Sequence record: OR525700
Length of the DNA stretch: 64,000 bases
Reading direction: 5' to 3' (one strand)
Source: Escherichia phage vB-Eco-KMB37
Part shown: one piece after another, positions 1 through 64,000 of the stretch
Position numbering within the stretch: the first letter of the stretch is position 1
Layout: each line of letters begins with the position of its first letter
Notes under the pieces: model-generated
The model's input: only the letters and a program-made list of their open reading frames with translations
Database searches by the model: none
Told to the model about the DNA's origin: nothing
Translations under genes and position numbers: made by a program

Positions 1-9644: not shown

Positions 9645-12520
9645 TGTCAAGAATTAAGCACAGAATTGACAATGTTTTTCAACTGATCGATGGACATATT
9701 CAGTTCTTAGATCGTAATACAGGTTTAACTGTAGATCCTACAGTGCAACACTATGTATTAAACCCACAAAACGTTCTAGCTAATAACAGACACTTTATAA
9801 ACTGGACTGCTCAAGAAGGGCAACCAAACGGGGATGCTACAACAGAAGGTCAATCCGTGCTTATTCTTGGTTGCGCTTATGCATACCTAGCTTCCGGCGA
9901 TACAAAGTATTTAGACTCTGCTAAAAAATATTGGCAAGCCTATATAGATTACTTCTTTGGTGGTCAACCGATCCCCGATCCGCCAGCAAAATATCGCCCT
10001 AACTGGATTATTAACGGTAAAGAACCACGTCTTGCGCACTATCCTCTTACAGATGATGGCTACCCTACACACGGAGGTTTTAAGGGTAGCTTAATGACGT
10101 GGACTAACGGTAGAACAGTTATTCCTCATGGTGCTCCACATTGGGGAGAATACCTTGACAAAGCATGGTTTGCTTTTAATGGTAATCTAGGATGGAACTC
10201 TGTAAACGCTACAGTATATGCTGTTAATGCAGATGGTACAACAGATTGGTCTAAGAAGGGAGATCAATGGGATGTTGATTGGATCATTGATCGTCTAGGA
10301 CGTAAAGTTGATTGGGATGGAAATATCTTAGAAGAAGGTTTTCCAACATCTCAATACGGAACAGTTCAACTAAAAAATACTTCTGTAAACGGTACATATA
10401 AATTTAACTACGCGACTTGTAATCCTGTTGAACACGGTGGTTATTTAATGGAGCGTAACACTATGTGGCATAACAGACCAGTTAACGTTCCGGTAGAAAT
10501 GGGCTTTCAGGATAATGCGTCAGATGCTGAAACTTGGTGGTGTGATGCTAATTACCTGATGTACCAAATTACAGGGGAAAGAAAATATTGGCTATGCTGG
10601 CAGTCTTCACTGTTAGTGTGTCAAGATTATTCAAACATTGATATGTTTGATAAATTCTTCCGTAAGTCTACATATGCAACTATTCCGTTTACAGATGGCA
10701 TCTCTTACGATTATTCGTATCCGTCTACAGCAATACCTAAATATTCAAGAGATACTTTAGGTTATATTGTTATTAGACAAGATGTTGCTGCTCAAACAAC
10801 ATTAGAACAGCAAGCCATTTGGTTTAAAGTTGATCAGAACTCTAAGTTACGAGTTCAGTTCCAAGGTGTAGATGACGTAGGACATGGTATCCTTTTCCGT
10901 CCAGAATTGGAGCTAAGTAAGACCAAAGATGAAAATAACACAGTAACTTACCGTTGTGGTTTACCACTAGGTACAGCTAATATGACAAGCATGGATATTC
11001 CACTATCCAGCTTTATGAGAAGTACCCCTCCTAGTGGTGGAACATATATTATCGCAGATCCGCGAATTATTGTTGACTGGGGTGACAATACTGTGATACA
11101 ATATAAGTATGTAACAGGTATTGCTGGAACTAATAATGACCAGATTGTTACTGCATCAATGGATACGGATGGTGGTGTTACTGTTGGTTTTTGGTTAACT
11201 CCTACATCAAAAGCTAATGTTAAGTCTATTACATATAGAACATATGAAGATGACTTTAACATGACTATCACGGATGCTCAAGGTTGGAGATGGTGGGCTA
11301 TGCTGCCTAAAACGCAAGGGGCATGGAGTACGAAGACTTTATCAGCCTCTGCTTTTAAGTTAAGTGCTTACCAGCCTAATCATCCAGAAACAGATCCTAA
11401 ACCTTCAGCAATAAATCTTACTGCTGTAGATCAGGTAAATTTAGTTCTTGATACGGCTCCTGTCAATGGTTTAACAGGAACAATAGATTTCTATTGTATT
11501 AACGATGTACCTGAAAGATATTCGTCATCTTCTGGTGATGATTATACCATGTACTTCCGTATTACTGTACAGGCTTCAAGTCCTCATACTGCTAAGTTAG
11601 GTGATTGTACTATTATTGACTATAAGTTAAATAGTCTTAATTACACACCAGGAATAATTCCATTCTCTAATATCAGTGACCCAAACACTGCATTATACGA
11701 TGGATGGCGTGGTATTCCATACCCAGGATACCAGTATCCTTCCTTATACTGTTTCGCAGGTAGGGATATTGATTGGACACGTTTAAACAACAGTATTGAT
11801 TTCTTGTATGATGCTCAAATGTGGTTTTATAACACGTTTGATCCTGTGATGCCTGGGCCTATGGCACAAGCATATGTGTGGGATCGTTGGGATGCAAGAA
11901 AATACGGTGAACCTAATACGTTTACAATGAAACACTGGAATGAAAAAGCGTGGGATGGTTATGAAGCTCGTGCATTCTACTGTGCTTGTCATGCTGTATA
12001 CGAACTTGTACAAAGAGGAGAAACACCTCCTGAAAAACTAGTAACTGTTTGTAAAAATTGGATCAACTACCTTAAATGGTTCCAAGACAATAATGATGGA
12101 AGAACACCAACTATCTTTAACCCAGATGGTACAGTTCTTGCACCTATTGATGACTTTACTAGTCATATGTCTGCACTGTTTATGGCTGGTTGTTCAATCA
12201 TGGGCTTGGCAGGTTATGATTCACAAATTCCAAACATTGGTATTGTAGCAGACAGATGTTTTGATCTGATTCAGCAAAACTATATTGTGCTTTCCCCTAA
12301 CCATCCGATGAATGGTTCCTGGAGTGTTGCACCACGCCCAGATTCAGATAACGGAATGTTCTTTGGTTTCCATGCTGGAGAACTATTACGTGGTTTTGGT
12401 TTATATGCCTTGTATCGTAAACTAAACCCTCAAAACGCTTTACCAATTTTGGATAATAGTAACATACCAACACTAACTGTTCTAACTATGAATGATATTA
12501 GTGTTGATGTAACCAAATAA
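9644..12520 (+). CDS. large tail/baseplate structural protein
   Basis: 958 aa ORF in the baseplate block, start overlapping the upstream stop (ATGA-type coupling); no catalytic motif recognised. Confidence 0.5.
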   Translation: MSRIKHRIDNVFQLIDGHIQFLDRNTGLTVDPTVQHYVLNPQNVLANNRHFINWTAQEGQPNGDATTEGQSVLILGCAYAYLASGDTKYLDSAKKYWQAYIDYFFGGQPIPDPPAKYRPNWIINGKEPRLAHYPLTDDGYPTHGGFKGSLMTWTNGRTVIPHGAPHWGEYLDKAWFAFNGNLGWNSVNATVYAVNADGTTDWSKKGDQWDVDWIIDRLGRKVDWDGNILEEGFPTSQYGTVQLKNTSVNGTYKFNYATCNPVEHGGYLMERNTMWHNRPVNVPVEMGFQDNASDAETWWCDANYLMYQITGERKYWLCWQSSLLVCQDYSNIDMFDKFFRKSTYATIPFTDGISYDYSYPSTAIPKYSRDTLGYIVIRQDVAAQTTLEQQAIWFKVDQNSKLRVQFQGVDDVGHGILFRPELELSKTKDENNTVTYRCGLPLGTANMTSMDIPLSSFMRSTPPSGGTYIIADPRIIVDWGDNTVIQYKYVTGIAGTNNDQIVTASMDTDGGVTVGFWLTPTSKANVKSITYRTYEDDFNMTITDAQGWRWWAMLPKTQGAWSTKTLSASAFKLSAYQPNHPETDPKPSAINLTAVDQVNLVLDTAPVNGLTGTIDFYCINDVPERYSSSSGDDYTMYFRITVQASSPHTAKLGDCTIIDYKLNSLNYTPGIIPFSNISDPNTALYDGWRGIPYPGYQYPSLYCFAGRDIDWTRLNNSIDFLYDAQMWFYNTFDPVMPGPMAQAYVWDRWDARKYGEPNTFTMKHWNEKAWDGYEARAFYCACHAVYELVQRGETPPEKLVTVCKNWINYLKWFQDNNDGRTPTIFNPDGTVLAPIDDFTSHMSALFMAGCSIMGLAGYDSQIPNIGIVADRCFDLIQQNYIVLSPNHPMNGSWSVAPRPDSDNGMFFGFHAGELLRGFGLYALYRKLNPQNALPILDNSNIPTLTVLTMNDISVDVTK

Positions 12521-12528
12521 GGAAAATA

Positions 12529-14688
12529 ATGAAACAGGCTATTTTTACTGTAACTCGAAATACGAGAGTAAATGCCAGTTCATTCAGCTATAAGACCGTC
12601 GATGGAACGGCGGTCGCTGGTAGAGATTATGTAGCTAAACAGGGAACAGTAACGTTCCCTTCTGATGCAGATTCTGCTACTGTAGTGGTTGATGTATATG
12701 AACGTCCGGCAAACTCTTTAGATCTTTATTTTACTCTTGAGATTACTAGCATAAGTCAAAATAACATGATGATCAATGAAGAAATTCGTTGTGTTATTAC
12801 GACTAATCAATCGAATACGACCCCGCTAACTTGGCCTGTTGTGAAGTCTAGAATGTTTGATCCTAAGTTTTGGACAATAGATTCTCAAGCAACAGAAAGT
12901 TGTTCTATTATCTCTAATGGTGATTCTTTCACAGCAAGAATGGTTAATAGGACAGTGGCTGGTCTTGCTGGGATTATTTGGTCAACTTACGATAAATATG
13001 ATCACAAAGGATTAGGCTACCAAGAACATTCTGACTTAAGTAAAGAGAAACTTTGGTTTAAAATGGAACTTAGTCAAGGTGTTCCTGGATTAAAAGAAGA
13101 AAAATTAATACCATCCTTAACAGTGACACTGAAGGATGAAACAGTTCATTATGTATCTCTAAACTTTTATGCAGAAGAAGTTTCAGAGGATGGTAAAACA
13201 GCAACAATCAAACTAGATTTCTCAAATTTAAAATCTGGGCCAGAAAATGATATTGTTGTTGACACTACACAGATAGATAATATGTTCTTCTCCTTGATCT
13301 CAACGAGGTATCAAGAAATTGAAGATATTATTCCTGTAGACAATGAGGATCTTTCCTTTAAGTTTACCATACTGGAGCCTGATACTGGTTACAGTATGAT
13401 GAATATGGGTAATTTAAATGTTCCAGCACACACCATAAGAATGTGTACATCTTATGATGATATGTATAACCTGACCCCAGAGCGAGTTATTTCTAACACC
13501 TACAGATTAGGTTATAGGGATATGATTAACCACTATAATGGTATGTCACACTATTATCAGTTTAGTTGGGATGCTGGTTCTAATAAATGGGCTTTGAATA
13601 GAACAGAATATTTAAACCCAGCAACAGAAGCATGGTTTGATAATTTCCACGCTAATGCAAAAGCTATGGGCTACACAGTAATGAATTCCTTAAGTTTTGA
13701 ACTTATGAGTACAGTGTGTCCTGTAGAATGGGTACAACATACTTGGAATGATAATCTTGCTGCTACAGGTTATGAGCCACCAAGTTATGTTTTATCTCCT
13801 TCAATTGATGAAGGGATGGATTATTTACAAGGTGTAATAAATAAGATAGCTTCTATATCCGCTGCTAATGATCTTCCGGTTATTATTCAGGTTGGTGAAC
13901 CGTGGTGGTGGTATAACACAGCTACCAATCTACCGTGTATTTATGATTATACAACCAAAGTTGCATTTAATAATGAAACTGGATTGTATGCACAAGATGT
14001 TGGTACAGTTAAAAATTATAAAACTGGTACACCATATGATGAATATTATGCATTCCTATCTAAAACATTAGGACTGCGTGTTGCTAAATTTGCAACAGAT
14101 ACCAGATTAGCATATCCTGGAGCTAAAGTTACATTGTTACCATTTGTGCCATCCATTTTGGGTAATGGTATGATGGAGTTTGTTAACTTCCCTAAAGATT
14201 ATTATATCCCAGAAAACTTTGACTTTTATTGTTCAGAATGTTATGACTGGTTGTTGGAAGGTAAGATGGAAAGATCTTTCGACGCTATCACAATACCCAA
14301 TGAGCAACTAGGTTTTAGTTATGATAAGATACATTATCTTGCAGGGTTTGTTCCAGATGCAACTCTAGCACCATTATATGGCTTTGATCCTGAATCAGAC
14401 TACAGAACATACTTGTGGAAAATGATTATAGGTAATATTGTATTGAATGATCAGAAGTTTGTTGGTTTATATCAATACATATGGGCTTACCCACAAATAA
14501 TGCATGATTCAATAACTGTTCTTAATTCAAAATCCCAAGTGTTTTATATGGGTAATGTGCCTTTGAATTGCTACTTGCAAGATATCACTCTTAAACAGGT
14601 AAATGTTGAGATTGCCACTATAAGTGGAATTACATTAGCCACCAAATCTGGAGAAGATTTAGTAACAACACAAAAATTTTATATATAG
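12529..14688 (+). CDS. structural protein (baseplate or fibre associated)
   Basis: 719 aa ORF; RBS AAGGAAAA upstream; no motif recognised. Confidence 0.45.
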   Translation: MKQAIFTVTRNTRVNASSFSYKTVDGTAVAGRDYVAKQGTVTFPSDADSATVVVDVYERPANSLDLYFTLEITSISQNNMMINEEIRCVITTNQSNTTPLTWPVVKSRMFDPKFWTIDSQATESCSIISNGDSFTARMVNRTVAGLAGIIWSTYDKYDHKGLGYQEHSDLSKEKLWFKMELSQGVPGLKEEKLIPSLTVTLKDETVHYVSLNFYAEEVSEDGKTATIKLDFSNLKSGPENDIVVDTTQIDNMFFSLISTRYQEIEDIIPVDNEDLSFKFTILEPDTGYSMMNMGNLNVPAHTIRMCTSYDDMYNLTPERVISNTYRLGYRDMINHYNGMSHYYQFSWDAGSNKWALNRTEYLNPATEAWFDNFHANAKAMGYTVMNSLSFELMSTVCPVEWVQHTWNDNLAATGYEPPSYVLSPSIDEGMDYLQGVINKIASISAANDLPVIIQVGEPWWWYNTATNLPCIYDYTTKVAFNNETGLYAQDVGTVKNYKTGTPYDEYYAFLSKTLGLRVAKFATDTRLAYPGAKVTLLPFVPSILGNGMMEFVNFPKDYYIPENFDFYCSECYDWLLEGKMERSFDAITIPNEQLGFSYDKIHYLAGFVPDATLAPLYGFDPESDYRTYLWKMIIGNIVLNDQKFVGLYQYIWAYPQIMHDSITVLNSKSQVFYMGNVPLNCYLQDITLKQVNVEIATISGITLATKSGEDLVTTQKFYI

Positions 14689-14696
14689 GAGTAAAA

Positions 14697-15548
14697 ATGT
14701 CAACTACAATTACTAATTTACCCGAAACATCAAAAGTTAATGGTTCTGATTACCTGGTTTTAGACCAATCTGATAAGACTGTTAAAAGCACAGTTTCCAA
14801 CTTTCTTACTGACACTGGGGTGGTTTTAGCCACCCAGTTGAAAGATACAGATGGGGCATCTTTCATCAATACTTCTGACGGTGACTCTGTGCAGGTACAC
14901 CTAGATGCTATTGAGTCTGCTGCCCAAGTAACCACAAATTTGATTAAAGAAACCAATTCTGTAATTCCACCAGACTATAGTCGCCAACTTATTATTGGTG
15001 TTACTGATCGTGCGGGTGAAGCCAGTGCACAAATTCGTGCCGATGCTGGTAAAGGCGAAACTAATCCTATCCCCCAATGTATAGCAACTGACCCGGTAAC
15101 AGGAGAATTCTTTATTACTCGTGGATGGGATGCAATATCTCCTGTGTACGTTCATATTTATGACCGTAATTTTAACTTCCTTAAGGTTGTACGAGCTGGA
15201 GGTGGTTGGGGTGAGGGTATAGTTATCGGCTATGTTAATGGTGAACGTCGTATTGCAGTTAGTCGTGCATCTGCTGGGTATGCTGTTTATTCTTTACCGG
15301 CTACTGAAGACATTACTGGTTTAAATAGTGCAACTCTATTGTTTGAGCAGACTAGTGCTAACCAAGAGGCACAGCTTTCCAGTTATGGTAACTATGTAAC
15401 AATTCGCTGTTCTCATCTTGGTGATGACCGGTATATACGCCGCAGTCTGTATAGTGTGTATGACTTACAAGAATTTCTTACTACACCAGACCCAGTAAGA
15501 AAGAGTTTTATTCATTTCCCGTCTGACCAGATGAGTGGGGGGTATTGA
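14697..15548 (+). CDS. tail fibre protein, N-terminal portion (likely fragment of a split gene)
   Basis: 283 aa; N-terminal anchor-like module (ITNLPETSKVNGSDYLVLDQSDKTVKSTVSNFL); ends inside a G6 tract where the next ORF begins in the +1 frame. Confidence 0.55.
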   Translation: MSTTITNLPETSKVNGSDYLVLDQSDKTVKSTVSNFLTDTGVVLATQLKDTDGASFINTSDGDSVQVHLDAIESAAQVTTNLIKETNSVIPPDYSRQLIIGVTDRAGEASAQIRADAGKGETNPIPQCIATDPVTGEFFITRGWDAISPVYVHIYDRNFNFLKVVRAGGGWGEGIVIGYVNGERRIAVSRASAGYAVYSLPATEDITGLNSATLLFEQTSANQEAQLSSYGNYVTIRCSHLGDDRYIRRSLYSVYDLQEFLTTPDPVRKSFIHFPSDQMSGGY

Positions 15549-16761
15549 TACTAACTTCTTGGTTACTAAGTGTCAGGCAACTTGCCTTAGCCCTCGTGGG
15601 ATGGCTGGTCACAACGGTCAGACTTGGCACACTGTCAATGCTAACAGAGAGCTTCCGGGTTATCGCTTGCGATTCATTGAGGTATCTCATGGTGGTGATG
15701 TAATCACTAACCAAGTGCTGCATCCTAAATATGTGCTCGCTGAATATGCAAACAAAGGTTGGACACGTCCACTTGGTCAACCTTTAGATAATACGGAACC
15801 AGAAGGTATCTGCTACTCAAATGAGTATGGGTATGTCTGGCTTACAGTAATTTCTGAGCGAGTGTTTATTACCGCTCAGTATAATCCTGTACTGGCTGCC
15901 GAGTTGGATACTAATCGTGATTTAGACTTACGTGTGGCAGCTTTGCCACAGAGTAACAACCCAGGTAGTGCAAGATCTGTGTCAGCTAATGCCCCGATAG
16001 ATGATACTTCTGGTACTGCGTTGACTACCCCAGATGAAATTGTGGATATGATGCGTGCACGCCACTTACGTTACTACTCATGCTCACTCCGTAATGGATT
16101 AACTTTTGGTGATGTTTCTTTTACTGGAGACTACAATATGGCTGAGTTTGTATTGGTGGATGGAAACCAGTGTGCTGTCACTATCACCATTGAACGTAGT
16201 AATGTTCACCAGTTCTTCGCCTCTGGTGATACCCCAAGAAGATGGATGTATAGTGCAGTGCAGTATGGAGGTACTACATCTGATCAGGTAACAGGGGGTA
16301 GGACTTCTATGATCCAAATCGCACCAAATAACTTTGGGCAGATCAGGGTAGTTACCGCTGGCACTGGCAATCATACCCCGATGCAGTTTATAAGTAACCA
16401 GACAGCAGCAGTGGGGTCAATCACTATGACCAGCACTGCTACTGCATTCAACACTACATCGGATGAACGTCTTAAAGTGCTGCATGGCAATGTTCCAGAT
16501 GCTTTATCTATTATTGAATCTATGATTAATGACGGTGCAGTCCAGATGGCGGCATTTAAAGCTGATCCAGATAAAATATACCCTATGCTGATTGCCCAAC
16601 GCGTAGCTAAGTCTTGTGACTTTGCTGTAACTAAAGGTGATGGTGAGTATGGTGAAGAAGGATTCATCCCTGATATGGTAGATTACAGTAAACTTGTTCC
16701 ACTTTTGTTTGCTGCCATTATGCAGTTAAAAGCAAAGTTAGATGAGTGTGAAAGTAAGTAA
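15535..16761 (+). CDS. tail fibre protein, C-terminal portion with intramolecular chaperone (peptidase S74-like) domain
   Basis: 408 aa; C-terminal segment SDERLKVLHGNVPDALSIIESM...LVPLLFAAIMQLKAKLDE resembles the auto-cleaving C-terminal chaperone domain of tail fibres and endosialidases; GTG start inside the G tract. Confidence 0.6.
   Translation: MGGIDTNFLVTKCQATCLSPRGMAGHNGQTWHTVNANRELPGYRLRFIEVSHGGDVITNQVLHPKYVLAEYANKGWTRPLGQPLDNTEPEGICYSNEYGYVWLTVISERVFITAQYNPVLAAELDTNRDLDLRVAALPQSNNPGSARSVSANAPIDDTSGTALTTPDEIVDMMRARHLRYYSCSLRNGLTFGDVSFTGDYNMAEFVLVDGNQCAVTITIERSNVHQFFASGDTPRRWMYSAVQYGGTTSDQVTGGRTSMIQIAPNNFGQIRVVTAGTGNHTPMQFISNQTAAVGSITMTSTATAFNTTSDERLKVLHGNVPDALSIIESMINDGAVQMAAFKADPDKIYPMLIAQRVAKSCDFAVTKGDGEYGEEGFIPDMVDYSKLVPLLFAAIMQLKAKLDECESK
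15537..15542 (+). repeat. G6 homopolymer tract at the junction of two tail fibre ORFs
   Basis: GTGGGGGGT at 15535-15543; ORF 14697-15548 and ORF 15535-16761 are offset by +1; removing one G fuses them into one open frame of about 690 codons. Confidence 0.8.
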
Positions 16762-16768
16762 TAGTAAT

Positions 16769-16790
16769 CCCCTCTTCGGAGGGGTTCTTA
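16769..16790 (+). terminator. intrinsic terminator (UUCG tetraloop)
   Basis: CCCCTC-TTCG-GAGGGG followed by TTCTTAG. Confidence 0.6.
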
Positions 16791-16809
16791 GAAAAACAAA
16801 GAGGTACTT

Positions 16810-16959
16810 ATGAACGAGATGTTCTCACAAGGCGGTATTGCCCCAGGTACTACTGCCATTAGTCTTAGTGCTGCTGTACTTGTGCATTCAGCGGGTTCTG
16901 TAGACCTTGGGGAATTAGCTGTATCTTGTGATTTAAAAAGTAATGAGAACGCACCATGA
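16810..16959 (+). CDS. small hypothetical protein (49 aa)
   Basis: ATG preceded by AAAGAGG RBS; stop overlaps the ATG of the next gene (ATGA); not in the supplied ORF track because under 60 aa. Confidence 0.4.
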   Translation: MNEMFSQGGIAPGTTAISLSAAVLVHSAGSVDLGELAVSCDLKSNENAP

Positions 16960-17201
16960 GAAAATTTTTAATAGGTATGTTTTGTACATATCCTGATAAT
17001 AAAGTCAGTTCTACTAAAGTTTGGAATGCTATTGGTATGATTGTTATGTCCAGTATGTTTATTTATTTGGGAATTGATAAAGAAATTCCTGAATGGATGG
17101 GCTGGGCTTTTGTTTTTATGATCACACCATCCAGACTAATGAAGAATTTAATAGATTTACGTTGGGGCAGATCACCTGCCCCTGATAAGGAGGATAACTA
17201 A
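16956..17201 (+). CDS. small membrane protein
   Basis: 81 aa with two hydrophobic segments; translationally coupled to neighbours. Confidence 0.45.
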   Translation: MRKFLIGMFCTYPDNKVSSTKVWNAIGMIVMSSMFIYLGIDKEIPEWMGWAFVFMITPSRLMKNLIDLRWGRSPAPDKEDN

Positions 17202-18688
17202 TGGCAGATTATGGTTTAACAGATGCTGGTTTTGTAATTCCAACGTTTGATGATATTTTAAATAATTATATGACAGCATTGAAAAACACTTTCGGTGCAG
17301 ATACAGCTACATCTGAAGATACTGTCTTTGGTCAACTGTTTCGTATTATTGCATATACAGATTACACCCTTTGGGAAGGTATGCAAGGTGTTTACAATAC
17401 CCAAACCTTAGATGGTGCAGAAGGTATTTACCTTGATGAAATCTTCTCTAAAAGAGGTTTTTATCGTAAAGCTGCTTCTGCTGGTAGTGGTTATGCTTAT
17501 GTTAAATCTAACAATAAGGCAGCTTGGACTTATGAACTAAGCACAGATGTTTATTTTAATGCCGATAACGATTTGACATATTATGTCAGTGCACCAACAA
17601 TGTTGAATGCTAAGATTGGAGCATATACCATTTCTAAAGCAAACGCAACAGCTTCTGGTGAAACTTCTATTACTTTCTACATTCAAAGTGCTATTGATGG
17701 TGGTCTTAACAGTAAAACACTAAGTCCTAGCAATACAAACTTTATTTTAGATCTCACGAATTTCATTAAAGCTAACGTATCAACAACAGATCGTGCTTTA
17801 GTATGGAATGATGCTAGTAATGTTTATATGGGTTATAATCCAGAAGATAATGTTAACCCAATAGGTCTAGTAACACCAGTGAAATTTTACGCATCTATTG
17901 CAATTGGTACAAAATGGAGTGAAATTCCAGTTACGTGTTCAGACGTTGGTTATAATCCAGTAGGTACAGAAAGTATTACAGGTATTTCTTCAACGTTTAC
18001 AGGTTTTTTAGATACAGGTAACTTCTATCCATTCTCTCCAGGTACGGATGTTGAAACAGATGCAGAATTCCGCTCTCGTTTCAATGATAATATGGATGAA
18101 GCTAATGCTGCTACTCGTGCTGCTATTGTTAAAGCCCTGCTACTGACAGATGGTGTGACAAAGGTTAAGATTTATGATAACCCTACATTACATGATCAGG
18201 AACATGCTCCAGCTATGACATTCCAGACTATTGTGTATGGTGGTACAGCAGAAGAAGTTGCACAGGTTATTTATAATACTAAGCCTATTAACACCCTAAC
18301 CTATGGTACAACAGCAATTACTATCGTAACAGAAGATGGTGGTCAAGAAGTAATTCGTTTTTCTCCTGGTGACAATGCTGAATATTCACTTAAACTAGTA
18401 TATCAAACTGGCAATGGTAGTGTGTTAAGTACAACAGAAAGAGAAAATATTGTTTCTGCTCTTTCAAATCTACAGGCTTATTTTGAGTTAGGGTCAACAG
18501 TAACTAACGATCAGATAAAAGGTGTAATTTATTCTGCACTTGCGTTCGGACGCTTGACTTCTCTCCGTGTTTATGTTAAACTTAATACTGAGGATGACAG
18601 TAAATATAATGAGGGAGATATCACTCCAGCGTACAATGTTGTACCATCCTTTGACCTTGATAATATTTCCTACGAGTACGGAGTCTAA
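17201..18688 (+). CDS. baseplate J-like protein
   Basis: 495 aa; N-terminal region (GLTDAGFVIPTFDDILNNYMTALKNTFGADT...FGQLFRIIAYTDYTLWEG) typical of baseplate J/gp6-like proteins; followed by gpI-like and fibre genes. Confidence 0.55.
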   Translation: MADYGLTDAGFVIPTFDDILNNYMTALKNTFGADTATSEDTVFGQLFRIIAYTDYTLWEGMQGVYNTQTLDGAEGIYLDEIFSKRGFYRKAASAGSGYAYVKSNNKAAWTYELSTDVYFNADNDLTYYVSAPTMLNAKIGAYTISKANATASGETSITFYIQSAIDGGLNSKTLSPSNTNFILDLTNFIKANVSTTDRALVWNDASNVYMGYNPEDNVNPIGLVTPVKFYASIAIGTKWSEIPVTCSDVGYNPVGTESITGISSTFTGFLDTGNFYPFSPGTDVETDAEFRSRFNDNMDEANAATRAAIVKALLLTDGVTKVKIYDNPTLHDQEHAPAMTFQTIVYGGTAEEVAQVIYNTKPINTLTYGTTAITIVTEDGGQEVIRFSPGDNAEYSLKLVYQTGNGSVLSTTERENIVSALSNLQAYFELGSTVTNDQIKGVIYSALAFGRLTSLRVYVKLNTEDDSKYNEGDITPAYNVVPSFDLDNISYEYGV

Positions 18689-18690
18689 AA

Positions 18691-19320
18691 ATGGCAGTGA
18701 GTGTTGACCATGTGACAACGTGGGATAGTATCAATGAAGATGTTAAAGACCTACTGATTGAAGATTTTAAATCTTCTCCGAACATTGTCAAACTACTCTA
18801 CATCATTTCTAGCGAAAAACAAAAGATAGATCAGGCAATGATCTATCTTGCCAAACACCGCTTAATCTCTACTGCAACTGGTAAGTATTTAGATCTTATT
18901 GGTGAAGAGATGGGAATGGAAAGAAATGGTGCTACAGATGAAGAGTATCGTACAATATTAAAAATCAGGGCTTATCGTGTTGCGTCTTCTGGTACGCGAG
19001 ATGATATCATTGATATGTTCGCTCGTTTTACAGGAACAGAAAAAGAAACGATCAATACATACGTTGGATTAAATAAAACATTCGACGTATTCTTTTATAA
19101 TTTGTGTCTACAATCCGATCAGGCAGTAGCACAGTTACTTAACGTTTTCCCGATCCTAAGTAGTTATCGCTTAGGTGCGAAAGCGGGTGCAGCCTTTGGT
19201 TTCACTTCCTATTATGCCACAACTCCACCTCATGGTATAGGTGGTTTAGGTTCTCTTTACACAGAGGCTGAAGGAGATGATACAGGGCGAATGACTATGC
19301 TGATAGCTCAAATAGAATAA
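18691..19320 (+). CDS. baseplate/tail protein (gpI-like position)
   Basis: 209 aa ORF immediately after baseplate J-like gene; assignment by synteny. Confidence 0.4.
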   Translation: MAVSVDHVTTWDSINEDVKDLLIEDFKSSPNIVKLLYIISSEKQKIDQAMIYLAKHRLISTATGKYLDLIGEEMGMERNGATDEEYRTILKIRAYRVASSGTRDDIIDMFARFTGTEKETINTYVGLNKTFDVFFYNLCLQSDQAVAQLLNVFPILSSYRLGAKAGAAFGFTSYYATTPPHGIGGLGSLYTEAEGDDTGRMTMLIAQIE

Positions 19321-19333
19321 GGAGTTACTCTTA

Positions 19334-20314
19334 ATGGCAAAGCCACAATACTACCCTGACTGGGCGACACAAACAGTAACCCTCCCAGGAACGGGAAACA
19401 CAAACAAGATTAGACCAAAAGAAACCATCCGTAATGTTGGTATGGATTTTGGTCAGATTATGACTTGTGAAGAAATGAACTGGATCTTAAACAATATTGG
19501 GTCTTGGATTCGCTATATGCAAGATGAATTCTTCCCAACATTGCCTACCACATATCTTCCTATAGTCGGTACTAAAATTACAATGGCAGGTGATGCTACA
19601 GGTGAAGTTACATGGAATGGTAATGCTGCTGTAACACTATCTATTCAAGTAGTAGATAACAGCCATAATCACTTATCAGCTAACATTACAGACGCAACAT
19701 CGAACCAAGTTGTAGGAAATGTCCTTGTTAAGCGTGATAATGGTGGTGCTATCTATGCAGGTGATATTTACACTTGTGGTACAGGTGCTACAGATCCTGC
19801 AACATTATTTTTTAGAAACTATAATGGACAAACAGTAGGCAATATGTCTTCTGAACCAGGTGCAGGTGGTCAACTCTATATTTATAGAATAAATCCATCT
19901 ACTGGAGGAACATCTTGTGGAGTCCGTTTGTATGATGCAGGTTATGTTTTAATAGACAATCCTCGTTCTAATTCTGGTCAAGATACTGGCAATGGTAATG
20001 CTCTTGTAAGATTAGATTATCTTAACTCAAGACTAAACTCATTGCAAAGTACACTGCAAAATAATATTAACAACGTTAATAGCAACTTGCAAGGCCAAAT
20101 TAATAACATTAACAATAGAGTTTCTTCTGTTGTGTCTTCTATCCGTCTAGGTACACGTATTAAAGCTGGTGTATCTGAATCTCCTTTCTATGCTGGTCAC
20201 GTGATCACAGGTTGGGGTTTTGGTGATAAGAAAGAACTTCGTGGTGCTTGGTATTGGTCTGCTCCGCTACAATATTACATTAATGGTAGGTGGATAACAG
20301 TAACCAACGTTTAG
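19334..20314 (+). CDS. tail fibre protein
   Basis: 326 aa; N/Q/S-rich heptad-like coiled-coil stretch (LNSRLNSLQSTLQNNINNVNSNLQGQINNINNRVSS); followed by a tail-fibre-assembly-like gene. Confidence 0.5.
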   Translation: MAKPQYYPDWATQTVTLPGTGNTNKIRPKETIRNVGMDFGQIMTCEEMNWILNNIGSWIRYMQDEFFPTLPTTYLPIVGTKITMAGDATGEVTWNGNAAVTLSIQVVDNSHNHLSANITDATSNQVVGNVLVKRDNGGAIYAGDIYTCGTGATDPATLFFRNYNGQTVGNMSSEPGAGGQLYIYRINPSTGGTSCGVRLYDAGYVLIDNPRSNSGQDTGNGNALVRLDYLNSRLNSLQSTLQNNINNVNSNLQGQINNINNRVSSVVSSIRLGTRIKAGVSESPFYAGHVITGWGFGDKKELRGAWYWSAPLQYYINGRWITVTNV

Positions 20315-20326
20315 TAAGGAGAACAC

Positions 20327-20878
20327 ATGAAAAAAGATGTTATTTACACTGGCTTTGAACTATATCAACCAGAATTGACAGAAGAAAATGTCATCTATCT
20401 TTCAATAGGTGCTGGTTTTCTTAAAGATAAAGATGGTAATGATTGGTACGAAATTCAGAAATATTTATCCAAAAATTACCCTGATGCCTATTTCTTAACT
20501 CTAGATCACAACAATGTAGTTGTTGCAGCTACGAAAGATGTTTCTACATATTTTCCCGCTGGTCTTACTGTTCTTGTAACATACAATGTTCCAGATAAAA
20601 TAGAAGAAGAAAGCAACCTAGGGTCGTGGAGATATGACAATGGTAAGTTTATTTCTCATAATGGGTTTGCAATAGAAGATGCCAACCTTAAAATGGAAAA
20701 AGAATTAACTTGGGCCACAAATCAAATATCTGCAATTCAAGATTTAGAGGAATTACAAGGTTTATCTGAAGAACAAAAAGATTGGTTAGGAAAAGTTAAA
20801 CTCTATCGTGCAACATTAATTCAAATTAACGTTGAAGATGCACCTAATATAACTTGGCCTACAAGACCTAAGAAATAG
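20327..20878 (+). CDS. tail fibre assembly protein (Tfa/gpG-like chaperone)
   Basis: 183 aa; C-terminal segment AIQDLEELQGLSEEQKDWLGKVKLYRATLIQINVEDAPNITWPTRP matches the conserved C-terminal region of tail fibre assembly proteins. Confidence 0.6.
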   Translation: MKKDVIYTGFELYQPELTEENVIYLSIGAGFLKDKDGNDWYEIQKYLSKNYPDAYFLTLDHNNVVVAATKDVSTYFPAGLTVLVTYNVPDKIEEESNLGSWRYDNGKFISHNGFAIEDANLKMEKELTWATNQISAIQDLEELQGLSEEQKDWLGKVKLYRATLIQINVEDAPNITWPTRPKK

Positions 20879-20887
20879 GGGCAATGT

Positions 20888-21229
20888 ATGGAGCTAACAG
20901 AAGTATGGGATATCGCTAAAGAGGCGATTATCCCTCTTATTGGCGTAATCTGGGTGGTCTTCAAACAGAAGATAGATGATATGGCAAGTGATTTGGATAA
21001 AATGGAAGACAAATACCGCGAACTAGAAAAGAAGTTGGTGTTTGTTGAATCCACTTATGCTACCAAAGCAGAACTTGCTCAAATGCTTAACCAGATCAAC
21101 TCTACATTAATGGCAAATAATACTGCCTTAGAACAGAAGATTGAAAAAATAATGGATTTAAAAAATGCTCCTGTTCAATTAATGTTAGAGGAGATTACAA
21201 AGCGCACACAAAGTAAGGACAAAAATTAA
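20888..21229 (+). CDS. hypothetical coiled-coil protein with N-terminal membrane helix
   Basis: 113 aa; hydrophobic N-terminal segment followed by charged helical region. Confidence 0.4.
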   Translation: MELTEVWDIAKEAIIPLIGVIWVVFKQKIDDMASDLDKMEDKYRELEKKLVFVESTYATKAELAQMLNQINSTLMANNTALEQKIEKIMDLKNAPVQLMLEEITKRTQSKDKN

Positions 21230-23643
21230 TGGCGAATTTTCCAACATATCCTGCTACGACACTAGAACAAGGTGTTGATCTGGTTATATTCTCGTCTAAC
21301 CAGATGCATGATGTTATTAATGGGGATGCTACAGCAACTGTAGAAACCGAAACAGGTTTAATACCTACACTGCGTAAAGCACTTGTTGATAACTTCTTCT
21401 TTAAGAGTCCTGTTGCTTGGTCAGCAGGATCAACTGAAACTGTATTTAACCAGTTACGTTATTTTGAAAACGGTATCTTGAGTGGGTACTATTATGCCCC
21501 ATCTGCCACTACTGCTAACCCTGTACCTATGCAGGGTACACCTGTAGGAGACAGTAACTGGACTCTGTACGCTCTTAAAACTGAACAGTTAGCTTCAGAT
21601 GTGTATCCTTGGTATTTTAAAGGTGCTACAGGATATGAAACAGAAATCAGTCCTCCTTATATCTTTGATAATGCTATTGTCACCATTAACGGTGTAATTC
21701 AGATTCAAGGTGAAGCATTTACTATCAAAGATAGTAAAATTATTCTGGCAGAACCATTAGGTTTAGATCCGTCTACTGGTCTACCTAACAAATTGTTTGC
21801 TTTTATTGGTAAAACAACAGCCTCTACTTCTTACGTAGAGAAAAACCTTTTGTCATCTACCACTGGTGCAGCAATGGTTGGTCTTCCATCTGGAGGCAAC
21901 CTGTTACAAGCTCAATACTTTGTAACGCCTGAGCAGTTTGGTGCAATTGGTGATGGAGTTACCGATGATACTCAAGCAATTTTAAAAACCATTACTTTCG
22001 CTAACACGAATAACATTCAAGTACGTGCAGATAAGAATTATAGATTCACAAGCTCAATTGCTATGTCTGGTATTCGTTGGTATGGAGGTACATTCACTGG
22101 TAACGGTGGAACAATGATTTCTACTGTATCCTGTTGGATGGAAAACGTTCGCTTTGAAAAATGTTATGTTAAGATGTTAGGTGGCGATTGCCGATTCTAT
22201 CGTAATATCTTCTCCAATGCAACATCTACAGCAGCATTCTTAATGCAAGCAATGACAAGTGAAGGTACGTTGGACTTCAGTTACAACGAAATGTATGGTT
22301 GTAAATATGCGATCCTGCAACAAGGTACTGGAGAAGTAATGACCTACGGGCGTTACTCTAACAACTATATTCACGATATCAAAGGTGATGCTATTGAACT
22401 TAACGTAGTTCAAAAACACTACACTGAAGGTTTGATTATCGAGAATAACCACATTGCTAACGTAGATGCTTCTGGACAAGGGGCAAACTGGGGTATTGGT
22501 ATTGGTGTAGCAGGTAGTGGCCCATATGGTGTTGATGTTCCTGATTCACAATATGTACGTAACTTCAGTATCGTTGGGAATAGGGTTTACAATTGCCGTC
22601 AATGTTTACACGTTGAAATGGGTAAAAACTTCACGATACGTGATAATGAAGTTTATCCTAACACAGCAGTTTCAACAGGTACAGGTTTAACTACTTGTGG
22701 TGTTGCATTATACGGATGCCAAGATTTTGAAGTTGATGGTTTAACTGGTTATCTGCTTAATGATCCGTCTGTTTCAACACGCATGGTCTTTATTGATTGG
22801 GGTGTTAACAGTGGAAGATATGCGGGGCCACCAATTAACTTTACAATTAAGAATTTGGATATTCCAGAATCTTCAATTGAGATTGCAACATCTGGATCAG
22901 ATGCTTGGGAAAACTCTACAATTGTTAGTAACATCAATTGTAATGTTTTTAAATGGCGTGGGCTACCATCTAGCTCTACTTTTAATAATATTCGTTGCCG
23001 TAGTATTGACTTTATTGGTCAACACGGAAGCGGAGAAGGAAGTGGTGGCGGTTTCTATACTCGCAGCCAATTCACGTATATGAAGTGGGTAGGATGTACA
23101 GCACTTAGCGGAGATGAAACAACAGTTTCTTTTGCTAAAATCTACACTGATCGTTGCGATCAGGTTGGAAATAACTTTGGTGTTCCAACTGCTGTTGATG
23201 GTACAGGTCATCGTGGGCCAGTTTTAACTACTATTTCTGAACAATATTTTACAGCTTATGATGAATTCCCAGGTGGGCGTGAATTCCCTACTGGAACAGT
23301 TATTCATTGTGCAAGCGGTAAAAAACATGTTGTTACAGTAGGTGGTGCTTTCTTTAGTGCCAACGAGAAAATAAAAGCAACTGTTACAGGTCAAACCTAT
23401 CTACAGTCTAATGCTTTAAACTGGGCTAGTAATGGCTACGCTAAAGCAGCAGGTACTAAGATTGTTATTCCAGGTGCAGGTGCAAATGGCGGCGATCTTG
23501 TGACAACTATAGCACGTGCTACATATGTGACAAATAGTTTGTACACAATAGATATTGCAGATCCAATTGTAACACCTACAGCAGAGAATACACAAATCAA
23601 AGCTCTGAACCCTGTTACTTTTGTTACTGTCAATAATGCTTAA
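21229..23643 (+). CDS. tailspike-like protein with right-handed beta-helix (pectin-lyase-like) region
   Basis: 804 aa; repeated N/G-rich beta-strand motifs (NNHIANVDASGQGANWGIGIGVAGSG; NRVYNCRQCLHVEMGKNFTIRDNEVYPN) typical of parallel beta-helix depolymerases. Confidence 0.45.
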   Translation: MANFPTYPATTLEQGVDLVIFSSNQMHDVINGDATATVETETGLIPTLRKALVDNFFFKSPVAWSAGSTETVFNQLRYFENGILSGYYYAPSATTANPVPMQGTPVGDSNWTLYALKTEQLASDVYPWYFKGATGYETEISPPYIFDNAIVTINGVIQIQGEAFTIKDSKIILAEPLGLDPSTGLPNKLFAFIGKTTASTSYVEKNLLSSTTGAAMVGLPSGGNLLQAQYFVTPEQFGAIGDGVTDDTQAILKTITFANTNNIQVRADKNYRFTSSIAMSGIRWYGGTFTGNGGTMISTVSCWMENVRFEKCYVKMLGGDCRFYRNIFSNATSTAAFLMQAMTSEGTLDFSYNEMYGCKYAILQQGTGEVMTYGRYSNNYIHDIKGDAIELNVVQKHYTEGLIIENNHIANVDASGQGANWGIGIGVAGSGPYGVDVPDSQYVRNFSIVGNRVYNCRQCLHVEMGKNFTIRDNEVYPNTAVSTGTGLTTCGVALYGCQDFEVDGLTGYLLNDPSVSTRMVFIDWGVNSGRYAGPPINFTIKNLDIPESSIEIATSGSDAWENSTIVSNINCNVFKWRGLPSSSTFNNIRCRSIDFIGQHGSGEGSGGGFYTRSQFTYMKWVGCTALSGDETTVSFAKIYTDRCDQVGNNFGVPTAVDGTGHRGPVLTTISEQYFTAYDEFPGGREFPTGTVIHCASGKKHVVTVGGAFFSANEKIKATVTGQTYLQSNALNWASNGYAKAAGTKIVIPGAGANGGDLVTTIARATYVTNSLYTIDIADPIVTPTAENTQIKALNPVTFVTVNNA

Positions 23644-23648
23644 TTAAA

Positions 23649-23670
23649 AAAGGGGCGAAAGCCCCTTTAT
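23649..23670 (+). terminator. intrinsic terminator (GAAA tetraloop)
   Basis: AAAGGGGC-GAAA-GCCCCTTT followed by ATAAAA; ahead of the GTG start at 23686. Confidence 0.65.
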
Positions 23671-23685
23671 AAAAGGAGTAGTAAA

Positions 23686-25647
23686 GTGATTTTAACACGT
23701 CCAAATAGTGCCATTGCAGACATGGTAGAGTCTCGCTATAGAAAGCGTAGAAGTTTTGCAAGTGGTTTTACCTTAAGAGATGCTCGTGAAGCATTGCTCT
23801 TTGAAACTGACGGTAACTACTATCAGTGGAAAGGTTCTCTACCTAAAGTTGTACCTGCTAACTCTACTCCTACATCTACTGGAGGGATTTCAGATACAGC
23901 TTGGAAAAATGTGGGTAATGCAGATGACATTGCTCAAATAGAATCAGAATTAGATGCTATTGAAGCTGAAATTGAAGATCTTAGAGAATCCATTCCAGAA
24001 GCTGGTAAATCAGCTTACCAGATTGCCGTAGACAATGGTTTCCAAGGTACTGAGACAGACTGGTTGGCTTCTTTAAAAGGTGATCCAGGTGCTCCATTAA
24101 AGCTGCTAGGGACGCTATCTAATACCAACCAATTACCTACAACTGGAAACAATGCAGGAGATGCATGGATTGTAGGCGAGAATATGTATGCTTGGGATGG
24201 TACTGCTTGGAGAAAAGTAAACTCACAGGGGCCAGAAGGTAAATCAGCTTATCAAGTTTGGCTTGCAGCAGGAAACCAAGGTACAGAACTAGATTATCTT
24301 GCTTCAATTAAAGGTGATAAAGGGGAGCCTGGCCCAGAGGGGCCACAAGGTGTGCCAGGTAACAATGCTAATGGTTTTGATTACCAAGGTGCAGCTAATT
24401 CCGTTTCAGATCTTCCTTCTGCATCTCCTGGAAACACATCTCAAGCATGGAGTATTGGTACATATCTATACGTGTCAAACGGTGTAGAATGGATCAATAT
24501 GGGCGCTATAGTGGGGCCAAAAGGAGATAAAGGCGACAAAGGAGATAAGGGTAACACTGGTGATTCTGCTTATCAAGTCTGGTTAAATGCTGGTAACGTT
24601 GGTACTATTGACGAATATATTGCCTCTCTGAAAGGAGAAAAAGGTGATAAGGGAGACAAGGGTGATCAAGGTGAGCAGGGTATACAAGGCTTGACGGGGC
24701 CAACTGGTGCAGGGTTGACCATTATTGATATTCTGACTGACACTTCTGAACTACCACAAACTGGAGAAGATGGTGATGGTTATCTGATCAATAATGAACT
24801 TTGGGTTTGGTTGCAAGGAGCCACACAGTGGACAAATGTTGGTCGTTTAGCTGGTACTCCAATCACTGCAAAAGGACACGTTGCGTCTGCAAGTGCACTT
24901 CCTCCTACATCCAATTACGGTGATGCTTATCTGACGGAAGATACAGGTCATCTTTACATTTACACCTATGATGAACAAACTCAAACTGCTGAATATGTAG
25001 ATATGGGTAGTTTGAAAGGTGATAAGGGTGAGAAAGGTGACGCTGGTACTAATGGTACGGATGGTGCAACTTGGATTGTTAAAACAACAGATCCAATCTC
25101 TAGTGATGGTAAACAAGGGGATTATGCCTTTAATATCTCCACTGGCGAGGTGTTCTTAAAAACATCTGCAACTGCCTGGACTTCTCAAGGTACACTGCCT
25201 AGCATCACAGATGCACCTAGTGACGGTAAGATCTATGCTCGTAAAGATGGAACATGGGAAGAACTCACTAGTTCTGTAGATGGTCAAGATATAGTTCCAA
25301 CAAAAGTAACAACTAATTTTATAGAGGTTACAGCATACACCAACAACTCTGTTACAGGGGACTGGACACCTCCAGGAACACATAACATGAATGTGTTGAA
25401 TCTTACTGGTAACTCTACTATAAAAGCATGGCCTGGTGTCGAAGATAGCACAAAACCTAAACCATTCTCTGCAATAGTTTATCTTATCCAAGATGCCACT
25501 GGGGGTCATACTGTTACTTTAGATCCATCTTACAAAGTAATTGGTTCTAGTGATATTAATACAGATCCTAACGGAGTAACAATACTACAACTAACATATT
25601 GTGGTGTTGGTGATTACGTGGATGCTATTGTTGCTAAACGCACATAA
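23686..25647 (+). CDS. tail fibre protein with collagen-like Gly-X-Y repeats
   Basis: 653 aa; several Gly-X-Y blocks (GDKGEPGPEGPQGVPG; GPKGDKGDKGDKGNTGD; GEKGDKGDKGDQGEQGIQGLTGPTGAG; GDKGEKGDAGTNGTDG) separated by conserved spacer modules. Confidence 0.7.
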   Translation: MILTRPNSAIADMVESRYRKRRSFASGFTLRDAREALLFETDGNYYQWKGSLPKVVPANSTPTSTGGISDTAWKNVGNADDIAQIESELDAIEAEIEDLRESIPEAGKSAYQIAVDNGFQGTETDWLASLKGDPGAPLKLLGTLSNTNQLPTTGNNAGDAWIVGENMYAWDGTAWRKVNSQGPEGKSAYQVWLAAGNQGTELDYLASIKGDKGEPGPEGPQGVPGNNANGFDYQGAANSVSDLPSASPGNTSQAWSIGTYLYVSNGVEWINMGAIVGPKGDKGDKGDKGNTGDSAYQVWLNAGNVGTIDEYIASLKGEKGDKGDKGDQGEQGIQGLTGPTGAGLTIIDILTDTSELPQTGEDGDGYLINNELWVWLQGATQWTNVGRLAGTPITAKGHVASASALPPTSNYGDAYLTEDTGHLYIYTYDEQTQTAEYVDMGSLKGDKGEKGDAGTNGTDGATWIVKTTDPISSDGKQGDYAFNISTGEVFLKTSATAWTSQGTLPSITDAPSDGKIYARKDGTWEELTSSVDGQDIVPTKVTTNFIEVTAYTNNSVTGDWTPPGTHNMNVLNLTGNSTIKAWPGVEDSTKPKPFSAIVYLIQDATGGHTVTLDPSYKVIGSSDINTDPNGVTILQLTYCGVGDYVDAIVAKRT

Positions 25648-25650
25648 TCA

Positions 25651-25675
25651 AAGCCCCTTCGGGGGCTTATTGTTT
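25651..25675 (+). terminator. intrinsic terminator (UUCG tetraloop)
   Basis: AAGCCCC-TTCG-GGGGCTT followed by ATTGTTT. Confidence 0.7.
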
Positions 25676-25686
25676 AAGGAGATTAA

Positions 25687-28506
25687 ATGTATCCTATTCC
25701 TTTATTTATGTCAACAACATCAGCTTCAGTAGTAACAGCTACATCTATAACTACTTCCTCTATTGGTATTGCAATAGTTGGTGGTAAAAAACAACTGACA
25801 TACACAGTTACACCCGAAGATGGTGCGTTATTTGATATAGCTTTTTCATCTTCAGATGATACCAAAATGGTTATAGATAATAGTGGTATGATGGAGTTTG
25901 TTGCCGAAGGTGGTTTTGATGCAATAATGACAGCTAAAAATAATTTAGGTGCTGTCTTAACTGATCAATCTGGTGGTTATGCTTCAGAATTAAGTGTGTA
26001 CACTGAAAGTCTATCGGCTATGGATGTAGGCACTACTCAACAGTTGGTTGCTACAATCAGTCCAGAAGGTGCTAAAGACCTTCCAGATATGGTAATTACA
26101 TACACCACAACAGATCCAGAAGTAGCTACTGTAAGCCCTACAGGGTTAATAACTGCTCTTAAAGATGGCGGTTGCCGTATAGGTTGTACTGCAACGTATC
26201 AAGGAACAGTTGTGGCCTCTGATAGTTCTTATTTAGGTGTTAATGCTATTCCTGTTATTTCTAATGTAACAGCCGTGGCAAACAGCTATGGAGACGTTCG
26301 TGTTGCTTGGGATGTAGCTGATCCGCTAGACGGTGATACTTATACTGTAGAAGTATTAGATTTAAGTAATAATAGTGTTCAGTGGACTACAACAACCACG
26401 AATACTTACGCCTACTTTGATATCTCTGACTCTATTCCTCTTTATGGGTTTGCTCCAACATACCTTAAAATTAGCGTTAAGAGCACCAAAGCAGCAGCCG
26501 TTATCTTTAATAACTCAATAGCTACAGATGATTCGTTCATTAAAGAAGTTATTGTCTTTGCTGGACAAGATAACGTAAATGCACACTTTACAGAACTATC
26601 TGGTGCAAATAAAGCAGCAATGGGTAGCACAACAGCCCGTAATGCATATGCTACGCAACGTGGTTTAGCAAATGCTGAAGTTCTTCCGTTAAATACAGCT
26701 TCTGGATCATCAGCAGCAGATAAATATGCTGACGATAAAGCTGGAACAGGTACACCAGATAACTACTGGTATGATCTGGATAACACAGCAGATGGGCCAT
26801 GCTTAACTAACTTTATCACTAAAGTCACACCTTATGCAAGTAAGGTTAAAGCAATTATTTGGGGACAAGGTGAAAATGATGCTGTATCAGCATCTTCGAC
26901 TGTTGCAGGTAGGTACAGTAACACTACACGTTACCATGATGCTACGATAGCTATCTTTGATAAGATGCGTACAATAGTTCCTGCTTCTCAAGCAAAAATT
27001 GTTTGGCAGATCCTAGGACGTTCTTATTTATATGGTGTAGAAGTTAATGGTGTGGATTGGCAGAAGTACAGAAATGTACAAAGAACCATCTCTACAGCAC
27101 GTGATGATGTTATCATTGGTTCTTGGGTAGATGGTGCTGAACGTTACAGTGGTTATGTTTATGAAGAAGGTATTGATGGTCGTATCCATTATATTTCTTC
27201 TGTATACCAAACAGCAGCTACAAAACTTGCTAAATCAGCAGCAGACGGTACAGACTTAACATCAACGTCACCTGTTTGGGTTGATATGGCTGTTCCAACT
27301 GGAGCAACAGCTACTTCCCAACCTAATCAAGATACAATTTTAGCATGGGATGCTCAAGGCTATAGTAAACACTACTTCCGTAATATTAACGTCTTAACAG
27401 CATCTGTAGTAGCTGAACAAACGCTTAATACGAACAGTTATACGTTTACCTATGCAGATCAAGTAGAACAATATGGTTTTGCGGCAGGAACTACTATATT
27501 TGATGTTGCATATTATGACGAAGCAAATGATGTGTTATCTCCTTTAGTACGTTTTAATGTTAACGTTACAGCAGGAACAGTGGAAGACAAACCTGTCGTG
27601 ATGGATTATGACTTGACGCAAGAAACTCTTCCATCAGGTGTTCAGGCTAATGGCGGGAACTCTTTTGCTCGTGCTTCTGGAGATATACTTGTAGCCACTA
27701 ACACCTTGGTTGCTCCGTTGGAGTATGTTGGTACTACCCCTGTAGGTAGACGTGTAACAGCTAACACAGCCTCACAAATTTTTGTCAACAACGCCTTAAC
27801 AAGTGCAAGCCCGTGGGTAAAGACCAACTTAACTGTTGCAGCTTCGTCTGATAACTCTCCGGCTGGAACTACTGCCAATGTATTCAAATTAACTCCGACT
27901 ACAACCTCTGGTAGTCATATCTTAACTGCAACATATACTAACGCGTACAACATATACGCCGGACGTAACTGGTCTGCCTCTGTTTTCTTGAAAGCGAACG
28001 GGATTACTAAGGCCAAACTAAGATTACAAGCAGGGACTGAAGTTAATGAGGGTACTTTTGATTTAGCAGCAGGCACATTCACAGGAAGTGAAGCTAATAT
28101 TATATCTATGGGCAACGGTTGGTATCGTGCTATTCTGCATAAAACAGGGATAGCCAAACAGTCCTCCATAAGTTTTGAAATAATTGCCTTGGATGCAACT
28201 GGTGCGGAGATTTTCGCTGGAGATGGTACTAGTAACCTTGCAGTTTGGTTGCCACAGCTTGAAGGTGCTCCTACAGGACAAACATCAAAAGCTGGATCGC
28301 CTTTTGTCTGCACATATCCTGGAAATTTAGGAGGAGTATCCTTCACTATACCAAGGAACGGACATACTGGCGTGGATGTTTACTATTCCAACGGAGACGT
28401 TGTTCGTGACGTATTCTCTGGTACGGCATCTACTTGGACAATAAACTACTCCAGCTTGTACGATTGGGGATCAGTCTTTATTACAGGTTTGAAATATTAC
28501 GACTAA
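25687..28506 (+). CDS. large tail protein with Ig-like (Big_2-type) region and putative SASA-type carbohydrate esterase domain
   Basis: 939 aa; Ig-like segment around TATYQGTVVASDSSYLGVNAIPV; motifs FAGQDNVNAH and IWGQGENDA resemble the GQSN and QGE-D blocks of sialate-O-acetylesterase-like esterases; terminal gene of the structural arm. Confidence 0.4.
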   Translation: MYPIPLFMSTTSASVVTATSITTSSIGIAIVGGKKQLTYTVTPEDGALFDIAFSSSDDTKMVIDNSGMMEFVAEGGFDAIMTAKNNLGAVLTDQSGGYASELSVYTESLSAMDVGTTQQLVATISPEGAKDLPDMVITYTTTDPEVATVSPTGLITALKDGGCRIGCTATYQGTVVASDSSYLGVNAIPVISNVTAVANSYGDVRVAWDVADPLDGDTYTVEVLDLSNNSVQWTTTTTNTYAYFDISDSIPLYGFAPTYLKISVKSTKAAAVIFNNSIATDDSFIKEVIVFAGQDNVNAHFTELSGANKAAMGSTTARNAYATQRGLANAEVLPLNTASGSSAADKYADDKAGTGTPDNYWYDLDNTADGPCLTNFITKVTPYASKVKAIIWGQGENDAVSASSTVAGRYSNTTRYHDATIAIFDKMRTIVPASQAKIVWQILGRSYLYGVEVNGVDWQKYRNVQRTISTARDDVIIGSWVDGAERYSGYVYEEGIDGRIHYISSVYQTAATKLAKSAADGTDLTSTSPVWVDMAVPTGATATSQPNQDTILAWDAQGYSKHYFRNINVLTASVVAEQTLNTNSYTFTYADQVEQYGFAAGTTIFDVAYYDEANDVLSPLVRFNVNVTAGTVEDKPVVMDYDLTQETLPSGVQANGGNSFARASGDILVATNTLVAPLEYVGTTPVGRRVTANTASQIFVNNALTSASPWVKTNLTVAASSDNSPAGTTANVFKLTPTTTSGSHILTATYTNAYNIYAGRNWSASVFLKANGITKAKLRLQAGTEVNEGTFDLAAGTFTGSEANIISMGNGWYRAILHKTGIAKQSSISFEIIALDATGAEIFAGDGTSNLAVWLPQLEGAPTGQTSKAGSPFVCTYPGNLGGVSFTIPRNGHTGVDVYYSNGDVVRDVFSGTASTWTINYSSLYDWGSVFITGLKYYD

Positions 28507-28508
28507 TA

Positions 28509-28540
28509 AAAAAGGAGCCATTAGGCTCCTTTTCTTTTAT
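28509..28540. terminator. bidirectional intrinsic terminator at the convergence of the two gene arms
   Basis: AAAAAGGAGCC-ATTA-GGCTCCTTTTCTTTT: A-tract upstream and T-tract downstream of a perfect stem; lies between the last plus-strand gene and the last minus-strand gene. Confidence 0.75.
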
Positions 28541-28541
28541 C

Positions 28542-28973
28542 TTAATCAGTGAAAATTACGCTTACATCTTCTTTAGAAAAGAGTTTATGATCTTCACCTT
28601 TTGTCTCAAGAGTTTCATACAGGCTAAGAAGTTCTGAAACATCTTTCTCTACCAGTTTCTTCAATGTTGCAATTTTCTGTTTGCGACTCTTAATACGTTC
28701 AGCTACAACCTTACGCTGGTATCCGGCAGTACGATAACCTGAGAAAGTTACACCAGTAAGGCTTGCAGTTACAGGATCGTAATGACGTTCAATCTGAAAC
28801 TTATTAAAAGGTACAGCGTCATCACGAATAATCTTACCGCCATTACTTACTTGACGAAGACCAGTAACTTGTTCCAGTCGTGCCATAGAAATCTTTGGAG
28901 ACAGACCAGAGTCCAGGTTCATACCATTGTTAATCAGTGCTTTCAGGGTGATTTTGCTGTTCAGTGTACTCAT
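28542..28973 (-). CDS. hypothetical protein
   Basis: 143 aa; start at 28973 preceded by GGAGGAA RBS; 44 bp overlap with the 3-prime end of the methyltransferase gene. Confidence 0.45.
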   Translation of the reverse strand: MSTLNSKITLKALINNGMNLDSGLSPKISMARLEQVTGLRQVSNGGKIIRDDAVPFNKFQIERHYDPVTASLTGVTFSGYRTAGYQRKVVAERIKSRKQKIATLKKLVEKDVSELLSLYETLETKGEDHKLFSKEDVSVIFTD

Positions 28974-29661
28974 TTAGTCGTTCCTCCGCTTGCTTAAAAA
29001 TATTTACATCGGCTTCACAGCCTAAGTATTCTCTACCTGTTAAAAGTGCCGCAACTTGTGTTGTTGCACTTCCAGAGAAGAAGTCTAAGACTACATCTCC
29101 TTCGTTGGTGTGTATATTAATAAGGTCACAAAACAAAGTCAAGTGTTTTTGTGTTGGATGAAAACGATCTGCTCCTTGATAGATAGGATACTCAAACACA
29201 CCCTTATGGTAGGAAGCATTGAAGGTTGGTTTCGAACCTTTAACACAAACAATAGCCATCTCTTTAGCGTTACTAAGGTAGTTAACACCACTGTTGATGG
29301 GTACAGGGTTTGTTTTAATCCATTCGATAGTACGGAACATACGAAAACCAAGCGGTTCAAGGATTTCACGTAGCTCTTGGATCTTCCAGATATCATACCA
29401 AACTATGCAAGTACCACCTTTTCTAAGCACCCTGTAGGCTTCTTTGAATACTTCTTTAAAGTAAGGAATATCTACAACATCCCAGTCACCAAAGTTGTAA
29501 GATACACGGAATCTATCCGTATCTTTTCCAGTAGGCTCTCCAGACTGAAAATTTGTGTCACGAGAAATAGCATATGGTGGGTCAGTAAGAATCAAATCTA
29601 CACTATTGCTTTCGAGGGTTTGCAGGTAGTTTAATGCGGTGTTGTTTACAAATTCGCTCAT
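28930..29661 (-). CDS. DNA methyltransferase, N6-adenine/N4-cytosine beta class (orphan)
   Basis: 243 aa; DPPY motif (LILTDPPYAISRD) near N-terminus and FxGxG AdoMet motif (VLDFFSGSATT) near C-terminus; RBS AAGGAG; no adjacent restriction endonuclease. Confidence 0.8.
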   Translation of the reverse strand: MSEFVNNTALNYLQTLESNSVDLILTDPPYAISRDTNFQSGEPTGKDTDRFRVSYNFGDWDVVDIPYFKEVFKEAYRVLRKGGTCIVWYDIWKIQELREILEPLGFRMFRTIEWIKTNPVPINSGVNYLSNAKEMAIVCVKGSKPTFNASYHKGVFEYPIYQGADRFHPTQKHLTLFCDLINIHTNEGDVVLDFFSGSATTQVAALLTGREYLGCEADVNIFKQAEERLNEYTEQQNHPESTD

Positions 29662-29675
29662 TATATCTCCTTCAA

Positions 29676-29699
29676 AGAAAAGGAGCCGTTAGGCTCCTT
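29676..29699 (-). terminator. intrinsic terminator hairpin
   Basis: AAAAGGAGCC-GTTA-GGCTCCTT on plus strand; on the minus strand the stem is followed by TTTTCTTTG; near-identical stem to the hairpin at 28509-28540. Confidence 0.55.
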
Positions 29700-29721
29700 A
29701 TATTCACACAATATTTAACTA

Positions 29722-30669
29722 TTAGAAACAGTGCAGGAAGTTTCGACCATACTGCAAACCAATAGGAGCAAATGGGATATCATCATCGAAATCTTGAACA
29801 ACAGGTTCTGGTTCTTTCGGTGCTGGCTCTTTCTTCTCTACTTTTTTAGTTTCTTTCTTAACTTCTTGTACTGGGGTAGACATTCCACGGATAGCAGCAG
29901 CTACTTTATCAGACAAAGCAAGAACTTCACGAGCAGCTTCAATAATCTCTTCTGCCGTTACAGTTTTACCTGTATGATCACGACAAGCGTTAAGAATTGC
30001 GTGTCCAACTGAAGCACCAAGATCATAGTCAGTCACATCAACGCCACGATCTTTAGCAATTTCTGCTTTCAGAGTAACAGTTGCAGATTGTACCACACCA
30101 GCCAAGTCGAAAGCATCACCTTTCACACCAGCACGTAGAAGCTCCAGAGCGCCGTTTACAGCGTGTCCTGTTTCAATCCCTACGGTATCACGTTTTTTGT
30201 AGTTAGGCTTACTACCTTCGTTATTAGATGGCTTATTTCCACCTTTTGAAGAAGATTGTGCTTGCTGAACACCTTCTGTTGAAAGAATAGTGATTTTACC
30301 TTTAGAGGAATTGTAGTATGTTTTGCCATTCCATTCAGAAGGTTTAACATCCATAGTTAGTTCTACACCTTTTTCGATAGTAACCCACTTATCACCATCT
30401 TTAACTTGCAGGTTTTCATGTTCTGGATGCAGTTTAACTTCACCTAGGCTAACCCAAACACCTTTATCATCAGCACCAGCACCTTTCTCTTTAATAAGCA
30501 GGGATGCTTTGTGAGTTGATTCAATTTTCTTATCTGGCTGACCTGCAACCTTAATATAAGAGACTTTCATTTCATCAAACTTATCTAGTTTGACATATTC
30601 AACGATACCTTCAGCCCAGAATGCTTCTTTTTTAGTACGACGGTCGATTTCAGAATTAATTACTGGCAT
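29722..30669 (-). CDS. putative single-stranded DNA-binding protein with E. coli-type acidic tail motif
   Basis: 315 aa; contains DFDDDIPF (the canonical SSB C-terminal tail) 18 residues before the actual C-terminus, which also ends in Phe; lysine-rich linker before the motif; RBS GAGGAGAA. Confidence 0.45.
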   Translation of the reverse strand: MPVINSEIDRRTKKEAFWAEGIVEYVKLDKFDEMKVSYIKVAGQPDKKIESTHKASLLIKEKGAGADDKGVWVSLGEVKLHPEHENLQVKDGDKWVTIEKGVELTMDVKPSEWNGKTYYNSSKGKITILSTEGVQQAQSSSKGGNKPSNNEGSKPNYKKRDTVGIETGHAVNGALELLRAGVKGDAFDLAGVVQSATVTLKAEIAKDRGVDVTDYDLGASVGHAILNACRDHTGKTVTAEEIIEAAREVLALSDKVAAAIRGMSTPVQEVKKETKKVEKKEPAPKEPEPVVQDFDDDIPFAPIGLQYGRNFLHCF

Positions 30670-30685
30670 AAATTCTCCTCTATAA

Positions 30686-31084
30686 TTACATTACTTTAAC
30701 ACAAAACTCTCGTAAAAGAGTAGCGTCAGTTTCTTCCAACAGGTATTTACCAAGACCAATACCAAATCCTATTTCACCACTTTCAAAATGGAGGATTTGT
30801 ATCTTTTCTCCACCAAGGTTAATTACTTTTGCTTTTCCAGGATTATCCAAAACATCTCGTATTGTATCCTGTAGTAACATAAGTTCACGTTTTGTGATAG
30901 TGGTTTCAGATATCTCTTTGTTTTCTACTCTCACTGTTAAACGGTTGTATCCACCAAAGAGACATAGTATTTGAATAAAAAAGGTATTATCTTGAGGTTC
31001 AACATCTTTTTTAGTTAGCTCAAGACGATTAGTTTCTCTACTGTAGAACGTCTCGACTAAGATTTTAGAACGATTATCTGTCAT
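30686..31084 (-). CDS. hypothetical protein
   Basis: 132 aa ORF in the replication arm; no motif recognised. Confidence 0.4.
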   Translation of the reverse strand: MTDNRSKILVETFYSRETNRLELTKKDVEPQDNTFFIQILCLFGGYNRLTVRVENKEISETTITKRELMLLQDTIRDVLDNPGKAKVINLGGEKIQILHFESGEIGFGIGLGKYLLEETDATLLREFCVKVM

Positions 31085-31127
31085 TCAAGTCCTCATAATA
31101 ACACACAATTATAATGTTTGTCAACAC

Positions 31128-31742
31128 TTAAATTTTAAATTCTTCACTGTTAAATGAATCCAGTGTACGTACTTCTGGTTCTTTGGGAATGAAAACGTCT
31201 TTTACAAAGCGGAACATGGGGAAACGTTCTGCCATTTTACGGACGTGTGCTTCTTTACCTGTGTATCGGTGATTAATAGTACAAATATTAGTTTTCAGTG
31301 CAAATTCAAAATCTGGATGATATACATAATTTTGACCATCCCAGTAACACAAGCAAATAGCTACATCAAAGTTCCATACGATTTCACTGCGTACACCTTC
31401 TTCCATAATCATAAAGTTAAACTTAAGATCTTTATAGTATGCTTCAAATACCCATTTCAAATGTGGTAGTTCGGCATAAGTGTGTTCTGTTTGCTTAGTA
31501 AGTTGTTTAACATTACGTGCACCAACACCCAACATCAAAAATTTCTCTACTAATACGAGTGTATTGTGGTTAGGCATACGCAAGTAAATGTCAATATCTT
31601 GTGCAGGTTTCTCTAATCGCCAATCACGTACAGCGCCGCCAGCGACAATTGCAAACGGATCTACCAGTTGGCACATACGTAATACTTCTAAAGCTCGTAC
31701 TTTTTGATCTTCAATATTCATATTTTCTCCTATCGTTTCCAC
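31128..31742 (-). CDS. nucleotidyltransferase, CCA-adding / poly(A) polymerase head-domain family
   Basis: 204 aa; GGAVRD motif followed by DIDIY (G-G-x-V-R-D ... D-x-D catalytic signature of the Pol-beta-like tRNA nucleotidyltransferase family). Confidence 0.55.
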   Translation of the reverse strand: METIGENMNIEDQKVRALEVLRMCQLVDPFAIVAGGAVRDWRLEKPAQDIDIYLRMPNHNTLVLVEKFLMLGVGARNVKQLTKQTEHTYAELPHLKWVFEAYYKDLKFNFMIMEEGVRSEIVWNFDVAICLCYWDGQNYVYHPDFEFALKTNICTINHRYTGKEAHVRKMAERFPMFRFVKDVFIPKEPEVRTLDSFNSEEFKI

Positions 31743-32326
31743 TCTTTGTGTTGTTCTACATGCTCAAGCATTTCATTATATAGTGCTTTAAGATGTGGAA
31801 CAACTCTTTCATCTTCAGTTTCAAAGAATTTTGTAAGCTGTTCTGCCTTAGCTTTCAACCAGCAAAGATGCGCTTCAATTTCAGTATTAAAACGTCCCAG
31901 CGTTATAACACGTCCATCACGTTGAATATGGGCTTTATACTTTTTACGATCTTTTTCGTAACTACAGCCTACCATAGTTCCATGAGATCTTTTACTTACT
32001 CTATAAGCTAAGAACTTGTTAAGATCTCCTGTTACTAAAAGACAGGTATCGGGAGAGTAAACCCTCCCTCCTATAATATCTTTATCAAGTTCTAAGTTTT
32101 CCCAGTTATCCCAAGTTTGTAACCAGGAGTAGAAATTGGAGAACAACTTCCATTCTTCGCAAACCGTCACCCCATTATAACAAGGATCACGTTCTTGTTG
32201 ACAAGGGGAGTAACACCTCCCCAACATAGCCATCCATTTCATATAATGAGGTGTTAGTTTCCTACTGCCAGGTAGTGTACTTTCACCTTCCAAATCATTA
32301 ATACCTTCACCATATACTGTAAGCAT
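31730..32326 (-). CDS. AP2-domain DNA-binding protein (homing-endonuclease-associated type)
   Basis: 198 aa; N-terminal W/C-rich motif (YMKWMAMLGRCYSPCQQERDPCYNGVTVCEEWKLFSNF) and C-terminal AP2-like segment (YKAHIQRDGRVITLGRFNTEIEAHLCWLKAKA); adjacent to DNA polymerase. Confidence 0.4.
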   Translation of the reverse strand: MLTVYGEGINDLEGESTLPGSRKLTPHYMKWMAMLGRCYSPCQQERDPCYNGVTVCEEWKLFSNFYSWLQTWDNWENLELDKDIIGGRVYSPDTCLLVTGDLNKFLAYRVSKRSHGTMVGCSYEKDRKKYKAHIQRDGRVITLGRFNTEIEAHLCWLKAKAEQLTKFFETEDERVVPHLKALYNEMLEHVEQHKEWKR

Positions 32327-32353
32327 AAAAACTCCTTTAAAATCAAAGAGATG

Positions 32354-34933
32354 TCAGTGACAAGACGCCCATGAGTTACCAACATCGTAACCAGCAGTGA
32401 GAGGTACATTAAGATTGTAATACTCACCAGCTTTATTAACAGCGATAGATGCTAATTCTCCAGCACGACTATAGGCTGTAAACCAACCACCTTTTGGAGA
32501 TTCATGTACGTTAGCCCAAATCTTGCCAGTACGTTTCTCTTCCTCTTCTTTCCAGGCATTAACTTTATCCAAACATTCTTTATCAATTTTCTTTTGTTCT
32601 TCTGGATCATCAACTTGAGTCCAACCTAAAGATTCTTTAGAGAACCATTTAAAATGCACCAGATCACGAGTTACTTCAAGCTGTGCTTCATCGTGATATG
32701 CAATCATTTGTTGAACGAATGACTTATTTTTCCAGTCATCAACAAAAAAGTCAACAGCTAATCCTTCTTCTTCGATAAGATCGTCGTAGATAACCATTGC
32801 TCTTTTTGCACAAATAACACCACCACTCTGGAACAGAGAGTTAAGTATTGCGTGTGCAGATCGTGTAGGTACTTTTCTACCATCAATACCAAGAATGTAT
32901 TTCTTACCTGTTTTAACCCAAAAATCATGCAGACGTTCTTTAAGAAGCGCAAGAGGTTTTGCAGCTTCCCAGAAAGCATCGTATACAAGCTGTCCTGTAT
33001 ACATATCACTACCTATAGTTTTTGCTACTTTTGCAGCTTGAGCACCATAAGTAATACCATACTTAACAGATTTAGCAGGGCTTCGTTCAAACTTACGACC
33101 AATAGTGTCAGAAATACGTCGAGCCATCATTGTATGAACATCATTAGGTTTTTCCAATAATAGAGCATTACAATACTCGTGTGGTTCCTGCTCGTACCGC
33201 CAACAGTAGTGTGATTCTATTTTTGCCTCAAGAGAATCAAAGTCATAACCAATTTGGAAGTATTTTGGAACTTCTACACCAAATAAGTTACGCATTTCAT
33301 ATCCGTACAGAGATGTTACACGTGGGATATTTGCTACTAACCTATGTTTCATACGAGACGTAGCTGCATCACACGTTGCAGCAGGGGTTGGTATACGACC
33401 ATCAGCCCTTACTGCCGCCAGATAACCTTTATCGTAATCCTCTTCATCTTCTTCCCAATCCGCACCACCGCCTAGGATAGAGTTTCTACGATGTTTATAC
33501 GTAAGATATTGCACAATCTGCGTAGCATAAGGAAACTTTTCACCCAGTGCTTCCAAGTTAGGACAAATATCTTTCTCTTGCCCTTTTGTAAAGGAAGGGT
33601 TAGTAAGCACTTTAACACCACGACCTTTAGCCTTAGCAATACGATCTCTTAGTTTCCATTCCAAAGTTTCTGGTGTGCACTCCAGATGATCACATCTGTC
33701 CTGACAGAAGTTAGATGCTAATGTTTGATCAACATAGTCACGAATAGCTTTCTCCATTTGTGCTTCATCTTTCTTAATCTTAGTGCCAGATTTAAGAGTG
33801 ATATCTTTATCTTTGTATTCAGATGGACTCCAACCTAAACCAACTAACCAATTTTTAATATGTGTAGTGTCGTCTAAAGTAGCAGGTACTGTAGGATCAC
33901 AAATAGGTTCTTCTGCTGGAATAGGGAGTTTAAACTCTTTACCTAATGCAAATAACCACCAACCATCTTCTTTTTGTACAAGTTCGCCAGAATGTTTCTC
34001 TGCAAACTTTATCATGTTACTTGAAGGTTCACCATTCTTTTTAAACTGTAGTTTAGGTGGAATGAATGATTTCAAATAACCTTTAGTAGCAGGTTTGGGA
34101 GGTAGTACAGGTTCTGCCTCTAAACGACATGCTTCCATTCGAGCATCCAGATCACGAATATTATCTTCTGCTTGTTTCATATTGAAAGCAAAGCCACGGT
34201 GCTCTTGACGTGTAATAATATCCGCTACACGTTGTTCTAAGTTAAATGGTTCAGACCACTTATTATAATCACCCCACTCTTCCATCAAATAACGGAACAC
34301 TGCGGTGTTAGCTTTGTTATCGTAAATACAGTAATACAGCATATCTGCTGCAAATGTTTTAAATCTTTCAGTTTCAGGGATGTTTTTTCTAAAATCAATT
34401 TTAACATCCCCTCCAGCTTTCTTAGATAACTCTGCCAGACTATGACCACCGAAGCGATCAGGGTTTAGTGTCTTACTTAAGATCATAGTATCACAAATTT
34501 CAATGTTACTATTACCCCAAGTATTGTACTTAATACTGTAGTTGAGTTTAAAAAATAATTTAATTGCTAGTAAGTCAAAGTTAATGATGTTATGTCCAAC
34601 TACTTTGGTAATTTTATAGTTTGAATTACCTTTAAATTTACCTGTTCCATTTACAAAATCAGGAAAATCTTTAAGAGGGAAATGGGTATATTCTAAATGC
34701 TCATATTCCTCCAGTCGGTATTCATACTTTCCGTCAGTCTCAACATACGGACGACCATCGAAAAGATATTTATCACCATCATGGAAAGCAATAATCTCTC
34801 CAGTATCATGACTTTCGCACACAATACAGTGCATTGCAAAACTATCTTTTAAACGATATGGACTTGCCAAGTAATCTACACTTTCGTCATTAAGCAAGTT
34901 GTTACTTTCAATGTCGAAAGTAAAAGCTCCCAT
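32354..34933 (-). CDS. DNA polymerase, family A, with 3-prime-5-prime exonuclease domain
   Basis: 859 aa; Exo I-like FDIES near N-terminus, motif B-like KSVKYGITYGA, motif C-like YHDEAQ; RBS AAGGAGGGAG. Confidence 0.8.
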   Translation of the reverse strand: MGAFTFDIESNNLLNDESVDYLASPYRLKDSFAMHCIVCESHDTGEIIAFHDGDKYLFDGRPYVETDGKYEYRLEEYEHLEYTHFPLKDFPDFVNGTGKFKGNSNYKITKVVGHNIINFDLLAIKLFFKLNYSIKYNTWGNSNIEICDTMILSKTLNPDRFGGHSLAELSKKAGGDVKIDFRKNIPETERFKTFAADMLYYCIYDNKANTAVFRYLMEEWGDYNKWSEPFNLEQRVADIITRQEHRGFAFNMKQAEDNIRDLDARMEACRLEAEPVLPPKPATKGYLKSFIPPKLQFKKNGEPSSNMIKFAEKHSGELVQKEDGWWLFALGKEFKLPIPAEEPICDPTVPATLDDTTHIKNWLVGLGWSPSEYKDKDITLKSGTKIKKDEAQMEKAIRDYVDQTLASNFCQDRCDHLECTPETLEWKLRDRIAKAKGRGVKVLTNPSFTKGQEKDICPNLEALGEKFPYATQIVQYLTYKHRRNSILGGGADWEEDEEDYDKGYLAAVRADGRIPTPAATCDAATSRMKHRLVANIPRVTSLYGYEMRNLFGVEVPKYFQIGYDFDSLEAKIESHYCWRYEQEPHEYCNALLLEKPNDVHTMMARRISDTIGRKFERSPAKSVKYGITYGAQAAKVAKTIGSDMYTGQLVYDAFWEAAKPLALLKERLHDFWVKTGKKYILGIDGRKVPTRSAHAILNSLFQSGGVICAKRAMVIYDDLIEEEGLAVDFFVDDWKNKSFVQQMIAYHDEAQLEVTRDLVHFKWFSKESLGWTQVDDPEEQKKIDKECLDKVNAWKEEEEKRTGKIWANVHESPKGGWFTAYSRAGELASIAVNKAGEYYNLNVPLTAGYDVGNSWASCH

Positions 34934-35001
34934 TCTCCCTCCTTAAAATATTTCTAAAGTCTTAATTTGTTAATACTGTACCACAAATTAATTGTTTTGT
35001 A

Positions 35002-35019
35002 AAGGGGCTTTCGCCCCTT
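35002..35019 (-). terminator. GC-rich hairpin (candidate terminator)
   Basis: AAGGGGC-TTTC-GCCCCTT; on the minus strand the loop reads GAAA; flanking U-tract is weak. Confidence 0.45.
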
Positions 35020-35023
35020 CTTG

Positions 35024-35419
35024 TTATTTATTGTCAGCACTTAGTTGTACTTTAATAAGGCAATTAGGGACACCATTGGTATTTCTCAAGCCTACACGTT
35101 CAATTTTAACAGTGCCTGTCAAACCATTAAAAGTGGAAACAATGTTATTAATGTTTTCATCCTTACTAGTGATATCAAGAATAACTTTATCACTGACATT
35201 TTTCAACATACGATCTACAAGCTCTCCCACAAAACCACTGGTAGTTTGAATGAGAAGGTATAGACAACCATCCTCAAACCATAAATGTTCACCATAAGCA
35301 TAACCGTATGGTTCTAATTCTGATCCGTCTTGAAATTTAAACTTAGCAATAGTTTTCGTGTAATCATACGCTAAAGCAGAAGGGCATACCCCATAGAGGA
35401 TGTTTTCATTGTCTTTCAT
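35024..35419 (-). CDS. hypothetical protein
   Basis: Trimmed from ORF 35024-35548 to the internal ATG at 35419, which has an AAGGAG RBS and lies just after the upstream gene end (35430). Confidence 0.45.
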   Translation of the reverse strand: MKDNENILYGVCPSALAYDYTKTIAKFKFQDGSELEPYGYAYGEHLWFEDGCLYLLIQTTSGFVGELVDRMLKNVSDKVILDITSKDENINNIVSTFNGLTGTVKIERVGLRNTNGVPNCLIKVQLSADNK

Positions 35420-35429
35420 ATTTTTCTCC

Positions 35430-37202
35430 TTAATAAGAACCAGCAGAAATATTTTCTGGGTTACTTGTGTATTGATCGTAATCGTGAAGTGTAGCTGTTT
35501 TAATCTCATAGAAGAAACTACCTGCTGCACCAGTCTCTGAGAACTCACGGTTCTTTAGAATGTAGCAATATGTGCGGTTACGTTCCATAGGATCTTCAGC
35601 TTGTTTATCACGCTCCAGCGCAATTGTGATACCAGCACCTTTAGCAAGGAAGCTACTACCCATTGCATCATCTTCTACAATATGTTCATTACTATTGTTA
35701 GAAGACTTTTTAACGTGTGAAATTACAACAATGGTTATTGCGTACTCTTTCATAATGCGTTTCAGCCACGTCGCAAGTTCCTCTTGTTGTGACACGTCCA
35801 TACCAGAAAGCAAGTCAGAATAAGGGTCGATAACAAGAATGGTTACTCCGAAATAAATAATCATTTCCAGAACCTTCTCTTTAATCACATCTACGTTAGC
35901 TCCACGATCATCACAAACATAGAAACGTGGTGTTCCATCTTCTCGTTCGTAAAAATCACGAATCTTTTCTTCATTATCTTTTAAAATCTTTTCCTTCTCT
36001 TCTTTCGTTTTACGGTGAAGAGGGATATGCAAGAATGAAGACAGTAAGTTACGAGAATACTTCTTATACGTTGCCTCCAAAGATAAAATACCAAGAGTAT
36101 GTTCTGGGTGTGCAAGAATAATGTGTTTCGTAATCTCGTTAACCAACAGTGTCTTACCGATACTTGTTTTTGCAAGTATAACAGTAATTTCTTCTTCTAC
36201 CAAGCCTCCACCTAACATATTAGAAGCAACACGCATGAATGGAGGAAGGGTGATCATTTTAGCTTCCAGGCATTCCAAGGCTGCTTCATACAGTACGTTA
36301 GAAGCATAAACACCAGCAGGTGTGTACAGTTTAGCTTTGAAAAAGCGATCAATAAAATGATCAATTTTTCCTTCTACTAGTGCCTGGTTAGGATCTTTAA
36401 CATCCGTTAGTTCCATCACGTAAACTTTATTACGTGGTAAGATTTTAACACATTTCTCAACTGCTGCACGTCCAGCTTCATCATTATCCATACATAGAAC
36501 AATCTTTTTAAATTGATCTAAGAATTTATAACGATGTTGAAGCTGCTTATGCAGAGATGTTTCGCCACAAGTACCAGATACTACAGCAGGAACAGGATAT
36601 TTACCACCCTTGTTATAATCTTTTAGCATCTGTGTTGCAGCCAGCATATCGTGTTCACCACCAACGATTAGAATAGTACCGCTGTGGTTACGATATTTAA
36701 ACTCCCCAAAAAGATCACAATCCTTTCCTGTTTCACCGATAGGATGTGAGAAATCTTTTGGATCGATACGTTGTTTATACCCAGCAATATTGTAATCTTT
36801 AGTTGTAGGGTACAGTGTTGAAATTACTTCGCCAGTAGCTTCATCGTACATATAACGTACACCGAAAGGCTTAGAGATATCTTCACGAATACCGCGATAA
36901 CCTTTTGGATTAGTTCCAGTGCTGGCTTTTAGTTTATCATGTACTTCTGGATTAAACTCACTACCCAAGATATCCTCCTCTTCAATTTCTTCGCCGTGTG
37001 CATTTAACCATTTTTGATCAGGGATAGTAAAGCCACAAGAAAAACAATGTGCGCCTCGATGGTCTTCATCGGCATCTAAGCCATATACCATCAAATTGTT
37101 TTGTGATCGATCACGCCCTCCTTTCATACAACGAGGACACCCAGTATGTCCTTCTTGACTTAGATCAATGTTATACCCATATTTATTTACAACATAAGAC
37201 AC
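35430..37202 (-). CDS. DNA primase-helicase (zinc-finger/TOPRIM primase fused to DnaB-like helicase)
   Basis: 590 aa; N-terminal CPRC...CFSC zinc motif, TOPRIM-like region (IVGGEHDMLAA, CMDNDEAG), Walker A (AKTSIGKT) in C-terminal half; GTG start with AGGAG RBS. Confidence 0.75.
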   Translation of the reverse strand: MSYVVNKYGYNIDLSQEGHTGCPRCMKGGRDRSQNNLMVYGLDADEDHRGAHCFSCGFTIPDQKWLNAHGEEIEEEDILGSEFNPEVHDKLKASTGTNPKGYRGIREDISKPFGVRYMYDEATGEVISTLYPTTKDYNIAGYKQRIDPKDFSHPIGETGKDCDLFGEFKYRNHSGTILIVGGEHDMLAATQMLKDYNKGGKYPVPAVVSGTCGETSLHKQLQHRYKFLDQFKKIVLCMDNDEAGRAAVEKCVKILPRNKVYVMELTDVKDPNQALVEGKIDHFIDRFFKAKLYTPAGVYASNVLYEAALECLEAKMITLPPFMRVASNMLGGGLVEEEITVILAKTSIGKTLLVNEITKHIILAHPEHTLGILSLEATYKKYSRNLLSSFLHIPLHRKTKEEKEKILKDNEEKIRDFYEREDGTPRFYVCDDRGANVDVIKEKVLEMIIYFGVTILVIDPYSDLLSGMDVSQQEELATWLKRIMKEYAITIVVISHVKKSSNNSNEHIVEDDAMGSSFLAKGAGITIALERDKQAEDPMERNRTYCYILKNREFSETGAAGSFFYEIKTATLHDYDQYTSNPENISAGSY

Positions 37203-37214
37203 ATGATTCTCCTA

Positions 37215-37484
37215 CTAAAATGATTCGTTTGTCTCCATAATATATTGCATTTCCAAATCTTCCATATGTTTCTTAAATTGGTAAACAATTTCCGATGGGG
37301 AAATATCTATATCAAAAAGTTCTTTTGTACCAGAATAAAATCTAATACCATCAACAATAAGACCACCATAATAATCCCAATCACTTTCTCGTGAGAAAGG
37401 GTTAGGTTCTTCATAATAGTAATCTACTTCAACAATAATAGGTTCTTTATTATCTTGTTTATACTCAAAATCAAAAGTGTTCAT
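37215..37484 (-). CDS. hypothetical protein
   Basis: 89 aa acidic protein; translationally coupled to the downstream glycosyltransferase gene. Confidence 0.4.
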   Translation of the reverse strand: MNTFDFEYKQDNKEPIIVEVDYYYEEPNPFSRESDWDYYGGLIVDGIRFYSGTKELFDIDISPSEIVYQFKKHMEDLEMQYIMETNESF

Positions 37485-38428
37485 TATAAATCCTCGATAA
37501 GCAGTCTGCGGGTTTCATTTAAATCATCAATATTGTAGTTATCTCTTACATACTTAGCAAGAGCCAATCCTTTCTCAATACAAACATCAGGAGATTCGAT
37601 TAAGTATTCTACAATATCTTTCCACTCTTTAACTGAATCAGCAAAGAAGATTAGATCTTTAAATTCTTCAGTATAGTAGTTCTCTCGTGGTGAACAAACA
37701 AGTGGCAAACCTTTAGCACCAGCTTCAAGAATTTTTAAATTACTTTTGGCATTATTAAAATGATTATTTACTAACGGAGCTATGGAGATTTGATGACCAT
37801 CGTATGCTTCCATATAACACTCATAAGGACGAATACCTTCATAAACACAATCTGGTTGAATATCTTCTTTAATTTGCAACCATTGAGCACTACTTAACTC
37901 TTCGTGATCTCTACGAAATCCACATAAAGTTAAATCTTTACCAAAATCAGGAAGAATTGCTAAATCATGTTTATGTGTTTCACTTCCCGCCCAAACCAGT
38001 GGACTTTTAGAATAACGGTCTTTCGTAAGAACAAACTGTCCTTCATCAAAAGGTAATCCGTTAGGCACAATATGTACATTATCATTGTATTGGCTTAATT
38101 CAACCTTTAATGCCGGAGTTGTTGTAGTTACAAGATCGCTTCTTTCAAGGAACCATTTTAGGTCATCTCGGATTTGATTTTCAAATAGTCCTTCAAGCAT
38201 ATGCCCTTCAGGAATAATTAAAGAATCATCCAGATCCATTACCAATTTAAACCCAAGTTGTTTAAGAGCCAGGAAACCTGGCTTTCCACGTGTTGGTACT
38301 CCATTGAACACAAAAATATTATGCTTAGGATTAATGGTCAGTTTGCGTTTATATGGCAAAATGATCCTATGAAAATCACATACACTATACTTTTCATTTC
38401 CGCGTGTGTCAAGAATAATATTAGGCAT
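37484..38428 (-). CDS. glycosyltransferase, GT-B fold (paralogue 1)
   Basis: 314 aa; C-terminal motif SNLKILEAGAKGLPLVCSP resembles the GT-B (GT1/GT4-like) nucleotide-sugar binding region; clear paralogue of the next gene; RBS AAGGAG. Confidence 0.5.
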   Translation of the reverse strand: MPNIILDTRGNEKYSVCDFHRIILPYKRKLTINPKHNIFVFNGVPTRGKPGFLALKQLGFKLVMDLDDSLIIPEGHMLEGLFENQIRDDLKWFLERSDLVTTTTPALKVELSQYNDNVHIVPNGLPFDEGQFVLTKDRYSKSPLVWAGSETHKHDLAILPDFGKDLTLCGFRRDHEELSSAQWLQIKEDIQPDCVYEGIRPYECYMEAYDGHQISIAPLVNNHFNNAKSNLKILEAGAKGLPLVCSPRENYYTEEFKDLIFFADSVKEWKDIVEYLIESPDVCIEKGLALAKYVRDNYNIDDLNETRRLLIEDL

Positions 38429-38439
38429 ATAACTCCTTG

Positions 38440-39414
38440 TTAAAGACTTTCAATAACTTGACGACGCAGTTCATTGGCATCTGCAAGATTATAATTAAGA
38501 CGAACGTGTTCTGCAAGCATCATACCACGATCTTCTGTGTATCTAGGGTTCCTCATTAGCTTGACAACTTCATAATGCCAAGATGCTTTAGAATCTGCAT
38601 AGATAACAGCCTTTGCATCTACCGGATTGAAGTACGGCAGCACAGGAGAACAGATAATAGGAAGACCCTTTGCACCTGCTTCCAAAATCTTCAAATTGCT
38701 TTTACAGTTGTTGAAGTCATTATCTACCAGGGGAGCAATTGCAATACTGTGACCGTCATACACAGACATATACTCACCTAAATTTTTAATAGCTGGTTTA
38801 TACTGTGCATTTGGAATTTTACGTTTTATTTTAACCCACTCCGCAGTAGTTAGATACTGACTGTTATTTCCAACAGGTGCAGAAGGATACACTTCATACC
38901 CTGCAATTGTCAATAGTGTATCATCAAATGTATTAGCTACAAGAGATAAATCAGGCTCGTGGCTTGCTCCTCCAGCCCAGATAATAGGCGTGTCAGAATT
39001 ACGGTCTTTTGTCAAAGTAAATTGACCTTCGTCGTAAGGTAGTGCGTTTCTAATTACGACAACATTACGGTTTAAATGACGAATTTTGTAAGCTAGGTAT
39101 TCTGTTGTTACAGTAACAACATCTGCTAACTTAACCATCTCTACAATAGTCTTTGAATGATTAGTAAATACGCCAGCCATATAATGTTCAGGATTAAGTG
39201 AATAAAAGTCATCTAAATCAACAATAATCTTAACACCTTGTGCTTTCAGACGTTTAACCTCATCTGATCCACGAGAATACACTCTATTAAAAACTAAAAC
39301 GTCTTTCTTAGGCTTAAACGTATTTCCCGCAAATGGCATTACAATACGATGGTAATCACAACCACTGCCTAACTTATTATCACACTTAAGTACAGGAGTA
39401 TTAGGATTTACCAT
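38440..39414 (-). CDS. glycosyltransferase, GT-B fold (paralogue 2)
   Basis: Start trimmed to ATG at 39414 (GAGGAGG RBS); shares blocks with paralogue 1 (YDEGQFTLTKDR, SNLKILEAGAKGLPIICSP). Confidence 0.5.
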   Translation of the reverse strand: MVNPNTPVLKCDNKLGSGCDYHRIVMPFAGNTFKPKKDVLVFNRVYSRGSDEVKRLKAQGVKIIVDLDDFYSLNPEHYMAGVFTNHSKTIVEMVKLADVVTVTTEYLAYKIRHLNRNVVVIRNALPYDEGQFTLTKDRNSDTPIIWAGGASHEPDLSLVANTFDDTLLTIAGYEVYPSAPVGNNSQYLTTAEWVKIKRKIPNAQYKPAIKNLGEYMSVYDGHSIAIAPLVDNDFNNCKSNLKILEAGAKGLPIICSPVLPYFNPVDAKAVIYADSKASWHYEVVKLMRNPRYTEDRGMMLAEHVRLNYNLADANELRRQVIESL

Positions 39415-40087
39415 ATTTTTGAGCCTCCTCATAAGAGATAAAAGTTTTACCATTGCGAAGATCCTCCAGAGATTGTTTATATTGTTCCCAGTTTACACCA
39501 ATCCCCTGTTCTTTCTCTTCTTTTGACAGATTCGCAAAAGGTAAAGGATTGTCTCCAAATACATCATCAGGATGGATAAACGCCATAATTCGAATAGGGC
39601 ATGGCACGCCTTGAATACCTCGGTTCAAACCTGCCAGTGGAACGCGATGAATCCACTCTGCATCTTCATATCCATAACCGTGGGTGTATGAACGGAAATA
39701 GCCAGCTTTCTCAATAACTGCACGGGAATACATACCAAACTGGCACATACCTAGTTCCCAAATAACCACTTCCCCTTCAATACCTTTTACTTTATCTTTA
39801 AAGTATTCAGGCATACCAAAGAAATCCCAACCATTTTCCTTCGCTTGTTTTACAAAATATGTTTCCCAACCTTGAACAACAGGATAGCAATCATCATCAA
39901 AAATAAACCAGTAATCATACCCTTCATCATAAAACTTTTTCATCAGTTCATTACGAGCATATGCAACACCTTTTCGTTCCCGATCATACTGTACAACAAA
40001 AGTAGCATTAGGATCAGTCACAAGATAATCTTTAAGAGGACGCTTACCTACAGTAATAACACCAACACCAATTTTTGTATTTTCCAA
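39401..40087 (-). CDS. glycosyltransferase family 2-like (GT-A fold)
   Basis: 228 aa; GVGVITVGKR N-terminal strand, ARNELMKKF, DXD motif FDDDC, and GYGYEDAEW block typical of GT2 enzymes; TTG start with AAGGAG RBS. Confidence 0.6.
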   Translation of the reverse strand: MENTKIGVGVITVGKRPLKDYLVTDPNATFVVQYDRERKGVAYARNELMKKFYDEGYDYWFIFDDDCYPVVQGWETYFVKQAKENGWDFFGMPEYFKDKVKGIEGEVVIWELGMCQFGMYSRAVIEKAGYFRSYTHGYGYEDAEWIHRVPLAGLNRGIQGVPCPIRIMAFIHPDDVFGDNPLPFANLSKEEKEQGIGVNWEQYKQSLEDLRNGKTFISYEEAQKYGKS

Positions 40088-40096
40088 AATAACTCC

Positions 40097-40660
40097 TTAA
40101 ATAATTTTATTCATGTCTTGACAATGTAAAAGGTGTGAAATAGCTTTTCTAGGATCATCATTACCTAAACGGTATGTGTGAAATAAGTATAACCCACGTA
40201 GTAAACCTAGCCTTTTATTGTTAGCGTGTAATGCTTTAGAGAAAATTATATCAAACTGTATTGATCTTTCCTCAAAAGGGATTTCATTCCACAGGCTCTT
40301 ACGAAAGAGAAGAAAGAATCCTGCTAAGATAGCATCTGTAGGTACTTCCTCTATTGAGTTTCCCCATTCTAGATGTGCTCTTTTTGCAATCTCAATGTGG
40401 TGTAATATATTTGGATCTTCACTTCTTTCATTATTAAATAATTGATATGTTGATCCCAATCTATTACAAGATGCACCAAGAACATCAAAATCAGGATTTG
40501 AACGGACTATTGATTCCAGCCAAGCAGGTTGTTCTGGAAGAAGAAACATTGTATCAATGTCTCTTAGGCAAATCCAACTATCTTCTGGTAAGACACTTAT
40601 TGTGTCATTGATACCTTTTCCAATATCCCCAGAAAGATAGGGAGTTATGTGAAATATCAT
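40097..40660 (-). CDS. putative nucleotide-sugar transferase-like protein
   Basis: 187 aa; contains D-x-D-like motif (ICLRDIDTMF); assignment tentative and partly based on its position in a run of glycosyltransferase genes. Confidence 0.3.
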   Translation of the reverse strand: MIFHITPYLSGDIGKGINDTISVLPEDSWICLRDIDTMFLLPEQPAWLESIVRSNPDFDVLGASCNRLGSTYQLFNNERSEDPNILHHIEIAKRAHLEWGNSIEEVPTDAILAGFFLLFRKSLWNEIPFEERSIQFDIIFSKALHANNKRLGLLRGLYLFHTYRLGNDDPRKAISHLLHCQDMNKII

Positions 40661-40717
40661 ACTCCCTCCGTATTATTACTTTAGCATTTTTAGACTAAAA
40701 AGTCCAAATGGTTTTAC

Positions 40718-40912
40718 CTATTGATTACGTTTTGCGAGTTCCATTTGGATAGCTAAACTGTGATCTCGTGCTTCCATATACTCTTTATATGTTTCATTAA
40801 GATGATCACGACAAACATCACGCAGTTTAATCAGTTTATCTGTAGGGATACCACTAAGATCATCCCAAGATTTTACAACTTCACCAGTATCATTGATCCC
40901 AATGGTTTTCAT
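40718..40912 (-). CDS. hypothetical protein
   Basis: 64 aa ORF in the minus-strand operon. Confidence 0.35.
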   Translation of the reverse strand: MKTIGINDTGEVVKSWDDLSGIPTDKLIKLRDVCRDHLNETYKEYMEARDHSLAIQMELAKRNQ

Positions 40913-41168
40913 CTACAACCTCCTTAATTGCTACAGCACAGTTTTTGCAGATACACTGCCCTTTACCTTTAGAAATCTGGATGTAAGGTTCATTTTCATT
41001 TTCGCCCTTACGTGAGTCATATATTACAGAATTGAAGCACACAACGCAAATATTTTTTAAGATTGTATACTTATCAACTTTCTTTTTTGTTTTAAAGTTA
41101 ACTTCAATAACATCAGCCATCAGTGTAACACTCCCAGTATGTTGCTTTGTAACATAACCATAGAACAT
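40890..41168 (-). CDS. hypothetical zinc-ribbon protein
   Basis: 92 aa; two Cys pairs (CVVCFNS ... CICKNC). Confidence 0.4.
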   Translation of the reverse strand: MFYGYVTKQHTGSVTLMADVIEVNFKTKKKVDKYTILKNICVVCFNSVIYDSRKGENENEPYIQISKGKGQCICKNCAVAIKEVVDENHWDQ

Positions 41169-41398
41169 TCAACATTATCGTGACTACGTGAAAAACGTTC
41201 CCAAACATCTTCATCGACTCGTAAAGCTATACAAGGATAGACGTTATCATTGATCATTTCAATTGAATAAACATCCACATTGTCTTCGTCTTCGATGAAC
41301 ATCATTGCAAACTGTTCTAAATGTTTCCTAATGTAATGTACATCCTCTTCTGTAAGACCAATAACAAGATAACTTGCAACGATAACGCCATCTTTCAT
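41120..41398 (-). CDS. hypothetical protein
   Basis: 92 aa acidic ORF. Confidence 0.35.
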   Translation of the reverse strand: MKDGVIVASYLVIGLTEEDVHYIRKHLEQFAMMFIEDEDNVDVYSIEMINDNVYPCIALRVDEDVWERFSRSHDNVECSMVMLQSNILGVLH

Positions 41399-41408
41399 CT
41401 ATATCTCC

Positions 41409-41918
41409 TTAGCGATAGAATTGATGTTCTTTGTAGCGGTACACTAGAACCATATCTTTTTCCCAGTGTGCTCTTATTGTAGATTTTTTAAAGTATAATG
41501 CTCCTTTTGTAATATCTAATGCAATTCGTAATTCTGGAAAATGGTTATCGAGATAAAGTAGACGTTCTGCTATAGCTTTAGCGTCTTTCCACTTATCGTG
41601 TTCCATAACGTTGAATGTCTTTGTGTAAGAGAATTGTCCTTTCTGAAACAAAACTTCTTTTATAGTATCAGGGAAATATGAATCTCTAGCCCTATTCAAT
41701 ACTACATTACCAACAGCAGACATACCGCGCTTTCCTTGATTACGACTTTCTGCATAGATTGCACAAGCTAATAGATTTTCTTTACTATCACGCTTTGTAC
41801 ACTTGTGAACTACTTTAGCAGTTTTTACGTTTGCAGCTTCGGCTTGCGCCACAACAGGTGTAAATGTAAAAGCAGTTAAGGATAGTAACGCAATTGCGAC
41901 AAAGGTTTTTATTGACAA
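41409..41918 (-). CDS. cell wall hydrolase, SleB-like (candidate endolysin) with N-terminal signal peptide
   Basis: 169 aa; hydrophobic N-terminus ending AQAEA; core LLACAIYAESRNQGKRGMSAVGNVVLNRARDSYFPDTIKEVLFQKGQFSY matches the SleB/Hydrolase_2 family; RBS AGGAGG. Confidence 0.6.
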   Translation of the reverse strand: MSIKTFVAIALLSLTAFTFTPVVAQAEAANVKTAKVVHKCTKRDSKENLLACAIYAESRNQGKRGMSAVGNVVLNRARDSYFPDTIKEVLFQKGQFSYTKTFNVMEHDKWKDAKAIAERLLYLDNHFPELRIALDITKGALYFKKSTIRAHWEKDMVLVYRYKEHQFYR

Positions 41919-41949
41919 ACTTGCCTCCTATTTTGTTAAACGAACTTTT

Positions 41950-41978
41950 ATTGTAACACAGAAGAGGCTATTTTGCAA
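41950..41978 (-). promoter_or_regulatory. candidate sigma70-type promoter for the hydrolase gene
   Basis: On the minus strand: -35 TTGCAA (41973-41978), 17 bp spacer, -10 TACAAT (41950-41955). Confidence 0.45.
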
Positions 41979-41980
41979 GT

Positions 41981-42001
41981 GGAGGGGGACTATCCCCCTC
42001 T
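41981..42001 (-). terminator. GC-rich hairpin (candidate terminator)
   Basis: GGAGGGGGA-CTA-TCCCCCTC; downstream U-tract weak. Confidence 0.4.
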
Positions 42002-42010
42002 TACACTCTG

Positions 42011-42613
42011 TTAGATATTGTAAACCTTTGTATGAGTTACTACATCATCTTCTACAAAATCAATACGTTCTTGATCCGTGACTAGTGCAGACAACACTTT
42101 AAATTTAATTTTTACACGTTCAAAAGCTGGTTGACCATCTTTAAGATAATTATGTTCGGTTGTCACTGTCTTGTTTACAAAATCAACTTTTGCTTTACCG
42201 TTTTCGCGTAGGTGGAATGTTTTTCCTGCTTTGTACACAATTTCAACATTACCTTCGAGAGTAATTCCTTCAAAAAGTTCACCCTCTTCTTCATTTTCTT
42301 CACTTTTGAACAGACGACGAAACTCTTCCATATCAAGATAAACAACATCTTCAGAATAACTATCAGTAAGATATGTCTTACCCTCCATCAACCCGAAATA
42401 TTGCCAGATTGCCGAATAAACATCACTAGATGATCCAAGGGTTTCTCTGAGTTTAGTTCCACGGATTACTTCATAAACTTCAAAATTGAAACCAGACTGC
42501 AAAGCATCAAACAGCACATCACTAACTTCTAAAGCATAATCTTCATTGTTGTCAATATCTACAAGAAAATTGCCGCTGCGAATAAGTTTTTGACCTTCTA
42601 AAGTAATACTCAT
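42011..42613 (-). CDS. hypothetical protein
   Basis: 200 aa; RBS GAGGAGAAAA; no motif recognised. Confidence 0.45.
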   Translation of the reverse strand: MSITLEGQKLIRSGNFLVDIDNNEDYALEVSDVLFDALQSGFNFEVYEVIRGTKLRETLGSSSDVYSAIWQYFGLMEGKTYLTDSYSEDVVYLDMEEFRRLFKSEENEEEGELFEGITLEGNVEIVYKAGKTFHLRENGKAKVDFVNKTVTTEHNYLKDGQPAFERVKIKFKVLSALVTDQERIDFVEDDVVTHTKVYNI

Positions 42614-42640
42614 TGTTTTCTCCTCTTTTATTTCAAATAT

Positions 42641-42656
42641 GCGCCCCGAAGGGCGC
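42641..42656 (-). terminator. intrinsic terminator (UUCG tetraloop on minus strand)
   Basis: GCGCCC-CGAA-GGGCGC on plus strand; minus strand has a U-rich tail (AUAUUUGAAAU). Confidence 0.5.
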
Positions 42657-42677
42657 TATGATTTATTACTTGACGTA

Positions 42678-43274
42678 TTACTCGAACCAATCGTCGCCAG
42701 CGCCAAACGCTTTAACTACATCGTAAATGTCAAGCCCAGCCTTACCTACACCATATGCTTTCAGTTTCCATTCGCTATCTTCTCGCACCAGGGAGGCAAC
42801 GTGGCAAATGGTGTTACCTGCAAGTTCTGGAGCCAAGAAGTCAAAGTCCAGCAGTTCAACATTACGTTCATCATCGAAGATTTTAAGGAAACCTTCGGTA
42901 GCGTGACCAAGGCGTTTCTTACCCGTTTCGTCATCAATAGTAATTACGAATGCAATTTCCTGTGCTTCAGCAGAGATATTATCCAGTGTAACATCAATCT
43001 GCTCCATCTGTCCTACACCATCACGAACATCTTCACCTGCAAAAGTAGAACGTTCAGGATCAAATTTCTGCGCGTAGCACACCAGGTGACGAGGAGACAA
43101 CAGTTCCGGCAGACCAGATGCATTGTGTCGGCAAATCAGAGCACTAACATCCAGATCCAGTTTTTCGTTAGATTTCCAAGAGAATTCCAGACGAATGCGT
43201 TTCAGTGCTGGTGCGATCTTTTTCAGAGAAACTTTTTCGCTAGAACCTTTTTTCAGGGAAATTTTCTGAGTCAT
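42678..43274 (-). CDS. terD: TerD-domain protein (tellurium-resistance TerD family)
   Basis: 198 aa; N-terminal ISLKKGSSEKVSLKK, central GEDVRDGVGQMEQIDVTLD and C-terminal EDSEWKLKAYGVGKAGLDIYDVVKAFGA blocks match the TerD fold pattern; RBS AAGGAG. Confidence 0.65.
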   Translation of the reverse strand: MTQKISLKKGSSEKVSLKKIAPALKRIRLEFSWKSNEKLDLDVSALICRHNASGLPELLSPRHLVCYAQKFDPERSTFAGEDVRDGVGQMEQIDVTLDNISAEAQEIAFVITIDDETGKKRLGHATEGFLKIFDDERNVELLDFDFLAPELAGNTICHVASLVREDSEWKLKAYGVGKAGLDIYDVVKAFGAGDDWFE

Positions 43275-43311
43275 AATTTATTATCTCCTTTGTTGTTAAT
43301 TTACGTTGTCT

Positions 43312-43339
43312 ATTTTACTAATCTTTTCTACAAAGTCAA
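43312..43339 (-). promoter_or_regulatory. candidate sigma70-type promoter upstream of the TerD gene
   Basis: On the minus strand: -35 TTGACT (43334-43339), 16 bp spacer, -10 TAAAAT (43312-43317), about 40 nt upstream of the start codon. Confidence 0.5.
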
Positions 43340-43346
43340 GCGTTTT

Positions 43347-44141
43347 TTACGCTTTTGCTCCGAATTTTTTAACCCACTCACCAAACTCTTCGGATAACAG
43401 TTTATCGTAAAGTTCTTCATCAGACAAGGACAAATCTGCAATACCGATAAAATCAACATTATCGTATTCTTTTGCCAAGTCTTTCAGGAATTTAAAGTTT
43501 GCATTACCTACACCAACCATAAACCAGTAAACAGGCGTATTGCGGTGTTTGTTCAGTAAGCTACGTACTGCTGAAGTATCCATGTTCTCCCCGTCAGTTT
43601 GGAAGAAAATCATTGCAGGAGTACGATCAACTTGTGCATCAGTATCTACAACCTGTTCTACAACAGTACGTGTTACTTCTACAAGTTCTTTTTTACCAGT
43701 TAGTTTAGCAAGGAAACCCTTAGCTGGGACTTCTTCATACTCAACAACTTCGCGTGTAATATTTTTCATAGGTACACTACCGAAGTATGTATCATAGATC
43801 TCTTGCATTACTGGAGCATAAGCAGTACCACCGTTGATGCAAACATTAGACATGCAAGAGCCGACATAATCATCATACACATCAGCCGTTGCAGGAGGCA
43901 GTTCAAAAGAAGAACTATTGAAAGCCCACATGTCAATCTGTGCATTATCATCAAACTTCATACCAAACGGCAGCAGTTTACCTACAAAATCACTAACAGT
44001 GCCATCACGATACAGCTCACACATACTACCCGAAATATCTAAGGCGCTACCGACACGAAGAACAACATCGTTAATCTTTTTCTTACGCAGAGATACAGTA
44101 AGAGTTTCTTGACGTTTTTTAAGACTGATTTTATTGGACAT
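43347..44141 (-). CDS. von Willebrand factor A (vWA) domain protein, TerY-like context
   Basis: 264 aa; MIDAS-like DxSxS motif (DISGSM) and downstream T and D positions; N-terminal ISLKK...VSLRKK resembles the TerD N-terminal signature. Confidence 0.55.
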   Translation of the reverse strand: MSNKISLKKRQETLTVSLRKKKINDVVLRVGSALDISGSMCELYRDGTVSDFVGKLLPFGMKFDDNAQIDMWAFNSSSFELPPATADVYDDYVGSCMSNVCINGGTAYAPVMQEIYDTYFGSVPMKNITREVVEYEEVPAKGFLAKLTGKKELVEVTRTVVEQVVDTDAQVDRTPAMIFFQTDGENMDTSAVRSLLNKHRNTPVYWFMVGVGNANFKFLKDLAKEYDNVDFIGIADLSLSDEELYDKLLSEEFGEWVKKFGAKA

Positions 44142-44142
44142 A

Positions 44143-44412
44143 TTATTTCCCCTTTCTGAGTGTAATGTTAGTAACTTCTAAATCCACTTCTACCATTTCT
44201 GTATCATATGAAATACAGCTAAGTTGACCTCTTTGTGAACCGTTCAGACACATTGCTTGGTTTGTATTAACTTTAATAAACACTAAGTTTCTGAACGTAT
44301 CTAAACCAGAATCTTGATACGCAACATAATATACGAATGTATCACCTGCGTCAAGTTCTCCAAAACATTTAGGTTCATCTGATTTATCGTCTTTGATATT
44401 AAATTTAAGCAC
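44143..44412 (-). CDS. hypothetical protein
   Basis: 89 aa; translationally coupled within the operon. Confidence 0.35.
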   Translation of the reverse strand: MLKFNIKDDKSDEPKCFGELDAGDTFVYYVAYQDSGLDTFRNLVFIKVNTNQAMCLNGSQRGQLSCISYDTEMVEVDLEVTNITLRKGK

Positions 44413-44968
44413 TGTCTTCTCCTTTACCTGCTCTCAAACCTAAATAGAAAGCCTCTCTGGTGATCTTTTGCAACTCGTTTAAAGAGATAGTTACAACTAA
44501 ATCATCTTCAATTTCTAGCTTTGAGTCTTCTTCTGTCTCAATGCAAGTATTATGCACTTTGTGGTAAGGATTGTCAACACGTTTAAATTTATTATTTTCA
44601 GTGCTGAAGAAGCAATCTGGATCTTCTTCTCCATCACCCCAGCCCTGGTTAGGGTCTTCTTCAGATCTTTCTGTTGGGATCTCACCTGTAAAGTGCTCTT
44701 CTAATACCATAGCGATACCATCTCCAAGATCGGAAGAGAACATCAAATTACAAACTTCTTCCCAAGGCATAGACCACTTAAAACTTTTACGATTGCCATG
44801 TTTATCTTCTTCGTTAGAGAAAACACTACCATAGCTATCATAATTGCCATACATCTCTTCAACAACTTTACCACCTTTCAAAAGAAATAGGTAGCAAGGA
44901 GAGCCATCGAAAGAGGTAGAAAGAGCAGCATTACCAGACTCTTTGCACAAGAAACTAAAACACCCCAT
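44405..44968 (-). CDS. hypothetical acidic protein
   Basis: 187 aa; D/E-rich, no motif recognised. Confidence 0.4.
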   Translation of the reverse strand: MGCFSFLCKESGNAALSTSFDGSPCYLFLLKGGKVVEEMYGNYDSYGSVFSNEEDKHGNRKSFKWSMPWEEVCNLMFSSDLGDGIAMVLEEHFTGEIPTERSEEDPNQGWGDGEEDPDCFFSTENNKFKRVDNPYHKVHNTCIETEEDSKLEIEDDLVVTISLNELQKITREAFYLGLRAGKGEDSA

Positions 44969-45168
44969 TATACACCAGCCTTAAGATCAATTAAAGCCAA
45001 AGTTGTTTCAGAATGTGTTTGCTCGTCTACAGGTGCAGTCATATGATAATACAAAAAGTCTTCGGCATCATACCAATCTGACTCTTGACCTTGTTTCCAA
45101 CCATCAATGAAAGCATCTTCCATAATGGTTTGTAATTCTTCACGAGTTAAGTGAATATCTTTATTCAT
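44968..45168 (-). CDS. hypothetical protein
   Basis: 66 aa. Confidence 0.35.
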   Translation of the reverse strand: MNKDIHLTREELQTIMEDAFIDGWKQGQESDWYDAEDFLYYHMTAPVDEQTHSETTLALIDLKAGV

Positions 45169-45401
45169 TACACATTCTCCTCTTTTACCAATTCCATCGT
45201 TGAACTATCAAAACCATCTTTAGAAGAATAGGTATAGACAGAACGTAGTTCTCGCAGGACAGTAAACACATTAGGATCATCTAACCAAGCATCCTGGAGG
45301 AGAACATAACGATCTTCATTGTCGTACTGGACAGCGATCATAGAACCAGACAGTTTGTAAATTTTAATATTCATAATATATTTCTCCTTAAAGTAGACCA
45401 C
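45168..45401 (-). CDS. hypothetical protein
   Basis: 77 aa. Confidence 0.35.
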   Translation of the reverse strand: MVYFKEKYIMNIKIYKLSGSMIAVQYDNEDRYVLLQDAWLDDPNVFTVLRELRSVYTYSSKDGFDSSTMELVKEENV

Positions 45402-46491
45402 GTTTAACAGTTTGAATCATACCATCTTCAAGAGATTGCACTTCTTGAATGTAATCAATACGAGCAGCACGGGCTTCAGTGTTGATCCGATTAGTTTCTT
45501 CCAACATTTTAACTAAGTTTTCTTGATCGCGACGTAATGTTTCAATATCCAATACTTGACGATTAGCAAGTTGCGTAGCTTCAATTTGGTTTTGTGCAGC
45601 CAGATCACTACCCATTGCAATAGCAGCATTAAACTCATTCAGTACATTGTTCTGTGTATCGGCTGCTTTCTTCTGGCGTAGACTTTCAATATACATAGAA
45701 AAGTTTGCAGAGTAAGCAGGAATAACATTATTCACAATGTTACGTGCTGATCGCATCAAACTTGCAGATACTTTCTGCATACTTTGTACACGTGGCCCCA
45801 TCTGAACACACAGTAAACGCAAGGCTTTCAGGTCTGCAATACGAATTTCAAGCAGATCCATAGTATCACGAGTACGTTGACGCTCTTCTACTTCATTTTC
45901 AGGTAGTGTATTAAGGCGAACTTCTTCTTTTTCATAAGTAGCTGTTAGAAGCTCTATATCCCTGTTTAAGCTAAGAGCATATTTTGCAATAGCCTCTTCT
46001 AAACGTTGCAGATATCGTAAAGAATCTTCTTCTTTTTTCAAATCTGTTTGGAGTGTCTTTACCAAACCTTCAATACGATTATTGATGGTGTCAAATTCAC
46101 CAAACAAATCTTCTTTCATACCTAATACTTTCTTAACTAGCTTACCTAAGCCTTTAGATTGTTTAATAGAGTTAGGATCAAGTTGCTTTGCTTGCTTAAT
46201 AAGTGCAGTTAAACGTTCACTCATTTCATCTCCCTGAGATGAACGCTGGTGTTTAAGCACTTCAGCATTAAGGTTACGAAGAGTAAGTCCTGCATCAGCA
46301 CCAACTTGTTCAATCTCTTCACGAGACATTGGAGGCAGCATTTGTACAGGTCGTGCAACAGCAGGGGCATATACAGGGCTTGCATCCATAGCACTTGGAG
46401 CAAACAAAGACTTACTTTTTTCTGTTGTTGCCGTGAATACACTCATTTCAGACGGTTTGCTTTTTACGGCACTGATAAAAGGACTGGACAT
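45388..46491 (-). CDS. TelA-like toxic-anion-resistance family protein
   Basis: 367 aa; long predicted coiled-coil architecture with disordered N-terminus, similar in size and organisation to TelA/KlaA proteins; GGAGGAA RBS; sits within a TerC/TerD neighbourhood. Confidence 0.45.
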   Translation of the reverse strand: MSSPFISAVKSKPSEMSVFTATTEKSKSLFAPSAMDASPVYAPAVARPVQMLPPMSREEIEQVGADAGLTLRNLNAEVLKHQRSSQGDEMSERLTALIKQAKQLDPNSIKQSKGLGKLVKKVLGMKEDLFGEFDTINNRIEGLVKTLQTDLKKEEDSLRYLQRLEEAIAKYALSLNRDIELLTATYEKEEVRLNTLPENEVEERQRTRDTMDLLEIRIADLKALRLLCVQMGPRVQSMQKVSASLMRSARNIVNNVIPAYSANFSMYIESLRQKKAADTQNNVLNEFNAAIAMGSDLAAQNQIEATQLANRQVLDIETLRRDQENLVKMLEETNRINTEARAARIDYIQEVQSLEDGMIQTVKRGLL

Positions 46492-46559
46492 TCAATTTCC
46501 TCCATATTCTTTAGTAGATGGTGATACCTCTGTACCACCATCATAACACAAATTAAGTA

Positions 46560-47411
46560 TTAAACAAACATATCTAAATAATTTGTAGTAATAAATGCTC
46601 CATCTGCTTCCAGATTAACATAACCAGTAGCATTAGTGGTTAAGAAATCCAGATCGAAGGACTCTTTAACACCCCGTACCTCAACACGAGAGATATCGAA
46701 TACAGGTAGTGTAACAGCCTCTTCGTGCAATACCGTACCTTTGTAGGTTGCCTTAATGATAAACTTGATATTACCCGTTCCCGCATCATACAAAACACTT
46801 TCAAACCCTTTGAGAGTATACTTATCACCAGAAGTGAAGTGCAAAGTTGCTTTGTTTACAGTACGTTTTTTACGAGGAGTTCCTTTCACACGTTTATGAT
46901 CACTACGTTTTTTGTATTTAGGAGTGAATACAAACGATACACTCTCAAGAAAGGTATCAACATCAAGGATTTCAATATCCTCTGTTGCAGCAAATTTTGA
47001 AGTCGTTGCATCAAAATGCTTTCCCCTGCGATCATACATAAAGATATCAAACCGATCTTCTAAATCAAACAAATTATGTATCTTAATTTCAGAATGCTTG
47101 CACATTGCAGCAACCTTAAACTCTTCAAAACGTGGGTGTTCTACAAGCTCTTCAAGTTTTACACCAAAGACAGTATATTGTTTCGAAGTTTTTTCTGGCG
47201 TTGGCACTACAGAAGCATAATCACCGATTGCGCTTTTAAAGCAAAATTGTTCTTGACCTGTATTTTTACCAACGAATTTACAGTATTCGTCATCGTGCAT
47301 ACTTTCTTTGGTAGTACCAACAAACTCAAAACCATCTTTATTCTTCTCAAGAATTTCTTGATTAAAGATCCAACCTTCCAGGCGATACACTTTACCAACT
47401 TCTAGTTTCAT
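46560..47411 (-). CDS. hypothetical protein
   Basis: 283 aa; no motif recognised; lies between TelA-like and lipoprotein genes. Confidence 0.45.
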   Translation of the reverse strand: MKLEVGKVYRLEGWIFNQEILEKNKDGFEFVGTTKESMHDDEYCKFVGKNTGQEQFCFKSAIGDYASVVPTPEKTSKQYTVFGVKLEELVEHPRFEEFKVAAMCKHSEIKIHNLFDLEDRFDIFMYDRRGKHFDATTSKFAATEDIEILDVDTFLESVSFVFTPKYKKRSDHKRVKGTPRKKRTVNKATLHFTSGDKYTLKGFESVLYDAGTGNIKFIIKATYKGTVLHEEAVTLPVFDISRVEVRGVKESFDLDFLTTNATGYVNLEADGAFITTNYLDMFV

Positions 47412-47446
47412 CTGTTTCTCCTTCTTATTTAATCTGTATTAAATTA

Positions 47447-48037
47447 TTAACGACGACGTGAGCTACTAAAACTACGTTTCGACGAAGAATAACTTTTCGA
47501 AGACTTACTATAAGAGCTAATAGGGCTTGAGTAAGACTTACGAGCAGAGTAATTACTATTCACTTTTGTTGTTGATGGGCGTGAATACGTTTGTACACTT
47601 TGCTGCTTAATTGTGTTTTGTTTAGTGGTTGTATATGTATTCCCTTGTTTATCATAAAAACTATGCTTTTGTGTTGTATATGCTTTACTGTTAGTTGTAG
47701 GAGCAGCATTGTTATTAATAATTGTTGTGTTGCTACCACCATCTCTATAACCACCACCGCCACTATTACCACTCAACATATGACCAAGAAGCATACCTGT
47801 AGCAAACTCACCTACACCAGAAGAACCACTGCCGCCTCCTTGCACAACAACTGTTGAAGGTTGTGCAGGTGCTGCTTGAACAACTTGAGGTGCAGGTTGA
47901 TTTACATACTGTTCATCTACCATCTGATTTGGTGTTTGTTGGTAACGTTGGTTTTGTACACTTTCAGAATCATCACAACCTACCAGCAATGCACTACCTA
48001 AAACAACTGCAACAATAAAAGATTTAATGTTTTTCAT
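47447..48037 (-). CDS. lipoprotein with Q/S/T/G-rich low-complexity region
   Basis: Start trimmed to ATG at 48037 (RBS GAGAGGG); signal peptide with lipobox LVGC (MKNIKSFIVAVVLGSALLVGCDD); S/T/Y-rich C-terminus. Confidence 0.55.
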   Translation of the reverse strand: MKNIKSFIVAVVLGSALLVGCDDSESVQNQRYQQTPNQMVDEQYVNQPAPQVVQAAPAQPSTVVVQGGGSGSSGVGEFATGMLLGHMLSGNSGGGGYRDGGSNTTIINNNAAPTTNSKAYTTQKHSFYDKQGNTYTTTKQNTIKQQSVQTYSRPSTTKVNSNYSARKSYSSPISSYSKSSKSYSSSKRSFSSSRRR

Positions 48038-48230
48038 TTGTAACCCTCTCATTTAAAGTCTCAACACAATTTTTAAAATCTCTAGAGAAACAATACATCT
48101 GTTCTCCGTTCCTGTTGATAGTAATTGTATGGTTATCAATATATGTTGTCAATATAAAAATCAAACAAAATAGCCCTAAAGCAAAACAAATATTTTCAAA
48201 CAGAATCCAAAGAACACGTAAAACCACCAT
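48024..48230 (-). CDS. small membrane protein (tentative)
   Basis: 68 aa with a central hydrophobic helix; overlaps the lipoprotein start by 14 bp. Confidence 0.3.
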   Translation of the reverse strand: MVVLRVLWILFENICFALGLFCLIFILTTYIDNHTITINRNGEQMYCFSRDFKNCVETLNERVTNEKH

Positions 48231-48245
48231 CAGATCACCTCAATA

Positions 48246-48263
48246 AAGCCCCCGAAGGGGCTT
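48246..48263 (-). terminator. intrinsic terminator (UUCG tetraloop on minus strand)
   Basis: AAGCCCC-CGAA-GGGGCTT on plus strand; minus strand downstream UUAUUG. Confidence 0.6.
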
Positions 48264-48269
48264 AATGAA

Positions 48270-49247
48270 TTAAGCAACAGCCTGGTCTTCTTTTTCAGGG
48301 AAGATTAAACTTGCAATAACACCCAGCCCCAGAGTACCTAACACAATATACATACTGATCGTCGGATCAATGTGTGCTGGCAGGAAACTCACTTTTGCGT
48401 GCAGAGTTTCTGCAAACGGGTGATACATCAGTTTTACACCCACAAATACCAGGACTACGATAACTGCTTTCTCCAGATGAACCAAATATTTCAGTGCAAC
48501 ACTAAGGACAAAGAACAGAGCACGTAGACCTAAAATTGCACACAGCATTGAAGAAAATACAAGCAGAGGTTCTTGTGTAACTGCAATTACTGCTGGAACA
48601 GAGTCTACTGCAAAGATTACGTCAACCATTTCCATTACGAACACACAAACCAATGCAGGAGTTGCTACACGAACACCATTTTTGATTGTGAAGAACTTCT
48701 CACCATCCATCTGATCAGATACAGGGAACAGCTTACGAACAATGCGAGTAGCCCAGTGTTTAGAATAATCAACTTCTGCGTCATTATCTCCAGCGAATAC
48801 CATTTTAGCTGCACAGAAAAGGATGACAGCACCGAAGAAGATATTAACATACCAGCCCAAACTCAACAAGTAAGTGCCTACTGCTACAAACACACCTCGG
48901 AAGACAATCGCACCTGCAATACCCCAAAGTAGAATCTTGTGTTGCAAGTGTGTGCTTTTAATACCAAAACTTGCGAATACTGCCACAAATACTACTAAGT
49001 TATCTACAGAAAGAGATTTCTCCAACACATACCCACTCAAGAACAAGCTCGCAAAATCAGCACCGTGTTGGAAGTATACAAAACCATAGTAGGCTAACGA
49101 TACTCCAATCCAGAAAATTGACCAGCCAATTGCAGATTTAAATGAAATTTCTTTGTTTTCTCTGTGTCCAAAGAAATCAATACAAATCGACAAGACTAAA
49201 ATACCCACTAAAACAACCACATCAATAATTGGGAAACCCAGTTGCAT
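48270..49247 (-). CDS. terC: TerC-family integral membrane protein
   Basis: 325 aa with multiple transmembrane segments; duplicated TerC signature blocks (LEKSLSVDNLVVFVAVF and FAVDSVPAVIAVTQEPLLVFSSMLCAILGLRALFFVL). Confidence 0.75.
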   Translation of the reverse strand: MQLGFPIIDVVVLVGILVLSICIDFFGHRENKEISFKSAIGWSIFWIGVSLAYYGFVYFQHGADFASLFLSGYVLEKSLSVDNLVVFVAVFASFGIKSTHLQHKILLWGIAGAIVFRGVFVAVGTYLLSLGWYVNIFFGAVILFCAAKMVFAGDNDAEVDYSKHWATRIVRKLFPVSDQMDGEKFFTIKNGVRVATPALVCVFVMEMVDVIFAVDSVPAVIAVTQEPLLVFSSMLCAILGLRALFFVLSVALKYLVHLEKAVIVVLVFVGVKLMYHPFAETLHAKVSFLPAHIDPTISMYIVLGTLGLGVIASLIFPEKEDQAVA

Positions 49248-49265
49248 TCTTTTCTCCTCTTTAAT

Positions 49266-49284
49266 GCGGAGGACAATCCTCCGC
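49266..49284 (-). terminator. GC-rich hairpin (candidate terminator)
   Basis: GCGGAGG-ACAAT-CCTCCGC; immediately upstream of the TerC RBS on the minus strand. Confidence 0.4.
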
Positions 49285-49324
49285 TCTATGTTGTATACTA
49301 TAAACTGTTTTTAAAGAAAGTCAA

Positions 49325-49573
49325 CTAGTTCAGTTCTGTAATTTTAAGTTTATCTTCTTTGTTAATAATAGGGAAAGCTACAGCATCACCTACATCATCA
49401 ATAAAGCAAACAGCAAGACCACCTTCCACTTTGCTAACTTGACCATTAAAGGCGTGATACGGGGCAGGAACAATATCTCCATCTTCAAGGAGAATAGCCT
49501 CATAAACCTTACCAATAGTACAATCACGAGTGTTTTTAAATTTTTCAAGCACTTCAACATTTACTTTACGCAT
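49325..49573 (-). CDS. hypothetical protein
   Basis: 82 aa. Confidence 0.4.
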   Translation of the reverse strand: MRKVNVEVLEKFKNTRDCTIGKVYEAILLEDGDIVPAPYHAFNGQVSKVEGGLAVCFIDDVGDAVAFPIINKEDKLKITELN

Positions 49574-49587
49574 ATAAAGATCCTCTC

Positions 49588-49794
49588 TTATTTGTTAGAT
49601 TGAAAGATACCACGAAGTACCGCAAGAATGAACGTCACACAGACTACACTCCAAAACGTTACAGGAACATGATGCCAGTCTAAACCGATAATGTCAATCA
49701 TATAGTTGTATGCTAAAAGCAGTAGCCAACTAGGGATTAACACAATCAAGAACACAACAATAAAACAACCTAATACTGCTAAAACACCTGCCAT
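49588..49794 (-). CDS. small membrane protein
   Basis: 68 aa with two hydrophobic helices. Confidence 0.45.
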   Translation of the reverse strand: MAGVLAVLGCFIVVFLIVLIPSWLLLLAYNYMIDIIGLDWHHVPVTFWSVVCVTFILAVLRGIFQSNK

Positions 49795-49803
49795 ACTTTC
49801 TCC

Positions 49804-50520
49804 TTATTTCAGTTTGTAAACAATTACATTTAAACCTTTGTTCACTAGAGTTTCTTCGATCATAAGTTTTACAATATTCCAAGAACCTCCAGCCAAACCA
49901 CAACCAAGCATTGGTAAACCTACAATTTTACCGCCTGAAGATACAACATCGTCTCCCATACTATCTAATGCATTGTAGATAGCTTCATAATTCAGGTCAC
50001 GCTTACCTTCCTCACGACGACTATAACCATATTGTCCATATAAATTATAAATTGTCAAATTGTTTTCTGTATACTTAGTAAACGTACCTAATTTTTTATA
50101 ATCACCACGTTTAGTGGCACAATCTGCTTTAAACGCACCAGGCCACTTGCTTTTAATTTTTGGTGCAATACCACTACCCATAGTGCAAAAACAGTTACAG
50201 CAGTGTGCTATAGCGTCTATATCGCCTCTCTCGGCTGCTGCTAAAAGATCACCGTGTACCTCAATGATACCTGCTGGATAACTTGTTACAATTTCATCTT
50301 CCCAGTACATTTTCTCTACACCACCGATCAGTGCAAAGTTTTGTGTAATGCGATCATCAATATAATTAAGACCTGAAACATACACAGCATATTCATCCTG
50401 TGCTGTAATGCCTTGTACACGAATTCTTAAGACACCATCTTTATCTGTTGCTACACGCCCAAAATCTTTTTCTGTAATATTGGTGATAGGATCTCCGAAA
50501 GTCATCACTTTATTAGACAT
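49804..50520 (-). CDS. macro-like (ADP-ribose-binding/processing) domain protein, tentative
   Basis: Start trimmed to ATG at 50520 (RBS AAAGGGGA); glycine-rich blocks AIAHCCNCFCTMGSGIAPKIK and GLPMLGCGLAGG loosely resemble macro-domain phosphate-binding loops; assignment uncertain. Confidence 0.3.
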   Translation of the reverse strand: MSNKVMTFGDPITNITEKDFGRVATDKDGVLRIRVQGITAQDEYAVYVSGLNYIDDRITQNFALIGGVEKMYWEDEIVTSYPAGIIEVHGDLLAAAERGDIDAIAHCCNCFCTMGSGIAPKIKSKWPGAFKADCATKRGDYKKLGTFTKYTENNLTIYNLYGQYGYSRREEGKRDLNYEAIYNALDSMGDDVVSSGGKIVGLPMLGCGLAGGSWNIVKLMIEETLVNKGLNVIVYKLK

Positions 50521-51370
50521 AATAATCCCCTTTAACATTAGATTTGTTGATAATGTTGCTTTCAAAAAATTGACGCAGGAAATCAAAGTTCTCTTTGTAT
50601 TTTTCAATATTATTGTAACCTTCTGCAAGGCAACCAAAGAACAGTTGTTCTACATAATACAAAGGAAGTTGTGAAAGTGCAATTTTAAAATCAACTTCGC
50701 TTTGACTCATTAGATACTTAATAGGACGAACCAAACATTTAGCATCAGTTTCTTGCTTAATCATTTTAATAAAAGCTGCCAGGTTATTGATATAGTTGAA
50801 GTTAAGCGCAGCTTCGGTGTTGGCTTCTGTACCTTCATACTTTGCAAAGTACAGGAAAAACGTATCGTTTTCAACACCTTCTTTGTCTAAAATTTCAATA
50901 AGTTTTTCTTCGTGTGTTCCTGTAATATTAACATCATCAATGAAAATCAGAGTTTTATTACCCCAGAAATCACGATTGATAGAGAAAGTGTCACCATCGA
51001 TCAAAGCCTTACGATCTTCTTTGCTAAGAAATCCATAATCATTGATATAACTCACTTTACGATGAACGATATCCCACTCTACTGCTTTACCTCCTTTGAT
51101 AGAGATTAGGTAGTTGAGGTGATCTACAAAATGTTCAGATAACACTGTAGCTGCATTTTTCACATAGTTATATGGAGATGGAATAACAACAAAACTTTCA
51201 TTTACTAGTCGTTCTTCATATTTAGAAAAGAAACTTTCAGCCAGAATGCGTCCCATTCTTTTTGCTGCCTGGTTACTACCAAACTTTAGTTTGGAATAAT
51301 CTGCAATGTTAAATTTTGCTTCCTTCAGATTAGTAAAAGTATTAGCAAAATGTTGAATTTGATTACGCAT
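50513..51370 (-). CDS. phosphoribosyltransferase (type I PRTase) domain protein
   Basis: 285 aa; PRPP-binding loop LIFIDDVNITGTHEEK (hydrophobic-DD-x-x-TG-T); RBS AAGAGGAA. Confidence 0.6.
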   Translation of the reverse strand: MRNQIQHFANTFTNLKEAKFNIADYSKLKFGSNQAAKRMGRILAESFFSKYEERLVNESFVVIPSPYNYVKNAATVLSEHFVDHLNYLISIKGGKAVEWDIVHRKVSYINDYGFLSKEDRKALIDGDTFSINRDFWGNKTLIFIDDVNITGTHEEKLIEILDKEGVENDTFFLYFAKYEGTEANTEAALNFNYINNLAAFIKMIKQETDAKCLVRPIKYLMSQSEVDFKIALSQLPLYYVEQLFFGCLAEGYNNIEKYKENFDFLRQFFESNIINKSNVKGDYYV

Positions 51371-52019
51371 TAATAAGTTCCTCTTTTTTAAGTTTAGCCA
51401 ACAAGTCTTCTGGATTAATAATATGACAGAACTTCATCCCTGTGTCAACAGCTTTTCCATCATAAATCAAACTATCTCCAACGTGTAAAATCTCCTCTGG
51501 TGCGAGATCAAACGTTACCATTTCATCAAAAGAGAGTTTAAAAAACCTAGGATCTGGTTTACACAAACAAAACTCATCAGAGAAATGCATAAAGTCAAAT
51601 GGTAATTTTGTTAAGCCAGAATATACAGCTAAGAAACTACCTGGTACAAAATTAGTATTGCTCTTAATACTCAAAGAATAGGTTGAACTTAGCTCTTCCA
51701 ACTTCTTGCAAAGCTCAGGGTTCAATATTGGAGGATGTTTTATAAACATTGCTAAACAGTCTCTTTTTAACCCATCTACTTTATCAAGATCAATGTTCAA
51801 ACGAGTAGAAAGTGTTTCCCAAGCATTTCTAGACGTTCCACAAATACCTTTTTCTGCTTTTAAATCCAGGAGAGTTTTTACCTCTTTATACACGGTAGCT
51901 GCTTCTACCTCAGAACAAGAGGCATACTCGGCAATAACCTTGTTACGCTCTTCTGCATACAAGGGATTAGCAGTAATAAGAGTATTCCATACATCAAAAG
52001 AAATATGCTTAACAGTCAT
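51363..52019 (-). CDS. HAD-superfamily hydrolase
   Basis: Start trimmed to ATG at 52019 (GGAGGA RBS); motif I ISFDVWNTLI and motif IV-like HVGDSLIYDGKAVD. Confidence 0.5.
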   Translation of the reverse strand: MTVKHISFDVWNTLITANPLYAEERNKVIAEYASCSEVEAATVYKEVKTLLDLKAEKGICGTSRNAWETLSTRLNIDLDKVDGLKRDCLAMFIKHPPILNPELCKKLEELSSTYSLSIKSNTNFVPGSFLAVYSGLTKLPFDFMHFSDEFCLCKPDPRFFKLSFDEMVTFDLAPEEILHVGDSLIYDGKAVDTGMKFCHIINPEDLLAKLKKEELINA

Positions 52020-52021
52020 TT

Positions 52022-52177
52022 TTAATCCTCCGTCCAAAAGAATATCATCTGCTTAATTTTATTAATCTCTTGACGTAGTAACTTTCCAGCATGTGATTGA
52101 TCTTTAAGATTTGCAGCAAGAGTTTCAAGCTCCGTTAGTTTTTCCTGGATAGCTTTATATTCATCATCTGTAAGCAT
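52022..52177 (-). CDS. small hypothetical coiled-coil protein (51 aa)
   Basis: ATG at 52177 preceded by AAAGGGGAAGAAA; stop 2 nt before the HAD start; not in the supplied ORF track because under 60 aa. Confidence 0.4.
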   Translation of the reverse strand: MLTDDEYKAIQEKLTELETLAANLKDQSHAGKLLRQEINKIKQMIFFWTED

Positions 52178-52188
52178 TTTCTTCCCCT

Positions 52189-52392
52189 TTAGAATGGTAA
52201 TCTTTGTATATCACTTGTCCCCACACCAAGAAGTCTAGCAATATCCTTATCTAAAAGCAACTCTTTTTGTTCTAAAATGTTAATCAGATCTCCTAATACT
52301 TCTTTAATGTCACGATCATTTTTAGCAACGTGACCACCTGCTGTATCAACTTTATCTTTAAAAACAAAATAATGATCCATAATACCCTCCAT
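52189..52392 (-). CDS. hypothetical protein
   Basis: 67 aa; RBS GGAGGG. Confidence 0.4.
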   Translation of the reverse strand: MEGIMDHYFVFKDKVDTAGGHVAKNDRDIKEVLGDLINILEQKELLLDKDIARLLGVGTSDIQRLPF

Positions 52393-52398
52393 ACAAAT

Positions 52399-52420
52399 AA
52401 AGGAGGCTTTCGCCTCCTTT
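52399..52420 (-). terminator. intrinsic terminator (GAAA tetraloop on minus strand)
   Basis: AAAGGAGGC-TTTC-GCCTCCTTT on plus strand; minus strand followed by AUUUGUAU. Confidence 0.7.
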
Positions 52421-52426
52421 TATCAC

Positions 52427-53587
52427 TTAGTAAGAACGACCACCAAACACATACTCTGTGTAGTTTTTACGTTCTTTGTTTTTAATAACAACTTCAATGT
52501 TGTTACCTTTATCATCGGTGAACATAAAGTGATAACCGTCACCACCCATTGTACGAATGTGTTTTTCATCATACGTTAGCAAGATACGGTCTACACCCCA
52601 GTAATAGTCACCTTCTTCATCTTTATCTTCTACGGTAACAATCCCTTCCATTTCAGGAAGATGCTCTTCTCCTAACTTATGGTCTACAGCTACAACATAA
52701 CGATTACCGCTAAACAAACCTTGTGCTGTCATACCGTCAATATCGGTATCTGACGAAACATCTGCTGTACGATCTACACCGTTAACTTTCAGAAGTTTAA
52801 CTTCTTTTGCAGCATAGCGGTGTTCAGTAATACTGATACCCATTAATGCAAGTGCATCAGAGAATTTGTCATTAGGGTAACGGTTAAGTTCTTCTACTAA
52901 TGACTGAACAATATCAAAGTTCAAATCCACGGAGAGATTATAAAGCGTTTCAAAATCTGGTAAGAAGGCTTTGTTCTCCAGATTTTTAGCCAGATAATCA
53001 TCCATAGTAGCTTTAGGTAGTTTCTTATAGCTAAAACTGTAGAAAATACGGCTAGGACGATTACGCAAAAATTCTGATACATAACCATCATTTTTAGTCA
53101 ATACAAACAGTTTGTCATAACCACCAACACCATCCAGCAGGGTAAGCAGACCATCTTGTGCATCTTTTTCAGCATACAGTTTATCAAATTCATCAATCAT
53201 AATCATCACAGGTTGTGTGATTTTAGACATAAAATTGATAAAGCCTTCACCATTAAAAGCACTACCGATAGAAATAGTAGGAATACCCATTTCACGAAGA
53301 GCAGAAGACAGCATTTTAGCTTGCAAAGTTTTACCGCTACCTTTCGTACCCTCAAGGAGAACACCTGTGTTTTTACCTTTGCGGCTAAGGAACGTCTTGA
53401 TAATACGTTCTGATTTATCATCAGTATCACCGTATGTTACTGAAGGAACTTCCATATCGTTTTTAGGATACAGGAAGAACTCACCACTTTGAGTAACACC
53501 TACACCAAAAGTTCCTGCTGGAATTTCTTCAATATCTGTACCAGATTTCTGACGCAGGAAGATTTGATTGCCGAATACTGTAAACAT
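52427..53587 (-). CDS. AAA+ family ATPase
   Basis: 386 aa; Walker A GTKGSGKT and Walker B VMIMIDEFD. Confidence 0.6.
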   Translation of the reverse strand: MFTVFGNQIFLRQKSGTDIEEIPAGTFGVGVTQSGEFFLYPKNDMEVPSVTYGDTDDKSERIIKTFLSRKGKNTGVLLEGTKGSGKTLQAKMLSSALREMGIPTISIGSAFNGEGFINFMSKITQPVMIMIDEFDKLYAEKDAQDGLLTLLDGVGGYDKLFVLTKNDGYVSEFLRNRPSRIFYSFSYKKLPKATMDDYLAKNLENKAFLPDFETLYNLSVDLNFDIVQSLVEELNRYPNDKFSDALALMGISITEHRYAAKEVKLLKVNGVDRTADVSSDTDIDGMTAQGLFSGNRYVVAVDHKLGEEHLPEMEGIVTVEDKDEEGDYYWGVDRILLTYDEKHIRTMGGDGYHFMFTDDKGNNIEVVIKNKERKNYTEYVFGGRSY

Positions 53588-53607
53588 AGTTTTCTCCTCT
53601 ATTTAAT

Positions 53608-54078
53608 TTAGTCAGATTCCCAAATGTTGTCTTTCTTAACCCACATTCGTTGATTATCTGAGCCTCTATAACGTTTCGTTGTTGGTTGATTCATATCATA
53701 CTTACCATCTATCACTATGTCAACCAGTTTTTTAATTTTCTCTGGAATTTCTTCAAAAAGATATCCTGTGTATAAGACAATATCTTTTTTGTTTCCAAAA
53801 CAATCTCTTACCTTCTCAAGAACATACGCTACAGTGTCAATGTTCTCTTTGTCAAGAGGTTCACCACCTAAAACTGTTAATCCTTTAATGAAAGGTCGAG
53901 ATAAATCTTCCAAAATAAGATCTAATGTTTCAGCAGTGAACTCTTGTCCGTAATTATACGACCAGGCTTTCTGGTTAAAGCAGCCACGGCAACCGTGGCT
54001 ACAACCGCTCACCCACAAAGAGCATCTTACACCGTCACCGTTGAGCATGTCAACAGGTTCATATCCGGCGTAATTCAA
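53608..54078 (-). CDS. nrdG: anaerobic ribonucleoside-triphosphate reductase activating protein (radical SAM)
   Basis: 156 aa; cysteine cluster GCSHGCRGC (CxxxCxxC) near N-terminus; 4 bp overlap with the upstream nrdD stop. Confidence 0.8.
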   Translation of the reverse strand: MNYAGYEPVDMLNGDGVRCSLWVSGCSHGCRGCFNQKAWSYNYGQEFTAETLDLILEDLSRPFIKGLTVLGGEPLDKENIDTVAYVLEKVRDCFGNKKDIVLYTGYLFEEIPEKIKKLVDIVIDGKYDMNQPTTKRYRGSDNQRMWVKKDNIWESD

Positions 54079-55874
54079 AAATGTTTCTCCCTTTCTAGTA
54101 CCTCTTGCATTTTACCTTTGTTATAAGGGCGAGAGTTAGGGGCAGAAAGGTATCCTGACACTCTTCTGATCACAGATATGGATTCTTCTTCATGATTACC
54201 GCAACTTGGACACTCGAAGCCTTTAGCCGTTGCTTTAAATTCACCATGAAAACCACATTTGAAACACTGATCTACAGGTTGGTTCACGCCAAAATAAGGA
54301 ATTTTATTGTAGGCATAATCTACAAGAGTTTCCAGTGCTTGCAAGTTATTTTTAAGGTTTGGTGTTTCTACATAACCTATGTTCCCACCATTACTAATTT
54401 GTGCAAAACCTTCCTCATAATCCCACTTTTGGAACGGGGTAGTGTGCATCCATACAGGTTGATGGAAAGAGTTTGTCAAGTAGTCACGATCAATAGAGCC
54501 AGGATAGCGATCATTTAACGCTTTGGCAAATTTATAGCACAAGGATTCTGCTGGTGTTCCATACAAACTAAAAGCTAAACCAGAACGTTCTTTAAATGTG
54601 CAACAGATATCCTTCATATATTGAAGGATGTTTTTACCCATTGCTTTTGGATTGGTGTTATTTGGGTATAAAATCTCCATAGCTTCTGCTAAACCTACAT
54701 AACCGATACTAATAGAGGCATAACCACCTTCAAATAGTTTACCAATCTCTTCATTAGCTTTTAGTCGAGCTAAAGCACCTTCCATAAACAATGTAGGGTT
54801 TTGAGATGCTTTGGTATGTCTAATACGGTTAACACGTAGCATATGTGCCTTATACGCCATCTCCATATGTTGTTCCAACAGTTCAGTAAATAAGATGCCC
54901 TTTTCACGGGACTCTGCTGCAATGATAGGTAAGTTTAAAGAAACTACGCCTAAGTTGAAACGACCATCATATTTTTCACCTTGCTCTGTTGCATAGTATG
55001 ACAAGAAGCTACGGCAACCCATGCTTGTAACGCGACCATCTGAAGATCCTGTAACTTCTTTGTTTAAAGGTACAGAGATAAAATCAGGATAAATGCGTTC
55101 AGCACAACACTCCATTGCCAGTTGCTTCAAATCATAATTTGGATCGCCAGCTTTCATGTTAACACCATCTTCCAAGAAGAAGATAACTTTAGGAAACACA
55201 GGAGTTACCCTATCTTTTCCCAATCCTTGTTTGTGCACCATTAGGTAGTTTTTAGTGATCATTCTACCAAAAGCAGAGGTATCCAAACCTAAACTAATTG
55301 TTATAAAAGGTGACTGACCATTTACACTCATTAGAGTGTTCACCTGGTAGATTAAAGTTTGCATTGCATCATAGACCTGTTTATCTACCATACGCATAGC
55401 AATATCATAATCGCCAACATCGGCATATATTTTATTAAAACTTGCTTTAACGTATTGACTAAGCCCAGTATCAACATGTGCACAAGTTTGTCCACCATAT
55501 TGGCTAGAAGCTACTGCTTGAATAATTTGAGTTAGGACAGTAGTTGCTACGCCAATAGATTTTGGTTTTTCAATATGCGCATTACCAATACGGAAACCGT
55601 TCTCAAGCATATCTTGGTAATTTACCAGGCAACAATTAGTTAGAGGTGAGAGTAAATAATCTAAATCGTGAATGTGACCATACCCACTCTTATGCCATTC
55701 TGCCAGATCTTCCGGTAAAATATGGGTCATTGCCATGTGCTTGCTTAGGATACCTGCTAGTAAGTCTCGGTGAGTATTAACAATCATTGCAGGTTTGTTT
55801 GCATTTTCACGAGTAAATTCTTCGGATGTTTGTTCGAGGAATCCGATTACATCCTCATATAGTTTTTGGGTCAT
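54075..55874 (-). CDS. nrdD: anaerobic ribonucleoside-triphosphate reductase (class III, glycyl radical)
   Basis: C-terminal zinc ribbon CFKCGFHGEF...CPSCGNHEEE and glycyl-radical motif RRVSGYL; start set at ATG 55874 (GGAGGA RBS) rather than 55904, which lies inside a terminator hairpin. Confidence 0.85.
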   Translation of the reverse strand: MTQKLYEDVIGFLEQTSEEFTRENANKPAMIVNTHRDLLAGILSKHMAMTHILPEDLAEWHKSGYGHIHDLDYLLSPLTNCCLVNYQDMLENGFRIGNAHIEKPKSIGVATTVLTQIIQAVASSQYGGQTCAHVDTGLSQYVKASFNKIYADVGDYDIAMRMVDKQVYDAMQTLIYQVNTLMSVNGQSPFITISLGLDTSAFGRMITKNYLMVHKQGLGKDRVTPVFPKVIFFLEDGVNMKAGDPNYDLKQLAMECCAERIYPDFISVPLNKEVTGSSDGRVTSMGCRSFLSYYATEQGEKYDGRFNLGVVSLNLPIIAAESREKGILFTELLEQHMEMAYKAHMLRVNRIRHTKASQNPTLFMEGALARLKANEEIGKLFEGGYASISIGYVGLAEAMEILYPNNTNPKAMGKNILQYMKDICCTFKERSGLAFSLYGTPAESLCYKFAKALNDRYPGSIDRDYLTNSFHQPVWMHTTPFQKWDYEEGFAQISNGGNIGYVETPNLKNNLQALETLVDYAYNKIPYFGVNQPVDQCFKCGFHGEFKATAKGFECPSCGNHEEESISVIRRVSGYLSAPNSRPYNKGKMQEVLEREKHF

Positions 55875-55893
55875 TAATCCTCCGTGGAAAATA

Positions 55894-55916
55894 AAAGCCA
55901 GCATTAAGCTGGCTTT
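55894..55916 (-). terminator. intrinsic terminator
   Basis: AAAGCCAGC-ATTAA-GCTGGCTTT on plus strand; minus strand followed by UAUUUUCC. Confidence 0.7.
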
Positions 55917-55963
55917 AGGGTGGATCTTTATTTTAAATCTTTTTCGTAAGATTGTCCTTGATC

Positions 55964-56914
55964 TTAGTCAAGGTTTTTGGTAATACGTGTACAACCGTCA
56001 GAAGTCAAACCGTCAACTTGAGTTTCCCAAGTACCATGAATATTTCGGAACAATGTTGTTACACCTTTTGGTTCATTAATAATGATTGCCATAACAAGTT
56101 TAGGATCGATAACAGACATAATCTTTTCCTCAATACCCTCTGTAATAACATTATTGCGCACAATATTAATTGCATCTTCTTGTACAGTAAGAACACTTAC
56201 GTTCTTAAGAGTATATACCTGCTGTGTAGTGTAAATAATACGAACATAACTTACAGAACGAGTAGGCACAGGTTTACGCGGTCGGCGAAAACGTGGTTTT
56301 GGTGAAGATTCAGTCTTACTTTCATTTTTTGAATAATACTCCTCAAACAGTTTAGTAAATGTTTTTACATCAACTACAAACCGATCTTTCCTATATGGAG
56401 AATTCTTATGTGCACCATTAATACCACTGTTTTCATCGAAGAAAGTAATGTTTTCTTCAGTTGAATACATTAGATAATGCTCTGCATTTTTCCAATGTGG
56501 TTGTGGACAACGAGGATTACAAACGGAAAGCAAATAATTAATATTTTCTTCCGTGGCCTCAGTATCCAGGAAACACGTATTATGCACAGTCAGTTGTACT
56601 TTTTCAGCCATATCCTTTTCTTTATCCTCTTTAGCAAGATACTCAGTACGAATAATTTCCAGAAAATTTTCAGGTGTTACTTCCATAAATGTATATTCAG
56701 GATGAAGTTCCATATATTCAAATCCACAACCATCTAATTGCTGTAGAAAGTTAGGGTAGAAGAACAAGTCATTAACACTGTGAATCAGATCATTGATTTC
56801 TGCTTCAGACGTGTAACCAAAACTTTTGTGAATTGCCTCGTTAAGAATATGCAGGATACCCATCTCTTCTGCTGCTTTTTTAACTTCCAGTTTATTAGCG
56901 TAAAATGCAATCAT
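55964..56914 (-). CDS. hypothetical protein
   Basis: 316 aa; basic P/R/K-rich C-terminal half; no motif recognised. Confidence 0.45.
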   Translation of the reverse strand: MIAFYANKLEVKKAAEEMGILHILNEAIHKSFGYTSEAEINDLIHSVNDLFFYPNFLQQLDGCGFEYMELHPEYTFMEVTPENFLEIIRTEYLAKEDKEKDMAEKVQLTVHNTCFLDTEATEENINYLLSVCNPRCPQPHWKNAEHYLMYSTEENITFFDENSGINGAHKNSPYRKDRFVVDVKTFTKLFEEYYSKNESKTESSPKPRFRRPRKPVPTRSVSYVRIIYTTQQVYTLKNVSVLTVQEDAINIVRNNVITEGIEEKIMSVIDPKLVMAIIINEPKGVTTLFRNIHGTWETQVDGLTSDGCTRITKNLD

Positions 56915-56931
56915 TATGTTCTCCTTCTAAA

Positions 56932-57366
56932 TTAGTTTAAAATTTCTTTTGCAATGGTAGAAGCAAGTTTTCCATCATATTGATTCGGATACTCTGCTTT
57001 AAGGTGTTTCATCATATCTGGCATTTTCTTACCTGTCAAGGCAAATTCTTCAGCAATAGCTCGAAGATCATCTTCAGATAGCATTTCTGGTAAATATTTC
57101 TCCAGAGTGGTGATATCACGCATAGCTCGCTCACATTTGCTAAGGGAAGCATTAACTTTCTTAAGTGAGTCTAGTTCCTCTTTAGCGTGTGCAATACCAA
57201 TCTTAACAATGTTAATCATAATATCGTCTTCTGATTTGTTTAGATTTGCCTTTTGAGTACGAGCAAGGTCAAACTCACCAATAATATTAGTTAACAAAGC
57301 AAAAGCACCCTTATCGGTTGTACGTGCTAAGATACGATCTGCTTTCATTTGTGTCACAATAGACAT
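56932..57366 (-). CDS. GatB/YqeY-domain protein
   Basis: 144 aa; C-terminal LEKYLPEMLSEDDLRAIAEE...KKMPDMMKHLKAEYPNQYDGKLASTIAKEIL matches the YqeY family pattern. Confidence 0.65.
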   Translation of the reverse strand: MSIVTQMKADRILARTTDKGAFALLTNIIGEFDLARTQKANLNKSEDDIMINIVKIGIAHAKEELDSLKKVNASLSKCERAMRDITTLEKYLPEMLSEDDLRAIAEEFALTGKKMPDMMKHLKAEYPNQYDGKLASTIAKEILN

Positions 57367-57378
57367 TCTATTCTCCTT

Positions 57379-57951
57379 TTATTTGCTAATGCTTTGAATG
57401 TTATTTACAACACGGTTTATTGCCAGTGAAGCCCTAGGCTCTGCAATACCTGTTGCATAGATATAAGGATGACCTTTTGGAGACTCCCTCATACCGAATG
57501 AACCTAATTCTAAACCATATTCATCCTCTACGTCAACCCCAATATTAGTGGGTACTAAATATGTTTTAACTCCATAATAAGTAGAGAAGAAACAGCGCAT
57601 AGAGTTAGCATACTCTTCAATTGTAGCATCAGGGTAGAACTCAATCAACTCCAATTTCAAGAAAATATTAAAATGAGTATCATCTAAATTTTCTTCTGTA
57701 CGATAACATGGTGTTAGTGCCATATACGGATTACCTGCTGCAAATTCAAAACCATCCTTCTCCATTTGCAGGAAAGATTGTTCTGCACTAGCTACATAGT
57801 ATTTACCGTTAGGATGCCCTAATGGGCGATCCTCTTTATTTTCTGGTAGTGTGTACGCCAGTATATCAGCATCCACGAGATATGGAACTTCCAACATTTG
57901 TGCAAACCGACCATAGTAATCAATAGCTTGAGCTATTACTGCAACATTCAT
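57379..57951 (-). CDS. hypothetical protein
   Basis: 190 aa; no motif recognised. Confidence 0.4.
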   Translation of the reverse strand: MNVAVIAQAIDYYGRFAQMLEVPYLVDADILAYTLPENKEDRPLGHPNGKYYVASAEQSFLQMEKDGFEFAAGNPYMALTPCYRTEENLDDTHFNIFLKLELIEFYPDATIEEYANSMRCFFSTYYGVKTYLVPTNIGVDVEDEYGLELGSFGMRESPKGHPYIYATGIAEPRASLAINRVVNNIQSISK

Positions 57952-58199
57952 GATCGACCTCCGCTACGGAATGCACGTTTAGTAATGTTTGACATAGTGA
58001 TCAAATCTTGAAGCGTCATCTCAGGAAAATGCTGTTCAAGAACACCTTCAACAGCGCCTACAATATCTGATAACTCAATAAGTTGCATCAGCTTGCAATC
58101 TTGATCAATAGCATCTTGAAGTTCATAAAGCTCTTCTTGAATCTTAGCAACAGAACCATATTCCTCTTTGCTAATCTCCTTCAAATGATACCCTGCCAC
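57948..58199 (-). CDS. MazG-like nucleotide pyrophosphohydrolase, tentative
   Basis: 83 aa all-helical protein with EELYELQDA and ELSDIVGAVEG blocks resembling the MazG/HisE E-x-x-E metal-binding helices. Confidence 0.35.
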   Translation of the reverse strand: MAGYHLKEISKEEYGSVAKIQEELYELQDAIDQDCKLMQLIELSDIVGAVEGVLEQHFPEMTLQDLITMSNITKRAFRSGGRS

Positions 58200-58210
58200 T
58201 TTAACCCCCC

Positions 58211-59947
58211 TTAGTTTACCAGTTTATTTATGTCTGGTAAAAGATTTATTTCACCTAAAAAATCACCTTCACCTTCCTCTAGCCAACTCTCATATGCTTG
58301 TGCATGATTATAGTTACCATCAAAAGAATCTGCAACAAATTTTTCTACAGTTTTTCGAGATGTGCCAGTGCCAAATACACCAAGTTTAATACCATTGATC
58401 GGTAAAGTGGTACTTGCGGGTACTTTCTCTGTTGCAACACGGTTGATATCTATAATCTCCTGTACGGTTGTGTTCCATTGTAAGCATTTAACACAACGGG
58501 TATGCGCTACATACAGTAGGTTTCGCTCTGCCTCTTCTAGTCCTACCCACTCACCAGTCTTTTTATCATAGTTGGAAGGAAAATCATTAGCAACAATAAC
58601 CTGATCCCACTCCAAACCTTTAGACTTATGTGCTGTAGTCAGTGTGACTTTTGCTGTAGGAGAGTTTCTATGCGTTCTAAGTGTATGTGCTATAGTGTTT
58701 GCCTTGCCAGAAACTACGATGTTTAACAAGCGTTTAGCATCTGGATCAGCCTCTGCACACTCAACAAATTCATTCCAGTCTGCGTAAGGTAATACAGTTT
58801 CATGTTTTACTTTCTCAATATCTCCTCTCCGAAGAGCATTAACACTATCTACCATAGAGATAAAATCCCTGGTATCTACGTTAATAATAATTTCTTCCCC
58901 ATCTGCAATACGATCCATTGCCTCCATAAGCAAGGTTAAATTCTTGCGAAAGATGATAGTGTAAGGTTTTGTATAGTCTACAACATCTGATTTGTAGCTA
59001 CCTACTACAGTATCAAAGCCTTTACCAACCAAAGGATGACGCAAAGGTTCTTTATCACTTAAAATCATATTCGCAATGTTTGCCACTTTGGGGCCAAAAC
59101 GGAAGCAAGCAGTTAATGGAAGCTCTGCCCCATATGTAGAGGTTTCCTTCATCATATTTTGGCTTCCACGGAACTGGTAGATGCTCTGATATTCATCTCC
59201 CACCACCACTACTTGTTTTGCAGATTTAGCATTTCGCAGAATAGACAAGAATGCAGGGTTAACATCCTGGAATTCATCCCCAAAGATAATGTCATAACCA
59301 AGATCAGCACCTGATAACTCAAACAATTTTACATAGGTGTCATGCGTCATCAAAGTATCTGTGTTAGGATCAATGCGCTCTCGCCACAATTGTTTTGCAT
59401 ACTTAACTACTTCTGTAATTAGTTTGTGTTCGTTAATACCTTTTCTTTTAATATCTGCAAGATGTACACCAGGAAAATGTTTACGGCTGATAAAAGGATC
59501 ATCCGAAAATTCAAACTTACCTACGGTTTGCTTGATCATTAAACCAATCATAGCACGAGTTAAAAGTGTTTTCCCTCGCTTATCAATAAGATTATTAATC
59601 TTAAATTTCTTTGCTATCTCACTACCTGTACCTGCAACGTTAACATACTGTCCTTCTGGTCGTGACAGTTTTGCACGTAAACGATGATCCAGGAATTGAT
59701 AGCAAATGGAATGCAATGTACGGCATTCTACATTTGGTGGCATCTTACGCCGTGCTTCTTCTGCCATGCTTTTATTGAAAGCTAAGTAAAGAATGCGATC
59801 TTCTGTACTGTTAGCCAGCAAATAAAGTGTTGACGTTTTGCCTGACCCAGATTTAGCTTGGATAGTTAAAAAGCGATGATCTGGAAAAGCCTCCTTAATA
59901 GCTGTTTGCTCTTCTGTTGGAGTAAAACTCAACTCTTTCTTAGCCAT
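58211..59947 (-). CDS. UvrD/Rep-family superfamily 1 DNA helicase
   Basis: Start trimmed to ATG at 59947 (RBS AGAGAGG); Walker A AKSGSGKTSTL, FGDEFQD, and VVVGDEYQSIYQFRG motif. Confidence 0.75.
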   Translation of the reverse strand: MAKKELSFTPTEEQTAIKEAFPDHRFLTIQAKSGSGKTSTLYLLANSTEDRILYLAFNKSMAEEARRKMPPNVECRTLHSICYQFLDHRLRAKLSRPEGQYVNVAGTGSEIAKKFKINNLIDKRGKTLLTRAMIGLMIKQTVGKFEFSDDPFISRKHFPGVHLADIKRKGINEHKLITEVVKYAKQLWRERIDPNTDTLMTHDTYVKLFELSGADLGYDIIFGDEFQDVNPAFLSILRNAKSAKQVVVVGDEYQSIYQFRGSQNMMKETSTYGAELPLTACFRFGPKVANIANMILSDKEPLRHPLVGKGFDTVVGSYKSDVVDYTKPYTIIFRKNLTLLMEAMDRIADGEEIIINVDTRDFISMVDSVNALRRGDIEKVKHETVLPYADWNEFVECAEADPDAKRLLNIVVSGKANTIAHTLRTHRNSPTAKVTLTTAHKSKGLEWDQVIVANDFPSNYDKKTGEWVGLEEAERNLLYVAHTRCVKCLQWNTTVQEIIDINRVATEKVPASTTLPINGIKLGVFGTGTSRKTVEKFVADSFDGNYNHAQAYESWLEEGEGDFLGEINLLPDINKLVN

Positions 59948-59948
59948 T

Positions 59949-60425
59949 TCAACCTCTCTTAATTTGTTTAACAAGCATAGGAACAAAATCTCGTTTTAAA
60001 ATTTGTTCAATAATGTGATCAGGTAGCTGTTGGAAATTATAATTAAACGCTACTGTCTCACCTTTAGGTGTTTCTACCCGCACATATAACATGTTACGAA
60101 GTTTATCCACTTGTGCTGTATATTCTAAACCACGTAATTGATGCATTGCAAACATCAAATCATCAGTTTCAGTTTGGAATCTATCATTTGCTTGCATTAA
60201 GGACAAGGTAAAAGGTAGATTTTCCCTAAGAGCCACCTTCTTAGGAACTAGTGAAGGAAAATACTCCCCAATAACTTCCTGTGTAAGCTGAATACACTCT
60301 TTTTCAAGCTGGTTTTGTTCCTTGAGTTCACAAACACTTTTTTGTAAAGTGTTAACCTCTTTTTGCAAAGCTGCTAGTTGAGCACTTAACTTTCTTTTTT
60401 GATTACGACCAAAACGTTTAGACAT
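59949..60425 (-). CDS. hypothetical protein
   Basis: 158 aa; N-terminal basic coiled coil. Confidence 0.4.
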   Translation of the reverse strand: MSKRFGRNQKRKLSAQLAALQKEVNTLQKSVCELKEQNQLEKECIQLTQEVIGEYFPSLVPKKVALRENLPFTLSLMQANDRFQTETDDLMFAMHQLRGLEYTAQVDKLRNMLYVRVETPKGETVAFNYNFQQLPDHIIEQILKRDFVPMLVKQIKRG

Positions 60426-60433
60426 ATTTCCCC

Positions 60434-60949
60434 CTAGTAAAACCCTTTAACAATCTGTATTAACTCGGCACAACGGTTGACCAACTTTTCCTCATACAAT
60501 ACACGTTGTGGCATATGTTGTATAATATACTCCATTTGCTCATGCCATGTCCACTTTTCTTTTTTGTCTGGGATAACATCACTAGCACGAGAATTATCTT
60601 TTAATGTTTGTATAATCCAATTGCTTGGAAAGTGCTCTCCACCTTTCTTAAATGGTTTATAGTGGCCTAGAGTGAATTGAGAATCCCCTGTTAGAGCACC
60701 CAATTTATTTAGATGGATAATCAAACTACGAAACACATAATATTCATAGATGTTATCCACCGTATAGCAAGCATAATATTTCAAGATGCCCTTATCTCGC
60801 GGATACTTACCAACATCCAGATTGCACCAGTTGACATTTTCTGGATCATATTGGTGTTCCTTAAGCCATATTTCTCTTTCATCAAAGTCTGGATATATTA
60901 CCGCCCTGCTTACAGAGTCAACAAGTGGAGATTGAGCATCAAAAAACAT
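60434..60949 (-). CDS. hypothetical protein
   Basis: 171 aa. Confidence 0.4.
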   Translation of the reverse strand: MFFDAQSPLVDSVSRAVIYPDFDEREIWLKEHQYDPENVNWCNLDVGKYPRDKGILKYYACYTVDNIYEYYVFRSLIIHLNKLGALTGDSQFTLGHYKPFKKGGEHFPSNWIIQTLKDNSRASDVIPDKKEKWTWHEQMEYIIQHMPQRVLYEEKLVNRCAELIQIVKGFY

Positions 60950-60970
60950 TATATTTTCCTTATTGGTTTG

Positions 60971-61336
60971 TTAAACGTTTTCTAAATCTTTTAAGGCATT
61001 ACCCAACGTTAGAACAATAACATCGTTTGCTGCCTCTTCCCCATTGATATTGGTGAAATTTGGTGTGACAAAAGTAACCATATAAAACTCGTCAACCTGG
61101 AAGATAGCAATAACACCATCCATCTTAACATCTTGACGAAAGGAAAAACCAATCATCTTCTCTTGCAAAGGCATATCCCCTTCCTTCATTACCGCTAGGG
61201 AGTTTTCAGGAATGTTATATTTATCTGCTCCGATGTAGATGTACGTAATGTTATCTTTATCGTGATGATACAGGGTTGCTTTTTCCATATCTAAACCTGA
61301 CAGATCAAATACGTTAATTTCTTGTGTAGTCTTCAT
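60971..61336 (-). CDS. hypothetical protein
   Basis: Start trimmed to ATG at 61336 with GGAGG RBS. Confidence 0.4.
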   Translation of the reverse strand: MKTTQEINVFDLSGLDMEKATLYHHDKDNITYIYIGADKYNIPENSLAVMKEGDMPLQEKMIGFSFRQDVKMDGVIAIFQVDEFYMVTFVTPNFTNINGEEAANDVIVLTLGNALKDLENV

Positions 61337-61700
61337 AAATATCCTCCCAAATCCAATAATCATCTGTGTAAGTAGGATGCCTTTTATCCCACTCTGCTCT
61401 AGCCCAAGCAACCGCTGCTACCAACACATCACCATGACAAGGTTGAGGTGCGCAGAAGCAAACTAAGTCTTTCCCTTCTAATTCTAACAAATCCTCAAGA
61501 GTGATTTTACCACAACGAATTTGTTCCCACAACCACTCTTTATATCTTTGTATAGTTGACCCTCGTGGTTCATCATCCTTTAACTTAAAAGGATTTGCAA
61601 ACTTTGAGGCTTTTAACCCCATATGAGGCATAGCTCTGCCAATGTACACTGCACCTTCAGGTATTACTTTACCTAAGTGGTAAAAATTTAATACTTTCAT
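61314..61700 (-). CDS. DUF4326-like protein
   Basis: Start trimmed to ATG at 61700; motifs YIGR...ANPF and LVCFCAPQPCHGDVL typical of DUF4326. Confidence 0.45.
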   Translation of the reverse strand: MKVLNFYHLGKVIPEGAVYIGRAMPHMGLKASKFANPFKLKDDEPRGSTIQRYKEWLWEQIRCGKITLEDLLELEGKDLVCFCAPQPCHGDVLVAAVAWARAEWDKRHPTYTDDYWIWEDIYEDYTRN

Positions 61701-61701
61701 A

Positions 61702-62052
61702 TTAACCCAAACACATCTGTGCAATCAAGCCCTGTATAAATTTATTAGCTTCTTTACTGTCGTAGTCAGTCTCTTCTGGATATCCATCTTCATCGTACAC
61801 AACTGTACCTTCAATATACCCTGCCTCAATTAAGGCGCGGATCATATCAAATTGCCAGCATGAGTTACCAAATGGACGTTTACCATTAAAACACTCTTCT
61901 TCTCTCCATAACGTAGAGAGTAGTTGTCGGAAATATTCCCGTACAGTGACAGTACCAAGATCTGAATCCTCAAACATAACATCCAGGGCATCAGGATTGC
62001 TTTTCTCTACATAAGGAATATATTTAACACCATTAATAGTTACATCAAGCAT
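61702..62052 (-). CDS. hypothetical protein
   Basis: 116 aa acidic protein. Confidence 0.4.
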   Translation of the reverse strand: MLDVTINGVKYIPYVEKSNPDALDVMFEDSDLGTVTVREYFRQLLSTLWREEECFNGKRPFGNSCWQFDMIRALIEAGYIEGTVVYDEDGYPEETDYDSKEANKFIQGLIAQMCLG

Positions 62053-62415
62053 TTATTTCTCCTTATCATCATATTCTAAGAACATATCTGCACGATATGC
62101 TTTACGCTCTTCAAACCTAGCAGGATCTACAACAATAAGCAATACAAGGTTAACATCCAAATACTTCTTAACAAATAGAAATAAATCTTTTCCACAGTTA
62201 AAACCTACACCAGTATAGGCATCCCCATATTGATCTACTGATTTAATCTTCTTACTAACCGTACACTCTATGCTATTCTTTTCTTCTTGGTATAAGGCTT
62301 TCCCACCCCAATATGTAAAGAATTTAGTACCGTCAGCACCAAGTTTAAAACCCTCTGTTGCATGTCCAGCAAATGAAAGTAAACATAACCAAGTGATCAT
62401 CAGGTACTTTAGCAT
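62053..62415 (-). CDS. secreted hypothetical protein
   Basis: Start trimmed to ATG at 62415; N-terminal signal peptide MLKYLMITWLCLLSFAGHA. Confidence 0.4.
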   Translation of the reverse strand: MLKYLMITWLCLLSFAGHATEGFKLGADGTKFFTYWGGKALYQEEKNSIECTVSKKIKSVDQYGDAYTGVGFNCGKDLFLFVKKYLDVNLVLLIVVDPARFEERKAYRADMFLEYDDKEK

Positions 62416-62416
62416 T

Positions 62417-62899
62417 TTAACCACCCAATTGCAAATGTTTAGAAAGAACAATATCCCATTGATCACCACAACCGTTATCTATGCGGAACATAATGTACGT
62501 ATCATCTTCTTCTACGACATATAATACCTCATAGGAATTACAACAGCCTTCCCAATTTTTAACAGCCTCTGGTGTATCATGTGTAAAAATTTCATTACCA
62601 TCGTATGACCAAAACAAAGGGGTAAGGTTTTCGAAGGTCAGTGAAGTAGGGTTTACTTCATCTTTAACTGCTTCCTCATATTCTTTATGCGTTTGTACTG
62701 CTTTAGTTAGTGTACTCATGTCTATCTCCTTTTCTCCTTCTTGACTATGGAGGGTAGCAAACTCTCTAAACTCCACTTCACGCCATGTTTTCAGGTAGTG
62801 CTTTATAATTTTATCAACATCTGCCTGTTCAACATTACTTTTCAAGCAATAGTAATCATGGTCTTCGCCCATTCTACCCCATATGCTATACATTGTCAT
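62417..62899 (-). CDS. hypothetical protein
   Basis: 160 aa. Confidence 0.4.
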   Translation of the reverse strand: MTMYSIWGRMGEDHDYYCLKSNVEQADVDKIIKHYLKTWREVEFREFATLHSQEGEKEIDMSTLTKAVQTHKEYEEAVKDEVNPTSLTFENLTPLFWSYDGNEIFTHDTPEAVKNWEGCCNSYEVLYVVEEDDTYIMFRIDNGCGDQWDIVLSKHLQLGG

Positions 62900-63167
62900 C
62901 TGATTGATCCTTTACATTGTTCTTGGCATACACAGGAATAACATCGTCGTGATCTTTATTACTTTCATCTGTTAAAGCCCAAAACAATTTACCTGCTGGA
63001 TGTTTAAAGGTGTAAGCAATAGGTTCCTCTTCCTGGGCTTCTTTGCTACGGATACCATCCCGCCAGGCAAGCCAAGTGTAGATCATCACTTCTTGACGTT
63101 CTTCTTCATTAGGCCACATATGTGGTGGAAAGTTTTTATCAAACCATTGCTTAAATTCTTCAGTCAT
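62886..63167 (-). CDS. hypothetical protein
   Basis: 93 aa; RBS AAGGAG. Confidence 0.4.
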   Translation of the reverse strand: MTEEFKQWFDKNFPPHMWPNEEERQEVMIYTWLAWRDGIRSKEAQEEEPIAYTFKHPAGKLFWALTDESNKDHDDVIPVYAKNNVKDQSDDNV

Positions 63168-63177
63168 AGTCTACTCC

Positions 63178-63342
63178 TTAGCGTACAAAGTTAACTTCTG
63201 CTTCTTTCAGCTTTGACACTTCTACATAACCACCATGATCATCTTTAATCCATTCTTTTCCTTTACGGATGATAACAGGATATGTAGAGTGAGTAAGTTT
63301 AGGTACAGATCTTTTTGTTTTAGTGATAGAAATGTTTTGCAT
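63178..63342 (-). CDS. small hypothetical protein (54 aa)
   Basis: ATG at 63342 preceded by AAGGAG; not in the supplied ORF track because under 60 aa. Confidence 0.4.
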   Translation of the reverse strand: MQNISITKTKRSVPKLTHSTYPVIIRKGKEWIKDDHGGYVEVSKLKEAEVNFVR

Positions 63343-63370
63343 AGTAATCTCCTTAGTAAACTTTACATAG

Positions 63371-63399
63371 AGTTTAGATTATTTAGTAGGTAGAGTCAA
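63371..63399 (-). promoter_or_regulatory. candidate sigma70-type promoter
   Basis: On the minus strand: -35 TTGACT (63394-63399), 17 bp spacer, -10 TAAACT (63371-63376), upstream of the 63342 start. Confidence 0.45.
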
Positions 63400-63402
63400 T
63401 AA

Positions 63403-63669
63403 TTAATTACCGTTAGATCTGTACTCTGTCTTCCATTCACAATGGTAAACTTCAACAGGTTCTAACTTCCAATGTTCAGGAACTAATTCAGGACAATATC
63501 TACAAAAGAGAAATAGATAGATAACTAAGACAGGTATTAAATAGTAAAATGGTATACGATCATAACCATACTTACGAGATAACATATAGACATATAGATA
63601 GGGTATAACAATTAATCCTATAACTATAAGTAAGAAGAGAAGTATAAACCTTAGTGTAGTAACATCCAT
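63403..63669 (-). CDS. small membrane protein
   Basis: 88 aa with two hydrophobic helices; RBS AGGAGAA. Confidence 0.45.
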   Translation of the reverse strand: MDVTTLRFILLFLLIVIGLIVIPYLYVYMLSRKYGYDRIPFYYLIPVLVIYLFLFCRYCPELVPEHWKLEPVEVYHCEWKTEYRSNGN

Positions 63670-63834
63670 AGTATTCTCCTATACAGTAATATACTCTGTT
63701 CCTGCCCCCTCCATGAGTGACAGGAACAATATCTATAGAGAATACTAACTCGCTTCGCTCGTCACCTTTCAGGTTTAGGGTAGCATGTTTTTCTGAAAAA
63801 GTCAATACTCTCCACAAAACTTTACAAAATACTT

Positions 63835-64000
63835 TTACATAGGTACAACAGAGTCTGTTTTGAAGTCGTACATATGATTTACGCCTGTGATTTTTGACAT
63901 AGAGATTGCACGTTTAACACCTGCAATTACCTGGTCTGTCTTCTTAATCTCTTCACGGAACTTACGTACAGTTAGAGAGAAGAAACGATGATCCATCCAT
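63835..64000 (-). CDS. hypothetical protein, 3-prime end only (gene continues beyond window)
   Basis: Open minus-strand frame from the window edge to a TAA stop at 63835-63837. Confidence 0.3.
   Translation of the reverse strand, partial: WMDHRFFSLTVRKFREEIKKTDQVIAGVKRAISMSKITGVNHMYDFKTDSVVPM

Follow-up and report, generated by a model that had tools for sequence, protein, structure and literature searches.

Results

The gp180 locus of a phi92-like phage

The window analysed here is the whole stretch of 64,000 nucleotides from Escherichia phage vB-Eco-KMB37 (sequence record OR525700) and belongs to a phi92-like phage of the genus Justusliebigvirus, subfamily Stephanstirmvirinae. Its minus strand carries a tellurite-resistance-like (Ter) cluster with genes for TerC, gp181, gp180, gp179 and TelA, in that order (Table 1). 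The preliminary description had placed a lipoprotein gene between the TelA and TerC genes of a Ter-like cluster and this location is confirmed, with gp179 and gp181 as the intervening genes. The 5-kb stretch around gp180 is 98-99% identical to that of Escherichia phages ECGD1, W22, PHB05 and phi92.

The gp180 ORF runs from an ATG at 48037 to a TAA at 47447-47449 and encodes 196 residues. A longer in-frame ORF that begins at ATG 48052 lacks a Shine-Dalgarno sequence. The GenBank record of phi92 uses the same start as the gp180 ORF and annotates both an RBS and a signal peptide of 20 residues; these two features are all that the phi92 record adds to a protein annotated throughout as hypothetical. 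Comparison of four close relatives gave pN/pS values of 0.06-0.12 (5-7 synonymous versus 1-3 non-synonymous differences), and 54 Justusliebigvirus records carry the gene, with identities of 95-100%. Since the RBS, the start, the signal peptide, the selection pattern and the presence in these records all agree, the sequence evidence shows gp180 to be a genuine phage gene under selection, not an ORF that arose by chance. When every start codon of the 64-kb window was scanned, no other credible lipoprotein gene emerged. Promoter and terminator scans around gp180 returned counts equal to the shuffled expectation.

The gene immediately upstream encodes the small membrane protein gp181, for which a weak, sub-cut-off match to DUF6693 was obtained. 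A gp181 homologue lies directly upstream of the lipoprotein gene in every phi92-like and phAPEC8-like locus examined. The overlapping arrangement indicates that in these myoviruses gp180 is translationally coupled to gp181.

Table 1 Features of the gp180 locus and its neighbours, with coordinates in the window.
Feature	Position	Strand	Remarks
TelA-family protein	45388..46491	-	PF05816, E 5e-34
gp179, 283 aa	46560..47411	-	No family match; C-terminal domain kept downstream of the lipoprotein in phi92-like/phAPEC8-like phages
gp180 CDS	47447..48037	-	196 aa; PHROG 21570; purifying selection; phi92 gp180
Polycationic Ser/Tyr tail, residues 151-196	47450..47587	-	Net +11; Arg-Arg-Arg end at 47450-47458
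TTIINNN, residues 104-110	47708..47728	-	Conserved; T-[TV]-[VI]-[VI]-N in the wider family
Core helix, residues 74-89, GVGEFATGMLLGHMLS	47771..47818	-	Predicted by AlphaFold2, pLDDT 65-76; glycine zipper G81xxxG85xxxS89 and His86
Acidic Gln/Pro/Val-rich disordered linker, residues 24-66	47840..47968	-	Ends in conserved P-V-[VI]-V-Q
Asp22-Asp23, mature +2/+3	47969..47974	-	Predicted Lol-avoidance (inner-membrane retention) signal
Lipobox L18-V19-G20-C21	47975..47986	-	Codons read; C21 is the predicted lipidated mature N-terminus
Signal peptide, residues 1-20	47978..48037	-	phi92 annotation; predicted helix 4-19, pLDDT ~85
gp181, 68 aa	48024..48230	-	One hydrophobic segment, two Cys; stop overlaps gp180 start by 14 nt
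Shine-Dalgarno GAGGG	48044..48048	-	6 nt 5' of ATG 48037; RBS annotated at the equivalent place in phi92
TerC-family integral membrane protein	48270..49247	-	PF03741, E 1e-38

gp180 is a predicted inner-membrane lipoprotein

Lipoproteins were recognised by a basic n-region, a hydrophobic h-region and a lipobox of the form [LVI][ASTVI][GAS]C within ~35 residues of the start. The gp180 N-terminus, MKNIKSFIVAVVLGSALLVG followed by Cys21, contains all three elements, and the sequence MKNIKSFIVAVVLGSALLVGC has the features of a signal peptidase II substrate. Cys21 does not vary among 30 aligned homologues, and Asp22 and Asp23 hardly do. The assignment of gp180 as a lipoprotein with an LVGC lipobox, made in the preliminary description, thus holds at the level of sequence.

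The mature protein begins Cys21-Asp22-Asp23-Ser24, and the 29 closest homologues read Cys-Asp-[Asp/Glu/Ser]. In Enterobacteriaceae, Asp at position +2, usually with Asp, Glu or Gln as the next residue, is a strong LolCDE-avoidance signal that retains lipoproteins in the inner membrane (PMC6469965; PMC5727369; PMC9595528). gp180 conforms to this rule, having Asp at +2, then Asp, with no adjacent basic residue. The Cys-Asp-Asp sequence is therefore predicted to retain the protein, and in E. coli gp180 should be lipidated and face the periplasm from the inner membrane. The wider family is less uniform. Of 174 proteins, 155 have a lipobox, and just 64 of these 155 have Asp at +2, with the phAPEC8-like homologue reading Cys-Glu-Asp; inner-membrane retention is consequently not a family-wide property.

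The mature chain is predicted to be disordered around a single glycine-zipper helix

The mature part of gp180 comprises 176 residues and is dominated by Ser (32), Gln (17), Thr (17), Gly (16), Asn (13) and Tyr (11), a composition that bears out the earlier remark on a Q/S/T/Y-rich tail. It contains no cysteine beyond Cys21. Net charge rises along the chain, from -4 (residues 21-66) to +4 (residues 97-150) and +11 (residues 151-196). The last 46 residues include 20 Ser and 11 Lys/Arg with no acidic residue. Within the last 35 residues approximately four heptads of the form S-[YF]-S-x-x-x-[KR] can be discerned, with aromatic residues at positions 163, 169, 176, 183 and 190. Tandem Repeats Finder detected no DNA-level tandem repeat in the gene, which suggests that the Ser-Tyr heptads are maintained at the level of the protein.

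AlphaFold2 supplied with the 30-sequence alignment resolved no helix but that of the signal peptide (mean pLDDT 45). When the input was an alignment of 56 family sequences, the mean pLDDT rose to 56 and two helices were predicted (residues 4-19 and 74-89), the remainder being of low confidence. The models thus predict a mature chain that is disordered save for one glycine-zipper helix of 16 residues. A topology in which this core helix crosses the membrane and leaves the basic tail in the cytoplasm (positive-inside) was considered and ruled out, as the best 19-residue window of the mature part has a simple-sum Hessa ΔG of ~+9 kcal/mol. Helix 74-89 is on this measure not transmembrane, and it follows that the entire mature chain should be periplasmic.

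gp180 belongs to a widespread phage-borne family

A word-indexed search retrieved only 29 gp180-related clusters, all on phage-sized contigs. An exhaustive profile search that used the N-terminal 112 residues of gp180 as query yielded 220 representatives (of clusters at 50% identity) at E <= 0.001, 21 of them at E <= 1e-10. The family shares a common order of elements: lipobox, Gln/Pro-rich linker, P-V-[VI]-V-Q, a Gly-rich run, the zipper helix, T-[TV]-[VI]-[VI]-N and a Ser/Arg/Tyr tail. Among the 148 rows outside the phi92-like group that have a residue at the position concerned, G81 is conserved in 144 and G85 in 143, position 89 is Ser, Gly or Ala in 130, and His86 is present in 96. The two glycines are therefore retained in ~97% of the family and His86 in 65%, and Met82 and Met87 in ~40%; because of this disparity between Gly and Met, the universal feature of the family appears to be the glycine zipper and not a Met/His metal site. 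The C-terminus is di- or tri-basic in ~150 of 174 proteins (RRR in 64, RRK in 16, GRR in 16).

Just two library families contain gp180. It matches PHROG 21570 over its full length (residues 1-196 on profile positions 1-196, E 1.3e-121), and residues 64-180 match PHROG 32479 (E 3e-15); neither PHROG is annotated, so that membership carries no functional information. Pfam and NCBIfam searches with gp180 and ten family members gave only sub-threshold matches, mostly to the signal peptide, and a PDB sequence search with gp180 gave matches at the level of the signal peptide only. PADLOC returned no match for gp180, gp179, gp181, TelA or TerC. From these searches gp180 appears to represent an unnamed and uncharacterised, widespread and essentially phage-borne lipoprotein family of ~220 clusters.

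The family occurs in several genomic contexts

The contexts of family genes were compared at ~20 loci. Large myoviruses of the phi92-like, phAPEC8-like and related groups share one arrangement, in which TerC is followed by a gp181 homologue, the lipoprotein, a gp179-like protein (with SprT in some) and TelA. Across these TerC-TelA loci the lipoprotein diverges to as little as 40-50% identity, compared with 69-95% for TerC and 73-79% for TelA. In one 153-kb phage TerC and TelA are close together, but ~7 kb, including a cell-wall hydrolase, lie between TelA and the lipoprotein gene downstream of it. With TerC, TelA, TerD and vWA-TerF with PRTase and HAD as the reference set of the Ter system, no Ter gene was found near the family gene at at least ten other loci. 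A regular co-occurrence of the family with Ter genes across lineages was not seen; adjacency to TerC is confined to the phi92-like and phAPEC8-like phages.

Elsewhere the gene keeps different company. At six temperate prophage-like enterobacterial loci, one of them on an Erwinia tasmaniensis contig, it directly follows genes for a DNA methylase, a holin, a SAR endolysin and an Rz with embedded Rz1. It lies 22 nt after Rz and on the same strand as the late lysis and morphogenesis genes, and the product of the next gene is basic at its N-terminus and has a tail rich in His, Ser and Asp. In phage contigs of ~30-90 kb the family gene adjoins NrdD, and other members were found beside a Band_7 gene and on a contig that encodes a 2005-residue protein. 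The core motif was scanned against 185,579 bacterial species, each represented by one genome, and occurred at three loci; two of these have a phage-like gene content and the third is the Erwinia prophage mentioned above. All family contexts examined are thus phage or prophage. Because the family is placed elsewhere in other phages, the comparison indicates that it is a portable envelope module and not a core component of Ter.

Discussion

We tentatively propose that gp180 is a modifier of the envelope at the level of the inner membrane and periplasm that would block entry of competing genomes, probably as an exclusion factor. The zipper helix, held at the inner membrane by the lipid anchor, may self-associate or dock to a membrane partner, for which gp181 would be the best candidate. 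The long, cationic and disordered tail would extend into the periplasm and could bind anionic envelope material; the nature of this target is our conjecture. The periplasm or inner-membrane surface of an infected or lysogenic cell would be altered such that competing phages fail at genome entry.

Three considerations favour an exclusion role. The inner-membrane exclusion proteins and entry-exclusion lipoproteins of mobile elements act at the level of genome entry. The family occupies in prophages a moron-like slot after Rz/Rz1, the slot in which lambda carries the lipoprotein moron bor. Phage-borne Ter clusters have been proposed to counter superinfecting phages (PMC7824862). The lipoproteins TrbK (RP4) and EexN of conjugative plasmids offer a parallel, as mobile-element lipoproteins that block entry of a competitor, but the NCBIfam matches that link gp180 family members to these two do not reach the cut-off and cover nothing beyond the signal peptide, the mature parts are dissimilar and TrbK is shorter than 70 residues. 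Searches of PADLOC, Pfam, NCBIfam and PDB identified no homology of the family to any exclusion protein beyond the signal peptide. In addition, the strand and the 22-nt spacing after Rz at the prophage loci suggest late expression, unlike that of an exclusion gene expressed in the lysogen.

The preliminary description had suggested that gp180 may be a functional partner of TerC. In its most explicit form, gp180 would be a dedicated periplasmic partner, possibly metal-handling, in which the Met/His-rich helix (TGMxLGHMM) exchanges a metal ion with a TerC transporter. Part of the evidence is consistent with this: in phi92-like and phAPEC8-like phages the order TerC-gp181-lipoprotein-gp179-like-TelA is kept while the lipoprotein itself diverges. 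Abstracts of published work describe TerC proteins as metal transporters or chaperones. One family member fuses the core to a poly-His tail, the neighbouring protein in prophages is His-rich, and the DUF1190 lipoproteins, which have a similar layout, have been termed 'metal-chelating' (PMC11237479). The T, G, M, G, H and M of the motif are invariant in a 21-sequence subset, the members of which were selected for the motif, so that this invariance gives no independent support. The loci that have no TerC nearby, and the phage in which TerC and TelA are adjacent with the lipoprotein at a distance, argue against a dedicated partnership; the retention of the glycines over Met82, Met87 and His86 suits helix packing better than a metal site. 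The association with TerC therefore stands as a conserved gene order in two groups of phages and does not extend to the family, and we regard a TerC-dedicated function as doubtful.

A second possibility is that gp180 acts in lysis, either as an accessory protein that controls or times the action of holin, endolysin or spanin, or as a membrane-perturbing lipoprotein freed at lysis. The six temperate loci, where the gene follows the lysis genes directly and on the same strand, point in this direction, and the Ter cluster in the window and in its relatives ends at a SleB-like cell-wall hydrolase. Glycine-zipper helices are moreover typical of membrane-active peptides. We nevertheless consider a lysis role unlikely. 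The structural module of phi92-like phages, which is far from gp180, contains their lysozyme and spanin genes (PMC12210895; PMC6139136 supplement), the NrdD-adjacent contexts lack lysis genes, and there is no similarity to a known antiholin, releasin or disruptin.

The zipper helix also brings gp180 close to the glycine-zipper lipoproteins, in which a small-xxx-small helix is flanked by Gly-rich sequence; the gp180 helix shows the same ladder of small residues. This clan (Gly-zipper_Omp, Gly-zipper_YMGG, Rick_17kDa_Anti) is exemplified by SlyB/Pcp and OsmB. gp180 differs in having a single short zipper in place of two helices, an inner-membrane sorting signal and a long cationic tail with no counterpart in those proteins. 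Neither gp180 nor ten family members matched an HMM of the Pfam glycine-zipper clan at E <= 0.1.

A resemblance of layout raised the question of homology to YgiB/DUF1190 (PF06693), and with it the possibility that gp180 is an analogous protectant against envelope stress that keeps inner membrane and periplasm stable during infection and has no anti-phage role. As in gp180, a lipobox is followed in YgiB by a Gln/Ala/Pro linker, a Gly/Met-rich hydrophobic patch (SFWMPLMAGYMMGRLMGG versus GEFATGMLLGHMLSGNSGG) and a Ser/Thr/Arg tail, and large enterobacterial phages encode proteins of both types. YgiB is under Cpx control, and Citrobacter that has lost it is sensitised to pH and peroxide stress. 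YgiB-like lipoproteins were found in 138 phage records, and Band_7/SPFH genes lie near two members of the gp180 family. Homology was rejected. Profile-profile alignment (hhalign) of the gp180 family against a single YgiB and against a 15-sequence DUF1190 alignment, which comprised bacterial and seven phage members, matched the signal peptide only. The hallmarks of DUF1190 (four Cys in the N-domain, TRGGFG and a C-terminal S-x-G-G) are invariant in that alignment and absent from the gp180 alignment. gp180 did not match PF06693 at E <= 0.1, and the best family members reached E values of 0.29 and 0.33 (~12 bits against a cut-off of 22). Position +2 is Glu in YgiB and Asp in gp180, and the phage DUF1190 genes were found not to occupy the gp180 slot in the Vequintavirinae relatives KNP2 and CR3. 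Since the alignment is limited to the signal peptide and the hallmarks are absent, the resemblance is analogy at best, and a purely protective role seems improbable.

A more speculative function can be imagined for the tail. PVVVQ and TTIINNN are Gln/Asn-rich, beta-prone segments, and Tyr, Arg and Lys spaced within Ser resemble a sticker-and-spacer arrangement. Together with these segments, disordered tails of the gp180 type might self-assemble into a layer of gel or condensate that lines the inner membrane on its periplasmic side and would serve unrelated phages as a seal against incoming DNA or for control of envelope breakdown. We rate this as highly unlikely; if true, it would be a rare case of functional phase separation in the bacterial periplasm.

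Receptor masking, which the preliminary description raised beside superinfection exclusion, is not supported. Small phage lipoproteins that jam TonB-dependent receptors have been called common in coliphages, and the superinfection-exclusion lipoproteins T5 Llp and Cor, which are small, folded and disulphide-bonded, sit in the outer membrane and attach to FhuA on its periplasmic face (PMC9586334). gp180 shares with these proteins a phage origin, the character of a lipoprotein and a predicted site of action on the periplasmic side of a membrane, but differs in size, fold, disulphide bonding and neighbouring gene. Llp/Cor proteins comprise ~60-80 residues and are encoded beside the receptor-binding protein, whereas gp180 lies in a metabolic/Ter region without an adjacent receptor-binding protein gene; its mature part of 176 residues is predicted to be almost wholly disordered, with no Cys past Cys21, compared with 61 folded, disulphide-bonded residues in Llp. 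The phi92-like phages are also reported to use glycan or LPS-core receptors and not a TonB-dependent transporter (PMC8594841). Because Cys21 is followed by Asp-Asp, which predicts inner-membrane retention, masking of the Llp/Cor kind at the outer membrane is very unlikely.

An assignment of gp180 as o-spanin (Rz1-like) and gp181 as i-spanin, to which the small membrane-protein gene overlapping the lipoprotein start by 14 nt lends the look of an 'overlapped' spanin architecture, is effectively refuted: Kongari et al. place the phi92 spanins at another overlapped pair (55669-56101 and 56006-56336 of the phi92 genome; PMC6139136), an outer-membrane anchor could not carry Asp at +2, i-spanins have a long periplasmic coiled coil but gp181 has none and only ~40 of its residues lie beyond its hydrophobic segment, and at the prophage loci a complete Rz with embedded Rz1 is present beside the family gene.

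To our knowledge, phage lipoproteins with known roles belong to a few small folded families (Rz1 spanins, Llp/Cor, Bor). The design of the gp180 family is unlike these, combining a lipid anchor, one zipper helix, a long cationic Ser/Tyr tail and a conserved basic C-terminus, and the family spans virulent myoviruses and temperate prophages. The gene itself was already known; what the present analysis adds is the predicted sorting to the inner membrane, the putative zipper helix, the polycationic heptad tail, the family of ~220 clusters and the Ter-independent contexts. The contexts show that the gene content of a phage Ter cluster is not all Ter-specific, which matters for reconstituting such clusters. 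Should the proposed role in exclusion or envelope control at the inner membrane prove true, the family would represent a new class of phage envelope modifier, and its recognition would help to annotate a recurrent 'hypothetical protein' of phi92-like therapeutic phage candidates.

The Ter block and its neighbours

The lipoprotein gp180 is encoded within a single long run of genes, all in the same orientation (41409-55904, minus strand), that amounts to a reasonably complete phage Ter system and ends with a second cell-wall hydrolase, of the SleB-like Hydrolase_2 type. The Macro-domain gene of this block matches the DarG model of PADLOC (E 4.9e-14), and its product could act in phage counter-defence against DarT-type toxins by removing ADP-ribose.

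The gp181 gene overlaps the start of gp180, its product has two cysteines in the C-terminal part (C47 and C56), and a homologue lies immediately upstream of the lipoprotein gene in all phi92-like and phAPEC8-like loci. Another homologue of gp181 is found on a 420-bp 'Lysobacteraceae' contig (L013). On the other side, the C-terminal part of gp179, a basic stretch (KKR..VNKAT) followed by F..G..YT.K, is conserved beside the lipoprotein in related phages. One lineage (L005 and L006) carries an additional 71-aa gene similar to the gp179 N-terminus.

Four GenBank records (MG065639, MG065645, MG065656 and MG065689) are 98.3% identical to this coliphage across 5 kb; they are named 'Campylobacter phage' A150, A145, C3 and A110a with C. 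jejuni as stated host, labels that look doubtful.

Features of the window and of related loci
Feature	Sequence	Position	Strand	Description
Ter block, first part	window	41409-55904 (whole block)	-	NrdD, NrdG, AAA ATPase, HAD, PRTase_3, Macro, two small genes
Ter block, middle	window		-	TerC, gp181, gp180, gp179, TelA, several small genes
Ter block, last part	window		-	vWA-TerF, TerD, 200-aa gene, SleB-like Hydrolase_2
gp179	window	46560-47411	-	no family assignment
gp181	window	48024-48230	-	68 aa, one hydrophobic segment
Macro-domain gene	window	49804-50520	-	within PRTase/HAD/TerC cluster
Prophage downstream protein	L015	6264-6833
	L017	10349-10759
	L022	1903-2397
	L024	10572-10994
DUF1190/YgiB-like gene (examples)	L025	7001-7570
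	L026	7001-7615
	L030	3001-3579

Lipoproteins in other phage contexts

In temperate-phage loci, where the gp180-family gene directly follows holin, SAR endolysin and Rz/Rz1, it is always followed by one protein type, with a basic N-terminus (MFRWLRERR...) and an acidic His/Ser/Asp-rich tail ending in SSW. The metagenomic family member P0156 fuses the glycine-zipper core helix to a poly-His/Ser/Asp tail (ending SSSWD) that resembles the tail of this neighbour. Together, the fusion and the constant neighbour hint that the two proteins may pair through basic and acidic low-complexity tails.

Genes for true DUF1190/YgiB-like lipoproteins occur in 138 phage records, among them jumbo phages of Erwinia, Klebsiella and Cronobacter, members of the Vequintavirinae and the T4-like Moon; of the seven such genes inspected, none lies within a Ter cluster. 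Envelope lipoproteins of this general layout seem to have been acquired repeatedly by large enterobacterial phages.
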